In this document: positions 1-64,000 of the stretch, piece by piece
Position numbering within the stretch: the stretch's first letter is position 1
How the letters are laid out: each line of letters starts with the position of its first letter
Virus record (IMG/VR): IMGVR_UViG_3300042924_005659
Reading direction: 5' to 3' (one strand)
DNA: 64,000 nt
DNA from: a virus
Translations under genes and position numbers: made by a program
Notes under the pieces: model-generated
The model's input: the letters and a program-made list of their open reading frames with translations, nothing else
Database searches by the model: none
What the model was told of the DNA's origin: nothing

Positions 1-3000
1 TGTGGTTGTGCCTGTTGTGCCGGCAATTCCTCCGCCTAGGTGATATCCAACGCCTATACCAGTAGCTGGCATATAAGTAGTCGCGTTCTGCACGTTCCAT
101 GTAGTGACTGGCGTGCCATTGACTCTCAGGCCTCTATCTGCCAACCCCCCATAATAGCCACACAATACTCCAGGATTAGTGTTCACTGCCGTAGCTGCCG
201 TATCGTATGTAGATCCCATGAAGAGCACTGGTCTGCCTAAGCCAAATCCAATTCCTTGTACCTTGGGATTTCCTGCTCCAGGTAGAGCATACTTTCCTAT
301 AGCTGCGTGTATATCTGCAGCGTTTGCAGGCTTTTGATACACCAGGAAATAGGTAAATGAGGATTCGGCCACTGAGGCAGGGGCATATAGCTTGTCCGCA
401 GTACTGTTATCGAACTGTGCGCCTCGGAAGGACGTATTGAATGTAGCGACATTGGGTTGCGCTGCAGGAACGCCTTCAGCTAAGGTAATCGATTCAGTCG
501 TAATGCTATTAGACCAACTGGAAATAGCTTGACCTACCGTAGAGGACAAGCTTTCGTATTTAAACCAAGCTCTGACTCCTAGATTTGCAGGAGTTACAGG
601 CCCAGGATTAGCAACTCTTCCGCCAGTCCTTGCTGAACGAAGATCTGACCCTACATACTCGAGTTTAGCGCTTCCTCCGTAAGTGTTACGAATGAAGCTA
701 GGAGAAATAAAGTCATTTGACGAGCTCAGCGTAATTGCCGAAGCATTGTCTGACGCCGACGTAACACGTACAGATCCATAGGAATTCAGAATAGTCGATT
801 CAAAGCCCGTGCCATTCTTGGCTGCAATTACAAAGTCCGCCGGCTGGCTTAGATCCGAGCCCATATTGGATCCGTCGCGGAATACTCTTTGAATGCCGAT
901 CTTGGAGTCCAGATTCAAGGCAAACAACGAAGCAGAGTTTACTGTGCAGGATACTCCGCGAGGAACAATGCTTAGAACGTACTGAGAGTCTAGGAATGTT
1001 GCAGCACCTGGCCAAGTATCGAGGGCTAGGAACGTTTCAGCAAAGTGAACAGGATCGTTGATTGAATACAACGAGGACTGCCCTACTGCAGAGAATCGGC
1101 GGATCGTCGTCTTCTGGCCGTCGAAGTATCTGTCGAGGTATACGTCTACAGACCAAGAATCTGTAACTCCTGGAATTCCAGAAATATAAGACAAAGCAAT
1201 ATTGGAATAGTCGAACTGCTGCAGTCTTGGTAAGACGTCCTGCAAAGACTCATCTGGCAAAGAGAAATACTGTTTTTGCGCAGTATTGACTTTGTAGAAC
1301 TCTGGGTTAAGAGACGTAGACACGTCATCGTAGCCCCACTGTACTAAGTCTCCAGTGCTCTTCAGTGCATATATCTGCCCTCTGTAGGTATCTAGCTGAG
1401 AGACAACGTCGCCAAATATAAGACCCGACGAGGCCACGTTACGAATTGCAAGAGCCTCTGCCGGAGGAGAGTATAGAAGCGCGTTACAGCTAGCAGGCAC
1501 TAGGTCTCCGCCAAATACGATAACTTCGTCATCTGTACTTACGATTACGCTATAGCCTGCCCCATATGGGAATCTGGTGCTTCTTTGGAAGTGGTATTGG
1601 TATCGCCCCGCAGCCACCAGCTTAGCCTTCCTGCTACCGCCTCTACGGAATGCAGTAGGTACGTTAGTGGCATTTGATATTGTGCCTTGCCGCACGCCAA
1701 ATCCTAGTAAGGCCTGTACAGCCTCTACTACAGGCTCTCTATTTGGATAAATTTCTGATATAGGGGCGTTTATAGCATAAGGGTGATCTAATGGCAGTAT
1801 GGCTGGGCACAAAGCTCCAGCCCGGTGAATAATGTATCCCTCTAGCCTATCGCTATAGTTAGTTCTGTAGCTAGGATCATCGGGAGTCTTCTCGCTCAAC
1901 GAGTTATCTACAAACGCAACTACTCTTTGATCTGTACTTCCCGTACCTCCAACGTAACTGGTAATTTCGAATCCAGTCGACGTCATTGCATACGCGGTGA
2001 ACTCGCCGCCTGCGACAGCCGGGCAATTGAATCCCTTATTTTCTCCAGAGTAGGAGAAGCCTGGTACATTGCATTGGCCCTTGCTGTTATCTCCGAAGGC
2101 TAAAATATCTCCGGCATTGACTGCAAAAGTACCGCCTGGCACAAATTGAGAGTAGCTTGAAGAGGCTCTGCCGACTATGTGTGCTTTACCTGCACTTACA
2201 GTTGAGAATTGAATATCGAAATAAGGAGCCGGAATAGTCGATATAGAGCCCCAGGCAAGCAGCTTGTTAGTGGATGCGTTTATGGCTACGGTGAAGGTAT
2301 CTCCGCAAGCAACCATAGAGTACGTGCCTGCGGGACTGACAGCCTGTCCTTGCGTGTTGCTACCCCAGCACGCCACTGTCCCATCTGCTCTTAATGCTGC
2401 AGCGTGGCGATTTCTGGAACTTACCGATGTAAAAGTGCTGCCAGTTGGGACAGTCAAAGCACCGTCTGAACCGGCACTACCCCAAGCAACCAGAGTTCCT
2501 TGTGTAGCGTTGTACGTGGCTGCCTTGATTGCGTAGTAAGAATTGCTGCCTGCGGCAACGGCAATTGCGTGCTCAAGCCCGGTTAGCTGGGAGCTGGAGT
2601 AGTATCTACTCGTGGTCTTAGCTCTTATAGATGCAGGAATTGCGTTATATGCTGCAGTGAACTCTGCTTGAGTTGGCGCAGCAACAACAACATGTTTGTA
2701 TGGGCCTACTTGAGTAATGGTAGTAGGGTTAAAAGATACAGTGCGTCTAGTGTTTGCATCTGGTACCGCTGTGTAGTACGGCGCACCAGTATCTCCCCAA
2801 GAAACCATGGTTCCACCTGTACCCGTCGTACGAACAGCGACAGCGTAGTACGAGGACCAACCAGTGCCTAGCTTGATATAGGATCCTGCTGGAGTGCTAG
2901 TGACTAGAGTTCCATACCAGTCCGCTCCCCACGAAGCTAAAGTATTATCGGACTTAATTGCTACAGTGTGATAGTAGCCTGCGGCGATATCCAAACATCC

Positions 3001-6000
3001 AGTGCCCAATCCGACAGGATTCGTGGTCTGCCCATGGCCATTATCGCCCCAGCAAACTACTGCACCATTAGACTTGAGAGCAACAGTGTGATAGGCGCCA
3101 GCAACTATCTTTACAACGTTAGATTGAGCGTTGACCGGTACGTTCAACTGACCTGAGCCATTGTCACCCCAGCAGACAACTTTACCATTAGTTGTAAGGG
3201 CAGCAAAGTGTCTCTTACCGCCAACTACTTTAGTACATACTCCTAAATCTGAGGGGGGTGTCAATAAGCCATCGTAGTCTGCTCCCCAGCAGACTACCGT
3301 ACCATCTGTTTGCTTTATACCTGCAGCAGTGTATTCAGCTATGGCTACATCGGTGAAGTCAAAATTGGGAACACTTCGTATCGGGGCAGGTAGATTACCT
3401 CCATTAAATCCAACTACAGTAGCGCGAGAGTCGGACTTAAGAACAATAGATCCCTCTATAGCGCTAACTACTTTTTGACAGGTAATAGATATATCTGCCG
3501 CATCTGCTCTTTGAGAGTTGTAGTTCTGGCCCCAGCTAAAAATAGTGTTATTGGACTTAACTGCATAGGCGCACTTCTGGCCCAGAGCAACTGAACTCGG
3601 AGAGGTAACCACCGCTCCAGGCTCATAGCTTTGCGGAAGCAGTCGACGGCTAGCTACGTCATATGTTATGTATCTAGACAATTCGTCAGCTACGCTGACA
3701 ACTGGATATGCAGGATATATCAAAACGTTAGAAGTAGGGTCTTCCGCTTTGAACTGAAACTGCTCAGAAGTATAGCTGTTTCCAAGACTTCTAAATCCAT
3801 AAACCTCAGTAGGAAGATGCGCAAGATCGCTGACCCACTCTGGCTCATTTGGAAATACTACTTTTGGCCAACGACCGCCTGGATTTGGAGTTTCGTCCGA
3901 GTAATCTAATGCCTCAGTAGGAATGGCATACTCGTCGCCTATGTATATCTTAAAGTTTGGATTTGCATCGCCGTCATATCGCAGAGTGGTAGCTGTAGCC
4001 CCAGAATAGACTCCCGCAGCCGGAACAGATCCGGATATCTGGCTGTAGGTTCTAGATACCAAAGATATAAAGTAGTTCTTTGGACCGGCAAAATCCAAAG
4101 CAGGAAATGCCTCGCCTTGAACGCCGTCTTGATATCCAAGATTTCCACCCGACGGATAAAAATCAGGGCCTGTTGGAGTGGTCATAATAGACCCGCACTG
4201 TCTGTCTCTAGGCTCCGCTTCGTTGTTATACAGCCCAAGGAAGAACGAGTCTCCTGCAATCATCTTAGTTGGAGCTGTAGCAGGCTTACGTTCAGTCAGT
4301 ACAGTGCTGTTATTAGCCGGATCTACTGTGGTCTCATCGCCAAAGCAGTTCATGAACCTACGATAAGAAATTGCAAATACGTCAGGAGACTCGTATTGAT
4401 CTCCTGGCCATTTAATATAAGTACCATTGATCTTTGCCCGGATTCTCATGGGCAACATTCCAGTGCCGCGAGACGCAGGGAAAGACAAGTAGATCAAACT
4501 AGGATTAGGATCAAAGGCCTCTGAATATATCTTAGGAGCTCCTGGTCTCTCCGATATGTACAGCTTAGACTGCCCAGGAATTTGTTCAAGGCCTATGACA
4601 AAACCTTGGTTTCCCGCAGGTCCAGCCTTCTGAGATATCAATACGATGTCGGAATCGTTAAATCCAGCCTTGTCGAAGAAAAGCACTCCGTCGGTGGCAT
4701 AGGCTCCAAGACAGTCTGTATTGTTATAGGAATCTTGCCAAGTGGTGGGAACGTTCGGATACTGGAACATCGTTCCACCGACTAAGTCCATCGAGCTAGT
4801 AGATCCAACAGGTGCGGCGGCAGGCGCTCTATTGCAATTAAAGGTAGCGCACAATGCTGCGCTGGCAGGATCCGTGCCTGGGAGATTACTAAAGTATCCT
4901 GTTAAGTCTGCGGGGCTATCAAGTCCGCAGCCGCTAGCGCGGAAACTAAACGGATCCCAGGTAATTCCCTTTATCTTTGGAGGGTTGATGGCATTGTTCA
5001 AGCCACGTGCGTGAACATACCCATCTTCGTCAATAGCTAAAGTATGGAATTGGCCACATACTACTTTGGAGAAACCGTAAGTAAGAGCGGGAGTCTCCGT
5101 ATGTCCAATTTGCGTCTGGCCAAAATTCATCAGCCAGTTGGTGCTGAAGTTTGTGGCATAGTTGTTCATCTCAGAGGGCGTGATTGAGAATGGCCCAGTA
5201 AGACGAAGCTCCAACTGACCAACCTTATTATCTCCATAGCTGGATAATGTGACGGGGTTCTTTCCGCCAATATTCATTCTGCTGCGACTAGTAAGGACAG
5301 CAGATCTAAAGCCAGCAAAGTACTGCAGAGGCGAAATGGCAAAGGCGGATCTGTACCCCTTTACACCGCCGGTAATTTGCTGACTAGAATTCGATATGCT
5401 TAGACCCCGCACTGAGGCACTCCAGGTCGTTATTCCAAGAACCTCCTGCGTAGATATATAAGAAGTTAGGTGTTTGCCTGGATACGCCTGATATGTCGCG
5501 GCTCCGTAGCTAAGCTGCTGCTTAACTACACGAGTTTTCTTTATCGTTATGCCTAAAGCTGCCAACCAGCTTGAATCTATAAGAATTCCGCCAGAGGAGT
5601 AGGTTATATCAAAGGGCAAAGATATGCTTAGATTTCCAGTCCCAGAATCTATTCCCGCCCAAGCACCGGTCATCACCAAAGTTCTAGAGGATCCACCTAC
5701 AGTTCCAGTAAAGATTAAGTGGTATCCAGTGTCAGAATTGGGAGTTCCTGCAGGTAAAGATCCAGAACCGTTTGCAACAATGGAATAGCCTGCTGGAAGT
5801 GCGTAAGTGAATGCTTCTACGTATACAGCGCGGTTGTTAAACCCCTGCATTTGGGAATCGAGATTTGCAGGATTCGTAGTGCCATCACCAGATTCTGGGC
5901 TTGCATATGTTCTGATAGACGCTGCCCCGACAGGAGTAGGTCTATTAAAATAGCGAGGAGTCCCAGATACGCTTAAAAATACCGTATTGGAGCCGAGATA

Positions 6001-9000
6001 GTATACGTAAGATCCCGCGCTTGTAGTTATGCTCAAAGCGTTTTGAGGCTCTACAATCTGAAGCACTCTCGGGCCTATGTATATATCGTTTTGTAGCGAA
6101 GCTTCTCCTGCTCTAGTCAAGTAAGAGCTACCAAGTGGATTCGTTCCAGCTTCAATTAAGTCTATCCCTAATTGTTTGCCGTAGCCTACGTAGCTATAAA
6201 TGCTATTAAGGTTGAAGGCAGAGCTGTCCTTTACAGGAGTAGGATTAATATCAGGGCCTACGCTTGCCGACAAATTTTCGGTGCCAGGATAGTATTGCGT
6301 ATACGAGTTAGAATCTAGAGACTCCGCCCAAGCTATTGGATTTCCCCACCCTACAAACAATCTATTGAGGCCTACCGAAATAGCATCTGCCGTTGCGTAG
6401 TCTACTCCGAGATACTCTCCAGTCGTAGTTGCAGTAGCGTAAGATATAAATCCTGTGACTTCGTCTACAACAGCCCTCCAAGCAGGCGTACCAGAGAGCG
6501 CATCCCAGCCTATATAGAATTGCCTAGATATATTGTAAAATGGAGACGAAGTTAAAACTTGATACGGATCATAAGTATCTTTATTAAACTCTACCGTAGT
6601 CCAATTTGTAGGACTTGTAGGGCTCGACTCTACTGTGACAGTAGCTGCAGAAACGTTCCAAACTATCCTATATTTGGTACCAGAGACGGTTACTGAAGCA
6701 GATGCGTATACTCCACTACCTGCAGCGGTCTCGTTAAGAACATAGGTCTCTCCGGTTGAGCTCCTAGCGAAATAGACATTAGGAACAGGTGGATCTGAAT
6801 CCTCGATGGCCAGATAGCGCAAGCAAGGGAATATCGTAGTTCCACCGCTGTGCTTAAACGGTAATTTAATAGCGTATCTGTTAGTCAGCCTATTTAACTC
6901 TGCATGCTGGAACCATCTGGAAGGAACGTCGTCTTTGCGAATTCCTATTGCGTGATCCCAACCGCACTTTACACCCCAGAAGCGCATTCTGTACTTGTGG
7001 ACAGACGGATTGTAAGACGCTCCTTCGCAGACAGGAGGTGTGCATTGGCCCTGGGTGTTGTCCCCCCAGCAGGCGACAGTGTCCTCTATTTCGTCATCAA
7101 CGACGGAGCCGACCGTTCCCGATACGTCTGTAGCAAAGCCGTTACGCACAGCTATGGAGAAGTTGCCTCCCGCAGCTATGCTCTTTGCCTGCAGTCCAGC
7201 TGGAACAGTAGCTTGCCCCAGGTGGTTTCTACCCCAGCAAACGATGGTGCCATCGTTCTTTATGGCTATGGTGTGATCGTCACCTGCGTCTATGCCAATA
7301 ACTCCGGACAAGCCAACAGGGACGGTGCATTGGCCGTACGTATTGTTGCCCCAACACACCACGGTATTGTCGCTCTTTAGCAGCACTGCATGGTTTTTTC
7401 CGCATGCTAGTATCTTTCCTGCATAAACGGTTTGTCCTGCAAGACCTTCAGTCCAAACTACGGTTGGAGTGGCTGCAGTTACTCCGACGGGCACGCTGGC
7501 AATAGACGGAGAGTTGCCGTATTGCTCGATTACCTTGATGGGCGTGCTAGGAGATGCCGAGTTGTAGCGATCAACTATAGCCACGGAGAAGTTCTCTCCT
7601 ATAGCCATATGCGATATGGGAGAAGTTGCCCCTGCCTGCCATACCGTAGATTGAGTGCAACCCCAGCTATGAAGCTGACCGTTGTCAAGGATTACGGCTA
7701 TGTGACCAGAGTTAAAATCAAATTCCTTGACGTTACTGATATAGCCTTGAGTCAGGAACGAAGCGTCTACAGCAGCAGGTACGTCGAGCTGACCATAGGT
7801 ATTGTAGCCCCACAGGAATAGCTTTCTGGAACTTGCTCCGCTGGATAGCAGGGCAATGATGCTTTCTCCTACCTTGACCTGAGAGAACAGTCCGCCGTTA
7901 GTAATAAACTCCCTTACAGCTATAGGAAGTATTGGATTGGGATCGGTGCTGACCTCGAGACCGTTGTAGGCAGTAAGGACGCGACGGCAGCCTAGCGATC
8001 CATCTGACTTTATGAACAAATGCAGAGAGTTGGGATCAAAGGAAGAAACTTTGGAGGCCGGAATTGAGGCGGAGTCGTAGACCTCCAGGGCCGTATTAGG
8101 GGCTGCTTCGACATTGACCTTAAGTGCCGTATCAAATACGGTCGAAGGCCGAGATATGGCTACGGAGAATTCTCCAAGCAACAGGTTTCTGTCGTTGGCA
8201 AAAGACAAAAGGTTTTGATTGGATTCTCCCTGGTCTCCGCTGATGTCGACTACGGGCCGAGTAACTGCCAAGACCGCACGGGTAGTCAGACTTGGAGCGC
8301 TGTTGGGAGCTGTGTAAAAATCCTTCAACACACGGACTGTGTGAGTGTCGGCATAAGCTCCGCCGAGCAGGCACTGCTCGACAAACCATCTATAGGAAGA
8401 ATCTATGACTACTCTGGAGGGATTATTTACCGATATTCCCAGTACGGGAACGTCTACGTACACAAATGACTGCAGGCCGGAATCTGTGTAAGGGGCGATC
8501 AGAAGCCGCAATACGCAATCGGCATCTGGACTGTAGATGGAGCTGGAATCCAATGGGAAGCCATTAGCCACAAGCTCTACGGTGAACTCCAGAGGATTTG
8601 AGCTAGGCGGGCCACCAAGGAAGGACGCCGCCCCTACGATGGAAGTTCCTGGCACCGTAGACGGACGATAACGAGAGTACGAGTATCTCGCTCCTTGCTT
8701 TATCGGCAGGAACGAGATCATCGAATCTGATCCGTGAATGTTGGCCGACGACGAAGTAGTTCCGTCCTGAGCCAGAACCGCTGCGTTTATCTGGAAGCTT
8801 TGACCGCCTTGAGAGTACAGCCCATATTCGCTAGGGCTCAGCAGTCTAAAGGCCGAGGAGCTATAGATTGGGGATAAGCCTTCGCTATAGTTTCCAACCG
8901 TGGTTTCCACTCTTGCCTTAGCCAGCTTTCTGGAATTAGACTGAGGGTAGTAATAGTCAGACACCAGCGAAGATGGCTTGGAGATGCTGGCGCTTTGATT

Positions 9001-10995
9001 GTAGTTATGTCGTAGAAGCGCTGATCCAAAGAATAGAACTGGAGTCGTTGGAGCAGAATACGTTCCAGTTACCTCAGTTTGGGCAGAAGCAAGAGTGGTA
9101 GTTCCTCCGGCTCCCATAGATGCCACTGAAGACACATAGGATCTTGGCAGTGAGGAATAGGTAGCCACTCTGCTGACATTTGGCCCTACAGCCTGATTGC
9201 CAAATATTGCTCTTTGAGTCGAAGAGGTATCAAGTATGGAGGTACGCAACAACACCAGAGTGCTGTTGTAGTCTGGAGGGAAAGAGTACTGAGTAGGTAG
9301 GCCTATCTGCGTAGCCTTCAGGCGAAGTCCTACTGCCGTCGTAGAAGATCCAGTAGGAGTAAGTCTGATCAGCGTACTGCCGAATATCGAATGAGAATAC
9401 GGCACGGGAGAGCCGTCGTCATCGACAGGGCTGGCTGCAGATGTAGCAGTAGGCAGCGGATAACGAACATACTCCTGGACCTGATCTGGATAATCAACAG
9501 CGCCCAGCACTAACAAACTGGTATTCAAGCTGCTGATAGCGGAAGCGCATTGAACTACAGGTGCTGACAGAGAGATAGGCCCAGATATAGTTGCAGTAGT
9601 GCCAAGTTGGGCATTGGCTATAGCTGGCTTGATTGTCGGATAGCCAATAGCAAAAATACCATTAAGTCCAGCAATTCCTGAACTGGCAATAGGAATCAGT
9701 AGAGATTGCGTCTGTCCAAAATAAACAGTTTGCCCAAGCAAAGGCCTAGAGCTGCTTGGTTGATCTGAGATAGCTCGTACTATTGGCACATTGTTAGGAG
9801 CAATAATTCCAAATTTTGCAGTCCCAACACTTGTACTAGAAGCACAAACTATGTTAGATAGGGCAATACCGGTTTTAATAGCGGTAGAATTGGCGTCTAG
9901 TGTTCCGGCAACAATAGCCTTTAAAGCAAAATAACCCTTCAGGCTTGCGGAGGAAACTGTATTAGCCGATGTAACTACGTAGGTCTCAAGTAGTGCTGCC
10001 TTGCCGACAATAAATTTGCCAACAGGTATCTGGGATACGATTGAGTTACAATTAACTACGGTAGATCTAAGAGTAATATTAAGTAGTGATGCTTGCGTAT
10101 TAAAGGCAGCAGTTGCAGAGCCGGCACAGGCCTTCTCAAATACCTGAGAGCTAAAACTTCCTTGGAGATTTTGTACTGCAGAAATAGTAAATGTCGATCC
10201 CGATACAGCTCTAAATATTGTAAGTAAAGAGCCTACCGGTAAAACAGCGCTAGCTGACGTTATATTGGGAGTCTTATCTACTATTACACGCGACTCAAAA
10301 TTAGCCTGAGATATCGCATTTACTAAGGAGCGACAAGTTATGTTAGCTATAAGGCTAGCAAAAAGATTTGCAGCACTTACTGCACCAGCAACCTGTATTG
10401 AAGGAGCTCCTAGTAAATTAAAAGCATTAAGTTCTAGGGCTGTGCCACCAGTAGAGGCAACCGCTGCTGCATCAGTTAGGTCTATTTGAAAGGCTAGCTT
10501 ATTTGTGGGTATTGCAAATACTGTGCTACTACTGTTTAAAACAGTCCCATTCAGCTGCCCTCCTGTAATTAGATTAGCTGAGACATCTAATGCTGCTGTG
10601 GAACTGCCGCTGCTTAGGCCCTTAGTAGCTAGAGTAAAACTACTTGCATTCCTTATAGTCGTATTAGAAATGCAAGAATTTACTAAAGATTTTAAACTAG
10701 TAATAACGTCTAAATTGTATTCAACAAATGGAGTAGGTCTAGTAATTTCAACCTTACTAATGCCTACTACTCCAACTCCTGTCGATTTATTTAAGTATAT
10801 ATTTAGTACAGCAGATTGGACTTGTGCCTTAAAAACATTAGTCTCTGCAGAATAATTGAGTAGAAATGTACCCGTTAGATTCTTGGTGGCAGTTACTGTT
10901 GATACTGCTGCTACATCAATAAGATTAGTGTCTAGCGCTGGTTCACCAAGAGCCGCACTATTTACCGTGAGAGTAGCTAGATTACAAATAGGCAT
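1..10995 (-). CDS. Giant RCC1/ATS1-type beta-propeller repeat protein (>3665 aa, C-terminus beyond the left edge of the window); probable virion/tail-associated adhesin
   Basis: Manual reading of + frame-1 triplets from 10995 to 1 found no tta/cta/tca, so the - strand frame is open from the ATG at 10995 (MPICNLATLTVNSAALGEP...), which sits 1 nt after the stop of the upstream ORF. RCC1 repeats occur at about 7860-7020 (ACGKNHAVLLKSDNTVVCWGNNTYGQCTVP...IDAGDDHTIAIKNDGTIVCWGRNHLGQATVP), 3600-2000 and 1500-1300. Confidence 0.88.
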   Translation of the reverse strand, partial: MPICNLATLTVNSAALGEPALDTNLIDVAAVSTVTATKNLTGTFLLNYSAETNVFKAQVQSAVLNIYLNKSTGVGVVGISKVEITRPTPFVEYNLDVITSLKSLVNSCISNTTIRNASSFTLATKGLSSGSSTAALDVSANLITGGQLNGTVLNSSSTVFAIPTNKLAFQIDLTDAAAVASTGGTALELNAFNLLGAPSIQVAGAVSAANLFASLIANITCRSLVNAISQANFESRVIVDKTPNITSASAVLPVGSLLTIFRAVSGSTFTISAVQNLQGSFSSQVFEKACAGSATAAFNTQASLLNITLRSTVVNCNSIVSQIPVGKFIVGKAALLETYVVTSANTVSSASLKGYFALKAIVAGTLDANSTAIKTGIALSNIVCASSTSVGTAKFGIIAPNNVPIVRAISDQPSSSRPLLGQTVYFGQTQSLLIPIASSGIAGLNGIFAIGYPTIKPAIANAQLGTTATISGPISLSAPVVQCASAISSLNTSLLVLGAVDYPDQVQEYVRYPLPTATSAASPVDDDGSPVPYSHSIFGSTLIRLTPTGSSTTAVGLRLKATQIGLPTQYSFPPDYNSTLVLLRTSILDTSSTQRAIFGNQAVGPNVSRVATYSSLPRSYVSSVASMGAGGTTTLASAQTEVTGTYSAPTTPVLFFGSALLRHNYNQSASISKPSSLVSDYYYPQSNSRKLAKARVETTVGNYSEGLSPIYSSSAFRLLSPSEYGLYSQGGQSFQINAAVLAQDGTTSSSANIHGSDSMISFLPIKQGARYSYSRYRPSTVPGTSIVGAASFLGGPPSSNPLEFTVELVANGFPLDSSSIYSPDADCVLRLLIAPYTDSGLQSFVYVDVPVLGISVNNPSRVVIDSSYRWFVEQCLLGGAYADTHTVRVLKDFYTAPNSAPSLTTRAVLAVTRPVVDISGDQGESNQNLLSFANDRNLLLGEFSVAISRPSTVFDTALKVNVEAAPNTALEVYDSASIPASKVSSFDPNSLHLFIKSDGSLGCRRVLTAYNGLEVSTDPNPILPIAVREFITNGGLFSQVKVGESIIALLSSGASSRKLFLWGYNTYGQLDVPAAVDASFLTQGYISNVKEFDFNSGHIAVILDNGQLHSWGCTQSTVWQAGATSPISHMAIGENFSVAIVDRYNSASPSTPIKVIEQYGNSPSIASVPVGVTAATPTVVWTEGLAGQTVYAGKILACGKNHAVLLKSDNTVVCWGNNTYGQCTVPVGLSGVIGIDAGDDHTIAIKNDGTIVCWGRNHLGQATVPAGLQAKSIAAGGNFSIAVRNGFATDVSGTVGSVVDDEIEDTVACWGDNTQGQCTPPVCEGASYNPSVHKYRMRFWGVKCGWDHAIGIRKDDVPSRWFQHAELNRLTNRYAIKLPFKHSGGTTIFPCLRYLAIEDSDPPVPNVYFARSSTGETYVLNETAAGSGVYASASVTVSGTKYRIVWNVSAATVTVESSPTSPTNWTTVEFNKDTYDPYQVLTSSPFYNISRQFYIGWDALSGTPAWRAVVDEVTGFISYATATTTGEYLGVDYATADAISVGLNRLFVGWGNPIAWAESLDSNSYTQYYPGTENLSASVGPDINPTPVKDSSAFNLNSIYSYVGYGKQLGIDLIEAGTNPLGSSYLTRAGEASLQNDIYIGPRVLQIVEPQNALSITTSAGSYVYYLGSNTVFLSVSGTPRYFNRPTPVGAASIRTYASPESGDGTTNPANLDSQMQGFNNRAVYVEAFTYALPAGYSIVANGSGSLPAGTPNSDTGYHLIFTGTVGGSSRTLVMTGAWAGIDSGTGNLSISLPFDITYSSGGILIDSSWLAALGITIKKTRVVKQQLSYGAATYQAYPGKHLTSYISTQEVLGITTWSASVRGLSISNSSQQITGGVKGYRSAFAISPLQYFAGFRSAVLTSRSRMNIGGKNPVTLSSYGDNKVGQLELRLTGPFSITPSEMNNYATNFSTNWLMNFGQTQIGHTETPALTYGFSKVVCGQFHTLAIDEDGYVHARGLNNAINPPKIKGITWDPFSFRASGCGLDSPADLTGYFSNLPGTDPASAALCATFNCNRAPAAAPVGSTSSMDLVGGTMFQYPNVPTTWQDSYNNTDCLGAYATDGVLFFDKAGFNDSDIVLISQKAGPAGNQGFVIGLEQIPGQSKLYISERPGAPKIYSEAFDPNPSLIYLSFPASRGTGMLPMRIRAKINGTYIKWPGDQYESPDVFAISYRRFMNCFGDETTVDPANNSTVLTERKPATAPTKMIAGDSFFLGLYNNEAEPRDRQCGSIMTTPTGPDFYPSGGNLGYQDGVQGEAFPALDFAGPKNYFISLVSRTYSQISGSVPAAGVYSGATATTLRYDGDANPNFKIYIGDEYAIPTEALDYSDETPNPGGRWPKVVFPNEPEWVSDLAHLPTEVYGFRSLGNSYTSEQFQFKAEDPTSNVLIYPAYPVVSVADELSRYITYDVASRRLLPQSYEPGAVVTSPSSVALGQKCAYAVKSNNTIFSWGQNYNSQRADAADISITCQKVVSAIEGSIVLKSDSRATVVGFNGGNLPAPIRSVPNFDFTDVAIAEYTAAGIKQTDGTVVCWGADYDGLLTPPSDLGVCTKVVGGKRHFAALTTNGKVVCWGDNGSGQLNVPVNAQSNVVKIVAGAYHTVALKSNGAVVCWGDNGHGQTTNPVGLGTGCLDIAAGYYHTVAIKSDNTLASWGADWYGTLVTSTPAGSYIKLGTGWSSYYAVAVRTTGTGGTMVSWGDTGAPYYTAVPDANTRRTVSFNPTTITQVGPYKHVVVAAPTQAEFTAAYNAIPASIRAKTTSRYYSSSQLTGLEHAIAVAAGSNSYYAIKAATYNATQGTLVAWGSAGSDGALTVPTGSTFTSVSSRNRHAAALRADGTVACWGSNTQGQAVSPAGTYSMVACGDTFTVAINASTNKLLAWGSISTIPAPYFDIQFSTVSAGKAHIVGRASSSYSQFVPGGTFAVNAGDILAFGDNSKGQCNVPGFSYSGENKGFNCPAVAGGEFTAYAMTSTGFEITSYVGGTGSTDQRVVAFVDNSLSEKTPDDPSYRTNYSDRLEGYIIHRAGALCPAILPLDHPYAINAPISEIYPNREPVVEAVQALLGFGVRQGTISNATNVPTAFRRGGSRKAKLVAAGRYQYHFQRSTRFPYGAGYSVIVSTDDEVIVFGGDLVPASCNALLYSPPAEALAIRNVASSGLIFGDVVSQLDTYRGQIYALKSTGDLVQWGYDDVSTSLNPEFYKVNTAQKQYFSLPDESLQDVLPRLQQFDYSNIALSYISGIPGVTDSWSVDVYLDRYFDGQKTTIRRFSAVGQSSLYSINDPVHFAETFLALDTWPGAATFLDSQYVLSIVPRGVSCTVNSASLFALNLDSKIGIQRVFRDGSNMGSDLSQPADFVIAAKNGTGFESTILNSYGSVRVTSASDNASAITLSSSNDFISPSFIRNTYGGSAKLEYVGSDLRSARTGGRVANPGPVTPANLGVRAWFKYESLSSTVGQAISSWSNSITTESITLAEGVPAAQPNVATFNTSFRGAQFDNSTADKLYAPASVAESSFTYFLVYQKPANAADIHAAIGKYALPGAGNPKVQGIGFGLGRPVLFMGSTYDTAATAVNTNPGVLCGYYGGLADRGLRVNGTPVTTWNVQNATTYMPATGIGVGYHLGGGIAGTTGTTT

Positions 10996-10996
10996 T

Positions 10997-13900
10997 TTAA
11001 GAACAGTTCGTTGAGTGTAGACTTACTCGAACATTCAAGTTTTTATTTGCGGACATTGAGCAATTTGCACCGCAAGCTATGGCAGGAGCCCTTAGGACTT
11101 TATTGTACAAGATAGCTGAGTTTGTTAAAAGCCCACCTCGAACATTGGTGTTTGTTACTGTTAAAGCTCTTCTAAAGTTAGCTTTATCTGCAGGTATTGC
11201 GGTTGTAGTTAACGCTGAAGCAGCCCCTGCCACTAAGCTGTATTGACTTCCGGTGGATATAAACGCACCTGTTGGCAGCACCTGCAGACTGGGATTCAGC
11301 GTTCCTATCTGATCCTTAATACCTAAAAATGGTCTATGGGGAAGAGTGGTAAATACGCTAAAGAAGTTGGCAGTGACTCTCTCTTTGAGTATTGCTTTGC
11401 GCAATAGAGTAAAGTCAAAGGGGGTATAGTAATCCTCTAAAGTTTGAGCTGCAGCAGTTTCTCTGTTTCCGGCAGGGCCGTACTTCTTTGTACCACATAT
11501 AAACTTGGAGTCAGCTAGAAAGCCGACAGGGTGTTTTCGACTTAATAATAATGAATCTATTTCGCATGGGCAGTTTAGTAGCCAGCGAGATTTAATATTA
11601 GGACCATTATAGACGTCGTCATATTCATTAAAAGCTGATATATCTGCTCCAAATGAAGGCCCTTGTCCTGGAAGTTCGTTCCATACTCCGGACTTGTTTG
11701 GACCATATAGAACATATGGCAATTCTCCGTCGTCTACTTCCACCTCAAGCGTTATGTTTACACTGCAGTTTGCATAACTGCTAGCACTAGTATAGTCTTT
11801 AATGTTAACATTTATTGTAGGCTCATTGAATGGAAGCACGACTTCAGGCGTAGTAGGGCTAGTTAAATTCCAAAAATTAGCAGTTACTACATTGCTTGTA
11901 TCTACGCTGACTGGGTAGTAGCAGCCTTGTTTGGATAGCGCAGGAACTGCAGCGGCAGTGTCTATAGGCCGTAGGAAATAAGGCGAAGTACCAGAATAGG
12001 CAGCAGTGACAGTGGGATTTATGCCCTGCTCATCGTATACGTCAACGGTGCCATACGTATAACCGACTGTCGGATGGAATCTATCAGAAAATCTATAAGT
12101 GGCAGCTGTGGTTGAAGCTTGTAGAAAAGAGTCTGCTGCTGCCGTATCTAGGTTTGCTTTAAGTTTGCTAAATACAGTCCAGGTGTTGTTCTTGTACGGT
12201 ATCGTCACTTCCCAGGAGGACAGAGGCAGATTTACCGTGCCCGAGGACGTGACAACAGATATGCGCACGTCCAAGCCTCTAATTTGTTTTGAATAAGCAG
12301 AAGCAGGAATAGTAATAGGAATAGTTTGAGTGCTGTAGCCGGATCCAGAATCCAGAAGACTCAAAGCAACGTTACCACTACTGGCTTCGACTATACGAAT
12401 GGGATTAGTGACAAGAGTGTAGGACTCGCCACAGTAGACTTTAGCGTCAGGGGCAAACAATCTCGGGACCAATGGCGCTATGGAGCCGTCTGTAAGAATG
12501 CGTTCGGCACCTGCCGTCTGGCCCTCACAGCCGTAGCCTACTATTCCCAGCTTGCATACTTTGCGCTGACCGAAGTGTATGTTGCCAACGGCATCTACCT
12601 TGAAGTGCGTATTAAACGCAGTAATATTAGCTAGATGAGCACCTGCGCTAATCTGGCTCCAGCTCGGACAGCTAGATCTGAATAGCACCGCACTATGCAT
12701 GCTGCCTGCTGCGTAGTCTATAACGTAATCAGTATACGTCTGTCGAGTGTAGCCAAGAGGAGAGTGGTATTCCAGCAAGGAGTTAAGAGACTCAAAGTTT
12801 ACTGCCTCCTCTGCCGCAGTTGCACAACATCTAACAGCCAGGCTGGATTGTGCGGAAGAGCTTACAAATGGGCGAAAGGCTGCAGCCGGAATAGCCGCAA
12901 CTTGGTTTCCGTTGAGTAGATCTCTAGCTCCTAGTGCAGGATTGGTAAAGGTACTAGGATACAGCTGAGGCTGGAATCCCAACAGAGATTGCATGGCCTC
13001 TACGGCATGGTGTCCAGGGGGTCCAAATATTGCACCAGACACTGTTCCACCAGTACTACCTATAGAGGTAGTTAGACTAGGAGGAGTGAAGCTTCTGTCG
13101 TAGGTGCTATTTACATTCCAGCGATAATGTCCGTAATAATTCTCCCAGGCATCAGTATTAACTGCCAATCCCTGCACCGATCCCCCTGCATAGGTTGCAT
13201 CGTAGCGAGAGACTGCATGAGTATCGAGGAAGCCAAGACCAAATACGCTGTCTGTACCTGATCCAATGCCGTAAATGGTGGTACCTGGAGGCGCTAGAGA
13301 TACCAGCGTGGTTCCGTATTCACGTCCATCTCCTGCTCCCCAGGAAATTAATGTCGGCCTAGAGTAGCGAGAACCTTCATTTGTAATCAGCCCAGGGGCA
13401 ACTAATGCCGTAGGAACAACACCAGTGAATAATTGTGTTCCAAGCTCGCTAACGATCTTAGGAGCTCTTGCAATAGTCCCCAAGCCTACTGCTACAGGCC
13501 AATCTCCATCGGTCACGGCCATTATGTGAGCCTTACCTACTTTAAAGCTCTGTAGTGGCACGCTGGGCAACAAAGACAGATCGATAGGAGCCTGGTAGTT
13601 GTCGCTAAACCAGCTACCCAGCCAAGCTACAGGCCTATTGTCCATATTAACAATGGCCACAGTGAGATTGGCGCTTGCCAATGCAGTAGTCGGCAGTATG
13701 TACTCTATGGTGCGATCTGTAGAGTCTCCACTAAGCCTACCCACTACTCCGTTAGCAATACGCTTTATTGGACCAAAGTGAAAGGACCTTGTCTTCATTG
13801 GCATAGCCGTAGAGCCAGGCCATAAGTACTCTTGTCCTACTCCCGTAGTGTCTTGTCTATTTCTGCGTGCTACCAAATTTCCAGAATAAGGACTGTTGGC

Positions 13901-16900
13901 TTCAAACCTTCCGTGAAGTTGATATGGCGCAAGTAAACTCGTTCTATATACGTCGTTGCCTGTAAAAAATACAGAGGCTTCATAGTCGTAAGTAGCGCCA
14001 GACCCGAGAGTCTCTGTACTCGTATCTGCAGGAGTTACCTTTTCTGGGCTTCTAGAAAACGTATTTAAGAACCCTATGTATACAGAGAAATCTCCGCAAC
14101 AGGCCATATCTTTGACCTTAAAGCGGCTTATAGTTACCGGGCAGTCAGTAAAAAAGTTTGGACTTCCTTGTGTGGTAGCATTGTTGCCAACAACACCTAC
14201 TGATGGCGAGGAGGCTATTGAACTATTTGGAGAAGGTGAGCCTACTAAATTCGATGTGCCGACATAAACTCCAAAATTAGTGCCAATTGAACGATTTAGA
14301 ATCTCAAAATATCTTGGAGTTGCAGTTGTTATCTGCGCGGTGGCCCCCATACCAGAAAGGGTACCTGCAGGATTGTTTGCCGGATCTGTATTGTAGCCGG
14401 TAGTTCCACCGCTTACTGGCTGATATCTACTGCCAAGTATTCCAGTACACCCAGTCCCCTGTGTTTGAAAGTACCGGGGGCTAAATGCGCAACCCCAGGA
14501 AACTACTCTGCCGTGAAGGTATACCTTGTCGTCTATTAAAAATTGATCTGTTGTGGTGCCTCTTGATACGGAAAAAACTATTCCGTGTGTCGAGAAAGGC
14601 CCGCACACTACCTTTTTAAACTGTAGATCCTGAAAATACCTGGACTTATAAGGTGAGTTGACTGAACCCGAAAATCTGAATAATTGCGGAGCTGTTTCAA
14701 CAATAGTATTAGTAGAAAGTGGAGCTCTGTACTGGCTTAAGCCCTGGCAAAAATGCGGATAAGTATCGGCGCCGTATAGAACGTCATTGTTGGTGTAGCT
14801 GGTACCCCAAACTACAGCACTGCCTAAAGCAGGCACAAAGCCATTTTGAACAGAGGTCCTCTGGTTTGTGGCTCCACGACCTGCGCCTATGCACTGAATT
14901 TTAAGCTGTTGATCTATGATTGCGGTATGAAATGCACCTGCAGCGATCATGCCCTTCATTCTGGTTGCGCCAGTAGGTTCCGCTACTGAAAATCCAGCCG
15001 CTGTCTTTTGACCTATGTTTACGGTGCCTCCAGTAGTCACCTGCTTAGATATAGTGGTAACGCTCGTATATACGGAAAACGTAGTATAGCTTTCTGAGCT
15101 CTGAGAGCTAGTTCCCGGAGGATCTTTTGCGGGAGTAGCCAAGTGGGCAAAGCCAGTTGTAGCATCCCCAGAAGCGTACAGTAAACTTTGACCAAAGTGA
15201 ACTGACTTGTACTGTGCTGGCACAGCTGGAGGAATTACATCTCCGGCAGTTTGAACTCTACCGGTGGTGCTTACCCATGGTCCTCCTGCACCCCATACGT
15301 ATACAACCCCTGCTTTAGATCTAGCCACCGTATGGAATGCTCCAGCGGAAACTTCCATAATAGGATCGGTGGCAGCAGTTGTTCTTACAGTCCCTGTGCT
15401 GTCCAACAAGCTAATTTCGTCAGGCACTTCACATTGATAGTAAAGATTATTGCCCCAAGCGTACACCCAACCTTGATTAGTAACTACGACAACATGGCCT
15501 GGTAGATTGGAATAATTGATATGGTTTCCGTATCGGCTAGACCACGAATGTGGATATCTGTAGCTATAGATATCTGTGTCGGCATCATTGGTTGGGTTAA
15601 ACCTTCTAGCCTGGAGTTCAGCTACTTCATCCGAGTACACACCGTGGTGTATATAGCTCCAACCGGACTGCGGTAATACTGGCGGCGAGTTAGATACCGC
15701 CACGTCTGAAATTGTTACGTTTACATCGCGCATTGGGTCAGGCAGTATCAACTGACCCCATCTATTGCTGCCCCAGACTACAACCTTTCCTCCAGTAACT
15801 ATGGCGCCGTTGAAAGTACCTAGGGCCATAACGTGCCCTCCACCTCCATGTAAAATCTGATCGCTTACAAAGGCAGTTTTTACACTGGCGGTAGAGGTAT
15901 TGTATAGCGATGACGAAGTAGTGGAAGTACGAGGGTCTACTCCCAGCAACATGTTAGAGGCAGGAATAAAGTCTGCACTCCTGGGAGGAGCATGCATTAT
16001 CTTGTTTATGACCTGAGATTCGCCCGATTGTATTGTCGGATCTGCGTGGGCTGTGAACATAAACTCGAGATGCTTTGTGTCTTTATTTAAAAACACATAG
16101 CCGTACTGCATTGCCTTTACGTCTTCGTATCGGCTGGATCTTAATCCCTGTGGATATGCTGCGCTCCAAAAAGCATTACTTGCCGTAACTACAGATTGGT
16201 CAGTCTTTACGCTAGTCCAGTTGCTATTAAAAAACAAAGACGGCTTACATGCCGCATTATCTTTAAGGGGGGAGCCATAGGCAAGATACGAGTGAAAGAA
16301 ATATGTCGGCCAGTCTGTACCGGGAGCTACATTGGCTGCGCTTCCAAACATACCTATGAAGGCCGTGTAGTTACCTTTAGTACCTACAAAAGAAAACTCG
16401 CCATAGCTGTCCGTCTGAGTAGATAGAGCTGCAAACGATCTAACGTAATTAGGCGTTGTCTGAGTGCCAAATGCAGAAGCAGACATAGCTCCGGTAGTGG
16501 CATTAAATCCACCTAAAGTTGGAGCGTTGGTAGAGGCCTGCAACATGGCCAAAGATCTTCTGTGTCTCTCAAGGTAGTTACCCCCAAACTCATCAAGATC
16601 AGATACCTGATTACCGACTATTGTCGGATACTTGACTACAACGGGTGTATAGTATGGGAGTTTGCTTGAACTAACATCAGCCAATAAGTACGCATAGCCG
16701 CTGCCTGCGCTTGGTATACTGATCCCAGAGGCGCTGAAACTTACAGGCACACTCCCAACTACAGAAGATGTCCAAAGGGCATTTAGGCGTTCGGACAGTT
16801 GCGCAGAACCAAAGTTATAAGTAAATCCGTCCTTTTTAAAAACGTAATTTAAAGGATCGTTTGGATTATTGGCAGTCCCGCCAATATTGAGGGCAAACAC

Positions 16901-17326
16901 AGGCGATACGTTTGAGGTCGAGAGCTCTGCAGGCAAGCCATTTAAAGAGATACTATTAAGAACAACGCCGTCTACATAATATGGTTTTAAGATGGGGTTA
17001 GGTGTTGCAAAGCCCTCTATATACGTACCGCCTACAACCTTTACGTTTCTATTTCTGGCCTCAACGCGTACTCTGTTGCCAGCACTAGGAATACTGTCGT
17101 GTAGAAACTCTCTTATGACCAGATGGTTTGGTCCGGCATATACAGAATCTACAGTGACTGCGGAGTTTCCTCTCACAGAACTCTTCGCTGCGATGAGGCA
17201 TGGAAAAACTCCAGGACAGGGCTGAATCTGCCCAAGAGGTCCTCCTGAGGTAGAATCAATAGATCCCTGAGATGTTATGCCGGACGAAGAGTAGTCTCGG
17301 TTTACGCCTAGATAGACCGTAGGCAT
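10997..17326 (-). CDS. Large (2109 aa) RCC1-like repeat protein, Ser/Thr/Gly-rich; probable virion-associated
   Basis: ORF track; repeats such as VVVWGSNRWGQL, VYAWGNNLYYQCEVP, VSAGAFHTVARSKAGVVYVWG, IAAGAFHTAII. Confidence 0.8.
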   Translation of the reverse strand: MPTVYLGVNRDYSSSGITSQGSIDSTSGGPLGQIQPCPGVFPCLIAAKSSVRGNSAVTVDSVYAGPNHLVIREFLHDSIPSAGNRVRVEARNRNVKVVGGTYIEGFATPNPILKPYYVDGVVLNSISLNGLPAELSTSNVSPVFALNIGGTANNPNDPLNYVFKKDGFTYNFGSAQLSERLNALWTSSVVGSVPVSFSASGISIPSAGSGYAYLLADVSSSKLPYYTPVVVKYPTIVGNQVSDLDEFGGNYLERHRRSLAMLQASTNAPTLGGFNATTGAMSASAFGTQTTPNYVRSFAALSTQTDSYGEFSFVGTKGNYTAFIGMFGSAANVAPGTDWPTYFFHSYLAYGSPLKDNAACKPSLFFNSNWTSVKTDQSVVTASNAFWSAAYPQGLRSSRYEDVKAMQYGYVFLNKDTKHLEFMFTAHADPTIQSGESQVINKIMHAPPRSADFIPASNMLLGVDPRTSTTSSSLYNTSTASVKTAFVSDQILHGGGGHVMALGTFNGAIVTGGKVVVWGSNRWGQLILPDPMRDVNVTISDVAVSNSPPVLPQSGWSYIHHGVYSDEVAELQARRFNPTNDADTDIYSYRYPHSWSSRYGNHINYSNLPGHVVVVTNQGWVYAWGNNLYYQCEVPDEISLLDSTGTVRTTAATDPIMEVSAGAFHTVARSKAGVVYVWGAGGPWVSTTGRVQTAGDVIPPAVPAQYKSVHFGQSLLYASGDATTGFAHLATPAKDPPGTSSQSSESYTTFSVYTSVTTISKQVTTGGTVNIGQKTAAGFSVAEPTGATRMKGMIAAGAFHTAIIDQQLKIQCIGAGRGATNQRTSVQNGFVPALGSAVVWGTSYTNNDVLYGADTYPHFCQGLSQYRAPLSTNTIVETAPQLFRFSGSVNSPYKSRYFQDLQFKKVVCGPFSTHGIVFSVSRGTTTDQFLIDDKVYLHGRVVSWGCAFSPRYFQTQGTGCTGILGSRYQPVSGGTTGYNTDPANNPAGTLSGMGATAQITTATPRYFEILNRSIGTNFGVYVGTSNLVGSPSPNSSIASSPSVGVVGNNATTQGSPNFFTDCPVTISRFKVKDMACCGDFSVYIGFLNTFSRSPEKVTPADTSTETLGSGATYDYEASVFFTGNDVYRTSLLAPYQLHGRFEANSPYSGNLVARRNRQDTTGVGQEYLWPGSTAMPMKTRSFHFGPIKRIANGVVGRLSGDSTDRTIEYILPTTALASANLTVAIVNMDNRPVAWLGSWFSDNYQAPIDLSLLPSVPLQSFKVGKAHIMAVTDGDWPVAVGLGTIARAPKIVSELGTQLFTGVVPTALVAPGLITNEGSRYSRPTLISWGAGDGREYGTTLVSLAPPGTTIYGIGSGTDSVFGLGFLDTHAVSRYDATYAGGSVQGLAVNTDAWENYYGHYRWNVNSTYDRSFTPPSLTTSIGSTGGTVSGAIFGPPGHHAVEAMQSLLGFQPQLYPSTFTNPALGARDLLNGNQVAAIPAAAFRPFVSSSAQSSLAVRCCATAAEEAVNFESLNSLLEYHSPLGYTRQTYTDYVIDYAAGSMHSAVLFRSSCPSWSQISAGAHLANITAFNTHFKVDAVGNIHFGQRKVCKLGIVGYGCEGQTAGAERILTDGSIAPLVPRLFAPDAKVYCGESYTLVTNPIRIVEASSGNVALSLLDSGSGYSTQTIPITIPASAYSKQIRGLDVRISVVTSSGTVNLPLSSWEVTIPYKNNTWTVFSKLKANLDTAAADSFLQASTTAATYRFSDRFHPTVGYTYGTVDVYDEQGINPTVTAAYSGTSPYFLRPIDTAAAVPALSKQGCYYPVSVDTSNVVTANFWNLTSPTTPEVVLPFNEPTINVNIKDYTSASSYANCSVNITLEVEVDDGELPYVLYGPNKSGVWNELPGQGPSFGADISAFNEYDDVYNGPNIKSRWLLNCPCEIDSLLLSRKHPVGFLADSKFICGTKKYGPAGNRETAAAQTLEDYYTPFDFTLLRKAILKERVTANFFSVFTTLPHRPFLGIKDQIGTLNPSLQVLPTGAFISTGSQYSLVAGAASALTTTAIPADKANFRRALTVTNTNVRGGLLTNSAILYNKVLRAPAIACGANCSMSANKNLNVRVSLHSTNCS

Positions 17327-17337
17327 TTAAACACACC

Positions 17338-17547
17338 TTAGAATGCGGTAGGTACTGTCTTACCAGCGTTTTTATCGAGAGGTTGAGCAGCAGGCTCCTC
17401 AACAACAATAGGGGCTTCTACAGCAGGTTCAGGTAGATGAGCAGCCTCAGGCTCAACTGAGGCAGACTCAACAACTTCTACAACGTGCTCAGGAGTAGGC
17501 TCTGGAGCTGTATCTTCATTCATGTTGTTTCTCTTTTTCTTAGCCAT
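17338..17547 (-). CDS. Hypothetical acidic Pro/Glu-rich protein
   Basis: ORF track; co-oriented and tightly packed with neighbours. Confidence 0.6.
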   Translation of the reverse strand: MAKKKRNNMNEDTAPEPTPEHVVEVVESASVEPEAAHLPEPAVEAPIVVEEPAAQPLDKNAGKTVPTAF

Positions 17548-17559
17548 ATAGGGCTTTCT

Positions 17560-17593
17560 AAAAGTATAGGGCCGTCTCTTCAGACGGCCCTAT
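17560..17593 (-). terminator. Rho-independent terminator-like hairpin
   Basis: ATAGGGCCGTCT-GAAG-AGACGGCCCTAT stem followed by ACTTTT on - strand. Confidence 0.6.
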
Positions 17594-17621
17594 TATAGCT
17601 GGAATTTCCAGAACTCTCTAG

Positions 17622-17750
17622 TTACTTCTTATTCCAGGGAAGCTTGGGTGCAACCCAGTCCCAAAGAGGCTTGCCGATCAGTGCGCCGGCTACGAAAACC
17701 ATTGCGGTGTAGAAAACGGTGCCGAGAAACGAAGAGAAAAATAGTTCCAT
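17622..17750 (-). CDS. Small membrane protein (42 aa), below ORF-track cutoff
   Basis: Manual translation MELFFSSFLGTVFYTAMVFVAGALIGKPLWDWVAPKLPWNKK*; one hydrophobic helix; ATG 2 nt after the previous stop. Confidence 0.65.
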   Translation of the reverse strand: MELFFSSFLGTVFYTAMVFVAGALIGKPLWDWVAPKLPWNKK

Positions 17751-17752
17751 AT

Positions 17753-18160
17753 TTATACTTCCTTTTTGATGCAGTTCTCTAACTCAACTCTTAGGTGATT
17801 GTTTTCCTTAATTAAGACACTACAGGTTCTTTCAAGATCGTCGTTTTGTCTTTTAAGGGCTTCTATTTCACGCAAAAGATTTATATTAGAGAGACGTAGT
17901 TCAGACAGTTCGTGTTCCAATTTCAAGTTTTTACGAGCAAGATCTTCAGTCTTATCCTCTAGGCTCTTAAGAGAGTTCTGAAGCTTATCCGTCATTTTCA
18001 TTGCCATCTCAACGAGAGATATTTCTCCTTCGACGGCAATCTTCTTTGCCTCAGCCTTGGTCTTATTCTTGTCTACCAGCGCTTTGACCACCATGGTGAG
18101 GATTCCTCCAGCCGCCAAGGCCGTAAGCAATTCCAGCACCTTGGACAGGTCTAAAGACAT
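17753..18160 (-). CDS. Membrane-anchored coiled-coil protein
   Basis: N-terminal hydrophobic helix (LLTALAAGGILTMVV) followed by heptad-rich coiled coil. Confidence 0.65.
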   Translation of the reverse strand: MSLDLSKVLELLTALAAGGILTMVVKALVDKNKTKAEAKKIAVEGEISLVEMAMKMTDKLQNSLKSLEDKTEDLARKNLKLEHELSELRLSNINLLREIEALKRQNDDLERTCSVLIKENNHLRVELENCIKKEV

Positions 18161-18165
18161 TGGTA

Positions 18166-18867
18166 TTACTCAAGCGTAATGGTGATTGCTTGCGTTGCAA
18201 ATACGGGAGTGTCGCCTTCGTTCAACAATCTAGAGGCAGACAAATCTCCATAAGCAATAATTAATGGAGCTCCGCCGTTATTACTGGCCACAAGCTGACT
18301 GGCAGGATTAGTGGCGCTAGGAGCAGCATCAGTTCCCTGAGCAGTAATTACAAAGCCATAAACACTCATAGCTCCTGAAGTAGCTCCCAATGCAGGGAAT
18401 CCAATTTGAAGATTGCTTTGCGCCTGGCCTTTACTACTAGTTTCCGATAGTGACCAACCTTGCCAAGTGTGAGTAGTGCCGCCGCTAGCAACCATTGCCT
18501 TTCCAGTGTATCCAAAGTAGTTACCAGCAGCACCTGTTCCAAAAGAGGGGGTTCCGCCAACGTTAGCAAAAGAGCCAGAAATAGTGCCTAACGAAGGAGT
18601 TCCTTGAAAGTTTGAATCGTTAAGATTATTAGCAGCAATGTTAGCACCGGTTGCTGCAACACTTCCAAATACAAGATGGCACGTGTGAACTACGTTAGCC
18701 CCTGCAGAAAAAATACCCCATTGGCTTCCTGCAGCAACATGGCTATTGTAGATTCTAAAGTTTGCTGCAGTAGTAGTAGTAGCTGTTATTGGAGCTAGTG
18801 CTGTAGTAGAGCTGGGAAACACTGCTCGCATGATTTGAAGCGCTACGTTTGAAGTAAATGAACCCAT
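18166..18867 (-). CDS. Putative virion structural protein
   Basis: C-terminus IIAYGDLSASRLLNEGDTPVFATQAITITLE resembles the end of small phage tail/fibre-associated proteins; upstream AGGAG RBS. Confidence 0.45.
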   Translation of the reverse strand: MGSFTSNVALQIMRAVFPSSTTALAPITATTTTAANFRIYNSHVAAGSQWGIFSAGANVVHTCHLVFGSVAATGANIAANNLNDSNFQGTPSLGTISGSFANVGGTPSFGTGAAGNYFGYTGKAMVASGGTTHTWQGWSLSETSSKGQAQSNLQIGFPALGATSGAMSVYGFVITAQGTDAAPSATNPASQLVASNNGGAPLIIAYGDLSASRLLNEGDTPVFATQAITITLE

Positions 18868-18901
18868 AAGTAAGGTCTCCTAGAGTGATCTTGAAAAGCG
18901 G

Positions 18902-18930
18902 ATTGTACCAAAAGGACAGTGGAGTAACAA
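18902..18930 (-). promoter_or_regulatory. Sigma70-like promoter
   Basis: TTGTTA-N17-TACAAT with a TG just upstream of the -10 (TGGTACAAT), upstream of the structural gene block. Confidence 0.5.
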
Positions 18931-18949
18931 CTGATAGCTAAAAAAGCTC

Positions 18950-19423
18950 CTAGGCGGAGCCTGCATGACCGGGTAACACCAGTCCTACGGCAGAATTATG
19001 CGCTAACTGGACATTGCTGTCAAGCTGACGCACATAGCCGTCCGGACAAGTATAGTATATTTCATCAAAAAGAGCTGAACACCAGGGCAAGCACAATGCA
19101 CAAGGTCTAGCCATACGCATTTGTTCGTTTTTATTAAAACGAATATTAATCAGCGTAAGTTTATCTTTGTGCGAGCATTTAAGAAATGCATTTAATTCAC
19201 TGTGCTGCTCTCCGAAGCGGTAGCCGATCTTACTGGCTATGGGATGCCCTTTAAAAGCATTTGTACCCATAGCCAGCAACCGACCTTTTCTGATAATCAG
19301 AGATACATGTTTTTTAGTTCTAGGGATATCCAAGCACGCCGGCAAGGCCTGCTCTATAAACCTATGTATTCTGGGATCCTTGCAAACAAGATCCAGCTCC
19401 ATGTCTCTGAATATGGCGGTCAT
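18950..19423 (-). CDS. Cytidine/dCMP deaminase-fold Zn-dependent protein
   Basis: HxE motif (QHSELNA) and PCxxC motif (RPCALC). Confidence 0.75.
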   Translation of the reverse strand: MTAIFRDMELDLVCKDPRIHRFIEQALPACLDIPRTKKHVSLIIRKGRLLAMGTNAFKGHPIASKIGYRFGEQHSELNAFLKCSHKDKLTLINIRFNKNEQMRMARPCALCLPWCSALFDEIYYTCPDGYVRQLDSNVQLAHNSAVGLVLPGHAGSA

Positions 19424-19770
19424 CTGGGTCTGGGTGCAAACTTCTCGACAATCACTTCGTGCAGAATGTCGATCGTGCGCTGGATATTGGAAAGAACTTC
19501 CTGATCCTCGCCGGAGACCTTGGAGTTATCGTCTCGCTCCAAAGCCACTCGAAGTAAGTCCACCGATCCGAACAACTGGTTCACAATGGAATACTGAGTA
19601 AGCAGGTCTTCCAGTGTCTGACCGTAGATCTCAGCCTTGTCTACAGGAGCCTTGGACAGGTTCTTGTAGGGGCTGAGATCTACGCCCTGGTTATCGTAAA
19701 AGTACAGCTTTGCGCCAAAGGCGCTTAGTGGAGTACTTTGATTGATCGGCACTTCAGGCATTGTGAACAC
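19420..19770 (-). CDS. Hypothetical protein
   Basis: ORF track; overlapping start/stop with neighbours. Confidence 0.6.
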   Translation of the reverse strand: MFTMPEVPINQSTPLSAFGAKLYFYDNQGVDLSPYKNLSKAPVDKAEIYGQTLEDLLTQYSIVNQLFGSVDLLRVALERDDNSKVSGEDQEVLSNIQRTIDILHEVIVEKFAPRPR

Positions 19771-20131
19771 CTCTCTTGGGGCCGCCCTTCTTGAGGGCCT
19801 GATCTACCATCTTCCAGTTTATAAATTCCGAGACTATCTGATCCGCACGAACCATGTGGTTGTGCTGATCCTCGGGATTTAGATTCTGAAATGGTACAAA
19901 CAACTTCATCAGATTTTCTACCTCGGTAGAAACGATGTAGCCTTGGTCAATCATGCTCATGGCCCATTCGCACCACTGCTGATGCAGCTTAGCGGCGATG
20001 GTCTGAGTCAGGACTTGAGCGTATAGCCTCCGGTAGATGTGAGGATCTCGGGGGTCGTATACAGCTTTGGAATCGAAGTTATCTGCTTGAGCCATGTGCG
20101 GGAGCTTAATCGATGACCGGACGGCGGTCAA
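19754..20131 (-). CDS. Hypothetical protein
   Basis: ORF track; true start may be the internal MAQADNF. Confidence 0.55.
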   Translation of the reverse strand: MTAVRSSIKLPHMAQADNFDSKAVYDPRDPHIYRRLYAQVLTQTIAAKLHQQWCEWAMSMIDQGYIVSTEVENLMKLFVPFQNLNPEDQHNHMVRADQIVSEFINWKMVDQALKKGGPKRGVHNA

Positions 20132-20429
20132 GTTGTGCTGTGAAAAAAGCTTCGACAGTTTCCTTGATGTGCTTGAGACGAGCCTCGCTCTCGTTCAGCT
20201 TTTCGCGATCCTGTTCCATTCGGTGCATGAGCTTCTCGACATCCTGCTGAAGCAGATCAATGACCTCGGTCAAGGCCTTGATCTCCTCCTGCAGCGACTC
20301 TGGATCCGAGAAGTGCAGATTGTGCTGTACTGCCTGAACAGCCTCCTTGGCCAGTAACTCCTGGTCCTCTGGGGACAGGGAGTACTTCTTGCAGACTTCC
20401 TTCAGTTCGACTAATAACGTGCTTCTCAT
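20106..20429 (-). CDS. Hypothetical coiled-coil protein
   Basis: Start re-assigned to the ATG at 20429 (MRSTLL), which overlaps the upstream TGA as ATGA. Confidence 0.6.
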   Translation of the reverse strand: MRSTLLVELKEVCKKYSLSPEDQELLAKEAVQAVQHNLHFSDPESLQEEIKALTEVIDLLQQDVEKLMHRMEQDREKLNESEARLKHIKETVEAFFTAQLDRRPVID

Positions 20430-20776
20430 CTTTGTTCTTTCGTGTGAATTACCACGGCGAGCCAATTTTCCTTCTGTAGCTCTTGTGGCATTTCCAACTC
20501 AATGATTTTAAAACGTCCTCTGGTCCTTTTACCAGGAAGGCCCGGATAGTAGTAGGAGGTAACGTGGAGGTCTGGGCCTCCTTCGAAATCCACCATGGCT
20601 ATACAGTCTGGGCTTAGGCCTAGCTCTATCACATCGGATGGAGCAGGTCCGCTGAATCTACTGAATGTGCTGTGGCCTTCCAACAGGTATTTACCTACTC
20701 CCAAGTAGGTTTCGTATCTGGGCCGGCCGTATCTAGACATCTCTTTGCATATCCGATGCGAAACATGCTCATCCAT
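20426..20776 (-). CDS. Hypothetical protein
   Basis: ORF track; operon packing. Confidence 0.55.
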   Translation of the reverse strand: MDEHVSHRICKEMSRYGRPRYETYLGVGKYLLEGHSTFSRFSGPAPSDVIELGLSPDCIAMVDFEGGPDLHVTSYYYPGLPGKRTRGRFKIIELEMPQELQKENWLAVVIHTKEQR

Positions 20777-21146
20777 TCAGCGCCCTTCTGTATTCCTCTC
20801 GAAGATCCTTGAGTCGCTGCAGCTCGTCATGCTCGAGCTCCTCCAAGGACATGTGAGAAAGGTCGAACATCTTGGAGCTCCTCATCCGCATTGCTGCAAG
20901 CTTTGCACGAACCTCGAGTTCGGGCTCCGACGCTTCCAGCAAATCTTCAATAGGCCTCACGTGGTCCTGTAGTCGACGAGCCATCTCCAGAACAAATGGC
21001 AATGGCAGGGATACGCTCATCTGCAGATCCAGGCCAAAATTCACGTCCAGAGAAACCATGTCGCTGAAGCACTGGCTGTACATGTGCAACCGCACTCCTC
21101 CTGGAATCTGGCTTTCAAACATACAGATTGTTGCCTTGCTGCTCAT
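20769..21146 (-). CDS. Hypothetical protein
   Basis: Start re-assigned to the ATG at 21146 (MSSKAT), ATGA overlap with the upstream stop. Confidence 0.55.
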   Translation of the reverse strand: MSSKATICMFESQIPGGVRLHMYSQCFSDMVSLDVNFGLDLQMSVSLPLPFVLEMARRLQDHVRPIEDLLEASEPELEVRAKLAAMRMRSSKMFDLSHMSLEELEHDELQRLKDLREEYRRALNG

Positions 21147-21442
21147 TCGTCGTCCTCTATTTGTCTGTAGCCGCACTTCCACAGGAGCTGCGCCAGCTCC
21201 TTGCCGTGACGGCTGATTGTTTCCTCTGAGTCCTCGGGCCACTGTGCGTGCAAAGCCTCATGGAGTATGGTCTCCAGTCGGGCCTTGCCCCGCAATACTT
21301 GTCTGACTCTGATGCCTCTCTTGGGGTCGTCCGGAGGGCTGCAGTCAGCCCAGCGGTCGTTTGGTATCTCGCTGCTGCGTACAAACCGAAACCTCCAGCG
21401 AAGATTGCCTAGATATACCCAGAACGAGCTGAAGGGTTTCAT
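21143..21442 (-). CDS. Small HExxH zincin-like metallopeptidase-domain protein
   Basis: ETILHEALHAQWP motif. Confidence 0.5.
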   Translation of the reverse strand: MKPFSSFWVYLGNLRWRFRFVRSSEIPNDRWADCSPPDDPKRGIRVRQVLRGKARLETILHEALHAQWPEDSEETISRHGKELAQLLWKCGYRQIEDDE

Positions 21443-21451
21443 GGGTAGTCC

Positions 21452-21742
21452 TCAGGGTTTTACCCTGATCTTGCGTTGAAAGTAAAACAGAATCAGAGAT
21501 CCAGCAAAGACCAGGATGGCTATCGGATACATGGTAGCCAACCAGTTTACTGGAGTTGTCTCGATTGGTTCGACTACTGCAGGCATGAGCTCTGCCGAGT
21601 TCTGCTCCGAAGTAACCACTGTCTCCGGCTCCGCTGTTGGCTCACTAGAGACAATAATTGGAGTTGGAGCGCTGAGCTCCGACAGCTTGGGACTACAGCA
21701 CGCAGACAGGCCTAGAACAAGAACTAACAAGAATCTGGACAT
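21452..21742 (-). CDS. Putative lipoprotein with C-terminal transmembrane helix
   Basis: Signal plus lipobox LVLGLSA-C, Pro/Thr/Glu linker, hydrophobic C-terminal helix with basic tail. Confidence 0.55.
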   Translation of the reverse strand: MSRFLLVLVLGLSACCSPKLSELSAPTPIIVSSEPTAEPETVVTSEQNSAELMPAVVEPIETTPVNWLATMYPIAILVFAGSLILFYFQRKIRVKP

Positions 21743-21793
21743 AGTGGCTCCTATGTTTTGATTTTAACTTGTAAGTATTTATTCTGTAGACTG

Positions 21794-22057
21794 TCAGTCT
21801 GCATATTGCTGCTTGGCGCATATCGAACAATCATTGTGGCTATTTACGGGAACATCCATGCAGCCACAAAGACCGCACCTTTTATATCCTATTTTTTCGC
21901 CCTCCAGCTCCTCTATATATCTTTTAAGCTGCTCAATCTTGTCATGAGCTCGCCTGTAAATGTTTGCCTTAAAAGGAGTTCCGTGAATTCGATCCTCTAA
22001 GTCAGCAAGGCGCTTCATGACTTTAGAGATGTCTTCAGTTTCGAACGGGTTTGACAT
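21794..22057 (-). CDS. Hypothetical protein with C-terminal CxxC..CxxC Zn-finger
   Basis: CGLCG...CSIC. Confidence 0.55.
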   Translation of the reverse strand: MSNPFETEDISKVMKRLADLEDRIHGTPFKANIYRRAHDKIEQLKRYIEELEGEKIGYKRCGLCGCMDVPVNSHNDCSICAKQQYAD

Positions 22058-22338
22058 CAGCTTCCCTCAAGCTCTTCGTCCAGCTGCATGATTCTGGCAA
22101 TAGCGGACTCTCGGTCGGCTTCGAACAGCGCCATGGGCAGTACGGGCTTGTCGGCCGCCTGCTCCATGTTTCTTACAATTCTAAGTATTTCTTCTACGGT
22201 CTCACCCATGACTTGAGCAGGGTGCGTAGTACATGCACGAGGATTGCCTTCGCTGTCGTAGTAGACCTCGAAGATTCCAATAATGCCCGTGTTGGACTTG
22301 ACCAGACGGTAGTTCCAAGTTCTAGGATCGTTTGACAT
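22057..22338 (-). CDS. Conserved phage hypothetical protein
   Basis: WNYRLV...IFEVYY..G.P motif typical of small phage ORFs; operon packing. Confidence 0.6.
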   Translation of the reverse strand: MSNDPRTWNYRLVKSNTGIIGIFEVYYDSEGNPRACTTHPAQVMGETVEEILRIVRNMEQAADKPVLPMALFEADRESAIARIMQLDEELEGS

Positions 22339-22789
22339 CTACTTTTCCGTGAATGAGGTCGTTGAGCAAAATGCCCATATCTACTATTGCTTTTTCTTTT
22401 TGGTAGAGCACCTTTCGGAGCTCAACCAATAGAGCAGACAGCTTGGGATCTGTTTTCTTAAGTCTGTTGGTCTCTTTGGTCAGCCGGTTAAGCAGCGTCT
22501 CCTCGTTAGACGGAGGAGGTGGAAGTTGGAACGTGCGGCGAGAGTCACCTTCGTACAGATAGAACTCGTTGACCTCCATTGGGTACACTTCTAGTTCTTC
22601 GTCCGCATCGACCGAGACGTAGTTGTGAGTTTCCAGCATTATCCAAAGCTTGTTGTAGTCCAGATCGTCCCACTTCATGTTTACTATCTGGATAAGCGTC
22701 GGAGTCTTTGATTCTCCTAGGAAGCAGTTCATACCCCAGTAATAGGGTTTAATGTCCCTAGCTCTTATCTTCTTGGGTTCGGATTGCAT
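22322..22789 (-). CDS. Hypothetical protein
   Basis: ORF track; operon packing. Confidence 0.55.
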   Translation of the reverse strand: MQSEPKKIRARDIKPYYWGMNCFLGESKTPTLIQIVNMKWDDLDYNKLWIMLETHNYVSVDADEELEVYPMEVNEFYLYEGDSRRTFQLPPPPSNEETLLNRLTKETNRLKKTDPKLSALLVELRKVLYQKEKAIVDMGILLNDLIHGKVDVKRS

Positions 22790-22955
22790 GCTCCTCCTCT
22801 TTACTCCTTATCTGAGCATTTAGCTTACGAATTTCTGCCTCCATGCGAGACATTTCCGCATAGGTTGCGGACAGAAGTTCGATTATCTCCGGAGGTAGGT
22901 CGTCACGTTTGGTGGCGTAGCGGACCTCCAGGATTACGTCCCAGTGTTTTGGCAC
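22758..22955 (-). CDS. Hypothetical protein
   Basis: ORF track; operon packing. Confidence 0.5.
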   Translation of the reverse strand: MPKHWDVILEVRYATKRDDLPPEIIELLSATYAEMSRMEAEIRKLNAQIRSKEEEHAIRTQEDKS

Positions 22956-23176
22956 GGTGTGTCCTTTGGCGGATCTCGCCAGCTTCTACCCTGCAGGTAT
23001 CGGAATGCTTCCTCAACAAGCTCTGCTAGTTTTTCTGTGTTGCCGGTTTTGGTATCGGGATTGTAGTAACCGTCCCAGTCAGCCAAGAGCATAGAGGCAT
23101 ATCGTATCCGCGTCTCCAGATCCTTTATGTACGCCGACTGTTTCTCCAGGCTCTGGCCTTGCTCATCCATAGACAT
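22934..23176 (-). CDS. Hypothetical protein
   Basis: ORF track; operon packing. Confidence 0.55.
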   Translation of the reverse strand: MSMDEQGQSLEKQSAYIKDLETRIRYASMLLADWDGYYNPDTKTGNTEKLAELVEEAFRYLQGRSWRDPPKDTPCQNTGT

Positions 23177-23370
23177 AGTCGCTCCATTTCAGAGATGCTG
23201 GGAATACTACACCCCGAGTCGTAGATCCTACCGCAATCAGTAAGCCTGATTGTACGCCTGCCATCAAACTCCTCCACAGCTCTGGCAAATATATGCTCAG
23301 TGCGTAAAGGATGAGGCTTAGCAACCTTCTTTTTCTTAGGACTCAAGAATTCTCCTTGAAGCAGTCCCAA
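23125..23370 (-). CDS. Hypothetical protein
   Basis: ORF track; start uncertain. Confidence 0.4.
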   Translation of the reverse strand: MGLLQGEFLSPKKKKVAKPHPLRTEHIFARAVEEFDGRRTIRLTDCGRIYDSGCSIPSISEMERLCLWMSKARAWRNSRRT

Positions 23371-23684
23371 CCGAAGTCCTTTGCCACCCGCCTTGCTGCC
23401 TGTTCAAGACTCAGATGGTCATGCTTGGGATTAGGGCAAAAGTCGGTAAATCCACGGCAATACTGACGCCGCGCATCGTCACGTTCGGTGGTGAGGCGTT
23501 CCGCCAACTGTTCAAGTGCATCGATACGTCTTGCCATGTACTCCAGTTCATCCACGGCTCCTCGGATAGCTTTTGGGTGCAAATGATCTTCGTTCTCCCG
23601 CAGCGTTTCGATGATCTTCGGCAGATGCGGATTCAGTTTCATGTATGGTACCCGGATCACTTGGTGTCCTCCTGTTGGAAGCAA
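23343..23684 (-). CDS. Hypothetical protein (WDCF-motif paralog)
   Basis: C-terminal ERDDARRQYC...FGWDCFKE. Confidence 0.55.
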   Translation of the reverse strand: MLPTGGHQVIRVPYMKLNPHLPKIIETLRENEDHLHPKAIRGAVDELEYMARRIDALEQLAERLTTERDDARRQYCRGFTDFCPNPKHDHLSLEQAARRVAKDFGWDCFKENS

Positions 23685-23869
23685 TTCCAGCCTCTCTCTA
23701 CTGCTTCTCGCGTAGCTGAGTCTATCGAGCCATTGCCAGAAAGCTCACAGACTTCCCAGCGAAGGCGTTCAATCTCATTGGCCGCTTCAGCTCGTTCGTC
23801 GTTCTGCTTGTCAGTCATGGACGTCCACGATATACGTAGACGATCTACGATGTCAATGTCGTTACTCAT
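23657..23869 (-). CDS. Hypothetical protein (WDCF-motif paralog)
   Basis: Start at MSNDIDIVDRLR (ATGA overlap); C-terminal RWEVC...RGWNCFQQE. Confidence 0.6.
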   Translation of the reverse strand: MSNDIDIVDRLRISWTSMTDKQNDERAEAANEIERLRWEVCELSGNGSIDSATREAVERGWNCFQQEDTK

Positions 23870-24309
23870 CTCGTCTCCTGTTTGAAGCAATCCCATTGCA
23901 GCGCATCTGCAATATCCTCTGGTTTCTTGTCCTGTATGCAGGCTGCTCGATGAGCGCAGACCTCGCGCCGTGCCAGGTCCCGCTGGGCCAGGATTACGTC
24001 GTATTGGTGCTCTACTCGCATCACTGTTCTTTCCAAGGAGACAATTTCCCCCTCTGCTTCACGCCAGGCAGCATGCGATACCCGCAGCTCGTCCACAGCC
24101 CGCAGCAGTAAGTCTTTTAAGAATTTAGGCAGATTGACTGCCTCCTGTTCCAGCTGCTGTATAGTGGAGTTACTGCTGTAGTCCGACCGGGACAACATCT
24201 GAGCGGCGTCCATCATGAGATGGGCCGACTCCAAAGACATCTGAGCCCAGTTATCCGGAGTCCACGTCCGGGACTCTCTCAGCTTTTCAATCAGCTCCGC
24301 TCTTGTCAT
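23866..24309 (-). CDS. Hypothetical protein (WDCF-motif paralog)
   Basis: C-terminal QRDLARREVC...LQWDCFKQE. Confidence 0.6.
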   Translation of the reverse strand: MTRAELIEKLRESRTWTPDNWAQMSLESAHLMMDAAQMLSRSDYSSNSTIQQLEQEAVNLPKFLKDLLLRAVDELRVSHAAWREAEGEIVSLERTVMRVEHQYDVILAQRDLARREVCAHRAACIQDKKPEDIADALQWDCFKQETR

Positions 24310-24926
24310 TTGTCTCCTCTTTCTTGCGATTGCGAAGGCGAATCAGCTCCTGATTCATTGCGGTCAAAGTGTCGATGGCTTTCCGAAATGCTCTGGCATT
24401 CCGCCCCTCTCCCAGGTACCGTTCGACTTCCTCTAGATGCTGTAGTTCGTCTAATAAGAGCTCTAAGTTTGTCTCGTTTAATGGCATTTATTTCTCCGGT
24501 TGCTACTTTCCAGTCCTCGTAAGCTTGCAAGAATTGCTCTCTGCGAGCGTGGTCAATTTTTACGGATTTGTCCTGCAGGGACACAGTGCAGTTACCGATT
24601 CCAAGGGCATCCCAGGCAATTTTAATGAGTTGTTCAAGACGCTCATAATTAGCATCTTTTATTTTGCTGGCAACGTCGCAGATTTTTGCAGCTTCTGGAA
24701 TAGGGAACCTATGTAATTCCATAAACCGCAGTAGCTCCGCAAGATCAACACGTCTATGCGGATTCTTGGCCCCAGAAGGAATTACATGTCCCTTCAGTTT
24801 TCCGTGTTCCAGCCAGCCGGTGACTGTGCGAGACGATACTCTGCATAGTTGAGCTACATCTCCAGTGGTAAGTACAGTCTGGGAAAAGAGCTGCTCAATG
24901 GACTTAGGTTCACGCTTGTATGCCAT
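24306..24926 (-). CDS. Excisionase/MerR-like helix-turn-helix DNA-binding protein
   Basis: LTTGDVAQLCRVSSRTVTGWLEHGKLKGHVIP...HRRVDLAELLRFM, HTH_17-like. Confidence 0.7.
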   Translation of the reverse strand: MAYKREPKSIEQLFSQTVLTTGDVAQLCRVSSRTVTGWLEHGKLKGHVIPSGAKNPHRRVDLAELLRFMELHRFPIPEAAKICDVASKIKDANYERLEQLIKIAWDALGIGNCTVSLQDKSVKIDHARREQFLQAYEDWKVATGEINAIKRDKLRALIRRTTASRGSRTVPGRGAECQSISESHRHFDRNESGADSPSQSQERGDK

Positions 24927-24930
24927 GCTA

Positions 24931-25491
24931 CTACTGCCTCTTTAGATTAGGGATATCGAAGTACAACTCTACACCGCTGCTCTTGGCGAGATTCCTAAAC
25001 GTCGTGTGTACGCACGAACTCTGAATTCCGTACATGCGACCTATTTGAGTTAGAGTCATGCCTTTAAATACATACAGCAGAAGCATCTGTTTTACCTTTG
25101 GAGAGGCCTGCAAATTTTTGATGGCCTCCTCTGTGTATTTAGTTTGGCAGTATCCGGAGTAGGCAGGACTTACCAGGAGGCGTTGAAAGTACGGGATCTC
25201 CGGACCCATGTTGACTGGGTTTTTTGCGTTCTTAACTTTTCTTACGTATTCCTCGCTTCCACGAGTGCGGTAGCCTGTCTCGGTTCTTAAGACGTCTATG
25301 AGTCTTTTGTCTGCAACTTGCTTAAACATCTTGGGATGAATCTTCTTAGAACTCATCTCCAGCAAGACGATTTGTCTTATATCGTCTAAACCGTGGCCAG
25401 GAAGTACCCACTTCTTGTATTTGAAGTTTAGGTACCTACTCACTACTTTGGATAAAGTACTAAGTGCTTTATCGTTGTATTCGTAGGTCAT
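24931..25491 (-). CDS. RNA polymerase sigma-70-like factor (regions 2/4)
   Basis: DDIRQIVLLEM (region 2-like); KVKQMLLLYVFKGMTLTQIGRMYGIQSSCVHTTF (region 4 HTH). Confidence 0.6.
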   Translation of the reverse strand: MTYEYNDKALSTLSKVVSRYLNFKYKKWVLPGHGLDDIRQIVLLEMSSKKIHPKMFKQVADKRLIDVLRTETGYRTRGSEEYVRKVKNAKNPVNMGPEIPYFQRLLVSPAYSGYCQTKYTEEAIKNLQASPKVKQMLLLYVFKGMTLTQIGRMYGIQSSCVHTTFRNLAKSSGVELYFDIPNLKRQ

Positions 25492-25898
25492 TGATGTCCA
25501 GGCCCAGTGTTATGGGATATCCAAGGTTGAGGCCATGGAAATGGAGCAGTGGGATACGGCCGTAGGAGATCACGCTGCAGCTCGGCACTTTGACGCTGCA
25601 GTTCTGCCAGTTCCTTGGTCAGACTTTCAATCTGTTGCCGGGCCGCCTGGAGGTCCTGTATAAGATATGGAAGCTTAGTCCAGGTGTCCTGGTTATCCTG
25701 CTCCATATGCCTGACCACAGATTCAAGTTGCTCTATCTTCTGATCCTTGATTCGTAGAGCAGTCATGGCAGCATCGTGCCAAGCCTTGAACTGCTCTATC
25801 TGGTCAAAGGGAAACACGGTGTCCGGGGCGAGCTTGGTATAGGTACGAGTGGGATCTGTCATGGTCATCTCTTGGTGATTGAATCTATCACGTAGCAT
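25488..25898 (-). CDS. Hypothetical coiled-coil protein
   Basis: ORF track. Confidence 0.55.
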   Translation of the reverse strand: MLRDRFNHQEMTMTDPTRTYTKLAPDTVFPFDQIEQFKAWHDAAMTALRIKDQKIEQLESVVRHMEQDNQDTWTKLPYLIQDLQAARQQIESLTKELAELQRQSAELQRDLLRPYPTAPFPWPQPWISHNTGPGHQ

Positions 25899-25970
25899 AC
25901 GACTACTATCACGCCTACGGCTACAGCTAAGGCAATTACGATTAAAGCGCTAAAAGCGTTTAACAACCAG

Positions 25971-26258
25971 TCACTCATCGTGAACGTCTTCTTCCTCAAA
26001 GTCTTCTCCGTAAAACTGCTTTTCTGCGTCTGAAAGACGACATCTCTTTAGAAATGCAGGAGTGCCGGCACCTACCCAGGCGCCCACTACATTGAACTCC
26101 AGGTATTCCATTGCCTCATCCATAGACATTTTGTCTCTGGTCATGAGCAGCCGAACCGCCAGAGAGTAGTCATACACAAAGATCGTAGGCTGTCCACAAC
26201 GATCTATGGTGCCTAGAAACGCTGACTCAAACCCATCTGCTTTGAGAGTCGGATCCAT
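25971..26258 (-). CDS. Conserved phage hypothetical protein
   Basis: ADGFESAFLG...VYDY...DEAMEYLEFNVVGAWVGAGTP motif. Confidence 0.65.
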   Translation of the reverse strand: MDPTLKADGFESAFLGTIDRCGQPTIFVYDYSLAVRLLMTRDKMSMDEAMEYLEFNVVGAWVGAGTPAFLKRCRLSDAEKQFYGEDFEEEDVHDE

Positions 26259-26336
26259 AAATCCTCTTAGACTATTTTAACAACATTACTTATGTATTTG
26301 AATGCTAAATGGAACGCACAGGCGTACCCTTGCTGA

Positions 26337-26747
26337 TCACCACCAGCCAACTACTACGCCACCATTGTCCGCCACTACTCTGAACCATGCGGTCAGAGCT
26401 TCTAGTTCGGCAGGACTGATGTCGTGTAGTCGGCATTTTTTGTTGTTAAATCCTCTAGCAGTAGCGGAAGCAAAGGCATCCGCTATCTCTCGCACTATCT
26501 CGTTTGGTATCTCCTCTTGGTACAACGTTTCGTTGGCAATACTTTGAACCACGTCGTCGTACACCTTGCCTCTGAAGCTGTGGCCTGCTCCGTTGCCGGA
26601 GAACATTCCGCCACACAGGCAGTTGGGAACATCCTTGAACAGCTCATCCTCCATCGGAATGTACTGGTATTCCCGATCAGGAGTGTCCTCTGGAACGGTT
26701 GGATCGAACTTCGGATTGTGTCTCATGGCATAGGTGTCTAGGCCCAT
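26337..26747 (-). CDS. Conserved phage hypothetical protein
   Basis: Begins MGLDTY; ORF track. Confidence 0.6.
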   Translation of the reverse strand: MGLDTYAMRHNPKFDPTVPEDTPDREYQYIPMEDELFKDVPNCLCGGMFSGNGAGHSFRGKVYDDVVQSIANETLYQEEIPNEIVREIADAFASATARGFNNKKCRLHDISPAELEALTAWFRVVADNGGVVVGWW

Positions 26748-27112
26748 ATGGAACCTCCCTTGTATAGGGGCTCGGGTAAGGTGCGTCCTTTGACCTTTAG
26801 GTCGTGCGTATATTGCATTGGATAATGCTTAGATATACGGAACGCCAGATCTCGTACGTCTCCAGGAACTCTAGGAGTCTTTACGGGATCCAAAAGATTA
26901 AGCAGAAAATCTCTACCGGCATTCAAACCGGCAACCTTGTCAGCATGGCTGCATGCCGGCTCTGTTTCCAGCCTATCCACCATCTGATAGACGGTATAGG
27001 CCGTATTCCTAACAGCTCTTGGAACCTTGGGAAAGAGTCTTGTGTCTAGTAGGTCCATGAAAAACTTTCTGGCCCACATCAATGATCTTATTTCTTCTTC
27101 CTTTGTGCTCAT
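26738..27112 (-). CDS. Hypothetical protein with internal duplication
   Basis: Two similar halves (ARKFFMDLLD..PKVPRAVR / GRDFLLNLLD..PRVPGDVR). Confidence 0.6.
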   Translation of the reverse strand: MSTKEEEIRSLMWARKFFMDLLDTRLFPKVPRAVRNTAYTVYQMVDRLETEPACSHADKVAGLNAGRDFLLNLLDPVKTPRVPGDVRDLAFRISKHYPMQYTHDLKVKGRTLPEPLYKGGSIWA

Positions 27113-27756
27113 AGTCTTCCTGCTACATGTATGGACTTGGCAGCCAATTGATCGATGAGCATCATTGCATCTAGATCCGGAGAATCATTTTTAAATGCTA
27201 TTCCCAGATCCTTGCATCCTCTCCAGAACCAGTGCGGCAGCGTATTGACGTCCTTCCAATACGCAAACCGAGACTTTGCCCGAATGTAGTAGTTTCTGTA
27301 ACTCTCCACCTGCCCTGTCAGCTTGTACTCGTCTGGCATCGCTACTGCGAATGCCTCCAGAGCTCCGGTCTGAATCTTGCCAGGAGGATATCGCAACAGA
27401 GACATTACCGGTTCGGACCGATGCACCTTGCCGTACCGACGAGTGTACTCCCGGCACATGGCAGCACCATGCCGATGCAGCCATAGGTAGTTCTCATGGG
27501 TGCTCCTGGCCCAGACGGAGCATGGATGATTTACGTAGCTGGCCAGATACAGCTGTGTCTCCAGTACGGGATCCGGCAGAGTCCAGCGCTTTACGTTTCT
27601 GTTGGTCAGGGTGAGACCCTGGCCCTGAACGCCGTCGATCAGTCTGTGTGCGGTGCATAGCAGCTGCGTGGTCTCGACGATCATCTTCGGTATGTGCTTG
27701 TCGCACAGAGTATGTGCGGCAATCTCAGGATCGCAGTGGGTGGCAAAAATGTTCAT
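27109..27756 (-). CDS. Pyrimidine-dimer DNA glycosylase / endonuclease V-like protein
   Basis: MNIF..DP..AA..LCDKH..KMIVET.QLLCTAH, NHPCSVWAR, YRNYY motifs. Confidence 0.75.
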   Translation of the reverse strand: MNIFATHCDPEIAAHTLCDKHIPKMIVETTQLLCTAHRLIDGVQGQGLTLTNRNVKRWTLPDPVLETQLYLASYVNHPCSVWARSTHENYLWLHRHGAAMCREYTRRYGKVHRSEPVMSLLRYPPGKIQTGALEAFAVAMPDEYKLTGQVESYRNYYIRAKSRFAYWKDVNTLPHWFWRGCKDLGIAFKNDSPDLDAMMLIDQLAAKSIHVAGRL

Positions 27757-28136
27757 GACTCTTCCTTTATTCCGTAGCTTATCTCTTTGTCCTTCATGGC
27801 CTTGTCTATGAGTTCCTCCAGTCTTTGTTTGGTTACGTCTGCAGGCGGGTCTTTTTCTAGGTAGTACTTCAGAGCCCTGGCCAGCTCCCGCATGTCCTTA
27901 TGGATCTTGTTGTTCTGCTCCCACAGTGAAGATTCCAGTCTACGTTGAGACTCAACGTACTTCTGTTGCAGTAGGACTAAATCCAACGCTTGATGCGTCA
28001 GCTCCGCTAGCTTGGACCACTGTACGGCGGCAGGCAGACTGTTCAGCTCGTGCCTTAACAATCTTACTAAGGTCTTGTGCATAAAAGAACCTGCCTCCGT
28101 TAAGAGACAGGTTCCAAAGAGGGATCCTCTGAGCAT
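27753..28136 (-). CDS. Hypothetical protein
   Basis: ORF track. Confidence 0.5.
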   Translation of the reverse strand: MLRGSLFGTCLLTEAGSFMHKTLVRLLRHELNSLPAAVQWSKLAELTHQALDLVLLQQKYVESQRRLESSLWEQNNKIHKDMRELARALKYYLEKDPPADVTKQRLEELIDKAMKDKEISYGIKEES

Positions 28137-28274
28137 TCAGAGTTTTCGAGACACCCAATAGGTGTAGAGAGCCAGGTAGATCTTCAGTAGTGTCATAGGA
28201 GTGCCTTTGGACTTGAACCAAATTACTGGTGTTATCAGACGAACTGGAATGAACCCTGTGTCTGTTTATAGCAT

Positions 28275-28535
28275 TTACGCCAGCCGCGTCTTTTCAACGC
28301 TGCGTGTTCCCGCCACGCCGGGCACTCGGGTTTTCCGTGTTACCGGCTCTCGGACTATGCCAATGTCCTTTGGAGCCTGGATGAGAATGCGAATAATGGC
28401 GTCTTCTCCGTGACGCTCGTTGATCAGAATCCGAGCGATGACGTTTCCCTCCGCGTCTTTGAGCACGGCAGCTTCCTTGCAGCCGATGCTGAGTGCGAGA
28501 TTGCCAAACTTAACGCTATCCTTAGCCTTCGTCAT
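28275..28535 (-). CDS. CsrA/RsmA-like (carbon storage regulator fold) RNA-binding protein
   Basis: Start re-assigned to MTKAKD (the upstream part overlaps the tmRNA); LALSIGCKEAAVL...IARILI...IIRILIQAPKDIGIVRE resembles CsrA (VRIGIxAPKxxxxxRxE). Confidence 0.55.
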   Translation of the reverse strand: MTKAKDSVKFGNLALSIGCKEAAVLKDAEGNVIARILINERHGEDAIIRILIQAPKDIGIVREPVTRKTRVPGVAGTRSVEKTRLA

Positions 28536-28608
28536 GTACTTGCTTCCATACAAGTGATGTGAAAATTGCGTTATCTGGGAATGCGCAAACCCTCCCTGAT
28601 TGAGACAA

Positions 28609-28974
28609 TGGACCTGGGGGGAGTCGAACCCCCGTGCTGAATGACGTATTGAAAGAGCAACTACAAGCTTATCCCACAATTGCAGTTCGGATTTGCTCGA
28701 CCCCATGGGCAGGGTTTGCAGATCCTATCCGACTTCGATTCTCAACGGGGTTGGCTCGGAAGCCTCCACCGCCATACCCTGCTGGGTTTTATCCTGAGCG
28801 TCTAGCAGGAGTCCTGCTCAGGATTCCAAGTCAGGCCGCTGCGAGAGCGGGGGACTCAGAGGGGACGTACCATTCGTTGGCAGTCTTGATTTAGTCGACT
28901 TTTTACGGAGCCTTTCGACCAACTCCGGCTTGCTCTCTATCGCAACAATCACCAGTCGAAACCTGGTCAGGCCC
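28609..28974 (-). ncRNA. ssrA: tmRNA (transfer-messenger RNA), tag ANEWYVPSESPALAAA
   Basis: 5' GGGCCTGACCAGGTTTCGAC; 3' CACGGGGGTTCGACTCCCCCCAGGTCCA; acceptor stem with G3-U70 and A73; tag ORF at 28881-28831 ending ALAAA-stop; CCA not encoded. Confidence 0.92.
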
Positions 28975-29009
28975 TAAGACTGGAAGCATATCTCAGCTTC
29001 CAGCGAAAG

Positions 29010-29246
29010 TCAAAGGCAGTCTTCCGTCGAGGGAACCTTTCCTTTGCTTTCAAAGAATTTCCAAGCACGGCAAAGCACACAATCTGAATCCCAGCTTTTG
29101 CACCTAGGCCCCCACAGACGCTCCATGGTGCGCTTGGTGTGCTCTCTAGGAGAACACAATTCGCATATTTTGTGCCCATGGTCCGAATCGGACATTGAGA
29201 GTGGATCTGCACAAACTAGGCATCTCATTGATGTATCCTTACTCAA
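29010..29246 (-). CDS. Hypothetical Cys-rich (Zn-binding) protein
   Basis: CLVC...CELC...C...CVLC. Confidence 0.55.
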   Translation of the reverse strand: MSKDTSMRCLVCADPLSMSDSDHGHKICELCSPREHTKRTMERLWGPRCKSWDSDCVLCRAWKFFESKGKVPSTEDCL

Positions 29247-29787
29247 GAGTTACGTAGCCAGTACCTGAGCCATCCGCAGGCCAACGGGGATCCTGCTCAT
29301 GCATGTACTGGTGAAATCGATAGGCTGTTCCCTTTCGCACCAGGATCAGTTCACGGCACTGCTCGTGAGCGCAGTTCATCGTGGAGTTGTCCGCATCGCT
29401 GACGGACTTCAAGTCCGGCAGAAAGAAAGCCTGCTGGCATTTAGGACACTTGACTCCCACCATTACTTTGTTCATTTGTGGTCTTTCGATGTGCAAAAGA
29501 GGCAAAAACTCAGAACTTATCTCAAGATTAGGGCTTTCCCAATCTAAGCCGGCCTCTATAAGCCATTTGTCGAATTTGCTGCAAGTGACAGCCCCTATGT
29601 TTTTCTGAGCCATCCAAAAGCCTCTAGAGAAATGGGCTAGATCGTTGAGTATCAAGTGGTCTACATGGCGCCGCTCTATTTTTAATTTGTAAGCAGCAGA
29701 GCCGCGAAGCCATACGGCTCGTACAGCATTTTTGGCTTTTGTGTTTGGCTCTAGTAAGTCTAGAATTTTTGATGTTGCTGTAACCAT
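29239..29787 (-). CDS. Hypothetical protein with Zn-ribbon
   Basis: CPKC...CAHEQC. Confidence 0.55.
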   Translation of the reverse strand: MVTATSKILDLLEPNTKAKNAVRAVWLRGSAAYKLKIERRHVDHLILNDLAHFSRGFWMAQKNIGAVTCSKFDKWLIEAGLDWESPNLEISSEFLPLLHIERPQMNKVMVGVKCPKCQQAFFLPDLKSVSDADNSTMNCAHEQCRELILVRKGTAYRFHQYMHEQDPRWPADGSGTGYVTLE

Positions 29788-29929
29788 GGTTTAAATTCGT
29801 GCCAGGAATCCGTTATGACCTGGCTTGACCCTACGGGTCCTTTGAAGCCTCGACAGCTAATCTGCCACCTTCAGCGAGGGGATGGGACTGCATCCTCTAG
29901 GGATTGTGCTTCCGGCCTTATTACTGGCT

Positions 29930-30009
29930 GTGACTTGGCAGGATTCCAGCGGGTACCTGCATTCTCCGGTTTATCCTCCGGTGCTTTTGGTCTGTTAAGC
30001 TACAAGTCA
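29930..30009 (-). ncRNA. Degenerate tRNA-like cloverleaf (80 nt)
   Basis: Acceptor TGACTTG/CAAGTCA, TA, D-stem GCTT/AAGC, anticodon stem CCGG/CCGG with 8-nt loop AGGATAAA, T-stem GCAGG/CCTGC with 13-nt loop. Confidence 0.6.
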
Positions 30010-30014
30010 CAGAG

Positions 30015-30220
30015 TGGAGTCGACGGGAGTTGAACCCGCATATGATTGTATAGAACAAGGTTCTTCCGAAGGAACACTGACATAGATGACAGCACGGTGA
30101 TAATGCTGGTCTTCCATATTCCGCGATAAAATATGGAATAGTCATACAATGCTTTGATCTTTGCAATCATATCTTTCGATACTTCGTAATATCGAGACAG
30201 CAACCGGCTGTAGCGACCCC
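30015..30220 (-). ncRNA. 206-nt tRNA/tmRNA-like RNA with alanine-type acceptor stem
   Basis: GGGGTCG/CGACTCC-A acceptor (G3-U70, A73); T-arm GCGGG-TTCAACT-CCCGT; 9-bp long-range helix ATATGATTG/CAATCATAT; internal hairpins. Confidence 0.65.
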
Positions 30221-30226
30221 ATGAAA

Positions 30227-30313
30227 CGGACAGGGTGGGATTCGAACCCACGGTAGGATTGCTCCTACACAGCATTTCCAATGCTGCTCCTTCAACCGCT
30301 CGGACACCTGTCC
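30227..30313 (-). tRNA. tRNA-Ser (GGA)
   Basis: GGACAGG/CCTGTCC acceptor; anticodon arm CAGCA-TTGGAAA-TGCTG; long variable arm; TTCGAAT T-loop. Confidence 0.93.
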
Positions 30314-30375
30314 AAACCGCAGGCCTGGAGCAGCGCAGAGCATACTCCAGGCCTGGGTAACACGCCCGCACGCTC

Positions 30376-30627
30376 TCAGCGGGGCTTGGTGGAGGAGCAG
30401 CGGCTGATGCGATCGTCCTGATCAGCGACTACTCTCTCGATTTCGTCTGTACGACGCAGCGTGTCTCGGCGCAGGTCTTCAACTGCTTCCCACAGGTCCC
30501 TACGAACGGACTCAAACTCCCCCTCTTGTGCCTTACGGGCAGCCTTGGAAAGCTCGTGCCAGTAGAGAGCGCCCATGATTGCAGTGGTGCAGGCAAATGC
30601 GATTACGGCGATTTCGGTAAATGTCAT
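30376..30627 (-). CDS. Membrane-anchored hypothetical protein
   Basis: N-terminal hydrophobic helix plus coiled coil. Confidence 0.55.
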   Translation of the reverse strand: MTFTEIAVIAFACTTAIMGALYWHELSKAARKAQEGEFESVRRDLWEAVEDLRRDTLRRTDEIERVVADQDDRISRCSSTKPR

Positions 30628-30702
30628 TCGATTCCTTTTCTTAGGTTTCAGTCGCGAAGTGCGACCCTACAGGGTCGCAGTCTAGCAAAGAAACTTCAAG
30701 TG

Positions 30703-31062
30703 TCAAACAAGAGCGTAATGTGATTTACGAGCGCATTCTGTACATAGCACTCGCAACCATTTATTTCTTTTGTGCATTGCGCTGGGATAGTAACCGCAGT
30801 CCTGGCAGGTTCTGGAAGCCTGTAGGGAGAACCCCTTTACAATGTTTACAGATATCAACGTAGGATTAACCAACTTTACATCCAGGGTTCCGTACAACTC
30901 CTTCATGCTTTGCACGGTGAAATCTCTGGAGACTAGCTGCTGCTGTCTAAGAGTATTGAACTCATGTAGCAGATCTATTCCCAGCATTACCCAGCCTTTT
31001 GGAAGCTGAATGTTCATCACGTCTACAAAGTCATAATTGGGATAAATTGGGAATGGTTGCAT
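30703..31062 (-). CDS. Hypothetical protein with C-terminal Zn-finger
   Basis: TCQDCG...VLCTEC. Confidence 0.55.
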   Translation of the reverse strand: MQPFPIYPNYDFVDVMNIQLPKGWVMLGIDLLHEFNTLRQQQLVSRDFTVQSMKELYGTLDVKLVNPTLISVNIVKGFSLQASRTCQDCGYYPSAMHKRNKWLRVLCTECARKSHYALV

Positions 31063-31094
31063 GGTGCTAATCAGCGGTAGATTATGTTAACGCG

Positions 31095-31277
31095 TTAAAG
31101 CACCTTTTGCAGTAGACGAGAAATGGTGTGCAGCAGAGACCAGATCAGCAGGCCAAGCATGGCCCACCAACCTCCTTGCCACATCAAAGCCACAGGAATG
31201 GCCAATAGGACCAGTACAAGGGCCAGTAGACCCACAATCATGGTAACGGCAAGCAGCGCCGCAAGCCAGCCTCTCAT
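31095..31277 (-). CDS. Small two-helix membrane protein
   Basis: Start re-assigned to MRGWLAA (ATGA overlap); highly hydrophobic. Confidence 0.55.
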   Translation of the reverse strand: MRGWLAALLAVTMIVGLLALVLVLLAIPVALMWQGGWWAMLGLLIWSLLHTISRLLQKVL

Positions 31278-31549
31278 AGGACTGTAGACCGCAGTTTCTT
31301 TGCAGCTGTCTTTAGTGCAGCAATTTGCCTTAGAGTGTCCTTGTGCATTGTTTTCTTTGGTGACCATTCTTGCTCCAACAATACTACTAGCGCTTCGTAG
31401 GTGTTTATCAGCTTCTCCAAACGCTCTATCTCTGCCAGCGAGCGCATGTTTATCTCGACAACGCGCTGCTCGAACACCGGGGTAGGTACTCCTTTGTATC
31501 CAGGGACTGGTTTTACTAGAGTTACTTTAAGTTCTTTCTTTTTAGGCAT
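31274..31549 (-). CDS. Hypothetical protein
   Basis: Start re-assigned to MPKKKELK. Confidence 0.55.
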   Translation of the reverse strand: MPKKKELKVTLVKPVPGYKGVPTPVFEQRVVEINMRSLAEIERLEKLINTYEALVVLLEQEWSPKKTMHKDTLRQIAALKTAAKKLRSTVL

Positions 31550-31586
31550 TTGATACCTAGGGGAAAAGCAGGCAGGTAAGCTCTGC

Positions 31587-31865
31587 TTAAACAACTACAT
31601 CCGATAAGGCACTGGGATTGGCATAAGGCCCCAGATACTCCATTACCGGATGACTTTTTATTCCAATTGTAATTTTCATGTGCTCGACCACTCTTATCAA
31701 CCAACGCCAGTCTGTGCTCTCCAGGACTAGTTTGTATGTGTCGTCTTCAAGCTGCTCAACGTAGACCACGCTGGGCCAGTTGGGCTTTTGATCTTTGTTC
31801 AAGCACGCTTTACTGACCAGCACGGTCATTCGAAACGGCTTTTGTTTCTTTATTTTTGGTTTCAT
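31587..31865 (-). CDS. Hypothetical protein
   Basis: Start re-assigned to MKPKIKK, immediately after tRNA-Leu. Confidence 0.5.
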   Translation of the reverse strand: MKPKIKKQKPFRMTVLVSKACLNKDQKPNWPSVVYVEQLEDDTYKLVLESTDWRWLIRVVEHMKITIGIKSHPVMEYLGPYANPSALSDVVV

Positions 31866-31867
31866 AA

Positions 31868-31952
31868 TGGCTTTGGTGGGAATCGAACCCACACGCCTTT
31901 AGAGGGCGTCGGATTTTGAATCCGATGCGTCTGCCAGTTCCGCCACAAAGCC
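31868..31952 (-). tRNA. tRNA-Leu (CAA)
   Basis: GGCTTTG/CAAAGCC acceptor; TCGGA-TTCAAAA-TCCGA. Confidence 0.93.
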
Positions 31953-31955
31953 TAA

Positions 31956-32037
31956 TGCCCTGAGTGGGAATCGAACCCACACGCCTTTCGGCTGCAGATT
32001 TTAAGTCTGCTACGTCTGCCAGTTTCGTCATCAGGGC
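31956..32037 (-). tRNA. tRNA-Leu (TAA)
   Basis: GCCCTGA/TCAGGGC acceptor; GCAGA-CTTAAAA-TCTGC. Confidence 0.93.
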
Positions 32038-32098
32038 GGGACAGGTATTATGGCTGGTCCTTAAACACATAATACCTGCGAGGCCAACACGACCTCAA

Positions 32099-32171
32099 TG
32101 CGCTCGGTGGGACTTGAACCCACGACTTACGGATTAAAAGTCCGCTACTCTACCAACTGAGTTACGAGCGC
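32099..32171 (-). tRNA. tRNA-Lys (TTT)
   Basis: GCGCTCG/CGAGCGC acceptor; GCGGA-CTTTTAA-TCCGT. Confidence 0.94.
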
Positions 32172-32177
32172 AACTTG

Positions 32178-32840
32178 TCATTTACGCCGGGGCAGTACAT
32201 ATGCACCTATGCCATCCACTCGATCCTTTGAAGTATAGGACCGGTATTCGACATCATGCATGTGTTTTGTAACTATGTCAAGCGATGGATTCCGAACATC
32301 GTATTTTTCATCGACCGCCACCTTGGCGATCATATGATCGCATCTCGGTATGCCCAACGGAAAGTTGGCGTTCTTAATTCTGCACGGTCCACGCCACACC
32401 CAGGTGTCCTGACAGTACTTGCCCAGGGGATCTAGAGACCAAAGGCCTTCGTAGGCAGAAGGTATCCATCGGGTGAGACAGAGAAACATGTCTCCAGTTA
32501 CGTATTGGTCGAGTTCTTCCAACACATCAGGCTCTATCAGTATGTCTGAGTTTGCCAGAATGTACAAATCTTCCGTCGTACCCCGATTAGAATAATCAAA
32601 GAAGTCCTGATAGGTCGGGCGAACACTTGATTCCGCGAGCCGTACACATCCAACTTTTTGTTTTCTAATTTCAGAAAAACGAACATAGGCCTCAGGAGTA
32701 AACTCGCTAAAGAGCACTAATTCTGCGGTTGGATTGGATGAAAAACAGCTTCTGCTGTTTTTTGTCAAACACTTTCCAAGTTCGTCATAGCGATCGGGAT
32801 TCGGACAGTCGTACCAGAATGGCGTCATAAAGTAAATCAT
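32178..32840 (-). CDS. Glycosyltransferase-like protein (GT-A-like)
   Basis: YILANSDILI, LCLTRW, QDTWVW, GIPRCDH motifs like those of viral GT-like ORFs. Confidence 0.5.
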   Translation of the reverse strand: MIYFMTPFWYDCPNPDRYDELGKCLTKNSRSCFSSNPTAELVLFSEFTPEAYVRFSEIRKQKVGCVRLAESSVRPTYQDFFDYSNRGTTEDLYILANSDILIEPDVLEELDQYVTGDMFLCLTRWIPSAYEGLWSLDPLGKYCQDTWVWRGPCRIKNANFPLGIPRCDHMIAKVAVDEKYDVRNPSLDIVTKHMHDVEYRSYTSKDRVDGIGAYVLPRRK

Positions 32841-33184
32841 GATTCAAAGACTATGGTCACATAGTCTGCCTTCTTAAGGACGATCTCGGTCCACCTAGGC
32901 GCATTGATTTCCTTGGAGTTCTTGACCCCCATAAATATCGCTTTTCCGCAAACCTGGTAGCTGACTCCTCTGCATATCAGCATCAGCTTACTAGCCAGTT
33001 CGTTGTGTTTTCCAGGCTCGTCTTTTTCCGGCACAAACATCATCAGGCCATCTCCCAGGTCTATGGCCATCGGCCAGGATTCCAGAATAGACGGTATCTC
33101 TGCGGTGTTAATCGAGGTTCTCTCCACCTTTTGAACCGAGTCTTTGCCGGCGGGATGAAGTATGACTACTTCTAACTTTTTCAT
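32837..33184 (-). CDS. Hypothetical protein
   Basis: Start re-assigned to MKKLEVVILHP. Confidence 0.5.
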   Translation of the reverse strand: MKKLEVVILHPAGKDSVQKVERTSINTAEIPSILESWPMAIDLGDGLMMFVPEKDEPGKHNELASKLMLICRGVSYQVCGKAIFMGVKNSKEINAPRWTEIVLKKADYVTIVFES

Positions 33185-33362
33185 CTGTGCTGTCCTACGA
33201 AGAAGGTGTCCAGAGTCTTGTAATACGCAGTCCAGAACAGCTTGGGCTGCATCCAATTTGGAGTGTGGGCCAGCCACCACTCCATTACGAATTCTATTTT
33301 TCTTAGCATTTGAAAAGGGCCTGGCCACTTTTGAAGTGTGACCAGGCCCCATGAAAGAGGAA

Positions 33363-33436
<74 letters not shown>

Positions 33437-33443
33437 TCCTTGT

Positions 33444-33983
33444 TTAGCTGCTGCAGAGTTCTAGGACTGGAGCCAGCTTGCCCCACTTGATTCTGCGCTT
33501 CAGGAACTTGTACAGGGCCCAGGTGACCCTGCAGTCCTGCATGCAGTAGGAAGCCATCTTAGGGGATTGACGACTCCAGTCAATAGGAGGTTTGTCCTTG
33601 TGCACTCCTAGTCTATAGCCCCAGGCTTCCAGAGAGTTAGACAACTTACGATCGGGATTCCGGATTCGTTTTTCCCGAAATCCATTTGGAAACATCGACT
33701 TAGCCCGACGGTAAGTGCAGAACACCCGGGGAGTTTTCAAAGTTTTCTGTGTCCAGGTCTGCAGAACGTTGACGTCGAACTCCGCATTATGGGCGATGAT
33801 CTCGTCTGCGGTGTACACCATCCACATTCCGAATGACAGATTGTCGCCTTCGAAGGTGTATTCGTATCCGGTGTCTGCATCAATGGCGCACAGGCAATGC
33901 AGCTTGGTAAGAGAGGATCGGTCTCCCTTGTTCCAGGCATTGAAGTCGATGGCGTTGGTCTCGGTGTCTATCACCAGCTTCAT
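33444..33983 (-). CDS. Stand-alone DEDDy 3'-5' exonuclease (family-A polymerase proofreading-like domain)
   Basis: ExoI VIDTET, ExoII AHNAEFD, SLEAWGYRLG, ExoIII YCMQD. Confidence 0.8.
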   Translation of the reverse strand: MKLVIDTETNAIDFNAWNKGDRSSLTKLHCLCAIDADTGYEYTFEGDNLSFGMWMVYTADEIIAHNAEFDVNVLQTWTQKTLKTPRVFCTYRRAKSMFPNGFREKRIRNPDRKLSNSLEAWGYRLGVHKDKPPIDWSRQSPKMASYCMQDCRVTWALYKFLKRRIKWGKLAPVLELCSS

Positions 33984-34000
33984 GACGGTCCTTTCTTGAA

Positions 34001-34072
34001 AGCGGACGACGGGATTCGAACCCGCAACAGCTAGCTTGGAAGGCTAGCACTCTACCGTTGAGTTACATCCGC
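34001..34072 (-). tRNA. tRNA-Gly (TCC)
   Basis: GCGGATG/CGTCCGC acceptor; CTAGC-CTTCCAA-GCTAG; U73. Confidence 0.93.
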
Positions 34073-34172
34073 AAAAGCCGATTATTCCAGTTCGGCAAAC
34101 ACTGGCAGTACGCCTTGTCGTATGCTGCGCTGCAGGGCATCTAGAACCCATACAGACATCTTCAGGGCAGCC

Positions 34173-34523
34173 TTAGCCTCTTATAGCGGTCTTGTCGCAT
34201 GCCGCAGATGCATGCAGACCGGCCGGACTATCTGGATAGCTGAGCTCGGCATCTCCAGACGCATTACCCTCAGGTTGATGTTCGCTTATGTAGAACTGAA
34301 TTCTAGCGAATCCCGGCACCAGGCTTTCGGCCTGCCGATCCACCACTTTGTAGGAGAGGTGCTTTTTCCCTGCCCAGCACTTCCACCGGTACGGTTCGGA
34401 TATATAGTACCTGTGTGCGGAGAACAGCTGCCTGAACTGCCACAAGGCCTCCTCCAAAGCCTGTTGTTCTGTATCGAACAGCACTGGCCAAACCCATACG
34501 CCCATCTTCAGTTGATACTTCAT
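34173..34523 (-). CDS. Hypothetical protein
   Basis: Start re-assigned to MKYQLKMG, directly after the tRNA. Confidence 0.45.
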   Translation of the reverse strand: MKYQLKMGVWVWPVLFDTEQQALEEALWQFRQLFSAHRYYISEPYRWKCWAGKKHLSYKVVDRQAESLVPGFARIQFYISEHQPEGNASGDAELSYPDSPAGLHASAACDKTAIRG

Positions 34524-34526
34524 GAA

Positions 34527-34624
34527 TGCACCCGGTGGGATTCGAACCCACATTATCCGGCTTATCTGGCCGGTGCTTTAACCTGATTATAAGGCAGGCT
34601 GCTTAACCATTTAGCTACGGGTGC
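34527..34624 (-). tRNA. Atypical tRNA-Ile with two anticodon-like arms (TAT and GAT), 98 nt
   Basis: GCACCCG/CGGGTGC-A acceptor; T-arm GTGGG-TTCGAAT-CCCAC; arms GCCTGC-CTTATAA-TCAGGT and CCGGC-CAGATAA-GCCGG. Confidence 0.75.
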
Positions 34625-34631
34625 TAAAAGA

Positions 34632-35078
34632 TTAGCTAGGCTGCGAGGCTATGAACTCGCATTGGACCTGATGTATTTGCTGCGCTAGATGCTCTAGCTG
34701 CTGCAATACATAGGTCCGAGTTCTGAAACGGTGTGCTCCGGACAACTTAATGTCCAGAGCTGCCTTGGGGTAGTAGTTGAAGCTGAAGCAACCCATGCCT
34801 GTACGATAGTCACAGCTATGGGCGCAGTCAAACCCCAACTCCCAATTTCCATCAACAAGACTTGGTTCGCTGTAGGTGATCCCCCCGTGGACCTCGAACA
34901 TGTACTCCAAGGTCTGCTCTTTATCGTGCTTGATCGTCTGGAAGAGCCCGTGGTCTGCAGGAACAGTGAGATATCCGCAGTAATGGCCGAATGCGTTGAA
35001 GCTGACTCTACCCAGATAGATCCACTCTCTGCCGGCTGGATCAGTGTGCGTCACGGCAAAGGTTGCAACCGTGCCCAT
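34632..35078 (-). CDS. Conserved phage hypothetical protein
   Basis: GHYCGY...HG...VHGGITYS...LGFDCAH motif. Confidence 0.65.
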   Translation of the reverse strand: MGTVATFAVTHTDPAGREWIYLGRVSFNAFGHYCGYLTVPADHGLFQTIKHDKEQTLEYMFEVHGGITYSEPSLVDGNWELGFDCAHSCDYRTGMGCFSFNYYPKAALDIKLSGAHRFRTRTYVLQQLEHLAQQIHQVQCEFIASQPS

Positions 35079-35150
35079 AAATGCTCCTTTTTGAGTGCGA
35101 AAGACTGTACTTAGTTATTGTAACTAGGTATAGGCCTTTATTTAGTTATG

Positions 35151-35183
35151 AAAACCCCCGTTAGTTTTGAGGCTAACGGGGGT
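35151..35183 (-). terminator. Rho-independent terminator ending the 35-49 kb operon
   Basis: ACCCCCGTTAG-CCTCAAAA-CTAACGGGGGT followed by TTT on - strand. Confidence 0.75.
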
Positions 35184-35204
35184 CTAAGGATGCGTTCAGT
35201 ACAC

Positions 35205-35609
35205 TCAGTCTTTGGCTTTGGTGGGCTTGTTATCCATCATACTTAGTAGTTTGTCTACAAGCAAGTAGCCGCCTACTCCTCCACCGCCTGCTCCCACCAA
35301 ACCTCCCAAAGCGCCATAAGTAGCAACATCCTTTACTCTATTGCTGATATCGGTGCTTAGTCCGTACAACGCATTGGTAGTACCTGCTCCAAGAGCTGCT
35401 CCATTCCACGCACCCAAAAGAGCGCCTACGTCAGCACCTAGGCCTTTTGCAGCGCCTCTAAGTATCCTGGACATGCGAACCTTGTCCTCAGGAGCAGTCA
35501 GGCCGTGAGCCAACGCACTGATGGTAGTGGCTATCAAAGCCTGCTTGGTAAAGTCGCTTTGAGTCTGGTGTGCCTTAAGGGCCTGAAGATTGTTCGCCAG
35601 TTTAATCAT
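35205..35609 (-). CDS. Glycine-zipper membrane protein (putative virion)
   Basis: GxxxG-rich helices; N-terminus MIKLANNL. Confidence 0.65.
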   Translation of the reverse strand: MIKLANNLQALKAHQTQSDFTKQALIATTISALAHGLTAPEDKVRMSRILRGAAKGLGADVGALLGAWNGAALGAGTTNALYGLSTDISNRVKDVATYGALGGLVGAGGGGVGGYLLVDKLLSMMDNKPTKAKD

Positions 35610-36133
35610 TCTTCTTGTGCGTACATGTCCGGATTGAGGTAGGGCATCTCCAATCCGCTTGCTGCGCCTCCGCCTGCTCCAAGCAGAGCTCCAAGGCCAA
35701 GACCGATCAGGGCCTTATCTACTCCGGGAGTTCCGCCCTGACCTTCCATAGCATCAAGGCCTAAACCAGCCAGTGCGCCTATTGGAGCTGCTGTGAAGCC
35801 TCCCTTCAATGCGCCCATCAAAGCTCTTCTCAAATAGTTTGGTTTATCAGAACGAGTAATGATGTCTTCGTTTTCGTAACCCGCCAGAGCATTACCTAAG
35901 GCTCCGCCGACACCGCCAATTAAACCGCCTGCTCCTGCACCCAGTAAGCCCGTCGCCAATGCGTTCGGCACATTGCCAGACGAACCAGCTGCGCCAAGCA
36001 GAGCACCATATAGGCCTCCAGCTAAAGCTCCGCCGCCACCGCCAACTAGGGCGCCTCTAGCAAGACGCTTTTTATAATCTACTTCGCGAGCAGCCTGTTT
36101 AAATGAAGGAACGTAATGAGAGTATGGTGTCAT
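35606..36133 (-). CDS. Glycine-zipper membrane protein (putative virion)
   Basis: Multiple GxxxG helices; N-terminus MTPYSHYVPSFKQAA. Confidence 0.7.
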   Translation of the reverse strand: MTPYSHYVPSFKQAAREVDYKKRLARGALVGGGGGALAGGLYGALLGAAGSSGNVPNALATGLLGAGAGGLIGGVGGALGNALAGYENEDIITRSDKPNYLRRALMGALKGGFTAAPIGALAGLGLDAMEGQGGTPGVDKALIGLGLGALLGAGGGAASGLEMPYLNPDMYAQEE

Positions 36134-36146
36134 GCTTAATATCCTT

Positions 36147-37238
36147 TTATTGAGTTAGAGATGAATTATAGCTATTAGCGTTATTTCTAGCTAATGTGCC
36201 AGCTGGTGGCTTAGGCCCTAGAGTGGAAGTTAGTCCATAGTGCGTAGCAATTGGAGCAAAGTCATCTCCATAATAGTTTCTCATACTGGCATAGAATCGC
36301 GAGTTATTGACGGCGTCTTGCGCAGACTGCACCGCATTAGGAGAATATGCGGCAGTTGGCAATTGTGTCATAGCCTGCTGTACGGTTCCCTGTATAGCTC
36401 CAGGTATGGACTTTAACTGGTTTATGGCGCCGTAGCCCAGAGTCTTGCCTACAGCCCCTATAGGACCAGAGGATAAAACTTTGGCTGCTTCTGTAGCGGC
36501 AGTAAAGGCATTATGCGGTTTAGGACTGCCCATGGAACTGGCGAATCTTGCATCTATGGGATTGCTGCCACCTTGACGATATATGTAGTGGTAGGGGCTG
36601 GAGAGATATTCTTTTCCAGCGTGCAAAACTCCGCCCCAGCCCATCTTGTAGGCCAGTCTATATGCATCTTCAGGAGAGTATCCAGCGTCTAATAAAGACT
36701 GTATGGCCTCGACTTGGTAGTTATTTATATTCTGCACTGCTGAAGCCGCTGCACCAATAGTATCTCCAATTACTTTAGGTACGGTTAAAGCAGCAGCAGG
36801 ACGTGCTACAGTTTTAAATACTTGTCCTGCCCTAGCTGCCGTAGGCAGGGCATAGCGAGCAGCCCCTGTAGGCGCTGCTACAAAGCGAAGAGCATGTGGG
36901 GCTACGGGAGCTGCAAGGGCCAATCCTGCTCCTCCAGCTGCAGCTCCGCTGACTCCCAAAGACGCAGCTGCTGCATCTAACAGAGGGTCTTTATATTGAA
37001 GCTCTAGCTGATTTGGACCTGGTAGCGCGTTGTATACTCGACGTACAGTATCTACCCATGGGGAATCATCAGCATAATCTGAGCCAATACGCCCACCGGT
37101 CCAGTAGTGTGCTGCTCCACTAAATGGCTCTACCAGCTGAGAACCAAATGCCTTTACACCTTCCCATAAAGGATTCTCCTCCGCACGCTTGATGCGGAAG
37201 GAGTGCAAGGCAGAAAGATTGTTGGCCAACTTTATCAT
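36147..37238 (-). CDS. Ala/Gly-rich putative internal virion protein
   Basis: N-terminus MIKLANNL...KRA; shares ELQYxDPLLD with 46665-48635. Confidence 0.65.
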   Translation of the reverse strand: MIKLANNLSALHSFRIKRAEENPLWEGVKAFGSQLVEPFSGAAHYWTGGRIGSDYADDSPWVDTVRRVYNALPGPNQLELQYKDPLLDAAAASLGVSGAAAGGAGLALAAPVAPHALRFVAAPTGAARYALPTAARAGQVFKTVARPAAALTVPKVIGDTIGAAASAVQNINNYQVEAIQSLLDAGYSPEDAYRLAYKMGWGGVLHAGKEYLSSPYHYIYRQGGSNPIDARFASSMGSPKPHNAFTAATEAAKVLSSGPIGAVGKTLGYGAINQLKSIPGAIQGTVQQAMTQLPTAAYSPNAVQSAQDAVNNSRFYASMRNYYGDDFAPIATHYGLTSTLGPKPPAGTLARNNANSYNSSLTQ

Positions 37239-37882
37239 TATTCAAATTTGTTGTATTTATCTATTATAGCTTTAAACTTAGGATTTTTCATGGCGCGCTG
37301 CTTGGCAACATGTTGGCCAGCCAGACTGCCTAGTAACGATGCCAAGCTTGCTGCAGCTCCACCCTCAAGAATTGGAGTAAGCGTCTTGCCAAATCTATCA
37401 TGACCAGCAAGATAGCCGGCGCCTCCAGCACCTAGTCCAGCAAGCAAAGCTGCAGTAATCCCCCAGTTTCTACCAGAGCGATTTATATCATTTAGCAGTT
37501 GCTTTTCTGTTTTATTAAAAGTATTTAAAGCAGCATCGACTCGTTCTCGCTCTTTGGAGAACAGATGTAGTTGGCCCAACAGTTTACCTATACCTAAACC
37601 TGCAAACATGCCGGCAGGCCCTGCAGTCAATCCACCTATGGCAGCACTAGGCAAACCGTAGGCTCCTTGATAAAGAGCGGTATCTCCAAGCTCCCACAGT
37701 CTTTGTTTGTTTAAAAGCGTAGGCCCAAAGAACTGCTGTTTAAGATCTTCGTATCCTCTGAACGGAGTTTGTTCGGGGCTGTGATCCTGTACCGCTACTG
37801 TTTCAAGTACATCTCCTGGCAGATGAGATAACTGAGCTACCTGTTCTACAGCTTTGGAGATGTTGTTAGGCTTCTTGGCCAC
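37238..37882 (-). CDS. Glycine-zipper membrane protein
   Basis: AAIGGLTAGPAGMFAGLGIG; AGLGAGGAG; hydrophobic helices. Confidence 0.65.
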   Translation of the reverse strand: MAKKPNNISKAVEQVAQLSHLPGDVLETVAVQDHSPEQTPFRGYEDLKQQFFGPTLLNKQRLWELGDTALYQGAYGLPSAAIGGLTAGPAGMFAGLGIGKLLGQLHLFSKERERVDAALNTFNKTEKQLLNDINRSGRNWGITAALLAGLGAGGAGYLAGHDRFGKTLTPILEGGAAASLASLLGSLAGQHVAKQRAMKNPKFKAIIDKYNKFE

Positions 37883-37884
37883 GA

Positions 37885-40800
37885 TTACTTACCTAGTATC
37901 TTTACGGTATCTGTTGGGCTTAGCTCACCGCGATTAAACGCCTTTATGACATCGTCCTTGGTTTGGAAGACCTTGACGTTGTCTTTATCGGGAGCCTTTT
38001 TGCTAGCTAAATAAAGACCGTATAGGAATTCGTTCTTTATGAACGGCTGCGCTTGGAACGTAGCAGCGGACATTAGGTTACGGCTAGGCAGCATGCGCTC
38101 GTAGGCTTCGGCTACTGCCTTCTCAGAACTAGGTACGTGCAATCGCATCTGGTCTCCGTCGAAGTCTGCGTTAAAGCCTACGACTACGGAAGGAGACAAC
38201 CTTAGCGTACTGCCAGTGGTAAGCTTGGGGCGTGCTGCCATGAAGTTGTACTTGTGCAGAACCGGAGCACGAGTGATCATCACCGGGCGGCGTTCCATCT
38301 CCGAAAGCAAGGCTCGACGGGCCGTAGGAGTACGGCTCTCCACCTGCTTCATGGCTTCCAAGGGATTGGCTCCAGAAGCCACCAATGCCCTTACTACATA
38401 TGGACGGAAGACAGAGAAAGCCATGTCTTCCGGTACTCCAACGTGGTCCATGTCCAGCGAAGGATCAGGGGTAATTACAGCATTTCCTACGCCTTCTACC
38501 GTGGAGCTCAGTACCTTGCGCTGGAACATCGAGAACTTGGGATTGCTGCCCAGAATATGCCGAATAAGGCCGTTGACGTTCTTCTGCTTCAGCTTAGCGC
38601 TGGCAGGATCGGCAAGACCTACGGTTGCCTTTAACATCTTATACAGAGCCAGGCGCTCCTTGCCTGTAGCTTCCTGGCCCAGCTCAGACTGCAGCTCCTT
38701 CAAGTTGCCGTTCATGCTGAACAGCTCCTTGTATAGGTAGTTCATATCCGAGACCATCTGCATGTTGCCGGTATCGGTAATGGGTCTAAAGCGAGGAGGC
38801 AGCACAGGCATGTCTTCCCAGAGGAAGTCACTAGGCTTCAGCTTGCGCTTCTGCATTCCTTCCAGATATGAAAGCTTGGAAATAGCATTGCTGCGCTTCT
38901 GGCCCTTCGATGCCGTGATCTCCCGACGAGTCTGGTCTATCTCGTTGGGAATATCCAGAGTTGCAAGCTTGGCCTCCAAGCCCTGCATGCCCTTGATGCC
39001 CTTTACGGTCTCGCCTGAAACGACGGACTCAAAGTCCTTCTTGGTCAAACCAGTCAAGGAACGAACCACGTCCTCCATGACTGGATTGACCATCTTGGCA
39101 GCAAGAGGAAAGTGTCCGAATGAAGACTGATTGACTCCGAAGATCTTCTCGTCGAAGAAGCCGCCGTCATAGGCCTTACCGGTTTTGAAGTCTATATCTC
39201 GGAAGTCCTTTACTTCTCCTCCAGACATCTTCTTAACATCGGAGCCACTCATGCCATAGATGTTTACAGCTCCGCCTTGGCGTTCGACATTTACTCCAGA
39301 GCCCTTGAGCTGAGCTACGAACTTGTCCCAAACAAATGGAACGTTGACCGAAGGAACTGGAGTTCCGGTCTTGATAGCTCTCCAGTACTCGTCGTTCTTC
39401 TGGCCACGGATAAGTCGGGCGTCCTTCAAGACCTCGATTGCACCGTGGGCCAGAATGGCATTCATGTCAGAGATCGAGATGCGCTTGGCGCCTTCTTCTC
39501 CGCCCTTGACTGGAGCTTCTTCGGTGCTGTAGCCGCCGGTGTCACGAGCGCTCAGCTTCTTCTCTGCCTGGTGGTGCAGGTTCATGAAGTAACGAGTGCC
39601 GGTAAACACATTGTCTACATTTCGGTTCAACCGAGGATCATAGATCGTCTCGGTATCCGCCATGCCGGCTTTCTTCAGCTCTCGCTGAGCGAAATCGATG
39701 AAGCTCTCGTCCATGAACGCCGGAAGTTTGACGGGCTGCCCGTTCTTAGCGGCAATCTTGCCCATTGCGGCTTCCACGGCCTGCACAGGGTTAACGCGAG
39801 TGACAAGAGCCAGGGGATTATAGATGACTTCATACGAGTTACCGTCCTTATCCTTTGGCATGTCTGCGTCAGGAATAATAGTGGAAATTACACCCTTGTC
39901 TCCGTATCGACCTACCAGCTTGTCTCCAACGGACATCGGCTTGTAGGACTTTACCGCTACTTGGTATCCACTGCGAGTCTTGGTTACGTTGGTAACTACT
40001 CCTGGCTGGCTGTGGTCCCAGGTCTGAGCACGGTTGGTATAGCTTGGCCGAGCCTTCTTCATCAGGCCGAACGTATCAGACTTACGCTCACCTACGCCTA
40101 GGATAATAGGATCGCCAGGATTAAGCACGGTGCCCGGCTTGACCACACCTGTTGCGGAGTCAAGGTTCTTGAGCTGATCCTTGTTGTACTGGCCGGGAAA
40201 TAGAGATACAAACTTGCTAAAGTTGGCTTCGTAGTCGTCCTTGCCGTCATAGCCGACGGTGTACATGTGCTCGGAGGACATCTTCTTTGCGGCGGATTCA
40301 GACATTACCACGCCGTCTTCGAAGTTGGAGCCTCCAAGCTCCGGATCTCCCCATACCGTATAGGCCACCTTCAGATTGCGACCCATGGCCATTCTGCCCT
40401 GATCGTCAGAATAGTTGGACTTAGCCAACAGCTGTCCGGGCTTGATCTGGTCTCCGATCTTGACCATCGGAGTGTTATGGATATAGGTCTTGCGATTGAA
40501 CGGAAAGTTGTTGTACAGCTCGTAGCGACGCTTTTCCTTGCCGTGCTTTACTTCGACGTAGTCCGGAGTTACCGCAGTAACCAAACCGTTGCCGAATTCC
40601 GGCTCCGACTGTACTGCGCCAAGGTGAGGAACCAGTTGCTCCTCAAACGACTTGCCTTCCGGATCATTGGGATCTAATCCCTGTACCAGGGGCGCTTCGG
40701 CCTCCTGGACAGGTAACGCTTGGGTAAAGTACTTGGAGCCCATGAGCAGTCGGCCACCCTTGATTCCAGAAATACCTGGAACAAGATTGGAGTTGACGTT

Positions 40801-42807
40801 GAACATGTTGCTGTAGGCAGGCACCTCGTACTCGACCTCTGCAGGATCGACATAGGAAATGCGGCCACGCACCATGGCTCTTACAGGATCTCCGGTCTTT
40901 GCCGAGCGTGCGAGTTCTCCTGGAAATGCGACTATAGAGTCGGTCAGTGTACGGGCAGCCACAGGTTCCATGGCTCCTGTCTTGACCTTGCGCATCTTGG
41001 AGTAAATCTGACCATCAGCTCCCTTGTAGGAGCCTACGGTAAGTCTAAGGTCGATACCTACTTTATCGGATTCCGGAGTACGTACCGGATCCAGGAAGCC
41101 TAAGTGAGAGGGCTGCACCGAACGGCTATCTACTGGAATGCCGTGTGCAGCGGAGCCTATGCCGCCTTCTCCGGTGCGGATAACTCTCATGTTCTGGTCC
41201 AGGATCTCCATCGGATTGACTTCCTCGATGGGAGCTCCCAGTCCGGAACCAAGCAATACGCCATTCAGTACAGGAGTGAATACTCCGTTCTTGAAGGCAT
41301 TGAGATTACCCTTGTTGGTAGCCTTGAACATGGCGGTGCGTAGAGTTGCACCTGCGTCCTTTTCAATGCGCTCTGAGAAGAAGTCCTCTGCGCTCAGGAA
41401 CTTCTGATAGGCCAAGGAGTCACGGTCGTCCTGATCCTCAAAACCCTTTTGAGCATTTAGAATCTTCTGAGATGCCCGCAGCAGAGTATTGCCGGTAATA
41501 CGGCCGAAGTCCTCTTCATTCAGCTGAAGCTGTTCGTAATCTGCGGCATCAAAGCCGGCAGTTTGCGGTGCTGCCTGCTTTTCGGTTAATAGGTCATTGA
41601 TGTCAGAGGCGACCTTTACACCTACTGCCAACCGGAATCCACCGCGAGGCTTGGCCTCCAACAGGAGACTTCTGCGCAACTGCTCAAGTTCCGGGCACTC
41701 GATATCGATGCAGTACTCTCCGTTGCTTGGAGGCAGCACTCCACGGATCTGATAGGTGAATCTACGGCCGGAGCCACAGGTGGCCTCAAAGCTCTTCTTG
41801 AATACTTTCTTCAGCTGACGAATCTCGTCACTAGTGATTACTATCAGCCGGCCCTTGTCGTTGACTGGGGCAATTGCCGGAGATTTATCGGAATCTCGCA
41901 GGGCATAGAACACTCCGTCAACCAGACCGGCAGGTACGGTTATGTACCCGGTGTCTTCTATCTTGAGCGTTCCGCGAATAGGCACATCTGCCTTTTTGCG
42001 AAGGGCTCCGGCATAGCTCAGAGTGCGTCGGGTAACCTCAGGATCAAGCTCCGTGGAATTCAACGCATCTTTGATTCCCTGGTAGATAGTATTGTCATCT
42101 AGTCCCTTGGAGGGATTGTTAGTAAGACGCTCATATATACGTGCTGCGTCATAGCTGGAGCCGAGCTTATTGGATTCCAGCAATTCCTTGCCCCAGGTTC
42201 TCTCCAGCACCGAATCATCGACGCCTAAAGCCTTGAACATGGGATAAGCTGGAGCAACGGACTGGCCTATCTCAGCAACAAACTTTCCCGTATCAGGCAT
42301 GAATGCAACGCGAAAACCACGACCCTTGCCGGGCATGGTGTTGAAGTGCGCCTCAAACTCACCGGACTTTCTCTTGCGGACATATGGTCCTGCAAGAAGA
42401 CGAGACTGATTAGCAACAGTGTATTCGCTGCCAGCATTTATGAAAGTACCACGGTCCGTAAGATAGGGAACACGAGCCAAGGTTATGGATCTGTCCGTCT
42501 GGTCCATTACCTGACCAGTGGCATTGTCCTTCATTACAAGCCTGCCTCTAAGAGGAACAAAGAGGCTTTGATTTTGCATCAAGGCCTCTTGCTGTTCTTT
42601 TAGAGAATACGGCTCTTCTCTGCCGTAATGAAGATCCGCAGCCTCAATTGTGTAGCGGGCATTCTGAAGCGGGAACTTCTTCGCCACCGCATTACGCACT
42701 CCATCAAATATGTTTTTACGAGTAGTGCGATAATCGCTAAAACCCCTCAGCACCGGGGCAAGAGGGGTTACGAGTTGGTTTAAGTCGTCTGCGCCGGGCG
42801 TAGGCAT
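37885..42807 (-). CDS. DNA-directed RNA polymerase: fused beta subunit plus catalytic N-terminal half of beta-prime (1640 aa)
   Basis: Beta motifs PYLTDRGTFI, HLGFLDPVRTPE, LMGSKYFTQALP, NFEDGVVMSE, GDKLVGRYGDKGVIS, YFMNLHHQ, GAKRI; beta-prime motifs GFFDEKIFG, PVLPPRFRP, SDMNYLY, RAPVLH, NADFDGD (38152-38172). Confidence 0.93.
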   Translation of the reverse strand: MPTPGADDLNQLVTPLAPVLRGFSDYRTTRKNIFDGVRNAVAKKFPLQNARYTIEAADLHYGREEPYSLKEQQEALMQNQSLFVPLRGRLVMKDNATGQVMDQTDRSITLARVPYLTDRGTFINAGSEYTVANQSRLLAGPYVRKRKSGEFEAHFNTMPGKGRGFRVAFMPDTGKFVAEIGQSVAPAYPMFKALGVDDSVLERTWGKELLESNKLGSSYDAARIYERLTNNPSKGLDDNTIYQGIKDALNSTELDPEVTRRTLSYAGALRKKADVPIRGTLKIEDTGYITVPAGLVDGVFYALRDSDKSPAIAPVNDKGRLIVITSDEIRQLKKVFKKSFEATCGSGRRFTYQIRGVLPPSNGEYCIDIECPELEQLRRSLLLEAKPRGGFRLAVGVKVASDINDLLTEKQAAPQTAGFDAADYEQLQLNEEDFGRITGNTLLRASQKILNAQKGFEDQDDRDSLAYQKFLSAEDFFSERIEKDAGATLRTAMFKATNKGNLNAFKNGVFTPVLNGVLLGSGLGAPIEEVNPMEILDQNMRVIRTGEGGIGSAAHGIPVDSRSVQPSHLGFLDPVRTPESDKVGIDLRLTVGSYKGADGQIYSKMRKVKTGAMEPVAARTLTDSIVAFPGELARSAKTGDPVRAMVRGRISYVDPAEVEYEVPAYSNMFNVNSNLVPGISGIKGGRLLMGSKYFTQALPVQEAEAPLVQGLDPNDPEGKSFEEQLVPHLGAVQSEPEFGNGLVTAVTPDYVEVKHGKEKRRYELYNNFPFNRKTYIHNTPMVKIGDQIKPGQLLAKSNYSDDQGRMAMGRNLKVAYTVWGDPELGGSNFEDGVVMSESAAKKMSSEHMYTVGYDGKDDYEANFSKFVSLFPGQYNKDQLKNLDSATGVVKPGTVLNPGDPIILGVGERKSDTFGLMKKARPSYTNRAQTWDHSQPGVVTNVTKTRSGYQVAVKSYKPMSVGDKLVGRYGDKGVISTIIPDADMPKDKDGNSYEVIYNPLALVTRVNPVQAVEAAMGKIAAKNGQPVKLPAFMDESFIDFAQRELKKAGMADTETIYDPRLNRNVDNVFTGTRYFMNLHHQAEKKLSARDTGGYSTEEAPVKGGEEGAKRISISDMNAILAHGAIEVLKDARLIRGQKNDEYWRAIKTGTPVPSVNVPFVWDKFVAQLKGSGVNVERQGGAVNIYGMSGSDVKKMSGGEVKDFRDIDFKTGKAYDGGFFDEKIFGVNQSSFGHFPLAAKMVNPVMEDVVRSLTGLTKKDFESVVSGETVKGIKGMQGLEAKLATLDIPNEIDQTRREITASKGQKRSNAISKLSYLEGMQKRKLKPSDFLWEDMPVLPPRFRPITDTGNMQMVSDMNYLYKELFSMNGNLKELQSELGQEATGKERLALYKMLKATVGLADPASAKLKQKNVNGLIRHILGSNPKFSMFQRKVLSSTVEGVGNAVITPDPSLDMDHVGVPEDMAFSVFRPYVVRALVASGANPLEAMKQVESRTPTARRALLSEMERRPVMITRAPVLHKYNFMAARPKLTTGSTLRLSPSVVVGFNADFDGDQMRLHVPSSEKAVAEAYERMLPSRNLMSAATFQAQPFIKNEFLYGLYLASKKAPDKDNVKVFQTKDDVIKAFNRGELSPTDTVKILGK

Positions 42808-42824
42808 AGAACTTGTACTCTAGC

Positions 42825-43832
42825 TTAAAGCTTGAACTTTGGCTTACCTTCTTCAGACTCTTCGAGATCAATGCCAGAAGACAAAGCACCAGAGGCAATG
42901 TCTCGCTTTAGCATGCTTTGCAACGTCTTCAGTTTTGCCTTCTCAGGATCGTCCTTCATCTTGTTGTTCATCATCCACCAACCAAGCAATGCCCCGACAC
43001 CAGGAGCAAGACCCAAGGCATAAGCAGCACCTGGAATGCTGAAACCTGGACCGTGAGGATCCTTCTCTGTAACTATTCTATCGGGAGAAATTGGATCGAA
43101 TGCAACCTTGGTAAGTGCGTCGATCTGGGCTTGAAGATCAGAAGACTGCTTTGAAAGAACCTTTTCAAATTCTTTTTTAGCCTTATCAATCTTCTTATCC
43201 ATCTTAGCTTTGCGCTGCTGATCCACTAAACGAGTACCCAGCATAAAAGTAAGAATACCTGGAGCCAGCACGGCTGCAGGAGTAGCCATACCATACAGCA
43301 TAGGTTCCGTAAGATACTCTCCGAGAGTTGTAGCTGACTTGTCGGCAGAGGATTTCGGAGACTCCATGTCTTCAATCACATCGGCAGAAAGATCTGAGGT
43401 TAGCTCATCTGCCTTTTCCGGAAGCATGTCTGCTGGATTGGAGGCCTGCTGTTCAGAAAGCAGATCTTCCAACTTATGGCTCTTTGGAATAGCTATACGC
43501 TTTTCCATGCGCTTGGCTCTGCCCTCTTGGCCAGGCAAACCAAACATGGATTCGTCGTGGAGGTATTTTGAAAGACCGTAAAGACCTGCGCCGCCTAATC
43601 CAATACCTGCGCTAATTGCAGCATAGTTAAGAAGTTGTCTTACGTTGGGATCCATAGATTCCTTCTTGCTTTCAGGCAGGTCTTCATGCTTGGTTCCGGC
43701 AAAATCTCGTACGTCCTGTTCAGACATACTAGCAGCAGCCTCTTCAGCCTTTCCAGAGCCGATAGCTTTGCCTTCTTGAATGGCTTTAACCAAGCCAAAA
43801 AAGCGTTGTTGCTTTTTGCTTTGAGCAGGCAT
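42825..43832 (-). CDS. Putative virion protein with DUF3008-like N-terminus and glycine-zipper helices
   Basis: MPAQSKKQQRFFG...ASMS...DFAGTKHEDLP resembles DUF3008 (from memory); three hydrophobic segments. Confidence 0.55.
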   Translation of the reverse strand: MPAQSKKQQRFFGLVKAIQEGKAIGSGKAEEAAASMSEQDVRDFAGTKHEDLPESKKESMDPNVRQLLNYAAISAGIGLGGAGLYGLSKYLHDESMFGLPGQEGRAKRMEKRIAIPKSHKLEDLLSEQQASNPADMLPEKADELTSDLSADVIEDMESPKSSADKSATTLGEYLTEPMLYGMATPAAVLAPGILTFMLGTRLVDQQRKAKMDKKIDKAKKEFEKVLSKQSSDLQAQIDALTKVAFDPISPDRIVTEKDPHGPGFSIPGAAYALGLAPGVGALLGWWMMNNKMKDDPEKAKLKTLQSMLKRDIASGALSSGIDLEESEEGKPKFKL

Positions 43833-43835
43833 TAA

Positions 43836-44366
43836 TTAAATTCCTAGTTTGCTTGAAAGCGAGTCTCTTAGTGCAGCTAGAAGATCTTGCTGCTCAGCCT
43901 TATTTAGCCGGCTTTCGTATCTACGCTCAAAAGCCATTGGAGTGTTGCTTGTGTTCAAGGCCGATAGAGCATCTGCAGCATCTACAAACTGAGAGAGGTA
44001 AGGACTACGCGCAGGAGAAAGATATCCTTCTCCGGTTCGCATGGGGAAATCTGCTCTTAGTTTTGCTAAGTCAGCCTTAGTACCCTCGATATTAGCCTTC
44101 TGATCGGCTAGAGAATAATCTCCCAGGGCCTTGGCTCCAGCGCCCAATCCAGCACCTACTCCTCCGCCGATAAGAGCACCCTTAAGCTTAGATTCTCCGC
44201 GCAATGCGTTAATCAAAGCACCAACGCCAGCACCGGCAAGACCTCCGCCACCTGCATAGATTGCGTAGTCCTTAAGCAAGCTGTCTGTTGGGTTAAGTGC
44301 AGCAAGAGCATCCTGCACAGTAATGTTGGATTGCTTGAGAGTCGGCAGATAATGGGAGTAGGTCAT
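43836..44366 (-). CDS. Glycine-zipper membrane protein
   Basis: GGGLAGAGVGALINALRG...GALIGGGVGAGLGAG; N-terminus MTYSHYLPTLKQS. Confidence 0.7.
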   Translation of the reverse strand: MTYSHYLPTLKQSNITVQDALAALNPTDSLLKDYAIYAGGGGLAGAGVGALINALRGESKLKGALIGGGVGAGLGAGAKALGDYSLADQKANIEGTKADLAKLRADFPMRTGEGYLSPARSPYLSQFVDAADALSALNTSNTPMAFERRYESRLNKAEQQDLLAALRDSLSSKLGI

Positions 44367-44773
44367 TAGGTAGATTCCTTTACATTGTTCGCATTTGTGT
44401 TAATGCGCATTATATCCATTTCATACAGATAGAGGTGCATTTCTTCAGCCGGAATTTGCAATAGAGCGTAGTACTTTATCCACGAAGTCCAGTTTTCTTT
44501 GGACTCAACCCACTCTGCAACCTCCGTAAAATCACACCATCCTCTGTCTTTCCATTTTACCAAAACATCCACTAATTGGTTGTACTGAGCCAGCTCCCCA
44601 TCTTTCCAGAGGCAGAACTGTCTAGAATTAAAAAATGGAGTTTCTTGTGGTCGTTTGTCTTGGCTGTCGTTTTCTTTAACTATTGGCGACACCGAGCCAA
44701 AGAATGGCGGGTCACTCAAGTTCTGGTGCTTAAAGTTAAATAACGGTACGTCAGCAGGGGATCCAATAGTCAT
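44366..44773 (-). CDS. Hypothetical protein
   Basis: ORF track; operon packing. Confidence 0.6.
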   Translation of the reverse strand: MTIGSPADVPLFNFKHQNLSDPPFFGSVSPIVKENDSQDKRPQETPFFNSRQFCLWKDGELAQYNQLVDVLVKWKDRGWCDFTEVAEWVESKENWTSWIKYYALLQIPAEEMHLYLYEMDIMRINTNANNVKEST

Positions 44774-45069
44774 GGAGGAGACTGTACCTTATCAATCTCT
44801 TCTTGTACCTTTTTACCTATTTCTTTTGCTTTAGCGGCTGCTGCTTCGCTCATGGCGGCTCTAGTAGCCCGGTATTCGTTGGAGCCGAGGTATCCCAGAC
44901 TTCCTCCGGCCAATGCACCTAGAGCTCCAGAGCCTAGACCTAAGCCTAAAGTTTGTTTAGTTTTGGGGGTTAAAAGTTTGTATAAACCATAACCGCCAGC
45001 GCCACCAATGCCGGCACCTAATAAAGCATACAATAGATCGTTAGAGTCCAAGGCAGACAGCTTTTGCAT
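44770..45069 (-). CDS. Glycine-zipper membrane protein
   Basis: LLGAGIGGAGGYG; LGLGLGSGALGALAGGSLG. Confidence 0.7.
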   Translation of the reverse strand: MQKLSALDSNDLLYALLGAGIGGAGGYGLYKLLTPKTKQTLGLGLGSGALGALAGGSLGYLGSNEYRATRAAMSEAAAAKAKEIGKKVQEEIDKVQSPP

Positions 45070-45416
45070 TACGCTAGTCCAGACTGTACCAATTTCTTGG
45101 CATTGCGATATTTGGCCAATAGGTGCAACTTCTTGGCTTCTTCTACGGCGCTATAGTTAGGAAGAATAGAGTCGTCGGGATCCAACTCAAACTTAGCCTT
45201 ATTGTAAAGGTAGTTGCTAAGAGCTCCCGCTGCAGTACCTCCAAGCAGACCCAAAGAGCCAAGGAGTAGCCCAGTATGCAGGGTATTCTTAGCTACATCG
45301 TCTACTCCGGATTGCTTATAGCCAGAAAAAGACATTAGTTCCGAAGGGAGGATTCCTAGTTCGGCAGCCTTTTCGCAAAAGCCTTGTCTAAATTCTTGTA
45401 GTTCTTCGTTGGTCAT
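45069..45416 (-). CDS. Membrane protein with glycine zipper
   Basis: GFCEKAAELG; GLLLGSLGLLGGTAAG. Confidence 0.65.
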   Translation of the reverse strand: MTNEELQEFRQGFCEKAAELGILPSELMSFSGYKQSGVDDVAKNTLHTGLLLGSLGLLGGTAAGALSNYLYNKAKFELDPDDSILPNYSAVEEAKKLHLLAKYRNAKKLVQSGLA

Positions 45417-45447
45417 AGTGTAATTCTACCTTAGTTAATAAAATTGC

Positions 45448-46668
45448 TCAAAAGGACAGCTTGCCTAGATTGATCAATGTACCTAGGGCTGCTCCTGTGC
45501 CTTGCATTAGTTTCTGCTCATTTGGCTTAAGATTAACAAACATACCTATGCCTTTGGCTGCGGCGGTTCCAGCAACAGCGCCTGCACCAGCTCCAATAGC
45601 AGCATGAGCGATATCCCTCACCGTAAACCAGGGCTTGTTGGATTCCCGGCTTGCACGAAGCATAAGTCCAGCAGCCTGGCCGTAGTCGACATACCCTGAG
45701 CGCATCTGTTCGCTGACCACGTCGGCTAAGTGAGTCCTAGCTATCTGCATGTCCATAGGTATATAGGAACCATTCTTAGTGGAACCCTTACCTTCAGCAA
45801 CAAGAGCATTAGACCCGGTCGGAATTATACCTGAGCGCCTGCGAGAATCTTGCTGCATATTTTGCTTGTCTGCTTCGGTATAGTTTTCGTTCTTCGGCAA
45901 AGACATTCTGGAGATGTCTGCCATGGTAGAAGGAGCGTTAACAAGCCACGGTGCACTCATACCGCCCAAAGCAGCCAAAGCCATCATGGCCTTTTCCTTG
46001 CCTCTAAAACGCTCCGGGAACATGTACTTAAGTACAGGAATTGCAGCTAAACCTAAACCTGTAAGCCCTACACCTGAAACAAGGTTTCCAAATCGAGTCT
46101 GTGCAGCAGGAGTAAAGCTGCCCTCGTTGTACCAAAGCCCTGGGCTATAACCCAATGCCCGTGATAGATCCGATGTCAGTGCGGCATTCTTATATGCAAA
46201 TGGAGTTGGGCTCATCTTTTTACGCATATAGTCTGCCGTGGCGGGATACAGCTTTTCAGCAGCAGTGCCGCCGACAGGCGTTTGTTGTTTGCTCTTTTCT
46301 CCCACCTGTTTTGTTGCTTTGGTAAGGTCTGCCTTCATGCTGCCAAACAAAGAGGGAAGTTTGACATAGCTGCCATCGCCACCTCCAGAAATGTTAGGCA
46401 TTCCAAATCCAGCGCCAATGCTAGTCGCAGCAGCAGACTCTTTGCTAGGAGCCTGACCTAGCTCTAAGTTGCCTATTACGTTCTTAGGAACGTGAATCTT
46501 GAAGTTGGTGGCGCTATGCGTCAAACCTACAATTCCATCCTTCTCAGAGTCTACGTAGAACTCTTTTGGAGCCTTGAGCACCAAATCGTGAATCAAGTCA
46601 TGCTTCTGAGAGTACTGTTTGGCATCAGAAAACTGCTTTGCTCTTTTAAGGTCTTTAAGTACGCTCAT
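45448..46668 (-). CDS. Putative virion protein with hydrophobic/glycine-zipper segments
   Basis: ORF track; KESA, KNAA, KNG motifs separate the domains. Confidence 0.6.
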   Translation of the reverse strand: MSVLKDLKRAKQFSDAKQYSQKHDLIHDLVLKAPKEFYVDSEKDGIVGLTHSATNFKIHVPKNVIGNLELGQAPSKESAAATSIGAGFGMPNISGGGDGSYVKLPSLFGSMKADLTKATKQVGEKSKQQTPVGGTAAEKLYPATADYMRKKMSPTPFAYKNAALTSDLSRALGYSPGLWYNEGSFTPAAQTRFGNLVSGVGLTGLGLAAIPVLKYMFPERFRGKEKAMMALAALGGMSAPWLVNAPSTMADISRMSLPKNENYTEADKQNMQQDSRRRSGIIPTGSNALVAEGKGSTKNGSYIPMDMQIARTHLADVVSEQMRSGYVDYGQAAGLMLRASRESNKPWFTVRDIAHAAIGAGAGAVAGTAAAKGIGMFVNLKPNEQKLMQGTGAALGTLINLGKLSF

Positions 46669-48635
46669 GGAGAGGTCTCCTCGGCAGGCTGCATGTTTTT
46701 GTACACTTCGCTCATTATTGGTTGTAGCTCAGCTAGCGTCTCCGTAAACGGAACCTGCCCAGAAGACGGATTTTGCTGAGCGGCGCTCAAGCGACGAGCC
46801 CCTTCGAGCAACTCCTGATATCCGCTAGGAGCTTGACCTGTTTGCCGGTAGCTGTCATGCATCGCAGACAACATCACGTTAAGGTTGGCCAGCTGAGCAG
46901 TAGCTCCAACTACCGCTTCCGGATTACCTCCGACCAAGCTTGCGACTGGAGACTGCATAAGGTGACGGCCTAGTGGAGAGGACTCTACTTGTGAAGGATC
47001 TTGCTGCAGAGCACTCAAAGCATCGTACAGCCTAGGATCCTGCATAGCTGCCCCAGGAAGGTTCAACATTCCGCCAGTCAGTTCGGGGGCCAGGCTGCCC
47101 ATTCGGAACGTAAGGCTCTGCTGCATTTTCTGTCTAGCCTCAGGAGAAGCTTTTGCTAAAGCCTCTTGAACGTTTGGATCCTGCATCGGGTCCTTGCCTG
47201 TCGCAAACGCCTCTGCAAATGGAGCCCAGGCAGTTCCTGCCGCTATTTCGTCCTGGTTTAAGTCCTCTGAGTAACTGCGAGCACCTAAAGCTCGGAAGGG
47301 ATTAAATGAAGTGCCTTCCGCAAGTCCAGACACGTAAGAGTATGAAGGATTGGCGGAGTTAAACGCATCTGTAACTTCAGTTCTTATTTGATTCAAAGCC
47401 GCGGGATTCTCTTGCACTAAAGCTTGATCCTCAGGAGACAAAGAAGCTACCCGATTAGCTACAGCCTGATCTATAGCTGCAGAACCTTGCTGAGCCAATC
47501 CGGGCATAAAGGCACTCGCCCCTATTCCGTATGGGTTTAGCGAAGTAGGATCAAATGAAAAGCCTCCTGCAGCAAGGGACTCGGCAAAACGTCTAGCAGA
47601 GGCAGGAGTGCCCGCTAGCTCTGGATTAACTTGATTGAAAGACTGCACATCTCTTATAGCATTGGCGTAGTTTCTTGCTGCTCCTTGAGTAGCCAGGTGT
47701 GCTCCTAATTGACTAAACGGCAACGCCCAACTAGATCCAGCAGTAGCGGCGCCAGTTAGCAAGGGAACCGGATTTATTCCAGATACGGCATAATTTAAAC
47801 TTGATGGAACCGACCTACCTGCAAATCTAACAACAGGACTTGCAGCAGTCTGCATTACCGGCTGAAATCCTTGACTCAAAGCTTGGCCGGTTGCTCTAAG
47901 AGCACTGGGCGCTACGCTCTTAGCGCCTTGTACTCCAGCCTGGCCAGTTGCTCTAAGAGCACTGGGCGCTACGCTCTTAGCGCCTTGTACTCCAGCCTGA
48001 GCAGCAGCGCTTCCTCCTGCCGTTCCAGCCATCATCAAAAAACTTGGAGCAGCCTCAAGCGCGTAGCTGGAATAATCCAAAAGAGGATCGTTGTACTGCA
48101 GCTCAAAATTTCCACCCCAACGATTTGCAACTCGCTTTCCAGCATCTGCAAGCATGCTGCCATACACGGCATCAGACTTAGCCTTATCGGCAGATGCCTG
48201 GTTGAATCCCTTCGTAGCGACGTCGTAGCCATACATAAACGGAGCTGTAGGCATGACAGGAGATCTAGCCAGGTCTCCAATAAAGGCTCCTGTTGCACTA
48301 GGACTTGGAGCAACAGCGTTAGGGTTTACTGGAGCAGCACCTCTAGCTTGTGCCTCGTAAAGTCTAAATCGATTTCTTAAATCAATCTGCTCCTGAGACA
48401 TCCCTGTTCGTTCAGAGCCTTTATAACCCCAACCTTTAGTGCTGTAAGTGTAATCCCCGTAAGGAAAAGCACGAGCATACTCAGACTCCAAAGCCTTACC
48501 TTGAGCGGCAAGCTGAGGATCTATATTAGGCCGGTTGTAATAACCAGGCGGCTGAAACGCCTTGCCTGCGGTCTCCGTAGCGGAGGTGTACCCAGGAGCC
48601 TGAGCTTTCTTTATGTAGGAACTGTACGGAGTCAT
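46665..48635 (-). CDS. Ala/Gly/Gln-rich putative internal virion (ejection) protein
   Basis: 656 aa; N-terminus MTPYSSYIKKAQ; internal 19-aa tandem repeat. Confidence 0.6.
   Translation of the reverse strand: MTPYSSYIKKAQAPGYTSATETAGKAFQPPGYYNRPNIDPQLAAQGKALESEYARAFPYGDYTYSTKGWGYKGSERTGMSQEQIDLRNRFRLYEAQARGAAPVNPNAVAPSPSATGAFIGDLARSPVMPTAPFMYGYDVATKGFNQASADKAKSDAVYGSMLADAGKRVANRWGGNFELQYNDPLLDYSSYALEAAPSFLMMAGTAGGSAAAQAGVQGAKSVAPSALRATGQAGVQGAKSVAPSALRATGQALSQGFQPVMQTAASPVVRFAGRSVPSSLNYAVSGINPVPLLTGAATAGSSWALPFSQLGAHLATQGAARNYANAIRDVQSFNQVNPELAGTPASARRFAESLAAGGFSFDPTSLNPYGIGASAFMPGLAQQGSAAIDQAVANRVASLSPEDQALVQENPAALNQIRTEVTDAFNSANPSYSYVSGLAEGTSFNPFRALGARSYSEDLNQDEIAAGTAWAPFAEAFATGKDPMQDPNVQEALAKASPEARQKMQQSLTFRMGSLAPELTGGMLNLPGAAMQDPRLYDALSALQQDPSQVESSPLGRHLMQSPVASLVGGNPEAVVGATAQLANLNVMLSAMHDSYRQTGQAPSGYQELLEGARRLSAAQQNPSSGQVPFTETLAELQPIMSEVYKNMQPAEETSP
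47884..47997. repeat. 57-bp in-frame tandem duplication
   Basis: Two near-identical copies starting 47884 and 47941, encoding GQAGVQGAKSVAPSALRAT. Confidence 0.9.
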
Positions 48636-49060
48636 GCTAATGCAGTGCTTCCAGGTACTTTAGGTTCTATTTGCGAAGAGCTATGGAATACTTCAGAGTC
48701 AGGCAAAAGAGACTTGTAGTCCTGCGTGGACTTGTTTATATCTGGAACATATTTATCAACAAGCGATTTAGACTCCGATTCAGGCACCACAGGCTGCTCA
48801 TATACAGTTACTAAGTTTGGAGCTACTTTTAGACCGTAGGAAACCAATCTTCTAATCAGGTCCGAGTTTGCGCTTTCCTTAACTACCGTAATCTCGACAA
48901 CTTTGTCTGCAACAGGAGCGCTGTGCTCCAGCTCTGGCTTATTCATTGATGCCAGCATGGACTCCAACTTATCTATTAACATACTTTCTGTGTCGGTAGC
49001 CGACATAGACTCACAGGCACAACAGGCGTATTTGACCAAGTAAGCTTTAAATAAGTTCAC
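48632..49060 (-). CDS. Hypothetical protein
   Basis: ORF track; first gene of the - strand operon. Confidence 0.55.
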   Translation of the reverse strand: MNLFKAYLVKYACCACESMSATDTESMLIDKLESMLASMNKPELEHSAPVADKVVEITVVKESANSDLIRRLVSYGLKVAPNLVTVYEQPVVPESESKSLVDKYVPDINKSTQDYKSLLPDSEVFHSSSQIEPKVPGSTALA

Positions 49061-49295
49061 AGATTGCTCCTGAGATCACTGCAAATTATAGCTAAAAAGA
49101 AAGTAGGATTCCAACAGTAAATGCCGTTTAAAAAAGTGTATCCACGTTGCGTATGTTTCTTGTTGCTGTATTCTAATTCTATATACAAGGAAATACTTAT
49201 TAGTGAAGAGGTTAGTAACTTTCGCAACGTGGAGGCACTTTTTTTGAAGGTTCTATGTCGACATTTGAAACAAGGTTTTGCTAAAATGCAGTTCC

Positions 49296-49721
49296 ATGAT
49301 TCCATACGCTCATTGTAAACAGGCGGCTCTATTTGAGGGAGCCAACTCCGACGGACTGCAAGGTCTTAGGGCATTAATTGGAGCTGGACTTGGCGGAGTA
49401 CTAGGAGCAGGTTTAGGTGCAGGTGGAGGGTTACTTAAAGAAACTTTCTTTACTCCTGCAGATCAAGCTCAGTATCTTCGCAGAGCTTTACAAGGTATGA
49501 GCCTTGGAGGTTTGGCAGGTGCGGGTATTGGAGCAGGAGTGGGTGCAAGCAATATAGGTAAGGGTGTACAAAATGCTTTAGAGGATTCTGCGGCTAGAGC
49601 CAACACTAAAATGTTGCAATATGTTGTTGACGCTCTTAATGCCGTTGAAGTAAAAGGCCTAAGTCCACTTGTAGGTACCCCTACGTTTGGGATTAAAGAA
49701 AAGGAAACGACTAATGAATAA
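49296..49721 (+). CDS. Glycine-zipper membrane protein
   Basis: Start re-assigned to MIPYAHCKQAA; GAGLGGVLGAGLGAGGG; GGLAGAGIGAGVG. Confidence 0.65.
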   Translation: MIPYAHCKQAALFEGANSDGLQGLRALIGAGLGGVLGAGLGAGGGLLKETFFTPADQAQYLRRALQGMSLGGLAGAGIGAGVGASNIGKGVQNALEDSAARANTKMLQYVVDALNAVEVKGLSPLVGTPTFGIKEKETTNE

Positions 49722-50469
49722 ATCCGCACAGTACAACCTACTTCGTTATTATCTAATGCAAAAGCTTGCTGCAGAATGTGACTGCGGTATGGATGAAGAA
49801 AGTTGCGACTGCGAGGAGTGCAGCAAAAAAGCCTTTCTAGGCTTATTTAGCAGCGATCCCAGTCCTAACGAAATCTCTATTCCTGACCCTTCTGATAGTG
49901 ACGATCCTGACGTTGAAGTAGAGAAGTCCCTTAAAAATTTAGGCTTTACCGATATTCAACGCCACATGTTTACTCCTTACGTGAATCCATTTACGGCGAA
50001 GGGCCCGGATGGAAAATACTACACGATAGATTTAGATGAAGATGAAAATGTTTGGAGGTCTAAATCTATCAGCGATATGTACGGAGTAGATTCTGTTGCA
50101 GATCTTCCCGATCCGTACAATAGATCTGAGCCTAGATTGGTGCGTTATGCAAGTAAAAAAGCAGATACTTCTTTATTGACTGCTAGTCTTTTAAAGTGGG
50201 CGGCCTCTTCTCCAGCCTGGCAGCGTTCCGAGGGTAAGAACCCGGAGGGTGGTCTCAACGCCAAGGGCAGAGCTAGCTACAACAAGGCTACTGGTGGCAA
50301 CCTGAAGCCTCCGGTGAGCGCTGAGGCTGCCGATAAGAGTCCAGCCAAGGCCAAGCGTCGTAGCAGCTTCTGTGCCCGTTCTGACGGCCAGCGTCGCATG
50401 CACAACATCGATTGCTCCAAGACTCCAGACAAGAGAATCTGCTTGGCCAGAAAGAAATGGGACTGCTGA
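49714..50469 (+). CDS. Putative virion protein with C-terminal DUF6321-like domain
   Basis: AWQRSEGKNPEGGLNAKGRASYN...RRSSFCAR...ARKKWDC, a widespread phage motif (family name from memory); start MNKSAQY. Confidence 0.55.
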   Translation: MNKSAQYNLLRYYLMQKLAAECDCGMDEESCDCEECSKKAFLGLFSSDPSPNEISIPDPSDSDDPDVEVEKSLKNLGFTDIQRHMFTPYVNPFTAKGPDGKYYTIDLDEDENVWRSKSISDMYGVDSVADLPDPYNRSEPRLVRYASKKADTSLLTASLLKWAASSPAWQRSEGKNPEGGLNAKGRASYNKATGGNLKPPVSAEAADKSPAKAKRRSSFCARSDGQRRMHNIDCSKTPDKRICLARKKWDC

Positions 50470-50538
50470 TAGTTTTAAAAATTTCAGCACTTGACAGCCA
50501 GCTCTTTGAAGCTGGCTGCTCTTTATAGGGGTTTACTC

Positions 50539-51588
50539 ATGGCTATATTAAAGACATATATTCCAACCGTACACGACATTCACACTTACGCCTATCCTGC
50601 TACTTTAAATCCCAGACTGGATGCAAGTCCGTTTGGCTTAAATTCAAAATGCCACGCTGCTCATATTCTGTGGAACGGCGTAAGCATACGTCCTAGAGCA
50701 TTCTGCAGAACGATAGGCACTGTATTTCAAACTGGTTGGACTGCCCCATACGAAGCAGAGAACATTAACTTCTGGAATACCTGCAATCCCACAGCTGTTT
50801 TGATATCCCCTAAGCATGCTTTGATATGCCAGCACTATAGAGGTACTCATGACAGACCCGAGGAGTACTACACCTTCTTAGGACGCTCAGGTACCTTCTA
50901 CACAGGCAGAGTCTCAAAGGCTTATTTAAACATAGGCCCAGACCATACTCTCATCGAGTTTCAAGAGCCGTTTATTACTGACGTCCCGTGCTATTCAAAA
51001 ATTGCCGATATAAAGTACATTCCAGCAGGCACTCCTCTTTGGATTCATGAGTGCAACGGCAAAGCTTACAAGATGCTTTTTGGTCAGGCTCAACTTAGCA
51101 CTGCCGGATCTGCAGTTCAGTACACGTACAATCCTAGCCTTGATCCGATTAACATCGGTATTACTGCAAACGGGTGGCCTGCTATATTTGGAGGAGACAG
51201 CGGATCGCCAACCTTTATTGACTACAACGGTACTACTATTTTTGTAGGTCTATTGCACGGCGGCATGCAGGTAAACGATGTAGAGCTAGCTGCTATAAAC
51301 GCAGTATTGCAGCCTCAAGGTTATTCCGTAGAGCATTTTAAAATTTCTGCTAAGCCTGCTGATTTAAATCAGGATGGATTAGTGGATGGCTCTGATCTTG
51401 CTCAGATCATTGGCGCCTGGGGCAATGGATCTGCCCTTGCTGATTTAAATAAAGATGGAGTGGTAGACTCTGCTGACCTATCCGAGTTGCTTGCGTCATG
51501 GGGAGCGTACGTCATGCAGACAAATTTCTTCAAACCTCCGACTACTGTTCAGCCTGACAACAGCACGAATACCAAACCTAAATCTTAA
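50539..51588 (+). CDS. Trypsin-like serine protease with C-terminal dockerin-like (duplicated EF-hand) domain
   Basis: AVLISPKHALICQHY (His), PDHTLIEF (Asp), GGDSGSP (Ser); PADLNQDGLVDGSDLAQIIGAWG...ADLNKDGVVDSADLSELLASWG at 51355-51504. Confidence 0.8.
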   Translation: MAILKTYIPTVHDIHTYAYPATLNPRLDASPFGLNSKCHAAHILWNGVSIRPRAFCRTIGTVFQTGWTAPYEAENINFWNTCNPTAVLISPKHALICQHYRGTHDRPEEYYTFLGRSGTFYTGRVSKAYLNIGPDHTLIEFQEPFITDVPCYSKIADIKYIPAGTPLWIHECNGKAYKMLFGQAQLSTAGSAVQYTYNPSLDPINIGITANGWPAIFGGDSGSPTFIDYNGTTIFVGLLHGGMQVNDVELAAINAVLQPQGYSVEHFKISAKPADLNQDGLVDGSDLAQIIGAWGNGSALADLNKDGVVDSADLSELLASWGAYVMQTNFFKPPTTVQPDNSTNTKPKS

Positions 51589-51770
51589 ACGTTCGCTTAC
51601 ATACACAACATGCCTATACTTTTTGAGGTACCGGGCTGTTGCACGACTTCTATGAACTGTTACAATGCTACTAGTCACCTTGAGTAAAGTAAGTGACTAA
51701 TTAGCTTATGTCGCGCTTGCATTAGGCAAGGCAGCAAGACTCAAGCAATTTAAATTAAATAGGAGGTTTT

Positions 51771-51968
51771 ATGGAAGTAAAACCAGGTACCAAAACTACT
51801 GAGTTTTGGGTGGCCTTGGCTCCGGTCCTTGCTGGACTGGTAGAGGGTGTACGTGGAGACCCCGTCAATAACCGCTATCTAATGGTATGCGGAACTGTAC
51901 TTGGCGCTTTATACATATGCAGCCGCACTGTCGTAAAGTATATTTCAAATAAATCGGAGTCAAAATGA
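51771..51968 (+). CDS. Small two-helix membrane protein, holin-like
   Basis: KPGTKTTEFW start, two hydrophobic segments, basic C-terminus; AGGAGG RBS. Confidence 0.5.
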   Translation: MEVKPGTKTTEFWVALAPVLAGLVEGVRGDPVNNRYLMVCGTVLGALYICSRTVVKYISNKSESK

Positions 51969-53215
51969 TTAGACTGTTTTCTTTACTGTTGGTTTTAGCT
52001 GTTTCTTTTTCTTCGTACGGACAGACTCTTACTGAAAACGCCAATGGCACATCTACTTTGTCTCAGGGTACGACGTCCTACGTAATAGATTCTGCCAAGA
52101 AGTTTAAAGTTACCCTGAGTAGTGATTACAGCAACGAGACTCAAGCTGGACTTAAGCGCAACGGAATTATTGCATATAGAGATGCTTTTATAGAAGTCTC
52201 AGTGCAGATGGCGGCTTTGCCATCTACTCCTACTGGTAGTGCTCCTTATCAAGTATGGAGATCTTCTGATATTTTGATCTCCTACGATGCACAAAAGTTA
52301 GAGTTTGTATCGTGGTCATCTGATCACTTTATGACTGATAAGTCCGTAATAGATGTGGCTAAGTCAGGTGCCTCTGAATGGATTCCTGGGCTAGTGCAAG
52401 TTCACGCACAGTGTCTAAAGGCTCCGGAATCTAGAATTCCTGCCTTACGACGTCAGCCCTTTCAATGGAATTTTGGAGGCTTTATCTGGAGAGAGCAGAA
52501 CAGCCGACAATTAGGCAGACTTAAATTTAAAGTAAAGGGTGATTTCTATTACCCCGAGTCTTTGGCTACTCACATCACTGCTGTAGCCCAGGCGCAATTG
52601 CCAGACGGCTCGTCTGTTAACTCCAAGATCGACGGAGGTATCAGTACAGGCAACAACGTAATTGGGCCAATTCAAAACGACGTCAATAAAATTGCGTTTG
52701 GGCCAAGCCCTGAATCAAAAGTAAATCTTACTCTTAAGGGTCCTGCTACTCCCGTCAAGGCAGGAGATGATTTTGCAGTTCAAATAATCACTACTCCGGA
52801 TTCCGCCCCTCAAGTAATTTGGAGCGTGTCCTCTATCTTCATTTGGGACTCTTCCAAACTTGCTTTATTAGGAATGGATAAGACGGGAGCCAAGGCGTCT
52901 ATCTTCTCTAAGTTCATGCCTGGGGGTTTAAACGAATCCGAGGTTCCTCAGGATGGAAACGCTCAGCATTTGTTTGGAGCTCAGCTTGGAGATAAACGCC
53001 CTATAGCAGGAGATACTTTGATTGTCACCCTAAGATTCAAGGCTCTGCAGGATTTTACAGACACTAAAATTGAGCTGGTGTCTAGATCTGATCCTAGGCT
53101 ATCAGGCGTATCTATTATCGACGAATGCGGAGTCATAGGTAGCGTAGTGGCCGGAAAGTCTGTTACCGGAACTTTGACTTCGGCTGTCATTCGCGGTGTA
53201 GCTGCCCAGCCATGA
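51965..53215 (+). CDS. Secreted protein with two cohesin-like beta-sandwich domains
   Basis: Signal peptide MIRLFSLLLVLAVSFSSYG; cohesin patterns IEVSVQM...DILISYDAQKLEFVS and PVKAGDDFAVQI...SIFIWDSSKLALLG...LIVTLRFKAL. Confidence 0.6.
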   Translation: MIRLFSLLLVLAVSFSSYGQTLTENANGTSTLSQGTTSYVIDSAKKFKVTLSSDYSNETQAGLKRNGIIAYRDAFIEVSVQMAALPSTPTGSAPYQVWRSSDILISYDAQKLEFVSWSSDHFMTDKSVIDVAKSGASEWIPGLVQVHAQCLKAPESRIPALRRQPFQWNFGGFIWREQNSRQLGRLKFKVKGDFYYPESLATHITAVAQAQLPDGSSVNSKIDGGISTGNNVIGPIQNDVNKIAFGPSPESKVNLTLKGPATPVKAGDDFAVQIITTPDSAPQVIWSVSSIFIWDSSKLALLGMDKTGAKASIFSKFMPGGLNESEVPQDGNAQHLFGAQLGDKRPIAGDTLIVTLRFKALQDFTDTKIELVSRSDPRLSGVSIIDECGVIGSVVAGKSVTGTLTSAVIRGVAAQP

Positions 53216-53601
53216 CTCCTTATCACTACAACGTACTTCAGGTCATGCGAGTAGTAGACGGAGATACTGTCGATATGCTGTTGGATCTGGGCTTCTCTAT
53301 TTCCATTAAACAAAGAGTAAGGTTGAAAGGAGTCGACGCTCCTGAGATACTTACTAAAGATGCGACCGAGCGCAAGATGGGCTACGAAGCCAAGGCATTT
53401 TTGGAAAGAAAGCTAATGCAGAATGGCAAACTTAAAGTAAGCACCTTCAAAGATGACAAGTATGGGCACCCTCTTGCCGTCATCTACATGGAAGGTGAGG
53501 AAGCCTCGATCAATCAGCAGATGCTTGAACTTGGCTACGTATGGGCCTATGACGGGGGCAGCAAGATAAAAGACCTGGAATCTCTAAGAAAACCCGAATA
53601 A
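53212..53601 (+). CDS. Thermonuclease (SNase-like) family nuclease
   Basis: RVVDGDTVD...RVRLKGVDAPE...DKYG..LA...INQQMLELGY. Confidence 0.85.
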   Translation: MTPYHYNVLQVMRVVDGDTVDMLLDLGFSISIKQRVRLKGVDAPEILTKDATERKMGYEAKAFLERKLMQNGKLKVSTFKDDKYGHPLAVIYMEGEEASINQQMLELGYVWAYDGGSKIKDLESLRKPE

Positions 53602-53617
53602 GGAATCTTAGATATCT

Positions 53618-53658
53618 AAAAAAAAGACAGGAGGGCGGGTGCGCCCTCCTGCTTTTTT
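53618..53658. terminator. Bidirectional Rho-independent terminator
   Basis: A-tract, CAGGAGGGCG-GGTG-CGCCCTCCTG, T-tract, between convergent genes. Confidence 0.85.
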
Positions 53659-53714
53659 AACCCCATACAAACCCGTTAAGAACATATGGGGTTAAGTCGG
53701 GGCGGGGTTGGTTG

Positions 53715-54290
53715 TTACTGGACAGTGATCAGGTCTCCGTCAACGACGACCTTCTTAGCATCGTCCAGGAGGCGGAGGGCCTGGCCGACTTGGTACGGGG
53801 TCAGCCGTTGCTTTGCAGCATGGCGTCGTAGATCTGTCCGGGCGATCTTCCCCTTGGCCGCATGGGCTTGGATCAGACCTAAAACAGCCTCGCTAACAGA
53901 GACCCGGGCGCTTGCACGCTTCTTATTGCTGGAGAGGACTCCCAGCAGCCGGAGCAGGTTGCCGACGGTGAGAGGAGATGTGCCGAGCTCTTCGGCTATA
54001 TCGACTGCTGTTTTGCCTGCCTTGTACTGAGCCTTGACCCAGTTCTTCTGAGCGGCGCTCCAGCGGTATGGCCGGTGTCGGGTGTTCAACTTTCCTGGAA
54101 AGTCACTAGCAGCCTTGGCAGTTGACTGCTTGGGCTTGTCGTCCACGTCCTTCAGCAAAGACCGCAGGCACAGACCTGCGGCTTTGCATCTTGCGGACAA
54201 AGACTCGATCTCATTTAGGATCGACCTCAATTCTTTAAAAGTCGTCATAACGGGTTCCTTATCTGCAGACGTTTTCGTCGCTGTAAGCAC
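53715..54290 (-). CDS. Helix-turn-helix domain protein
   Basis: WVKAQYKAGKTAVDIAEELGTSPLTVGNLLR. Confidence 0.55.
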   Translation of the reverse strand: MLTATKTSADKEPVMTTFKELRSILNEIESLSARCKAAGLCLRSLLKDVDDKPKQSTAKAASDFPGKLNTRHRPYRWSAAQKNWVKAQYKAGKTAVDIAEELGTSPLTVGNLLRLLGVLSSNKKRASARVSVSEAVLGLIQAHAAKGKIARTDLRRHAAKQRLTPYQVGQALRLLDDAKKVVVDGDLITVQ

Positions 54291-54388
54291 CTGCTTACAA
54301 CGCCGTGCCTCCTCGTCTGCCAGAAGGAGGACTATGAAAGAAGCCGACAGAGCTTTCGCCCTGCCGACTTCGGAAACAAATGCGCCGG

Positions 54389-54619
54389 TTACCTGCGCTC
54401 CAACAGCTTGAGCAGCAGGTCTTTTTCAATCTCAAGGCGTTCGATGCGCTTTCGAAGCCTGGCTATCTCCTCCCGAGAACGAGCGACTTCGTCGCTGTAC
54501 TCACGGAGGAGTGGGTTTATGGGACGTACAGGTTCTAGGTCCTGCTCTACCTCTATCTGCTTAGGCTGCACTGCTGCCTCCTTCAGATCGGTAATCGTGC
54601 CAGAACGGATCGTCTCCAT
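54389..54619 (-). CDS. Hypothetical coiled-coil protein
   Basis: ORF track. Confidence 0.5.
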   Translation of the reverse strand: METIRSGTITDLKEAAVQPKQIEVEQDLEPVRPINPLLREYSDEVARSREEIARLRKRIERLEIEKDLLLKLLERR

Positions 54620-54959
54620 TGAAGGGATCGTTCTCTCCCATCAAGTGCTTGGTTGACTCCGTGGGTGTGTTCGGAGTGTTCTCCGCATTGGGTTCCAACA
54701 GGCCCATAAGCCTCAGGAGATCCTCCTGGAAGATGATCGGCCTATAGCACTTCATCAGCATTGCGGTCCTCTTCTTGGCCTGCTCGTATGAGCATCTGTG
54801 AATTACGCCATCCACCACGATTGCCGAAGATGCCTGAGGATCCTTCGACAGTAGCGTCTTCAGCCCTGGTGTTCGAATTGCGCACGCCAGATCTGTATGG
54901 TGGACTAAACGCCATCCGCGAGGTCCATCGCCATGGTTGAGAGTTAGGCAGATGTACAT
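54561..54959 (-). CDS. Hypothetical protein
   Basis: ORF track. Confidence 0.45.
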   Translation of the reverse strand: MYICLTLNHGDGPRGWRLVHHTDLACAIRTPGLKTLLSKDPQASSAIVVDGVIHRCSYEQAKKRTAMLMKCYRPIIFQEDLLRLMGLLEPNAENTPNTPTESTKHLMGENDPFNGDDPFWHDYRSEGGSSAA

Positions 54960-55384
54960 TACTCTGCCTCCTTCAGCTTCGCCTGCACCTTGGCCCAGTA
55001 GGCCTTGGTGCTGCTCTTACGGTGACCCTTGGGGCCACCGTTATGGATACGGGCCATGTCCTCCCAGCTGGCTCCCTTGGGAGCATAGCGGGCCATGTAG
55101 GCCTTGATGACCTCTCTCGCGTAGGCAGGATCCTTGACTGCCTGGTAGCCTCTGGCCTTGAGATCCTGGCGGTGTTCCACCGCGTCGAGCCAGTAGCTAT
55201 GCCAGATCTGATAGGCTCCAAGGGCTTTGCCCTTGTCGCCAACCGCATTGTTGGGGTCCTTTTCGGACCCAGTCTCCACCTTCTGGATGGCGTCCAGGAA
55301 GGTGTCCCAGGTCTGAGCCTGGGCGGTGGTGGGAACGGCGAGGTACAGCATCATCGCCACGATGATTCCAATAACAGGCTTCAT
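54959..55384 (-). CDS. Secreted lysozyme-like / lytic transglycosylase-fold enzyme (i-type/destabilase-like)
   Basis: Signal peptide MKPVIGIIVAMMLYLAVPTTAQA; AIQKVET (catalytic Glu), GAYQIWHSYWLDA, ARIHNGGPKG. Confidence 0.75.
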   Translation of the reverse strand: MKPVIGIIVAMMLYLAVPTTAQAQTWDTFLDAIQKVETGSEKDPNNAVGDKGKALGAYQIWHSYWLDAVEHRQDLKARGYQAVKDPAYAREVIKAYMARYAPKGASWEDMARIHNGGPKGHRKSSTKAYWAKVQAKLKEAE

Positions 55385-55446
55385 TGCATTTGTTTCCTGT
55401 TGCTGATGAGAAGTCCTGTCGGAACGCCCGACAGGTAAAACCCGAA

Positions 55447-55692
55447 CTACTTCAAGTAGTCTGGGGAATATACGTACCATCCCGCGTCGGGGATCTGTTC
55501 ATCCCCAGGCGGAAACACTTCCGCATAGAACTGCAGTTTGGGACTTTCTCCCAAAAGCGGGTATCCGTCTCTCACTCCTAATCGGGGAGAGAGATGCCGT
55601 ACTCGCTGCAAATGCCTTTTCGCACCCCTTCCAGTGCGAAATAGCAAATTGATTCGTCCGTCGTCCTTGTCTTTGAATTGAACGCAATACAT
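55447..55692 (-). CDS. Hypothetical protein
   Basis: ORF track; preceded by AGGAAACAAAAAAC leader. Confidence 0.55.
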   Translation of the reverse strand: MYCVQFKDKDDGRINLLFRTGRGAKRHLQRVRHLSPRLGVRDGYPLLGESPKLQFYAEVFPPGDEQIPDAGWYVYSPDYLK

Positions 55693-55897
55693 GTTTTTTG
55701 TTTCCTGTTGCTGTTGAAAATCCTGTCGTAACGGTCGACAGGTAAAAACCCAAACTCCTTACCTCGCGGAGCCTGGGTCGAGGGGGAAAAGATGCGGTTT
55801 AATAAGCCTCCCGCTGGAGTTCAACACTCAACAGCGGGGGCCTTGGGGGTTCTGAAAAGACCCACAACCCCCACCGGGATTGCAGGCCGTAGATGTA

Positions 55898-55971
55898 TGG
55901 GCCGGGTGGGATTCGAACCCACGCCTTATCGATTATGAGTCGACGGCTCTAGACCGCTGAGCTACCAGCCC
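55898..55971 (-). tRNA. tRNA with CAT anticodon, most likely Ile2 (lysidine type)
   Basis: GGGCTGG/CCGGCCC-A acceptor; GTCGA-CTCATAA-TCGAT; paired 1-72 and no GGG/CCC initiator signature. Confidence 0.88.
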
Positions 55972-56698
55972 AAAGTTGAAGGTTGCTAGGCGCCGGCCGG
56001 ACGCTTTGCTCAGATAGACCTTCCGCTACCCCACACTATCCCGCAGTGGAGCGTCGATTGTTTCCTATGCAATTGCTCCATGTGCCGGTATCGCTCCGGT
56101 CCGTTATATACATGGACTGCCGCAGGTAGAAGAGAGTCGGTGTTACCCGGCCCCACAGGGGCCCTTCTCCCAATGCCTAGTATACTTGGCATCGGTTTGC
56201 TTGCGACAGCTGCTGTGGTTTAGTGCCAAGATTCCAGATCTGACTTGGCGTTTGTAGAGGTGTACCTTAGATAATAAGGCTCTACACTTTGTTGCGTTTC
56301 AAGGGGGATCAGCCAACCTTTGGTACCGAGGTGCAACTGGCTTCGGCAGACTTGACAGAGTGCGCAATCCGACGGGTTGCGCCAACGTCTACTCAACCAC
56401 ATTAGCCTGTCTTCATGTGGTAGCCTGAGCAAGCTTCAACGGGCCTAAACCCTCCACTGGCTCAAGACGGTTAATTTACGATTCAGGTTCCGTAGTCCTG
56501 AATCCCGGAGATGTGTTCGTCTCCGACCCAGACTCCTATTAACCCGGAAGTCGCGAGTTGCCATTCTCGTATGGCTGCCACTCGAGCGGAGTGACGTGTA
56601 CGGAGGAGCTCAGGTGCACCTAGCCCTCAAGTAATGCTCCTACTGAAGAAGCATAGCTTGAGGGCCAGGCCGTAGTCGTCCTACGGCCTGGTTCCTCT

Positions 56699-57079
56699 TC
56701 AGTTAGCAGAAACTGCAGCGGCAGCGGCATCCAGATCTCGGATGTCTCGCAGCCTAGTTTCCAGCATTTGCAGCGAGTACTGAATGTCTGAGCCTCGCGC
56801 TTCTCGCGCTTCTGGAGTCAGCTCCAGCCATTTCTTGACAGCTTCCTTGGAGCCGAATGCAGACATAGGCAGACAATACTGCACTAGGTCCACAATCTCT
56901 TCAAGGCATTGCCAGTTGTAGCTGTCCAGGCTGCGCTTGGCCTGGAATAGATCCCCTTCTAGTACAGCTCGAATGCCGGATCCGGGGGAAATACCGTTCT
57001 TGACATAACGCATCAGACCCTCAACTATCGCTACTCGCATGCATTTATCTCCTTTCAATGAAGATCGTAGGAGGTCCAA
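56699..57079 (-). CDS. Conserved phage hypothetical protein
   Basis: RYVKNGISPGSGIRAVLEGDLF motif. Confidence 0.6.
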   Translation of the reverse strand: MDLLRSSLKGDKCMRVAIVEGLMRYVKNGISPGSGIRAVLEGDLFQAKRSLDSYNWQCLEEIVDLVQYCLPMSAFGSKEAVKKWLELTPEAREARGSDIQYSLQMLETRLRDIRDLDAAAAAVSAN

Positions 57080-57321
57080 GCGTGTGCCTGGGCCTCGTGG
57101 CGAACCACATCGATGGGTTTCAACCTACGCAGATGCCTAATACCACCTGCAGTAAGCTCCGTTCTCGTAGGAGGCTACTCGGACCGTAGCTGGTCGTATG
57201 CTTCAACACCCACTATCGATTAGATAAAATGGGCTGTAAGCGGCCCTCTGAAAAGCTACTGAAGAGGACTATGTCATGTTACCCCATATATGCTGTATTT
57301 TTAGCGTATAAAATGAGGTAT

Positions 57322-57350
57322 AAAAAAGCCCTTCTTTTGATCGAAGGGCT
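57322..57350 (-). terminator. Rho-independent terminator
   Basis: AGCCCTTC-GATCAAAA-GAAGGGCT followed by TTTTT. Confidence 0.75.
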
Positions 57351-57361
57351 AACTTGCAAGC

Positions 57362-57556
57362 CTAGTCATCGTCAGATTCGTCAAACTCGTCCAGGTCAAG
57401 TTCTACAAATTGCTTAAAGCCGGGCTCTAATGTGCCGTTGGCCTTCAAGTTATTCGAGTATGCGAGTTGGGCTTTGACGTAGTCGTTGTTTTTAACGTAG
57501 GTAGATATGACAATATCTACATACGAAAAGCCAGTTTCTTTTTTTCGACGTCCCAT
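57362..57556 (-). CDS. Hypothetical protein
   Basis: ORF track. Confidence 0.5.
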   Translation of the reverse strand: MGRRKKETGFSYVDIVISTYVKNNDYVKAQLAYSNNLKANGTLEPGFKQFVELDLDEFDESDDD

Positions 57557-57622
57557 TAGGCAATACCTAACTTGAAAGCTCTGATGAACTCTTTATAAAT
57601 CATGTTAACCTGCTTTATTTGT

Positions 57623-58303
57623 TTATTTAGCGCGAGTATTTCCGCCTAAATCCATGGTCTCTATGAACGGATCTCCATCGATGACCACTCCGCAGCTCAC
57701 AATTGGCTTCTTAAGGAACGCCGCACCGTACTGCATGCTCCAGTGGTTGCGATCCACGCCGCATCCAACGTTCATTCCCCATACCTTTGCCGTAGGTCCG
57801 GCCTGGTACCATATGCCGCAGGCGCTATGGTAGTGTCCGATGACCGTATTTTGCATGCGCATCTTGGCTGCATTGAATGCAGGATGCTGACCTCCGCATC
57901 CTTCTCCGTGGTAATAGTACACTCCATCCAACTCTACGTGCTCAACCCACTTCCAGTTGTCGGTGGCGTATAGTTCATTAAATCCCTTCAGATACATCTT
58001 GGGAATACCCATTTTGGCATTTAATCTCAAGACTCGCATGTCGTGATTTCCAACCGTAACCACGGCATCAGGGAATTCTTTGTACAACTTTTGAATCTGA
58101 TTGTATGCCTGAGTGTATTCGTCTCTTGCTCCCGGGCTATCCGGATGCTTGTCGTGAAAGCTGATGCAATGATGATCCACCACGTCTCCTACGTGTATGA
58201 CCTTGTCGGTCTTCCACTTCTTGGCTACGTTCTTCAGGAACTGTATGTAGCCTTTATGCATCGCCGGAGCGTGCGTATCACCGATTACCAGGACTCTGCT
58301 CAT
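57623..58303 (-). CDS. Calcineurin-like metallophosphoesterase
   Basis: GDTH, GDVVD, GNHD, YYHG, GHYH motifs; start re-assigned to MSRVLVIGD. Confidence 0.88.
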   Translation of the reverse strand: MSRVLVIGDTHAPAMHKGYIQFLKNVAKKWKTDKVIHVGDVVDHHCISFHDKHPDSPGARDEYTQAYNQIQKLYKEFPDAVVTVGNHDMRVLRLNAKMGIPKMYLKGFNELYATDNWKWVEHVELDGVYYYHGEGCGGQHPAFNAAKMRMQNTVIGHYHSACGIWYQAGPTAKVWGMNVGCGVDRNHWSMQYGAAFLKKPIVSCGVVIDGDPFIETMDLGGNTRAK

Positions 58304-58429
58304 ATGTTCTCCTGTGGCTGCGGAGTGCAGCGCACGGAGCATAAGCATAGACATCGAGGCTTGTCAACTGTTGATACCTAAAAGAAAGCCAGGGTTTTAC
58401 CCCTGACTCTCTTAGGCACCGCCAACGGG

Positions 58430-58750
58430 TCAGTAGTTCCTGTACCCGTTGCCAGAACGTGCCGCCGTCAGTGCGCTCTGTCGCCGCTCCATTTCTTGGC
58501 GCTTGCGGACGATCTCCGCAACCATAGCCTGGAGCACCGTCTCGGTCTTCTTCAGCTCAGCGATCTGGGCCGCCAAGTGAAGTTCCTCCGAGATCATCGT
58601 GTTCTGGTACTGCGTAGCACCCGTGAGGGTGGCCAAGGCACCAGCGATGACGGACGCAGCTTCCGGCTGCACGATAACGATGTTGTTGTCAGACATGACA
58701 ACTCCTTTCTGCCACTGAGTGGCAAAGCCAGCCAGGATGCAATTAAGCAA
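58430..58750 (-). CDS. Hypothetical coiled-coil protein
   Basis: ORF track; likely start MSDNNIV. Confidence 0.5.
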   Translation of the reverse strand: MLNCILAGFATQWQKGVVMSDNNIVIVQPEAASVIAGALATLTGATQYQNTMISEELHLAAQIAELKKTETVLQAMVAEIVRKRQEMERRQSALTAARSGNGYRNY

Positions 58751-58824
58751 GCCTGGCAGCGAGATCTTTAAGTCTCAAAAGGAAAAACGTCTTGAGCAGT
58801 TTTAGGACCTGCTCAGGTCCAGGT

Positions 58825-59244
58825 TCACGGTCTTTTGCTGAGCTCCCAGTCCAGCCGTACGTCCGGCTGCATCGGCTCCCAGCGTTTCGCCATTCGCAGC
58901 ATGGCCTCGTCGGGAACGCCGTGAATGTTCCCGAAGCTGTTCTCGCATGCGAGAATAAATACGCTATAGCCGAACTCCAGGGCGAGCTCCTGGTACGGCC
59001 GGAGTTCCCAGGCCTGGGTAAATGTATTGCTCACCCCGACCTTCTCTAGGCCAAACTCCAAGTCCTTTCGGACTTGGTCGAGGCACCACGCATGTGCCTC
59101 CTTGAGCTTGGAGGGATCGAACCTATAGACCCCTCCCTCCATAAAGTATTGGTCCGCTTCATGGAAGTCATGCCCGCACAAACTGCGGGCAAGGGTGCTC
59201 TTGCCAGATCCGGGCAACCCTCGGATGATGTACAGTGTTTTCAT
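58825..59244 (-). CDS. P-loop nucleotide/polynucleotide kinase-like protein (AAA_33 type)
   Basis: IIRGLPGSGKST Walker A; VSNTF..WE; NIHGVP. Confidence 0.85.
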   Translation of the reverse strand: MKTLYIIRGLPGSGKSTLARSLCGHDFHEADQYFMEGGVYRFDPSKLKEAHAWCLDQVRKDLEFGLEKVGVSNTFTQAWELRPYQELALEFGYSVFILACENSFGNIHGVPDEAMLRMAKRWEPMQPDVRLDWELSKRP

Positions 59245-59307
59245 GCGCCTCCTAAAAAAAAGAGCAGTTTTAGGACTTGCTCAGGTCCCCGGGAACCCCG
59301 GCTCGTA

Positions 59308-59970
59308 TTACGACTTCCACCACCACTTGACAGTGGTCCAGAACCCTGGGTTCTCCAGGGCCTCGACCGCCTGCTCATCCTTCAGTCGTTCCTGCTGGAT
59401 GGTTTCAAGAACCACCTCGTTCCGAGGAGCCTGCTTCAGCAGCTGGCTGTACTCGGGGATGTGCAGGGCGTCCTGGTCAAGGACCTGCTTCGTGTGTGCT
59501 TCCTGGAGGCGTTCCACCACAGCCACCTTCACGGCAGCGACAGCGGGGTCTTCGGCCTCAGCCTTGGTCATGGCCTTGGCATAGGTGGCGCCGAAGCCGG
59601 AAGGACGCTCCACCTCGTTTCCGGCGTACACCGGAACGAGATCTGAGAATTCCTGTCCAGCCTTTTGGACGTAGGAGCGAGTATCGGGCTGGGCCACGAC
59701 AGCCTGAGGCTGCTGTTGAATCAGCATGGCCTTCACCTCTTCAAACTTCGAGATGAGCGTTGCGGTAGCCATCTTCTGGCTGAGGCTGTCAGCCTCAGCG
59801 AGAGTCTTCTTGGCCTCTGCGATGTCCTTGTTGAGCTTTTCGACCAGCTCAGACTGAATCTGCTGTTCGGACTTCTGCTCAACCTGAGTTGCCGAGCAAC
59901 TCTTGGTGAGGCCGAAGGTGCAGATGACAAGGGCGAGACCGACGACAACGATGTTCTTGATGTTACGCAT
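59308..59970 (-). CDS. Membrane-anchored/secreted hypothetical protein
   Basis: Start MRNIKNIVVVGLALVIC after GAGGAAACAA RBS; basic/Trp C-terminus. Confidence 0.6.
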   Translation of the reverse strand: MRNIKNIVVVGLALVICTFGLTKSCSATQVEQKSEQQIQSELVEKLNKDIAEAKKTLAEADSLSQKMATATLISKFEEVKAMLIQQQPQAVVAQPDTRSYVQKAGQEFSDLVPVYAGNEVERPSGFGATYAKAMTKAEAEDPAVAAVKVAVVERLQEAHTKQVLDQDALHIPEYSQLLKQAPRNEVVLETIQQERLKDEQAVEALENPGFWTTVKWWWKS

Positions 59971-60093
59971 TTGTTTCCTCTTTCGTGGATCTATATTGTT
60001 AAGGTGGTCCAGCGACATTGCTGGAATACCTATAGATCCTCTATATATGTATACCGCAATAGAGGCCTATTTTTAGGCATATCTTCTATAGCT

Positions 60094-60127
60094 AAAGAAA
60101 ACCCCTGCCGCCATACGACGGCAGGGG
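60094..60127 (-). terminator. Rho-independent terminator
   Basis: CCCCTGCCG-TCGTATGG-CGGCAGGGG followed by TTTTCTTT. Confidence 0.75.
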
Positions 60128-60176
60128 GCCCTGGCACCCGGGCAGGGGTAACGCCTACCGGGTACCCGGTGAGGAA

Positions 60177-60668
60177 TTACTTCTTGCCTGCCTTTCGAGC
60201 AGGCTCTCCGGCGAGAACAGCGTCTCGCTCGTCCGCTGTCGCAACTTCGACACTGACATTCCCCTCGGTAATAACGTAGGGCTTCTGTGCCGGATCGGGC
60301 GTACGAACGTTGTCCTCCGCCTTGGTCTTCGCCTTGGTCTCCGCCTTGGTCTCCGCCTTGGCGATGTGTCCACGCTGGACGCCAGCGATCAGGCCGATCG
60401 CCACGAGGGCGCTAACGCCTGCCCCCAGAATGAACAGCACCTGGCTGTAGCTGATGCTATTCGCCTGCGCAGCATTGGCCTGCTGCGTCGCATGCGCAGC
60501 AGACTCGTCCAGGGCCCAGGAGATCGGATTCCACCACGTTTCGCCGGTCTCCGCAATCGCAGCAACCGGGGCCGGAGTGCCGATGACGAACTGGCCGACG
60601 AGGGCCAGGCCGACGATCAGCATGAAAGGGACGACCACGTACATACCGACGTTCTTCAAAAGGTTCAT
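60177..60668 (-). CDS. Membrane protein with two hydrophobic helices
   Basis: ORF track; GAGGAAACAA RBS. Confidence 0.6.
   Translation of the reverse strand: MNLLKNVGMYVVVPFMLIVGLALVGQFVIGTPAPVAAIAETGETWWNPISWALDESAAHATQQANAAQANSISYSQVLFILGAGVSALVAIGLIAGVQRGHIAKAETKAETKAKTKAEDNVRTPDPAQKPYVITEGNVSVEVATADERDAVLAGEPARKAGKK
60316..60363. repeat. 12-bp in-frame tandem repeat (about 4 copies)
   Basis: tccgccttggtc units encoding KAETKAETKAKTKAE. Confidence 0.8.
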
Positions 60669-60860
60669 TTGTTTCCTCTTTCAGGGGTCTATATTGTTAC
60701 GGCATTCCAACAACATAGTTGGAATACCTATAAACCCTCTATTTATATATACCCCAAAACAGGCCTACCTTTAGCCCTATAAGGCCAATTGCAGCCTGCA
60801 AGTATATATAACGCAAAAAAGGGGTATTTTTAGGCCCTATTTAGGGGATCTTTATTAGCT

Positions 60861-60896
60861 AAAAAAAGATTGGTTGTGTATAACCAATCTTCTTTT
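60861..60896. terminator. Bidirectional terminator-like hairpin
   Basis: A-tract, AAGATTGGTT-GTGTAT-AACCAATCTT, T-rich tail. Confidence 0.65.
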
Positions 60897-61132
60897 GGCT
60901 GTTTGCGGGTAGCCACCCTTACCCATTTCGGGATACCTGCCACGGGGTACCGTTCCCGTACCGGTGGGATTCCGGTGTTCCTTCAAAATTTTTGTCACCT
61001 ACCCCATAGGCAGATCTAGGGTAGTAGGAAAGGGCCCAACGCATCAACAGGATGCATTTACCTTTCTGGGCTTGTTGAAGACCTACAAGGCCTCTAAGTA
61101 TATATACCTCAAAACAGGCCTATTTTTAGCCC

Positions 61133-61528
61133 TTAAACCCACTCTTTTAGGTACCTATCCGCAGGCTCCTCCAATAGGACCCATCCAGTCATGGGAACCT
61201 TTATGGACATGCCTTTAGGAGTAATTAACTGGCCTCTACTTAACCTCCATCCTCCAGGAATGCATGCATTTATGGCTATTGTCGTAGTGATAGTATTCCA
61301 GCCTGCATAGTTTATACGGAACTCCTGCTCTCCGTTCGGTTTACTTATTCTTGACACTATGTGGTTATCATGCAGCATCGCAGTAATAATTGTATTTCCT
61401 GTAGTGGAGTCGGTATATACTTGTACTCCTCGATTATCTTTCTTTGAGCGATACTCGTCTCCGTTTATGAAGTGAGAACGAAGCTTTCGATTCCTGCAGT
61501 TCATGTTTATGTCCTCGTCTATTGACAA
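61133..61528 (-). CDS. Conserved phage hypothetical protein
   Basis: LHDNHI...INYAGWNTITT motif. Confidence 0.55.
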   Translation of the reverse strand: MSIDEDINMNCRNRKLRSHFINGDEYRSKKDNRGVQVYTDSTTGNTIITAMLHDNHIVSRISKPNGEQEFRINYAGWNTITTTIAINACIPGGWRLSRGQLITPKGMSIKVPMTGWVLLEEPADRYLKEWV

Positions 61529-61573
61529 ACAACCCGGATTGCTCCGGGTTGAAGGTTCTTTTGATTGTATTGG

Positions 61574-63436
61574 TTATTGCGGAGGAGGCGCTGGCTGCCG
61601 CAACTGATCTTTGCCTTGGTTCTCGGCTTGCTGAGTGATCTGATCCAGCATGCTCTTGACCACGGCATGCATATTGGGATCCTGACCCTTGATCTGATCC
61701 AGGATCTGCCTGCGTTGCGGAGAACCCAAGGGGGCAGTTGCCATGATCTCATTGACTCTGGCCTGAGCATCGGCAAAGAAGCTGTCCAGATCTTTGCTTG
61801 GACCTGCTGCCATGGGGCCGGCAACTCCATTGATTGGCATTGGCGGAGCTCCGGGAGCACCTCCAAGGCTTGGACCTCCAGGTATGGCCCCTGCTCCCAT
61901 AGGAGCACCGGGACCTGCGATCATTGCACCTGGAGGAGCCGACATAATCTGCTCGTTCTCCTCCGCCTTGCGCATCTTGTCCATGTACTCCTTCTCGGAG
62001 CGCATCTTGAATTCCTGCTCGGACTGGCGCTTCTTGAAGGTATCCTTCCAGTCGAGACCAAAGAGCGTAAGTACATCCTGCTCTGCGGCCACACCCTGCA
62101 TCATCATCTGCAACATGAGCATACGGCGCTCGATGTCGTCCGCATGGGTAGGTCTGGTGAGAGCTACTTCGCACGGAATCCAGTTGAGGATAGCGCTGAT
62201 GCGATCTACCAGCCACGTAAGCGTAGTCTGTAGCCCGTGCAGGAAGTGAGTTTCTCCTGCTTCGAATAGTCTTGCAGCAAACGGAGCAGCCTGAGCACTT
62301 AGAGTCTTTCTATACAGCTCGACCGGCACTCCTAGCCCGTTGAGGAAGTCGGCCTGGGCTTGTTCCAGCAGCTCTGGAACTACAAATGCCTTGCCCTCTC
62401 CTCCCAGCAGCTGATAGTTGACCGGGAGCGGCATCCACTGCCAGCCAGTTGGATCTTTTCTGGCTCGTTCTACTGAACGCATTACCTGTTGGCCGAAGCT
62501 TCCTATGTTGACGGACTTCATGAAGTCCCCGCCAACACCTACGGAAGCAGGCGTAACCATTCTAATTGGAAGCATGTGATCCAATGCGATGCTTTCGTTG
62601 TTTCTCTTCAGGATCTGCGCAAGATAGGCATCACGGAATCCTGCGATGACAGGAGGCAGCCCCCAATTGCCCATCTTGATGTCGCTGAGATTGCCCAACG
62701 AGAAGTGGTGCACCATGTTATCGCTGAATTGAAACAACGTTCCTGAACGCACAGATTGCACTAGGCCCCAAGGTACGCTCTCCAGGTACTTCTTGTTTCC
62801 TGCCTGTATCTGCTGTACGTCTTGCGGAGGCACTTCGTAGAAATAGTCTGGCTTTCCGCCGTACTGGTGAGCTACAATGCGCATCTGCTTGATTGGCCAG
62901 CGCTTGATGTAGATCTCGTTCTCCTGTAGCGTAGGCCGATCGTCCGGATTCATGCAGCTGCTGTTCTTGCCGCAGCTTGGGCACTGGAAATTAAACCCGT
63001 GGTTGATGGTAAACTTGTAATCCAGGGTTTGAATCGGTCTGCTGGCACCGCAACTATTGCAAGTAAGGAATCTCTTGAAAGGCGCCAGGACGGATACGCA
63101 GCTGTTTCCGTAGACCTTTACGTCTCGGCCTATCATGAACAGCAACGTCTTCAAGTCCAGTTTTTCAACTAAAAACTTCTTGTACTGATTGGCCTTTTCC
63201 TCGTCATCCGAAACAATGTTTATGTCCGTGCCTGTGAAGTAGCTGACCACATACTCTACAGCTTGCGCAAAAGTACGGTTGCTGTAGTACATGGTTTCCG
63301 CAATCTCAAATGCCTCGTTTAGATTGGTAGGCAGGTGCAGAGATGCGTAGTCCAAAAACGGGCTAGGAGCATGCTCGGCATGCGCTAGCTGCCTTCTTCC
63401 AGACATTTGAACGGACGACGACGAAAAATCAGGCAT
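61574..63436 (-). CDS. Probable portal protein with Zn-ribbon insertion
   Basis: 620 aa; portal-like progression (YYSNRTFAQAVEYVVSYF...IGRDVKVYGN...MVHHF...WGLPPVI...ESIALDHMLPIR); CNSC/CPSC; Gln/Pro/Gly-rich tail. Confidence 0.65.
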   Translation of the reverse strand: MPDFSSSSVQMSGRRQLAHAEHAPSPFLDYASLHLPTNLNEAFEIAETMYYSNRTFAQAVEYVVSYFTGTDINIVSDDEEKANQYKKFLVEKLDLKTLLFMIGRDVKVYGNSCVSVLAPFKRFLTCNSCGASRPIQTLDYKFTINHGFNFQCPSCGKNSSCMNPDDRPTLQENEIYIKRWPIKQMRIVAHQYGGKPDYFYEVPPQDVQQIQAGNKKYLESVPWGLVQSVRSGTLFQFSDNMVHHFSLGNLSDIKMGNWGLPPVIAGFRDAYLAQILKRNNESIALDHMLPIRMVTPASVGVGGDFMKSVNIGSFGQQVMRSVERARKDPTGWQWMPLPVNYQLLGGEGKAFVVPELLEQAQADFLNGLGVPVELYRKTLSAQAAPFAARLFEAGETHFLHGLQTTLTWLVDRISAILNWIPCEVALTRPTHADDIERRMLMLQMMMQGVAAEQDVLTLFGLDWKDTFKKRQSEQEFKMRSEKEYMDKMRKAEENEQIMSAPPGAMIAGPGAPMGAGAIPGGPSLGGAPGAPPMPINGVAGPMAAGPSKDLDSFFADAQARVNEIMATAPLGSPQRRQILDQIKGQDPNMHAVVKSMLDQITQQAENQGKDQLRQPAPPPQ

Positions 63437-63774
63437 TACTGTTCATCCTCTGAGTCCATGACCTTCATCAATAGACTGCGGCCGAATTCATTGCCACCCA
63501 GTACCGCCCAGTCATGGGCATTTAGCCCGTCTTCATCCTCTACGTTAGGATCTAGTTTGGGGTTGGCGATGATGAAGAAGGATACCAGGTAGTTAATGAT
63601 GCTGGGGTCGCCAAGGTACGCAGCCATCATAAGAAGAGTGCGACCCCTCTTATCCCGCAACTCAATTAGCTTTGGAAACTTATCCAACAAGGCATTGACC
63701 ATCGGTAGATCGCTGTTCATCACAGATACTACCAATACCGGAATTGCCTCTTGAATGTTATTTACTATCTTCAT
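63436..63774 (-). CDS. Ankyrin-repeat protein
   Basis: DKRGRTLLMMAAYLG and DEDGLNAHDWAVLGG ankyrin repeats; start re-assigned to MKIVNN. Confidence 0.75.
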   Translation of the reverse strand: MKIVNNIQEAIPVLVVSVMNSDLPMVNALLDKFPKLIELRDKRGRTLLMMAAYLGDPSIINYLVSFFIIANPKLDPNVEDEDGLNAHDWAVLGGNEFGRSLLMKVMDSEDEQ

Positions 63775-63928
63775 TAGCAGCTCCTTTTTGCTTTGCCTTA
63801 CAATTACAGCGACAAGTGGGAGTACATGCTCTGACTTTTTCAAAAACTTCGTCAGAGGCAGTTTTCACTGGTTGCGCTTCGGTCTCGCGCTCCACAACGC
63901 CTTTTTTGATGAATTCGGATTCTGACAT
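63758..63928 (-). CDS. Small hypothetical protein (56 aa), below ORF-track cutoff
   Basis: Manual translation MSESEFIKKGVVERETEAQPVKTASDEVFEKVRACTPTCRCNCKAKQKGAANEDSK*. Confidence 0.45.
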   Translation of the reverse strand: MSESEFIKKGVVERETEAQPVKTASDEVFEKVRACTPTCRCNCKAKQKGAANEDSK

Positions 63929-64000
63929 AGTATTTAAAGAAAGTTATTTGAGATTTTAAACAAACGATTTAATTTATGCGGTAGATTTTTTAGCGTCTAA

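What the first reader, a model, noticed from the sequence alone, without database searches (positions are those of the whole stretch)
41570..42000. Catalytically dead 2H-phosphoesterase-like domain inserted in the RNAP and bracketed by K-x-A motifs
About 140 aa (GYITVPAGLVDGVFYAL...GRLIVITSDEI...RFTYQIRGV...IDIECPELEQLRRS...GFRLAVGV) interrupt the beta sequence. The pattern resembles a phage 2H-fold family, but both HxT/S motifs read RLIV and RLAV. The insert is flanked by KKA and KVA/KQA, the motif that punctuates neighbouring virion proteins. Hypothesis: a packaged polymerase whose insert is a nucleotide-binding or packaging module cut out during head maturation.
Basis: partly seen in the sequence, partly recalled or inferred. 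Interest (0 to 1): 0.72.

Follow-up and report, generated by a model that had tools for sequence, protein, structure and literature searches.

The report
Dead phosphoesterase domain inside phage polymerase
An uncultured lake phage's own RNA polymerase carries, spliced into a surface lobe, a 2H phosphoesterase domain that has lost all four catalytic residues yet is kept under strong selection, while related phages carry working copies.

Summary
Confirmed. Window 37885-42807 (-) encodes a 1640-aa fusion of RNA polymerase beta with the N-terminal half of beta-prime. Residues about 266-425 are an in-frame insert in the beta lobe. Salmonella phage Arash, Vibrio phage D69, other metagenomic relatives and bacterial beta lack it.

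The folded core (277-398) is a 2H phosphoesterase of the 2H-SAK type (PF22547). It aligns with intact-motif copies in related polymerases (HHalign 98%, E 2.8e-13). The 21 best structural matches are all 2H proteins (Z 6.3-4.1); the next scores 2.8.

Both HxT/S motifs are lost (RLI, RLA). All 35 polymerases with dead copies form one clade, and the domain is as conserved as the polymerase core, so it is a retained pseudoenzyme. The former second His is always Arg or Lys.

The K-x-A flanks are real and conserved, but they mark the whole 2H-SAK module family, not this gene alone. Neighbouring genes carry conserved leaders ending in K-x-A/S, so a head-protease code is plausible. Excision of the insert is untested. 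Packaging rests only on Arash virion proteomics.

Earlier notes of this scan report intact 2H cassettes in polymerases of other phage genomes. This is the inactivated variant.

The parts
37885..42807 (-). Gene for a 1640-aa fusion of RNA polymerase beta with the N-terminal (catalytic, NADFDGD) half of beta-prime; host of the insert
   Evidence: ORF list and translation; Pfam Rpb2_3, Rpb2_6, Rpb1_1, Rpb1_2; 30% identity over 89% to Arash gp206
41533..42012 (-). Whole insert with its linkers, residues 266-425, in the beta lobe
   Evidence: Absent from Arash, D69, L026-L029, P0045 and Salmonella beta. Lies between segments that align to E. coli beta 48-231 and 415-599. Linkers 266-275 and 401-425 have pLDDT below 50.
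41614..41979 (-). Folded 2H-SAK-type core, residues 277-398
   Evidence: AlphaFold2 model of the insert, pLDDT 79. VIA-align: the top 21 chains are all 2H proteins, Z 6.3-4.1, next Z 2.8. BFVD matches down to E 1.5e-5, including a protein named Swiss Army Knife 2H. HHalign to intact polymerase 2H inserts: 98%, E 2.8e-13.
41842..41850 (-). Degenerate first HxT/S motif: R320-L321-I322
   Evidence: Aligns with PH-I-S/T-V of intact copies; coordinates checked
41626..41634 (-). Degenerate second HxT/S motif: R392-L393-A394
   Evidence: Aligns with FH-I/V-T of intact copies. This position is R or K in 39 of 39 distinct dead copies.
41989..41997 (-). Upstream K-x-A (K271-K272-A273) in the N-terminal linker
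   Evidence: K-x-[AS] kept in 29/31 relatives; lies in the low-confidence linker 266-275
41608..41616 (-). K398-V399-A400 at the end of the last strand
   Evidence: Kept in 30/31 relatives; at offset +6 from the former second His in 28 polymerase copies
41572..41580 (-). Downstream K-x-A (K410-Q411-A412) in the variable C-terminal linker
   Evidence: Kept in 25/31 relatives although local identity is only 0.35. It sits at +18 from the former second His, the same offset as the K-x-A of 69/125 non-polymerase 2H-SAK proteins.

Best explanation
Shown: residues 277-398 of this phage's beta/beta-prime-N polymerase chain are a 2H-SAK-type phosphoesterase domain, inserted in frame into a loop of the beta lobe on two flexible linkers. 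Both catalytic HxT/S motifs are replaced (His to Arg twice, Ser/Thr to Ile and Ala), so the classical 2H reaction is lost. The loss is fixed in one whole clade of lake-phage polymerases. The domain there is as conserved as the polymerase core.

Inferred: the domain descends from an active cargo enzyme of the kind that related phage polymerases and polyvalent phage proteins still carry. The polymerase is packed into the virion and injected, as in phage Arash.

Inferred, and my commitment on mechanism: the dead domain now works without catalysis, as a tethered binding module on the lobe. Most likely its old active-site cleft, which keeps a basic residue at the former His positions, holds a phosphate-bearing ligand (an RNA end or a nucleotide) or a partner protein.

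The K-x-A borders came in with the module. They may be head-protease sites, but cutting is not required by this explanation.
For: Homology:
- HHalign of the dead-copy clade against intact-motif polymerase inserts gives 98%, E 2.8e-13.
- tblastn reaches E 1e-10 across both motifs.
- A profile of the insert finds 981 proteins; the nine non-polymerase hits sampled all match PF22547, and 8 of the 15 alignment members match it too.

Fold: VIA-align's top 21 chains are all 2H proteins; BFVD matches agree.

Inactivation: 139 of 143 non-polymerase copies keep both motifs. The four exceptions are two polymerase fragments (P0016, P0095) and two that keep the His but lack the Ser/Thr. Among polymerase copies, 17 are intact and 42 have lost both motifs, once the stand-alone L021 is set aside.

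Single origin of the dead state: dead copies are monophyletic in the domain tree (support 0.965) and in the polymerase core tree (35 proteins, support 1.0).

Selection: the domain is 71-82% identical among close relatives, against 72-91% for flanking core. Its dN is 0.14-0.22 against saturated dS, while the linker 401-435 drops to 21-59%.

Cleft still constrained: the former second His is R or K in 39/39 distinct dead copies, the former first His in 28/39.

Packaging: Arash gp206 had the most spectra in virion mass spectrometry (PMC10585845).
Against: - No ligand, partner or activity was tested.
- Pfam does not recognise this sequence on its own, and Foldseek against the PDB gives only E 0.05 or worse.
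- The basic residues could serve fold stability rather than binding. In the P0031 subclade the first His is Phe and the first Thr is Glu.
- Arash virion preparations contained 116 proteins, so abundance there is not proof of packaging, and Arash has no insert.
- Insert-less relatives such as P0045 show the polymerase does not need the domain.
Confidence: 0.55

Rival explanations
1. The insert is a cleavable cassette. The prohead protease cuts after K-x-A in the two flexible linkers (after A273, and after A400 or A412). This frees a roughly 14-kDa dead 2H domain and leaves beta as two chains in the mature head. The domain would act before cutting, for example as an internal capsid-targeting or scaffold-binding propeptide.
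For: - K-x-[AS] at 271 and 410 lies in linkers with pLDDT below 50. It is conserved although the second linker is only 21-59% identical.
- All polymerase-borne 2H modules are flanked by K-x-[AS] (98-100%, against 40-44% after shuffling).
- 12 of 16 ORFs around the gene have K-x-[AS] in their first 28 residues, against 6 of 46 elsewhere (p about 1e-5).
- The leader M-x-P-Y-S-x-[YF]-x-K-x-[AS] is shared by unrelated ORFs and kept in 14/15 orthologues. This resembles the T4 capsid-targeting sequence, which ends in the gp21 site (established knowledge; PMC9026906 was listed but not read).
- Relatives look naturally split at either border: P0080 stops after its 2H, and the P0084, P0099, P0103 and P0067 ORFs start at theirs.
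- N4 virion polymerase needs a non-polymerase region for encapsidation (PMC5512222).
Against: - No proteomic data exist for this phage.
- K-x-A is not enriched in the polymerase overall (13 observed, 9.9 expected) or across the window. Six other conserved K-x-[AS] lie in the structured core.
- The same flanks occur in non-polymerase 2H-SAK proteins at a fixed offset, so they could be structural parts of the module.
- In SPN3US all mapped cuts of substrates remove N-terminal propeptides (PMC10052503).
- Insert-less relatives would have to be packaged without such a module.
Confidence: 0.25
2. The domain still catalyses a phosphoester reaction with non-canonical residues, Arg or Lys in place of His.
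For: Basic residues are retained at both former His positions. A few clade members have Ser or Thr at the fourth position of motif 2, or a stray His.
Against: All four defining residues are replaced here, and the His of the conserved VHKGL segment of intact copies reads Pro. No 2H enzyme is known to work without the two His (established knowledge of the family; Mazumder et al. 2002, cited in PMC7824862).
Confidence: 0.03
3. The resemblance to 2H is by chance, and the block is an ordinary lineage-specific beta-lobe domain like E. coli SI1.
For: Pfam finds nothing in this sequence alone. Foldseek against the PDB is not significant. Structural Z scores of about 6 are modest.
Against: Profile-profile E 2.8e-13. 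Pairwise tblastn E 1e-10 to intact copies, aligned through both motifs. The structural match list is purely 2H down to rank 21, followed by a sharp drop.
Confidence: 0.02

Closest known systems
2H-SAK domain (Pfam PF22547) and the 2H domains of phage polyvalent proteins (Iyer et al. 2017, PMC5512222)
   Same: Same fold and demonstrable sequence homology. Same module borders, with K-x-A upstream and at +18 after motif 2. Found in large phages, probably on proteins carried in the virion.
   Different: Those copies keep both HxT/S motifs (139 of 143 sampled), and most sit at the N-terminus of multi-enzyme proteins. This one is internal to a polymerase and has lost all four catalytic residues.
Intact 2H-SAK inserts in related phage polymerases (P0036, P0038, P0044, P0067, P0084, P0087, L019-L024)
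   Same: The same polymerase family, the same lobe and a related 2H subfamily, including the shared CG[SN]GR[RK] segment in some.
   Different: They are catalytically intact and belong to a different polymerase clade. They sit one helix (about 35 residues) upstream of our insertion point, often beside SET, LNS2-like, DUF5661 or zinc-ribbon modules.
Lineage-specific inserts of bacterial RNA polymerase beta, such as E. coli SI1 (beta-i4) in the lobe
   Same: An in-frame, dispensable surface domain in the same roughly 180-residue interval of the beta lobe.
   Different: From established knowledge, SI1 is built of beta-beta-prime-module-2 repeats, not a 2H fold. Exact equivalence of the insertion point could not be established.
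Acb1 anti-CBASS phosphodiesterase
   Same: A phage protein with the 2H fold (7t27, Z 5.3). A relative's polymerase (P0080) carries a 2H domain at our site that weakly matches the Acb1 family.
   Different: No Pfam Acb1 match here, and no catalytic residues.
Virion RNA polymerases (Arash gp206/gp216, phiKZ-like vRNAP, N4 vRNAP)
   Same: A phage-encoded polymerase probably packed in the head. N4 vRNAP also carries extra non-polymerase regions, one of which is needed for encapsidation (PMC5512222).
   Different: No 2H domain has been described in any of them. Arash gp206 lacks the insert.
T4 capsid-targeting sequence and gp21 cleavage code
   Same: Short shared leaders on unrelated head proteins, ending in a P3-x-P1 type motif.
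   Different: The motif here is K-x-A/S, its cleavage is unproven, and in this gene it is internal rather than N-terminal.

Membership tests
2H phosphoesterase superfamily | Two-lobed alpha+beta 2H fold | tested here: met
   AlphaFold2 model, pLDDT 79. VIA-align ranks 1-21 are all 2H proteins, Z 6.3-4.1, with 100-122 residues aligned; the next match scores Z 2.8. BFVD matches agree.
2H phosphoesterase superfamily | Two H-x-T/S motifs on the central strands | tested here: not met
   The motifs read R320-L-I322 and R392-L-A394 in the aligned columns. It is therefore a homologue by descent, not an active member.
2H-SAK (PF22547) | Significant sequence similarity to family members | tested here: met
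   HHalign 98%, E 2.8e-13 to intact-motif inserts that match PF22547. tblastn E 1e-10. The profile search retrieves PF22547 proteins.
2H-SAK (PF22547) | Direct match of this sequence to the Pfam model | tested here: not met
   hmmscan of the 148-aa insert finds no 2H family at E up to 1; 8 of the 15 alignment members match.
2H-SAK (PF22547) | Phosphodiesterase activity | not testable with these tools
   Needs an enzyme assay.
Acb1 anti-CBASS | Match to PF23474 and intact HxT/S motifs | tested here: not met
   No Pfam match and the motifs are lost. Only general fold similarity to 7t27, Z 5.3.
Lineage-specific insert of RNA polymerase beta lobe | In-frame block in the lobe, absent from relatives whose flanks are conserved | tested here: met
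E. coli SI1 (beta-i4) type insert | Same insertion point and a BBM2 fold | tested here: inconclusive
   The insert lies in the same interval (E. coli 232-414). HHalign has no confidence inside that interval. The fold found is 2H, not BBM2.
Head-protease-processed propeptide or cargo | Conserved candidate cleavage motif at exposed borders | tested here: met
   K-x-[AS] at 271 and 410 in low-confidence linkers, conserved in relatives.
Head-protease-processed propeptide or cargo | Demonstrated cleavage in virions | not testable with these tools
   No proteomics for this phage. The head protease gene lies outside the window and no whole genome was available.
Virion-packaged RNA polymerase | Protein present in purified virions | not testable with these tools
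   Only by homology: Arash gp206 gave the most spectra in virion mass spectrometry (PMC10585845).

The most novel reading that the evidence does not exclude
The beta lobe of this phage polymerase family is a cargo bay. Enzyme modules bordered by K-x-A are translated inside the polymerase, carried into the prohead with it, and cut free by a head protease that reads Lys-x-Ala, leaving a split beta. In this clade the freed 2H domain has become a non-catalytic protein, for instance an internal capsid-targeting piece or a binder of a host immune nucleotide.
Probability: 0.2. Interest if true: 0.85.

Novelty: new variant of a known kind. Interest (0 to 1): 0.62.

Why it matters
No paper I could find describes a multisubunit RNA polymerase with an enzyme-derived domain spliced into the beta lobe (literature searches found none).

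This clade shows the later fate of such a cassette. The catalytic residues are gone, yet the domain has been held under selection across deep divergence, so it has a second, non-catalytic role on an injected polymerase.

It also gives a clean natural comparison for testing two things: what the cassette does, and whether a Lys-x-Ala code directs processing of head cargo in this large, uncultured group of freshwater phages. The comparison has three arms:
- intact 2H copies in one polymerase clade;
- dead copies in another;
- none in their sisters.

Tried and rejected
- **Pfam on the insert alone:** no 2H match.
- **Foldseek against the PDB:** nothing at E 0.001 or better, although 2H proteins dominate the list. 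VIA-align was needed.
- **Whole genome:** none is held, so the head protease, major capsid protein and beta-prime C-half could not be examined.
- **The look-up of encoding contigs:** The context of the apparent split forms (P0080, P0084, P0099, P0103, P0067) is therefore unchecked.
- **dN/dS:** dS is saturated or undefined, so only dN and identity are quoted.
- **Placing the insertion point on E. coli or Salmonella beta by HHalign:** no confidence inside the lobe interval. My manual match of ELDPEVTxxTL to E. coli residues around 375-392 is not used as evidence.
- **Global K-x-A enrichment:** absent. Only position-specific conservation and N-terminal leaders are significant.
- **L021:** first counted as a polymerase insert, but it is a stand-alone 187-aa ORF.
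- **Arash:** its proteins near gp206 show no clear K-x-A leader pattern, so it may not share the code.
- **Aligning the short insert to full-length proteins (A2):** its C-terminal end was misplaced. I replaced it with alignments built from DNA references (A3, A4).
- **megablast of the region against phage records:** no match.
Full report
**The gene.** Window 37885-42807 on the minus strand is one 1640-aa ORF. Pfam finds beta domains Rpb2_3 and Rpb2_6, followed by beta-prime domains Rpb1_1 and Rpb1_2, and NADFDGD lies near the C-terminus. The chain is therefore beta fused to the N-terminal half of beta-prime. The closest named relatives are Salmonella phage Arash gp206 (30% identity over 89% of the chain) and Vibrio phages D69, D148 and D181. 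There is no nucleotide-level match in phage records. No whole genome is held. Earlier notes of this scan call it an uncultured lake jumbo phage and place the beta-prime C-half elsewhere in the genome. I did not test that.

**The observation.** The finding's coordinates translate to residues 270-412 and hold every quoted string. E. coli beta residues 48-231 align with our 36-211, and 415-599 with our 432-613. The block therefore sits in the beta lobe, in the interval that houses SI1 in E. coli. The following all lack it:
- Arash gp206 and D69;
- four IMG/VR polymerases at 31-39% identity;
- P0045, the sister of our clade;
- Salmonella beta.

In insert-less relatives the sequence runs ...ELDPEVTxxTLG-(8-10 residues)-TLLRA. 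Ours has the insert between TL(S) and GRITGNTLLRA. An AlphaFold2 model of residues 1-625 gives a folded unit at 277-398, between segments 266-275 and 401-425 with pLDDT below 50.

**What the insert is.** A word-indexed search with residues 150-520 found 91 relatives.
- About 34 share the insert at 41-93% identity over that region.
- More distant polymerases (P0036, P0038, P0044, P0067, P0084, P0087) carry Pfam PF22547, "Swiss Army Knife 2H phosphoesterase", in the same lobe interval, with intact PH-I-S/T and FH-I/V-T motifs.
- P0080 carries a different 2H domain (PF13563, weakly Acb1-like) after the same helix as ours.

Homology of our insert to the intact copies is shown in three ways. HHalign of the two groups gives 98%, E 2.8e-13. 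Pairwise tblastn to L019 and L020 gives E about 1e-10, aligned through both motifs. A clean 15-sequence alignment built from DNA references puts GRLIVI under PHISVL and FRLAVGV under FHITVAV.

Pfam does not recognise our sequence alone, but 8 of the 15 aligned members match PF22547.

The AlphaFold2 model of the insert (pLDDT 79) finds nothing significant by Foldseek in the PDB (E 0.05 or worse), although 2H proteins dominate the list. VIA-align against 48,161 chains puts 21 2H-superfamily structures on top, Z 6.3-4.1, and then drops to Z 2.8. They include MHV ns2, CPDases, LigT-like proteins, Usb1, a phage phosphodiesterase, CNPase, Acb1, rotavirus VP3, AKAP18 and ASCC1. BFVD gives E 1.5e-5 and lists a protein named Swiss Army Knife 2H phosphoesterase.

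**It is dead, and the dead state is old and selected.** A profile of the insert finds 981 proteins. In most of the best 150 the module lies near the N-terminus of a protein of very varied length. The sampled ones pair it with DUF5661 and with LigD 3'-phosphoesterase, NUDIX, histidine phosphatase, kinase-like and SNF2 helicase domains.

- In 203 aligned copies, 139 of 143 non-polymerase proteins keep both motifs. The four exceptions are two polymerase fragments (P0016, P0095) and two that keep the His but lack the Ser/Thr.
- Among polymerase copies, 17 are intact and 42 have lost both motifs, once the stand-alone L021 is set aside.
- Dead polymerase copies are monophyletic in a domain tree (support 0.965). 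They lie inside a group with the intact polymerase copies (support 0.87).
- In a tree of 1424 core columns, the 35 polymerases with dead copies form one clade (support 1.0). Its sister, P0045, has no insert. Polymerases with intact copies form a separate clade.
- Among close relatives the domain is 71-82% identical, against 72-91% for flanking core, with dN 0.14-0.22. dS is saturated or undefined wherever it was computed, so only a low ratio can be inferred. The linker 401-435 falls to 21-59% identity.
- The former second His is Arg (32) or Lys (7) in all 39 distinct dead copies. The former first His is Arg or Lys in 28.
- The His of the VHKGL segment of intact copies reads Pro here.

**Insertion points.** Our module follows the ELDPEVTxxTL helix, as does the unrelated intact 2H of P0080. 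The intact SAK-type modules precede that helix. Taken with the core tree, this favours separate insertions, or movement of the module, over one ancestral insertion. A duplicated helix with differential loss is not excluded.

**The K-x-A bracket.**
- K-x-A is not enriched in this protein (13 observed, 9.9 expected) or across the window.
- The three sites next to the domain are conserved (29/31, 30/31 and 25/31). The last sits where local identity is only 0.35.
- Two of them lie in the flexible linkers.
- The bracket is not special to this gene. Polymerase-borne modules are flanked by K-x-[AS] in 98-100% of cases, against 40-44% after shuffling. Non-polymerase 2H-SAK proteins are flanked in 75-92%, against 38-53%.
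- A K-x-A lies exactly 18 residues after the second His in 69 of 125 non-polymerase proteins. Our K410 is R392+18.

The borders were therefore inherited with the module.

Separately, 12 of 16 ORFs in the cluster at 35-51 kb have K-x-[AS] in their first 28 residues, against 6 of 46 elsewhere (Fisher p about 1e-5). A leader M-x-P-Y-S-x-[YF]-x-K-x-[AS] is shared by unrelated ORFs and is kept in 14 of 15 orthologues of one of them. This resembles the T4 capsid-targeting sequence that ends in the gp21 site (established knowledge). The polymerase itself has no such N-terminal leader.

**Packaging and cleavage.** In Arash, gp206 gave the most spectra in virion mass spectrometry, but 116 proteins were detected in that preparation (PMC10585845). 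In SPN3US, apart from the protease's own self-cleavage, all mapped head-protease cuts remove N-terminal propeptides (PMC10052503). Some relatives look naturally split at the module borders. P0080 ends just after its 2H. The P0084, P0099, P0103 and P0067 ORFs begin with a short leader, K-x-A and the 2H module. Excision is therefore plausible but unproven, and I give it about one chance in four.

**Comparison with what is known.** 2H domains in phage polyvalent proteins were described by Iyer et al. (2017). They proposed RNase activity or degradation of immune signalling nucleotides (PMC5512222). I found no paper that places a 2H domain inside a multisubunit polymerase. Earlier notes of this scan report intact 2H, SET plus 2H, and Acb1-like cassettes in polymerases of other phage genomes, and first-reader notes of dead copies in two other genomes. 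Those notes are unchecked AI leads. My own searches independently found the intact and dead forms in metagenomic relatives.

**Verdict.** The "dead 2H domain in the polymerase" reading is well supported. The packaged state rests on homology, and excision at K-x-A is open. This is a new variant of known kinds: a lineage-specific lobe insert, a polyvalent-protein 2H module and a pseudoenzyme.

Noticed in passing
window 35205-50469, both strands: Unrelated small glycine-rich proteins share N-terminal leaders ending in K-x-A/S: MTPYSHYVPSFKQA, MTYSHYLPTLKQS, MTPYSSYIKKA, MIPYAHCKQA, and MIKLANNL twice. 12 of 16 ORFs here have K-x-[AS] in their first 28 residues, against 6 of 46 elsewhere. The leader is kept in 14/15 orthologues of ORF 46665-48635.
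   Followed up: partly
window 1-10995 (-) and 10997-17326 (-): Two giant ORFs, one over 3665 aa and one of 2109 aa, with RCC1-like beta-propeller repeats (Pfam RCC1_2, E 5.6e-70). K-x-[AS] is depleted in both (z about -2).
   Followed up: no
window 61574-63436 (-): A 620-aa protein homologous to the Arash portal gp204 and to Vibrio D69_0259 (tblastn E 1e-47 to 1e-52). In Arash and D69 the portal gene lies just upstream of the polymerase gene; here it is 19 kb away.
   Followed up: partly
window 50491-51588 (+), 49687-50469 (+), 42825-43832 (-): A dockerin/EF-hand-like repeat at the C-terminus of the 365-aa protein, a DUF6321 C-terminal domain in the 260-aa protein, and a DUF3008-like N-terminus in the 335-aa protein next to the polymerase gene.
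   Followed up: no
relatives P0036, P0039, P0044, P0037, L019, L020, L022: The same beta-lobe region of related polymerases holds other modules (SET, LNS2-like phosphatase, DUF5661, Cys-rich zinc-ribbon-like segments). Those I inspected have K-x-A nearby (for example P0037, P0041 and the L019/L020/L022 group). Many of these polymerases also carry LAGLIDADG inteins.
   Followed up: partly
P0080; P0084, P0099, P0103, P0067: Apparent natural splits of beta at the module borders. P0080 is the beta N-terminal part plus an intact 2H domain and then stops. The other four ORFs begin with a short leader, K-x-A and the 2H module, followed by the rest of beta and beta-prime-N. Genomic context not checked.
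   Followed up: no
L021:2059-2622 (+): A stand-alone 187-aa ORF with a 2H-SAK-like domain that has also lost both motifs (AGIVV, MSIVV). It groups with a non-polymerase protein in the domain tree, so this may be an independent inactivation.
   Followed up: partly
window 41398-42210 (-) compared with L023, L019 and P0080: The insertion point of the dead module, after the ELDPEVTxxTL helix, differs by one helix from that of the intact SAK-type modules, which lie before it. P0080 has an unrelated intact 2H at our site.
   Followed up: partly
L001:11980 and L002:5218: The polymerases of Arash and Vibrio D69 start MPKSAS and MPKKAS, a K-x-A at residues 3-5. Our protein starts MPTPGADD and has none.
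   Followed up: no
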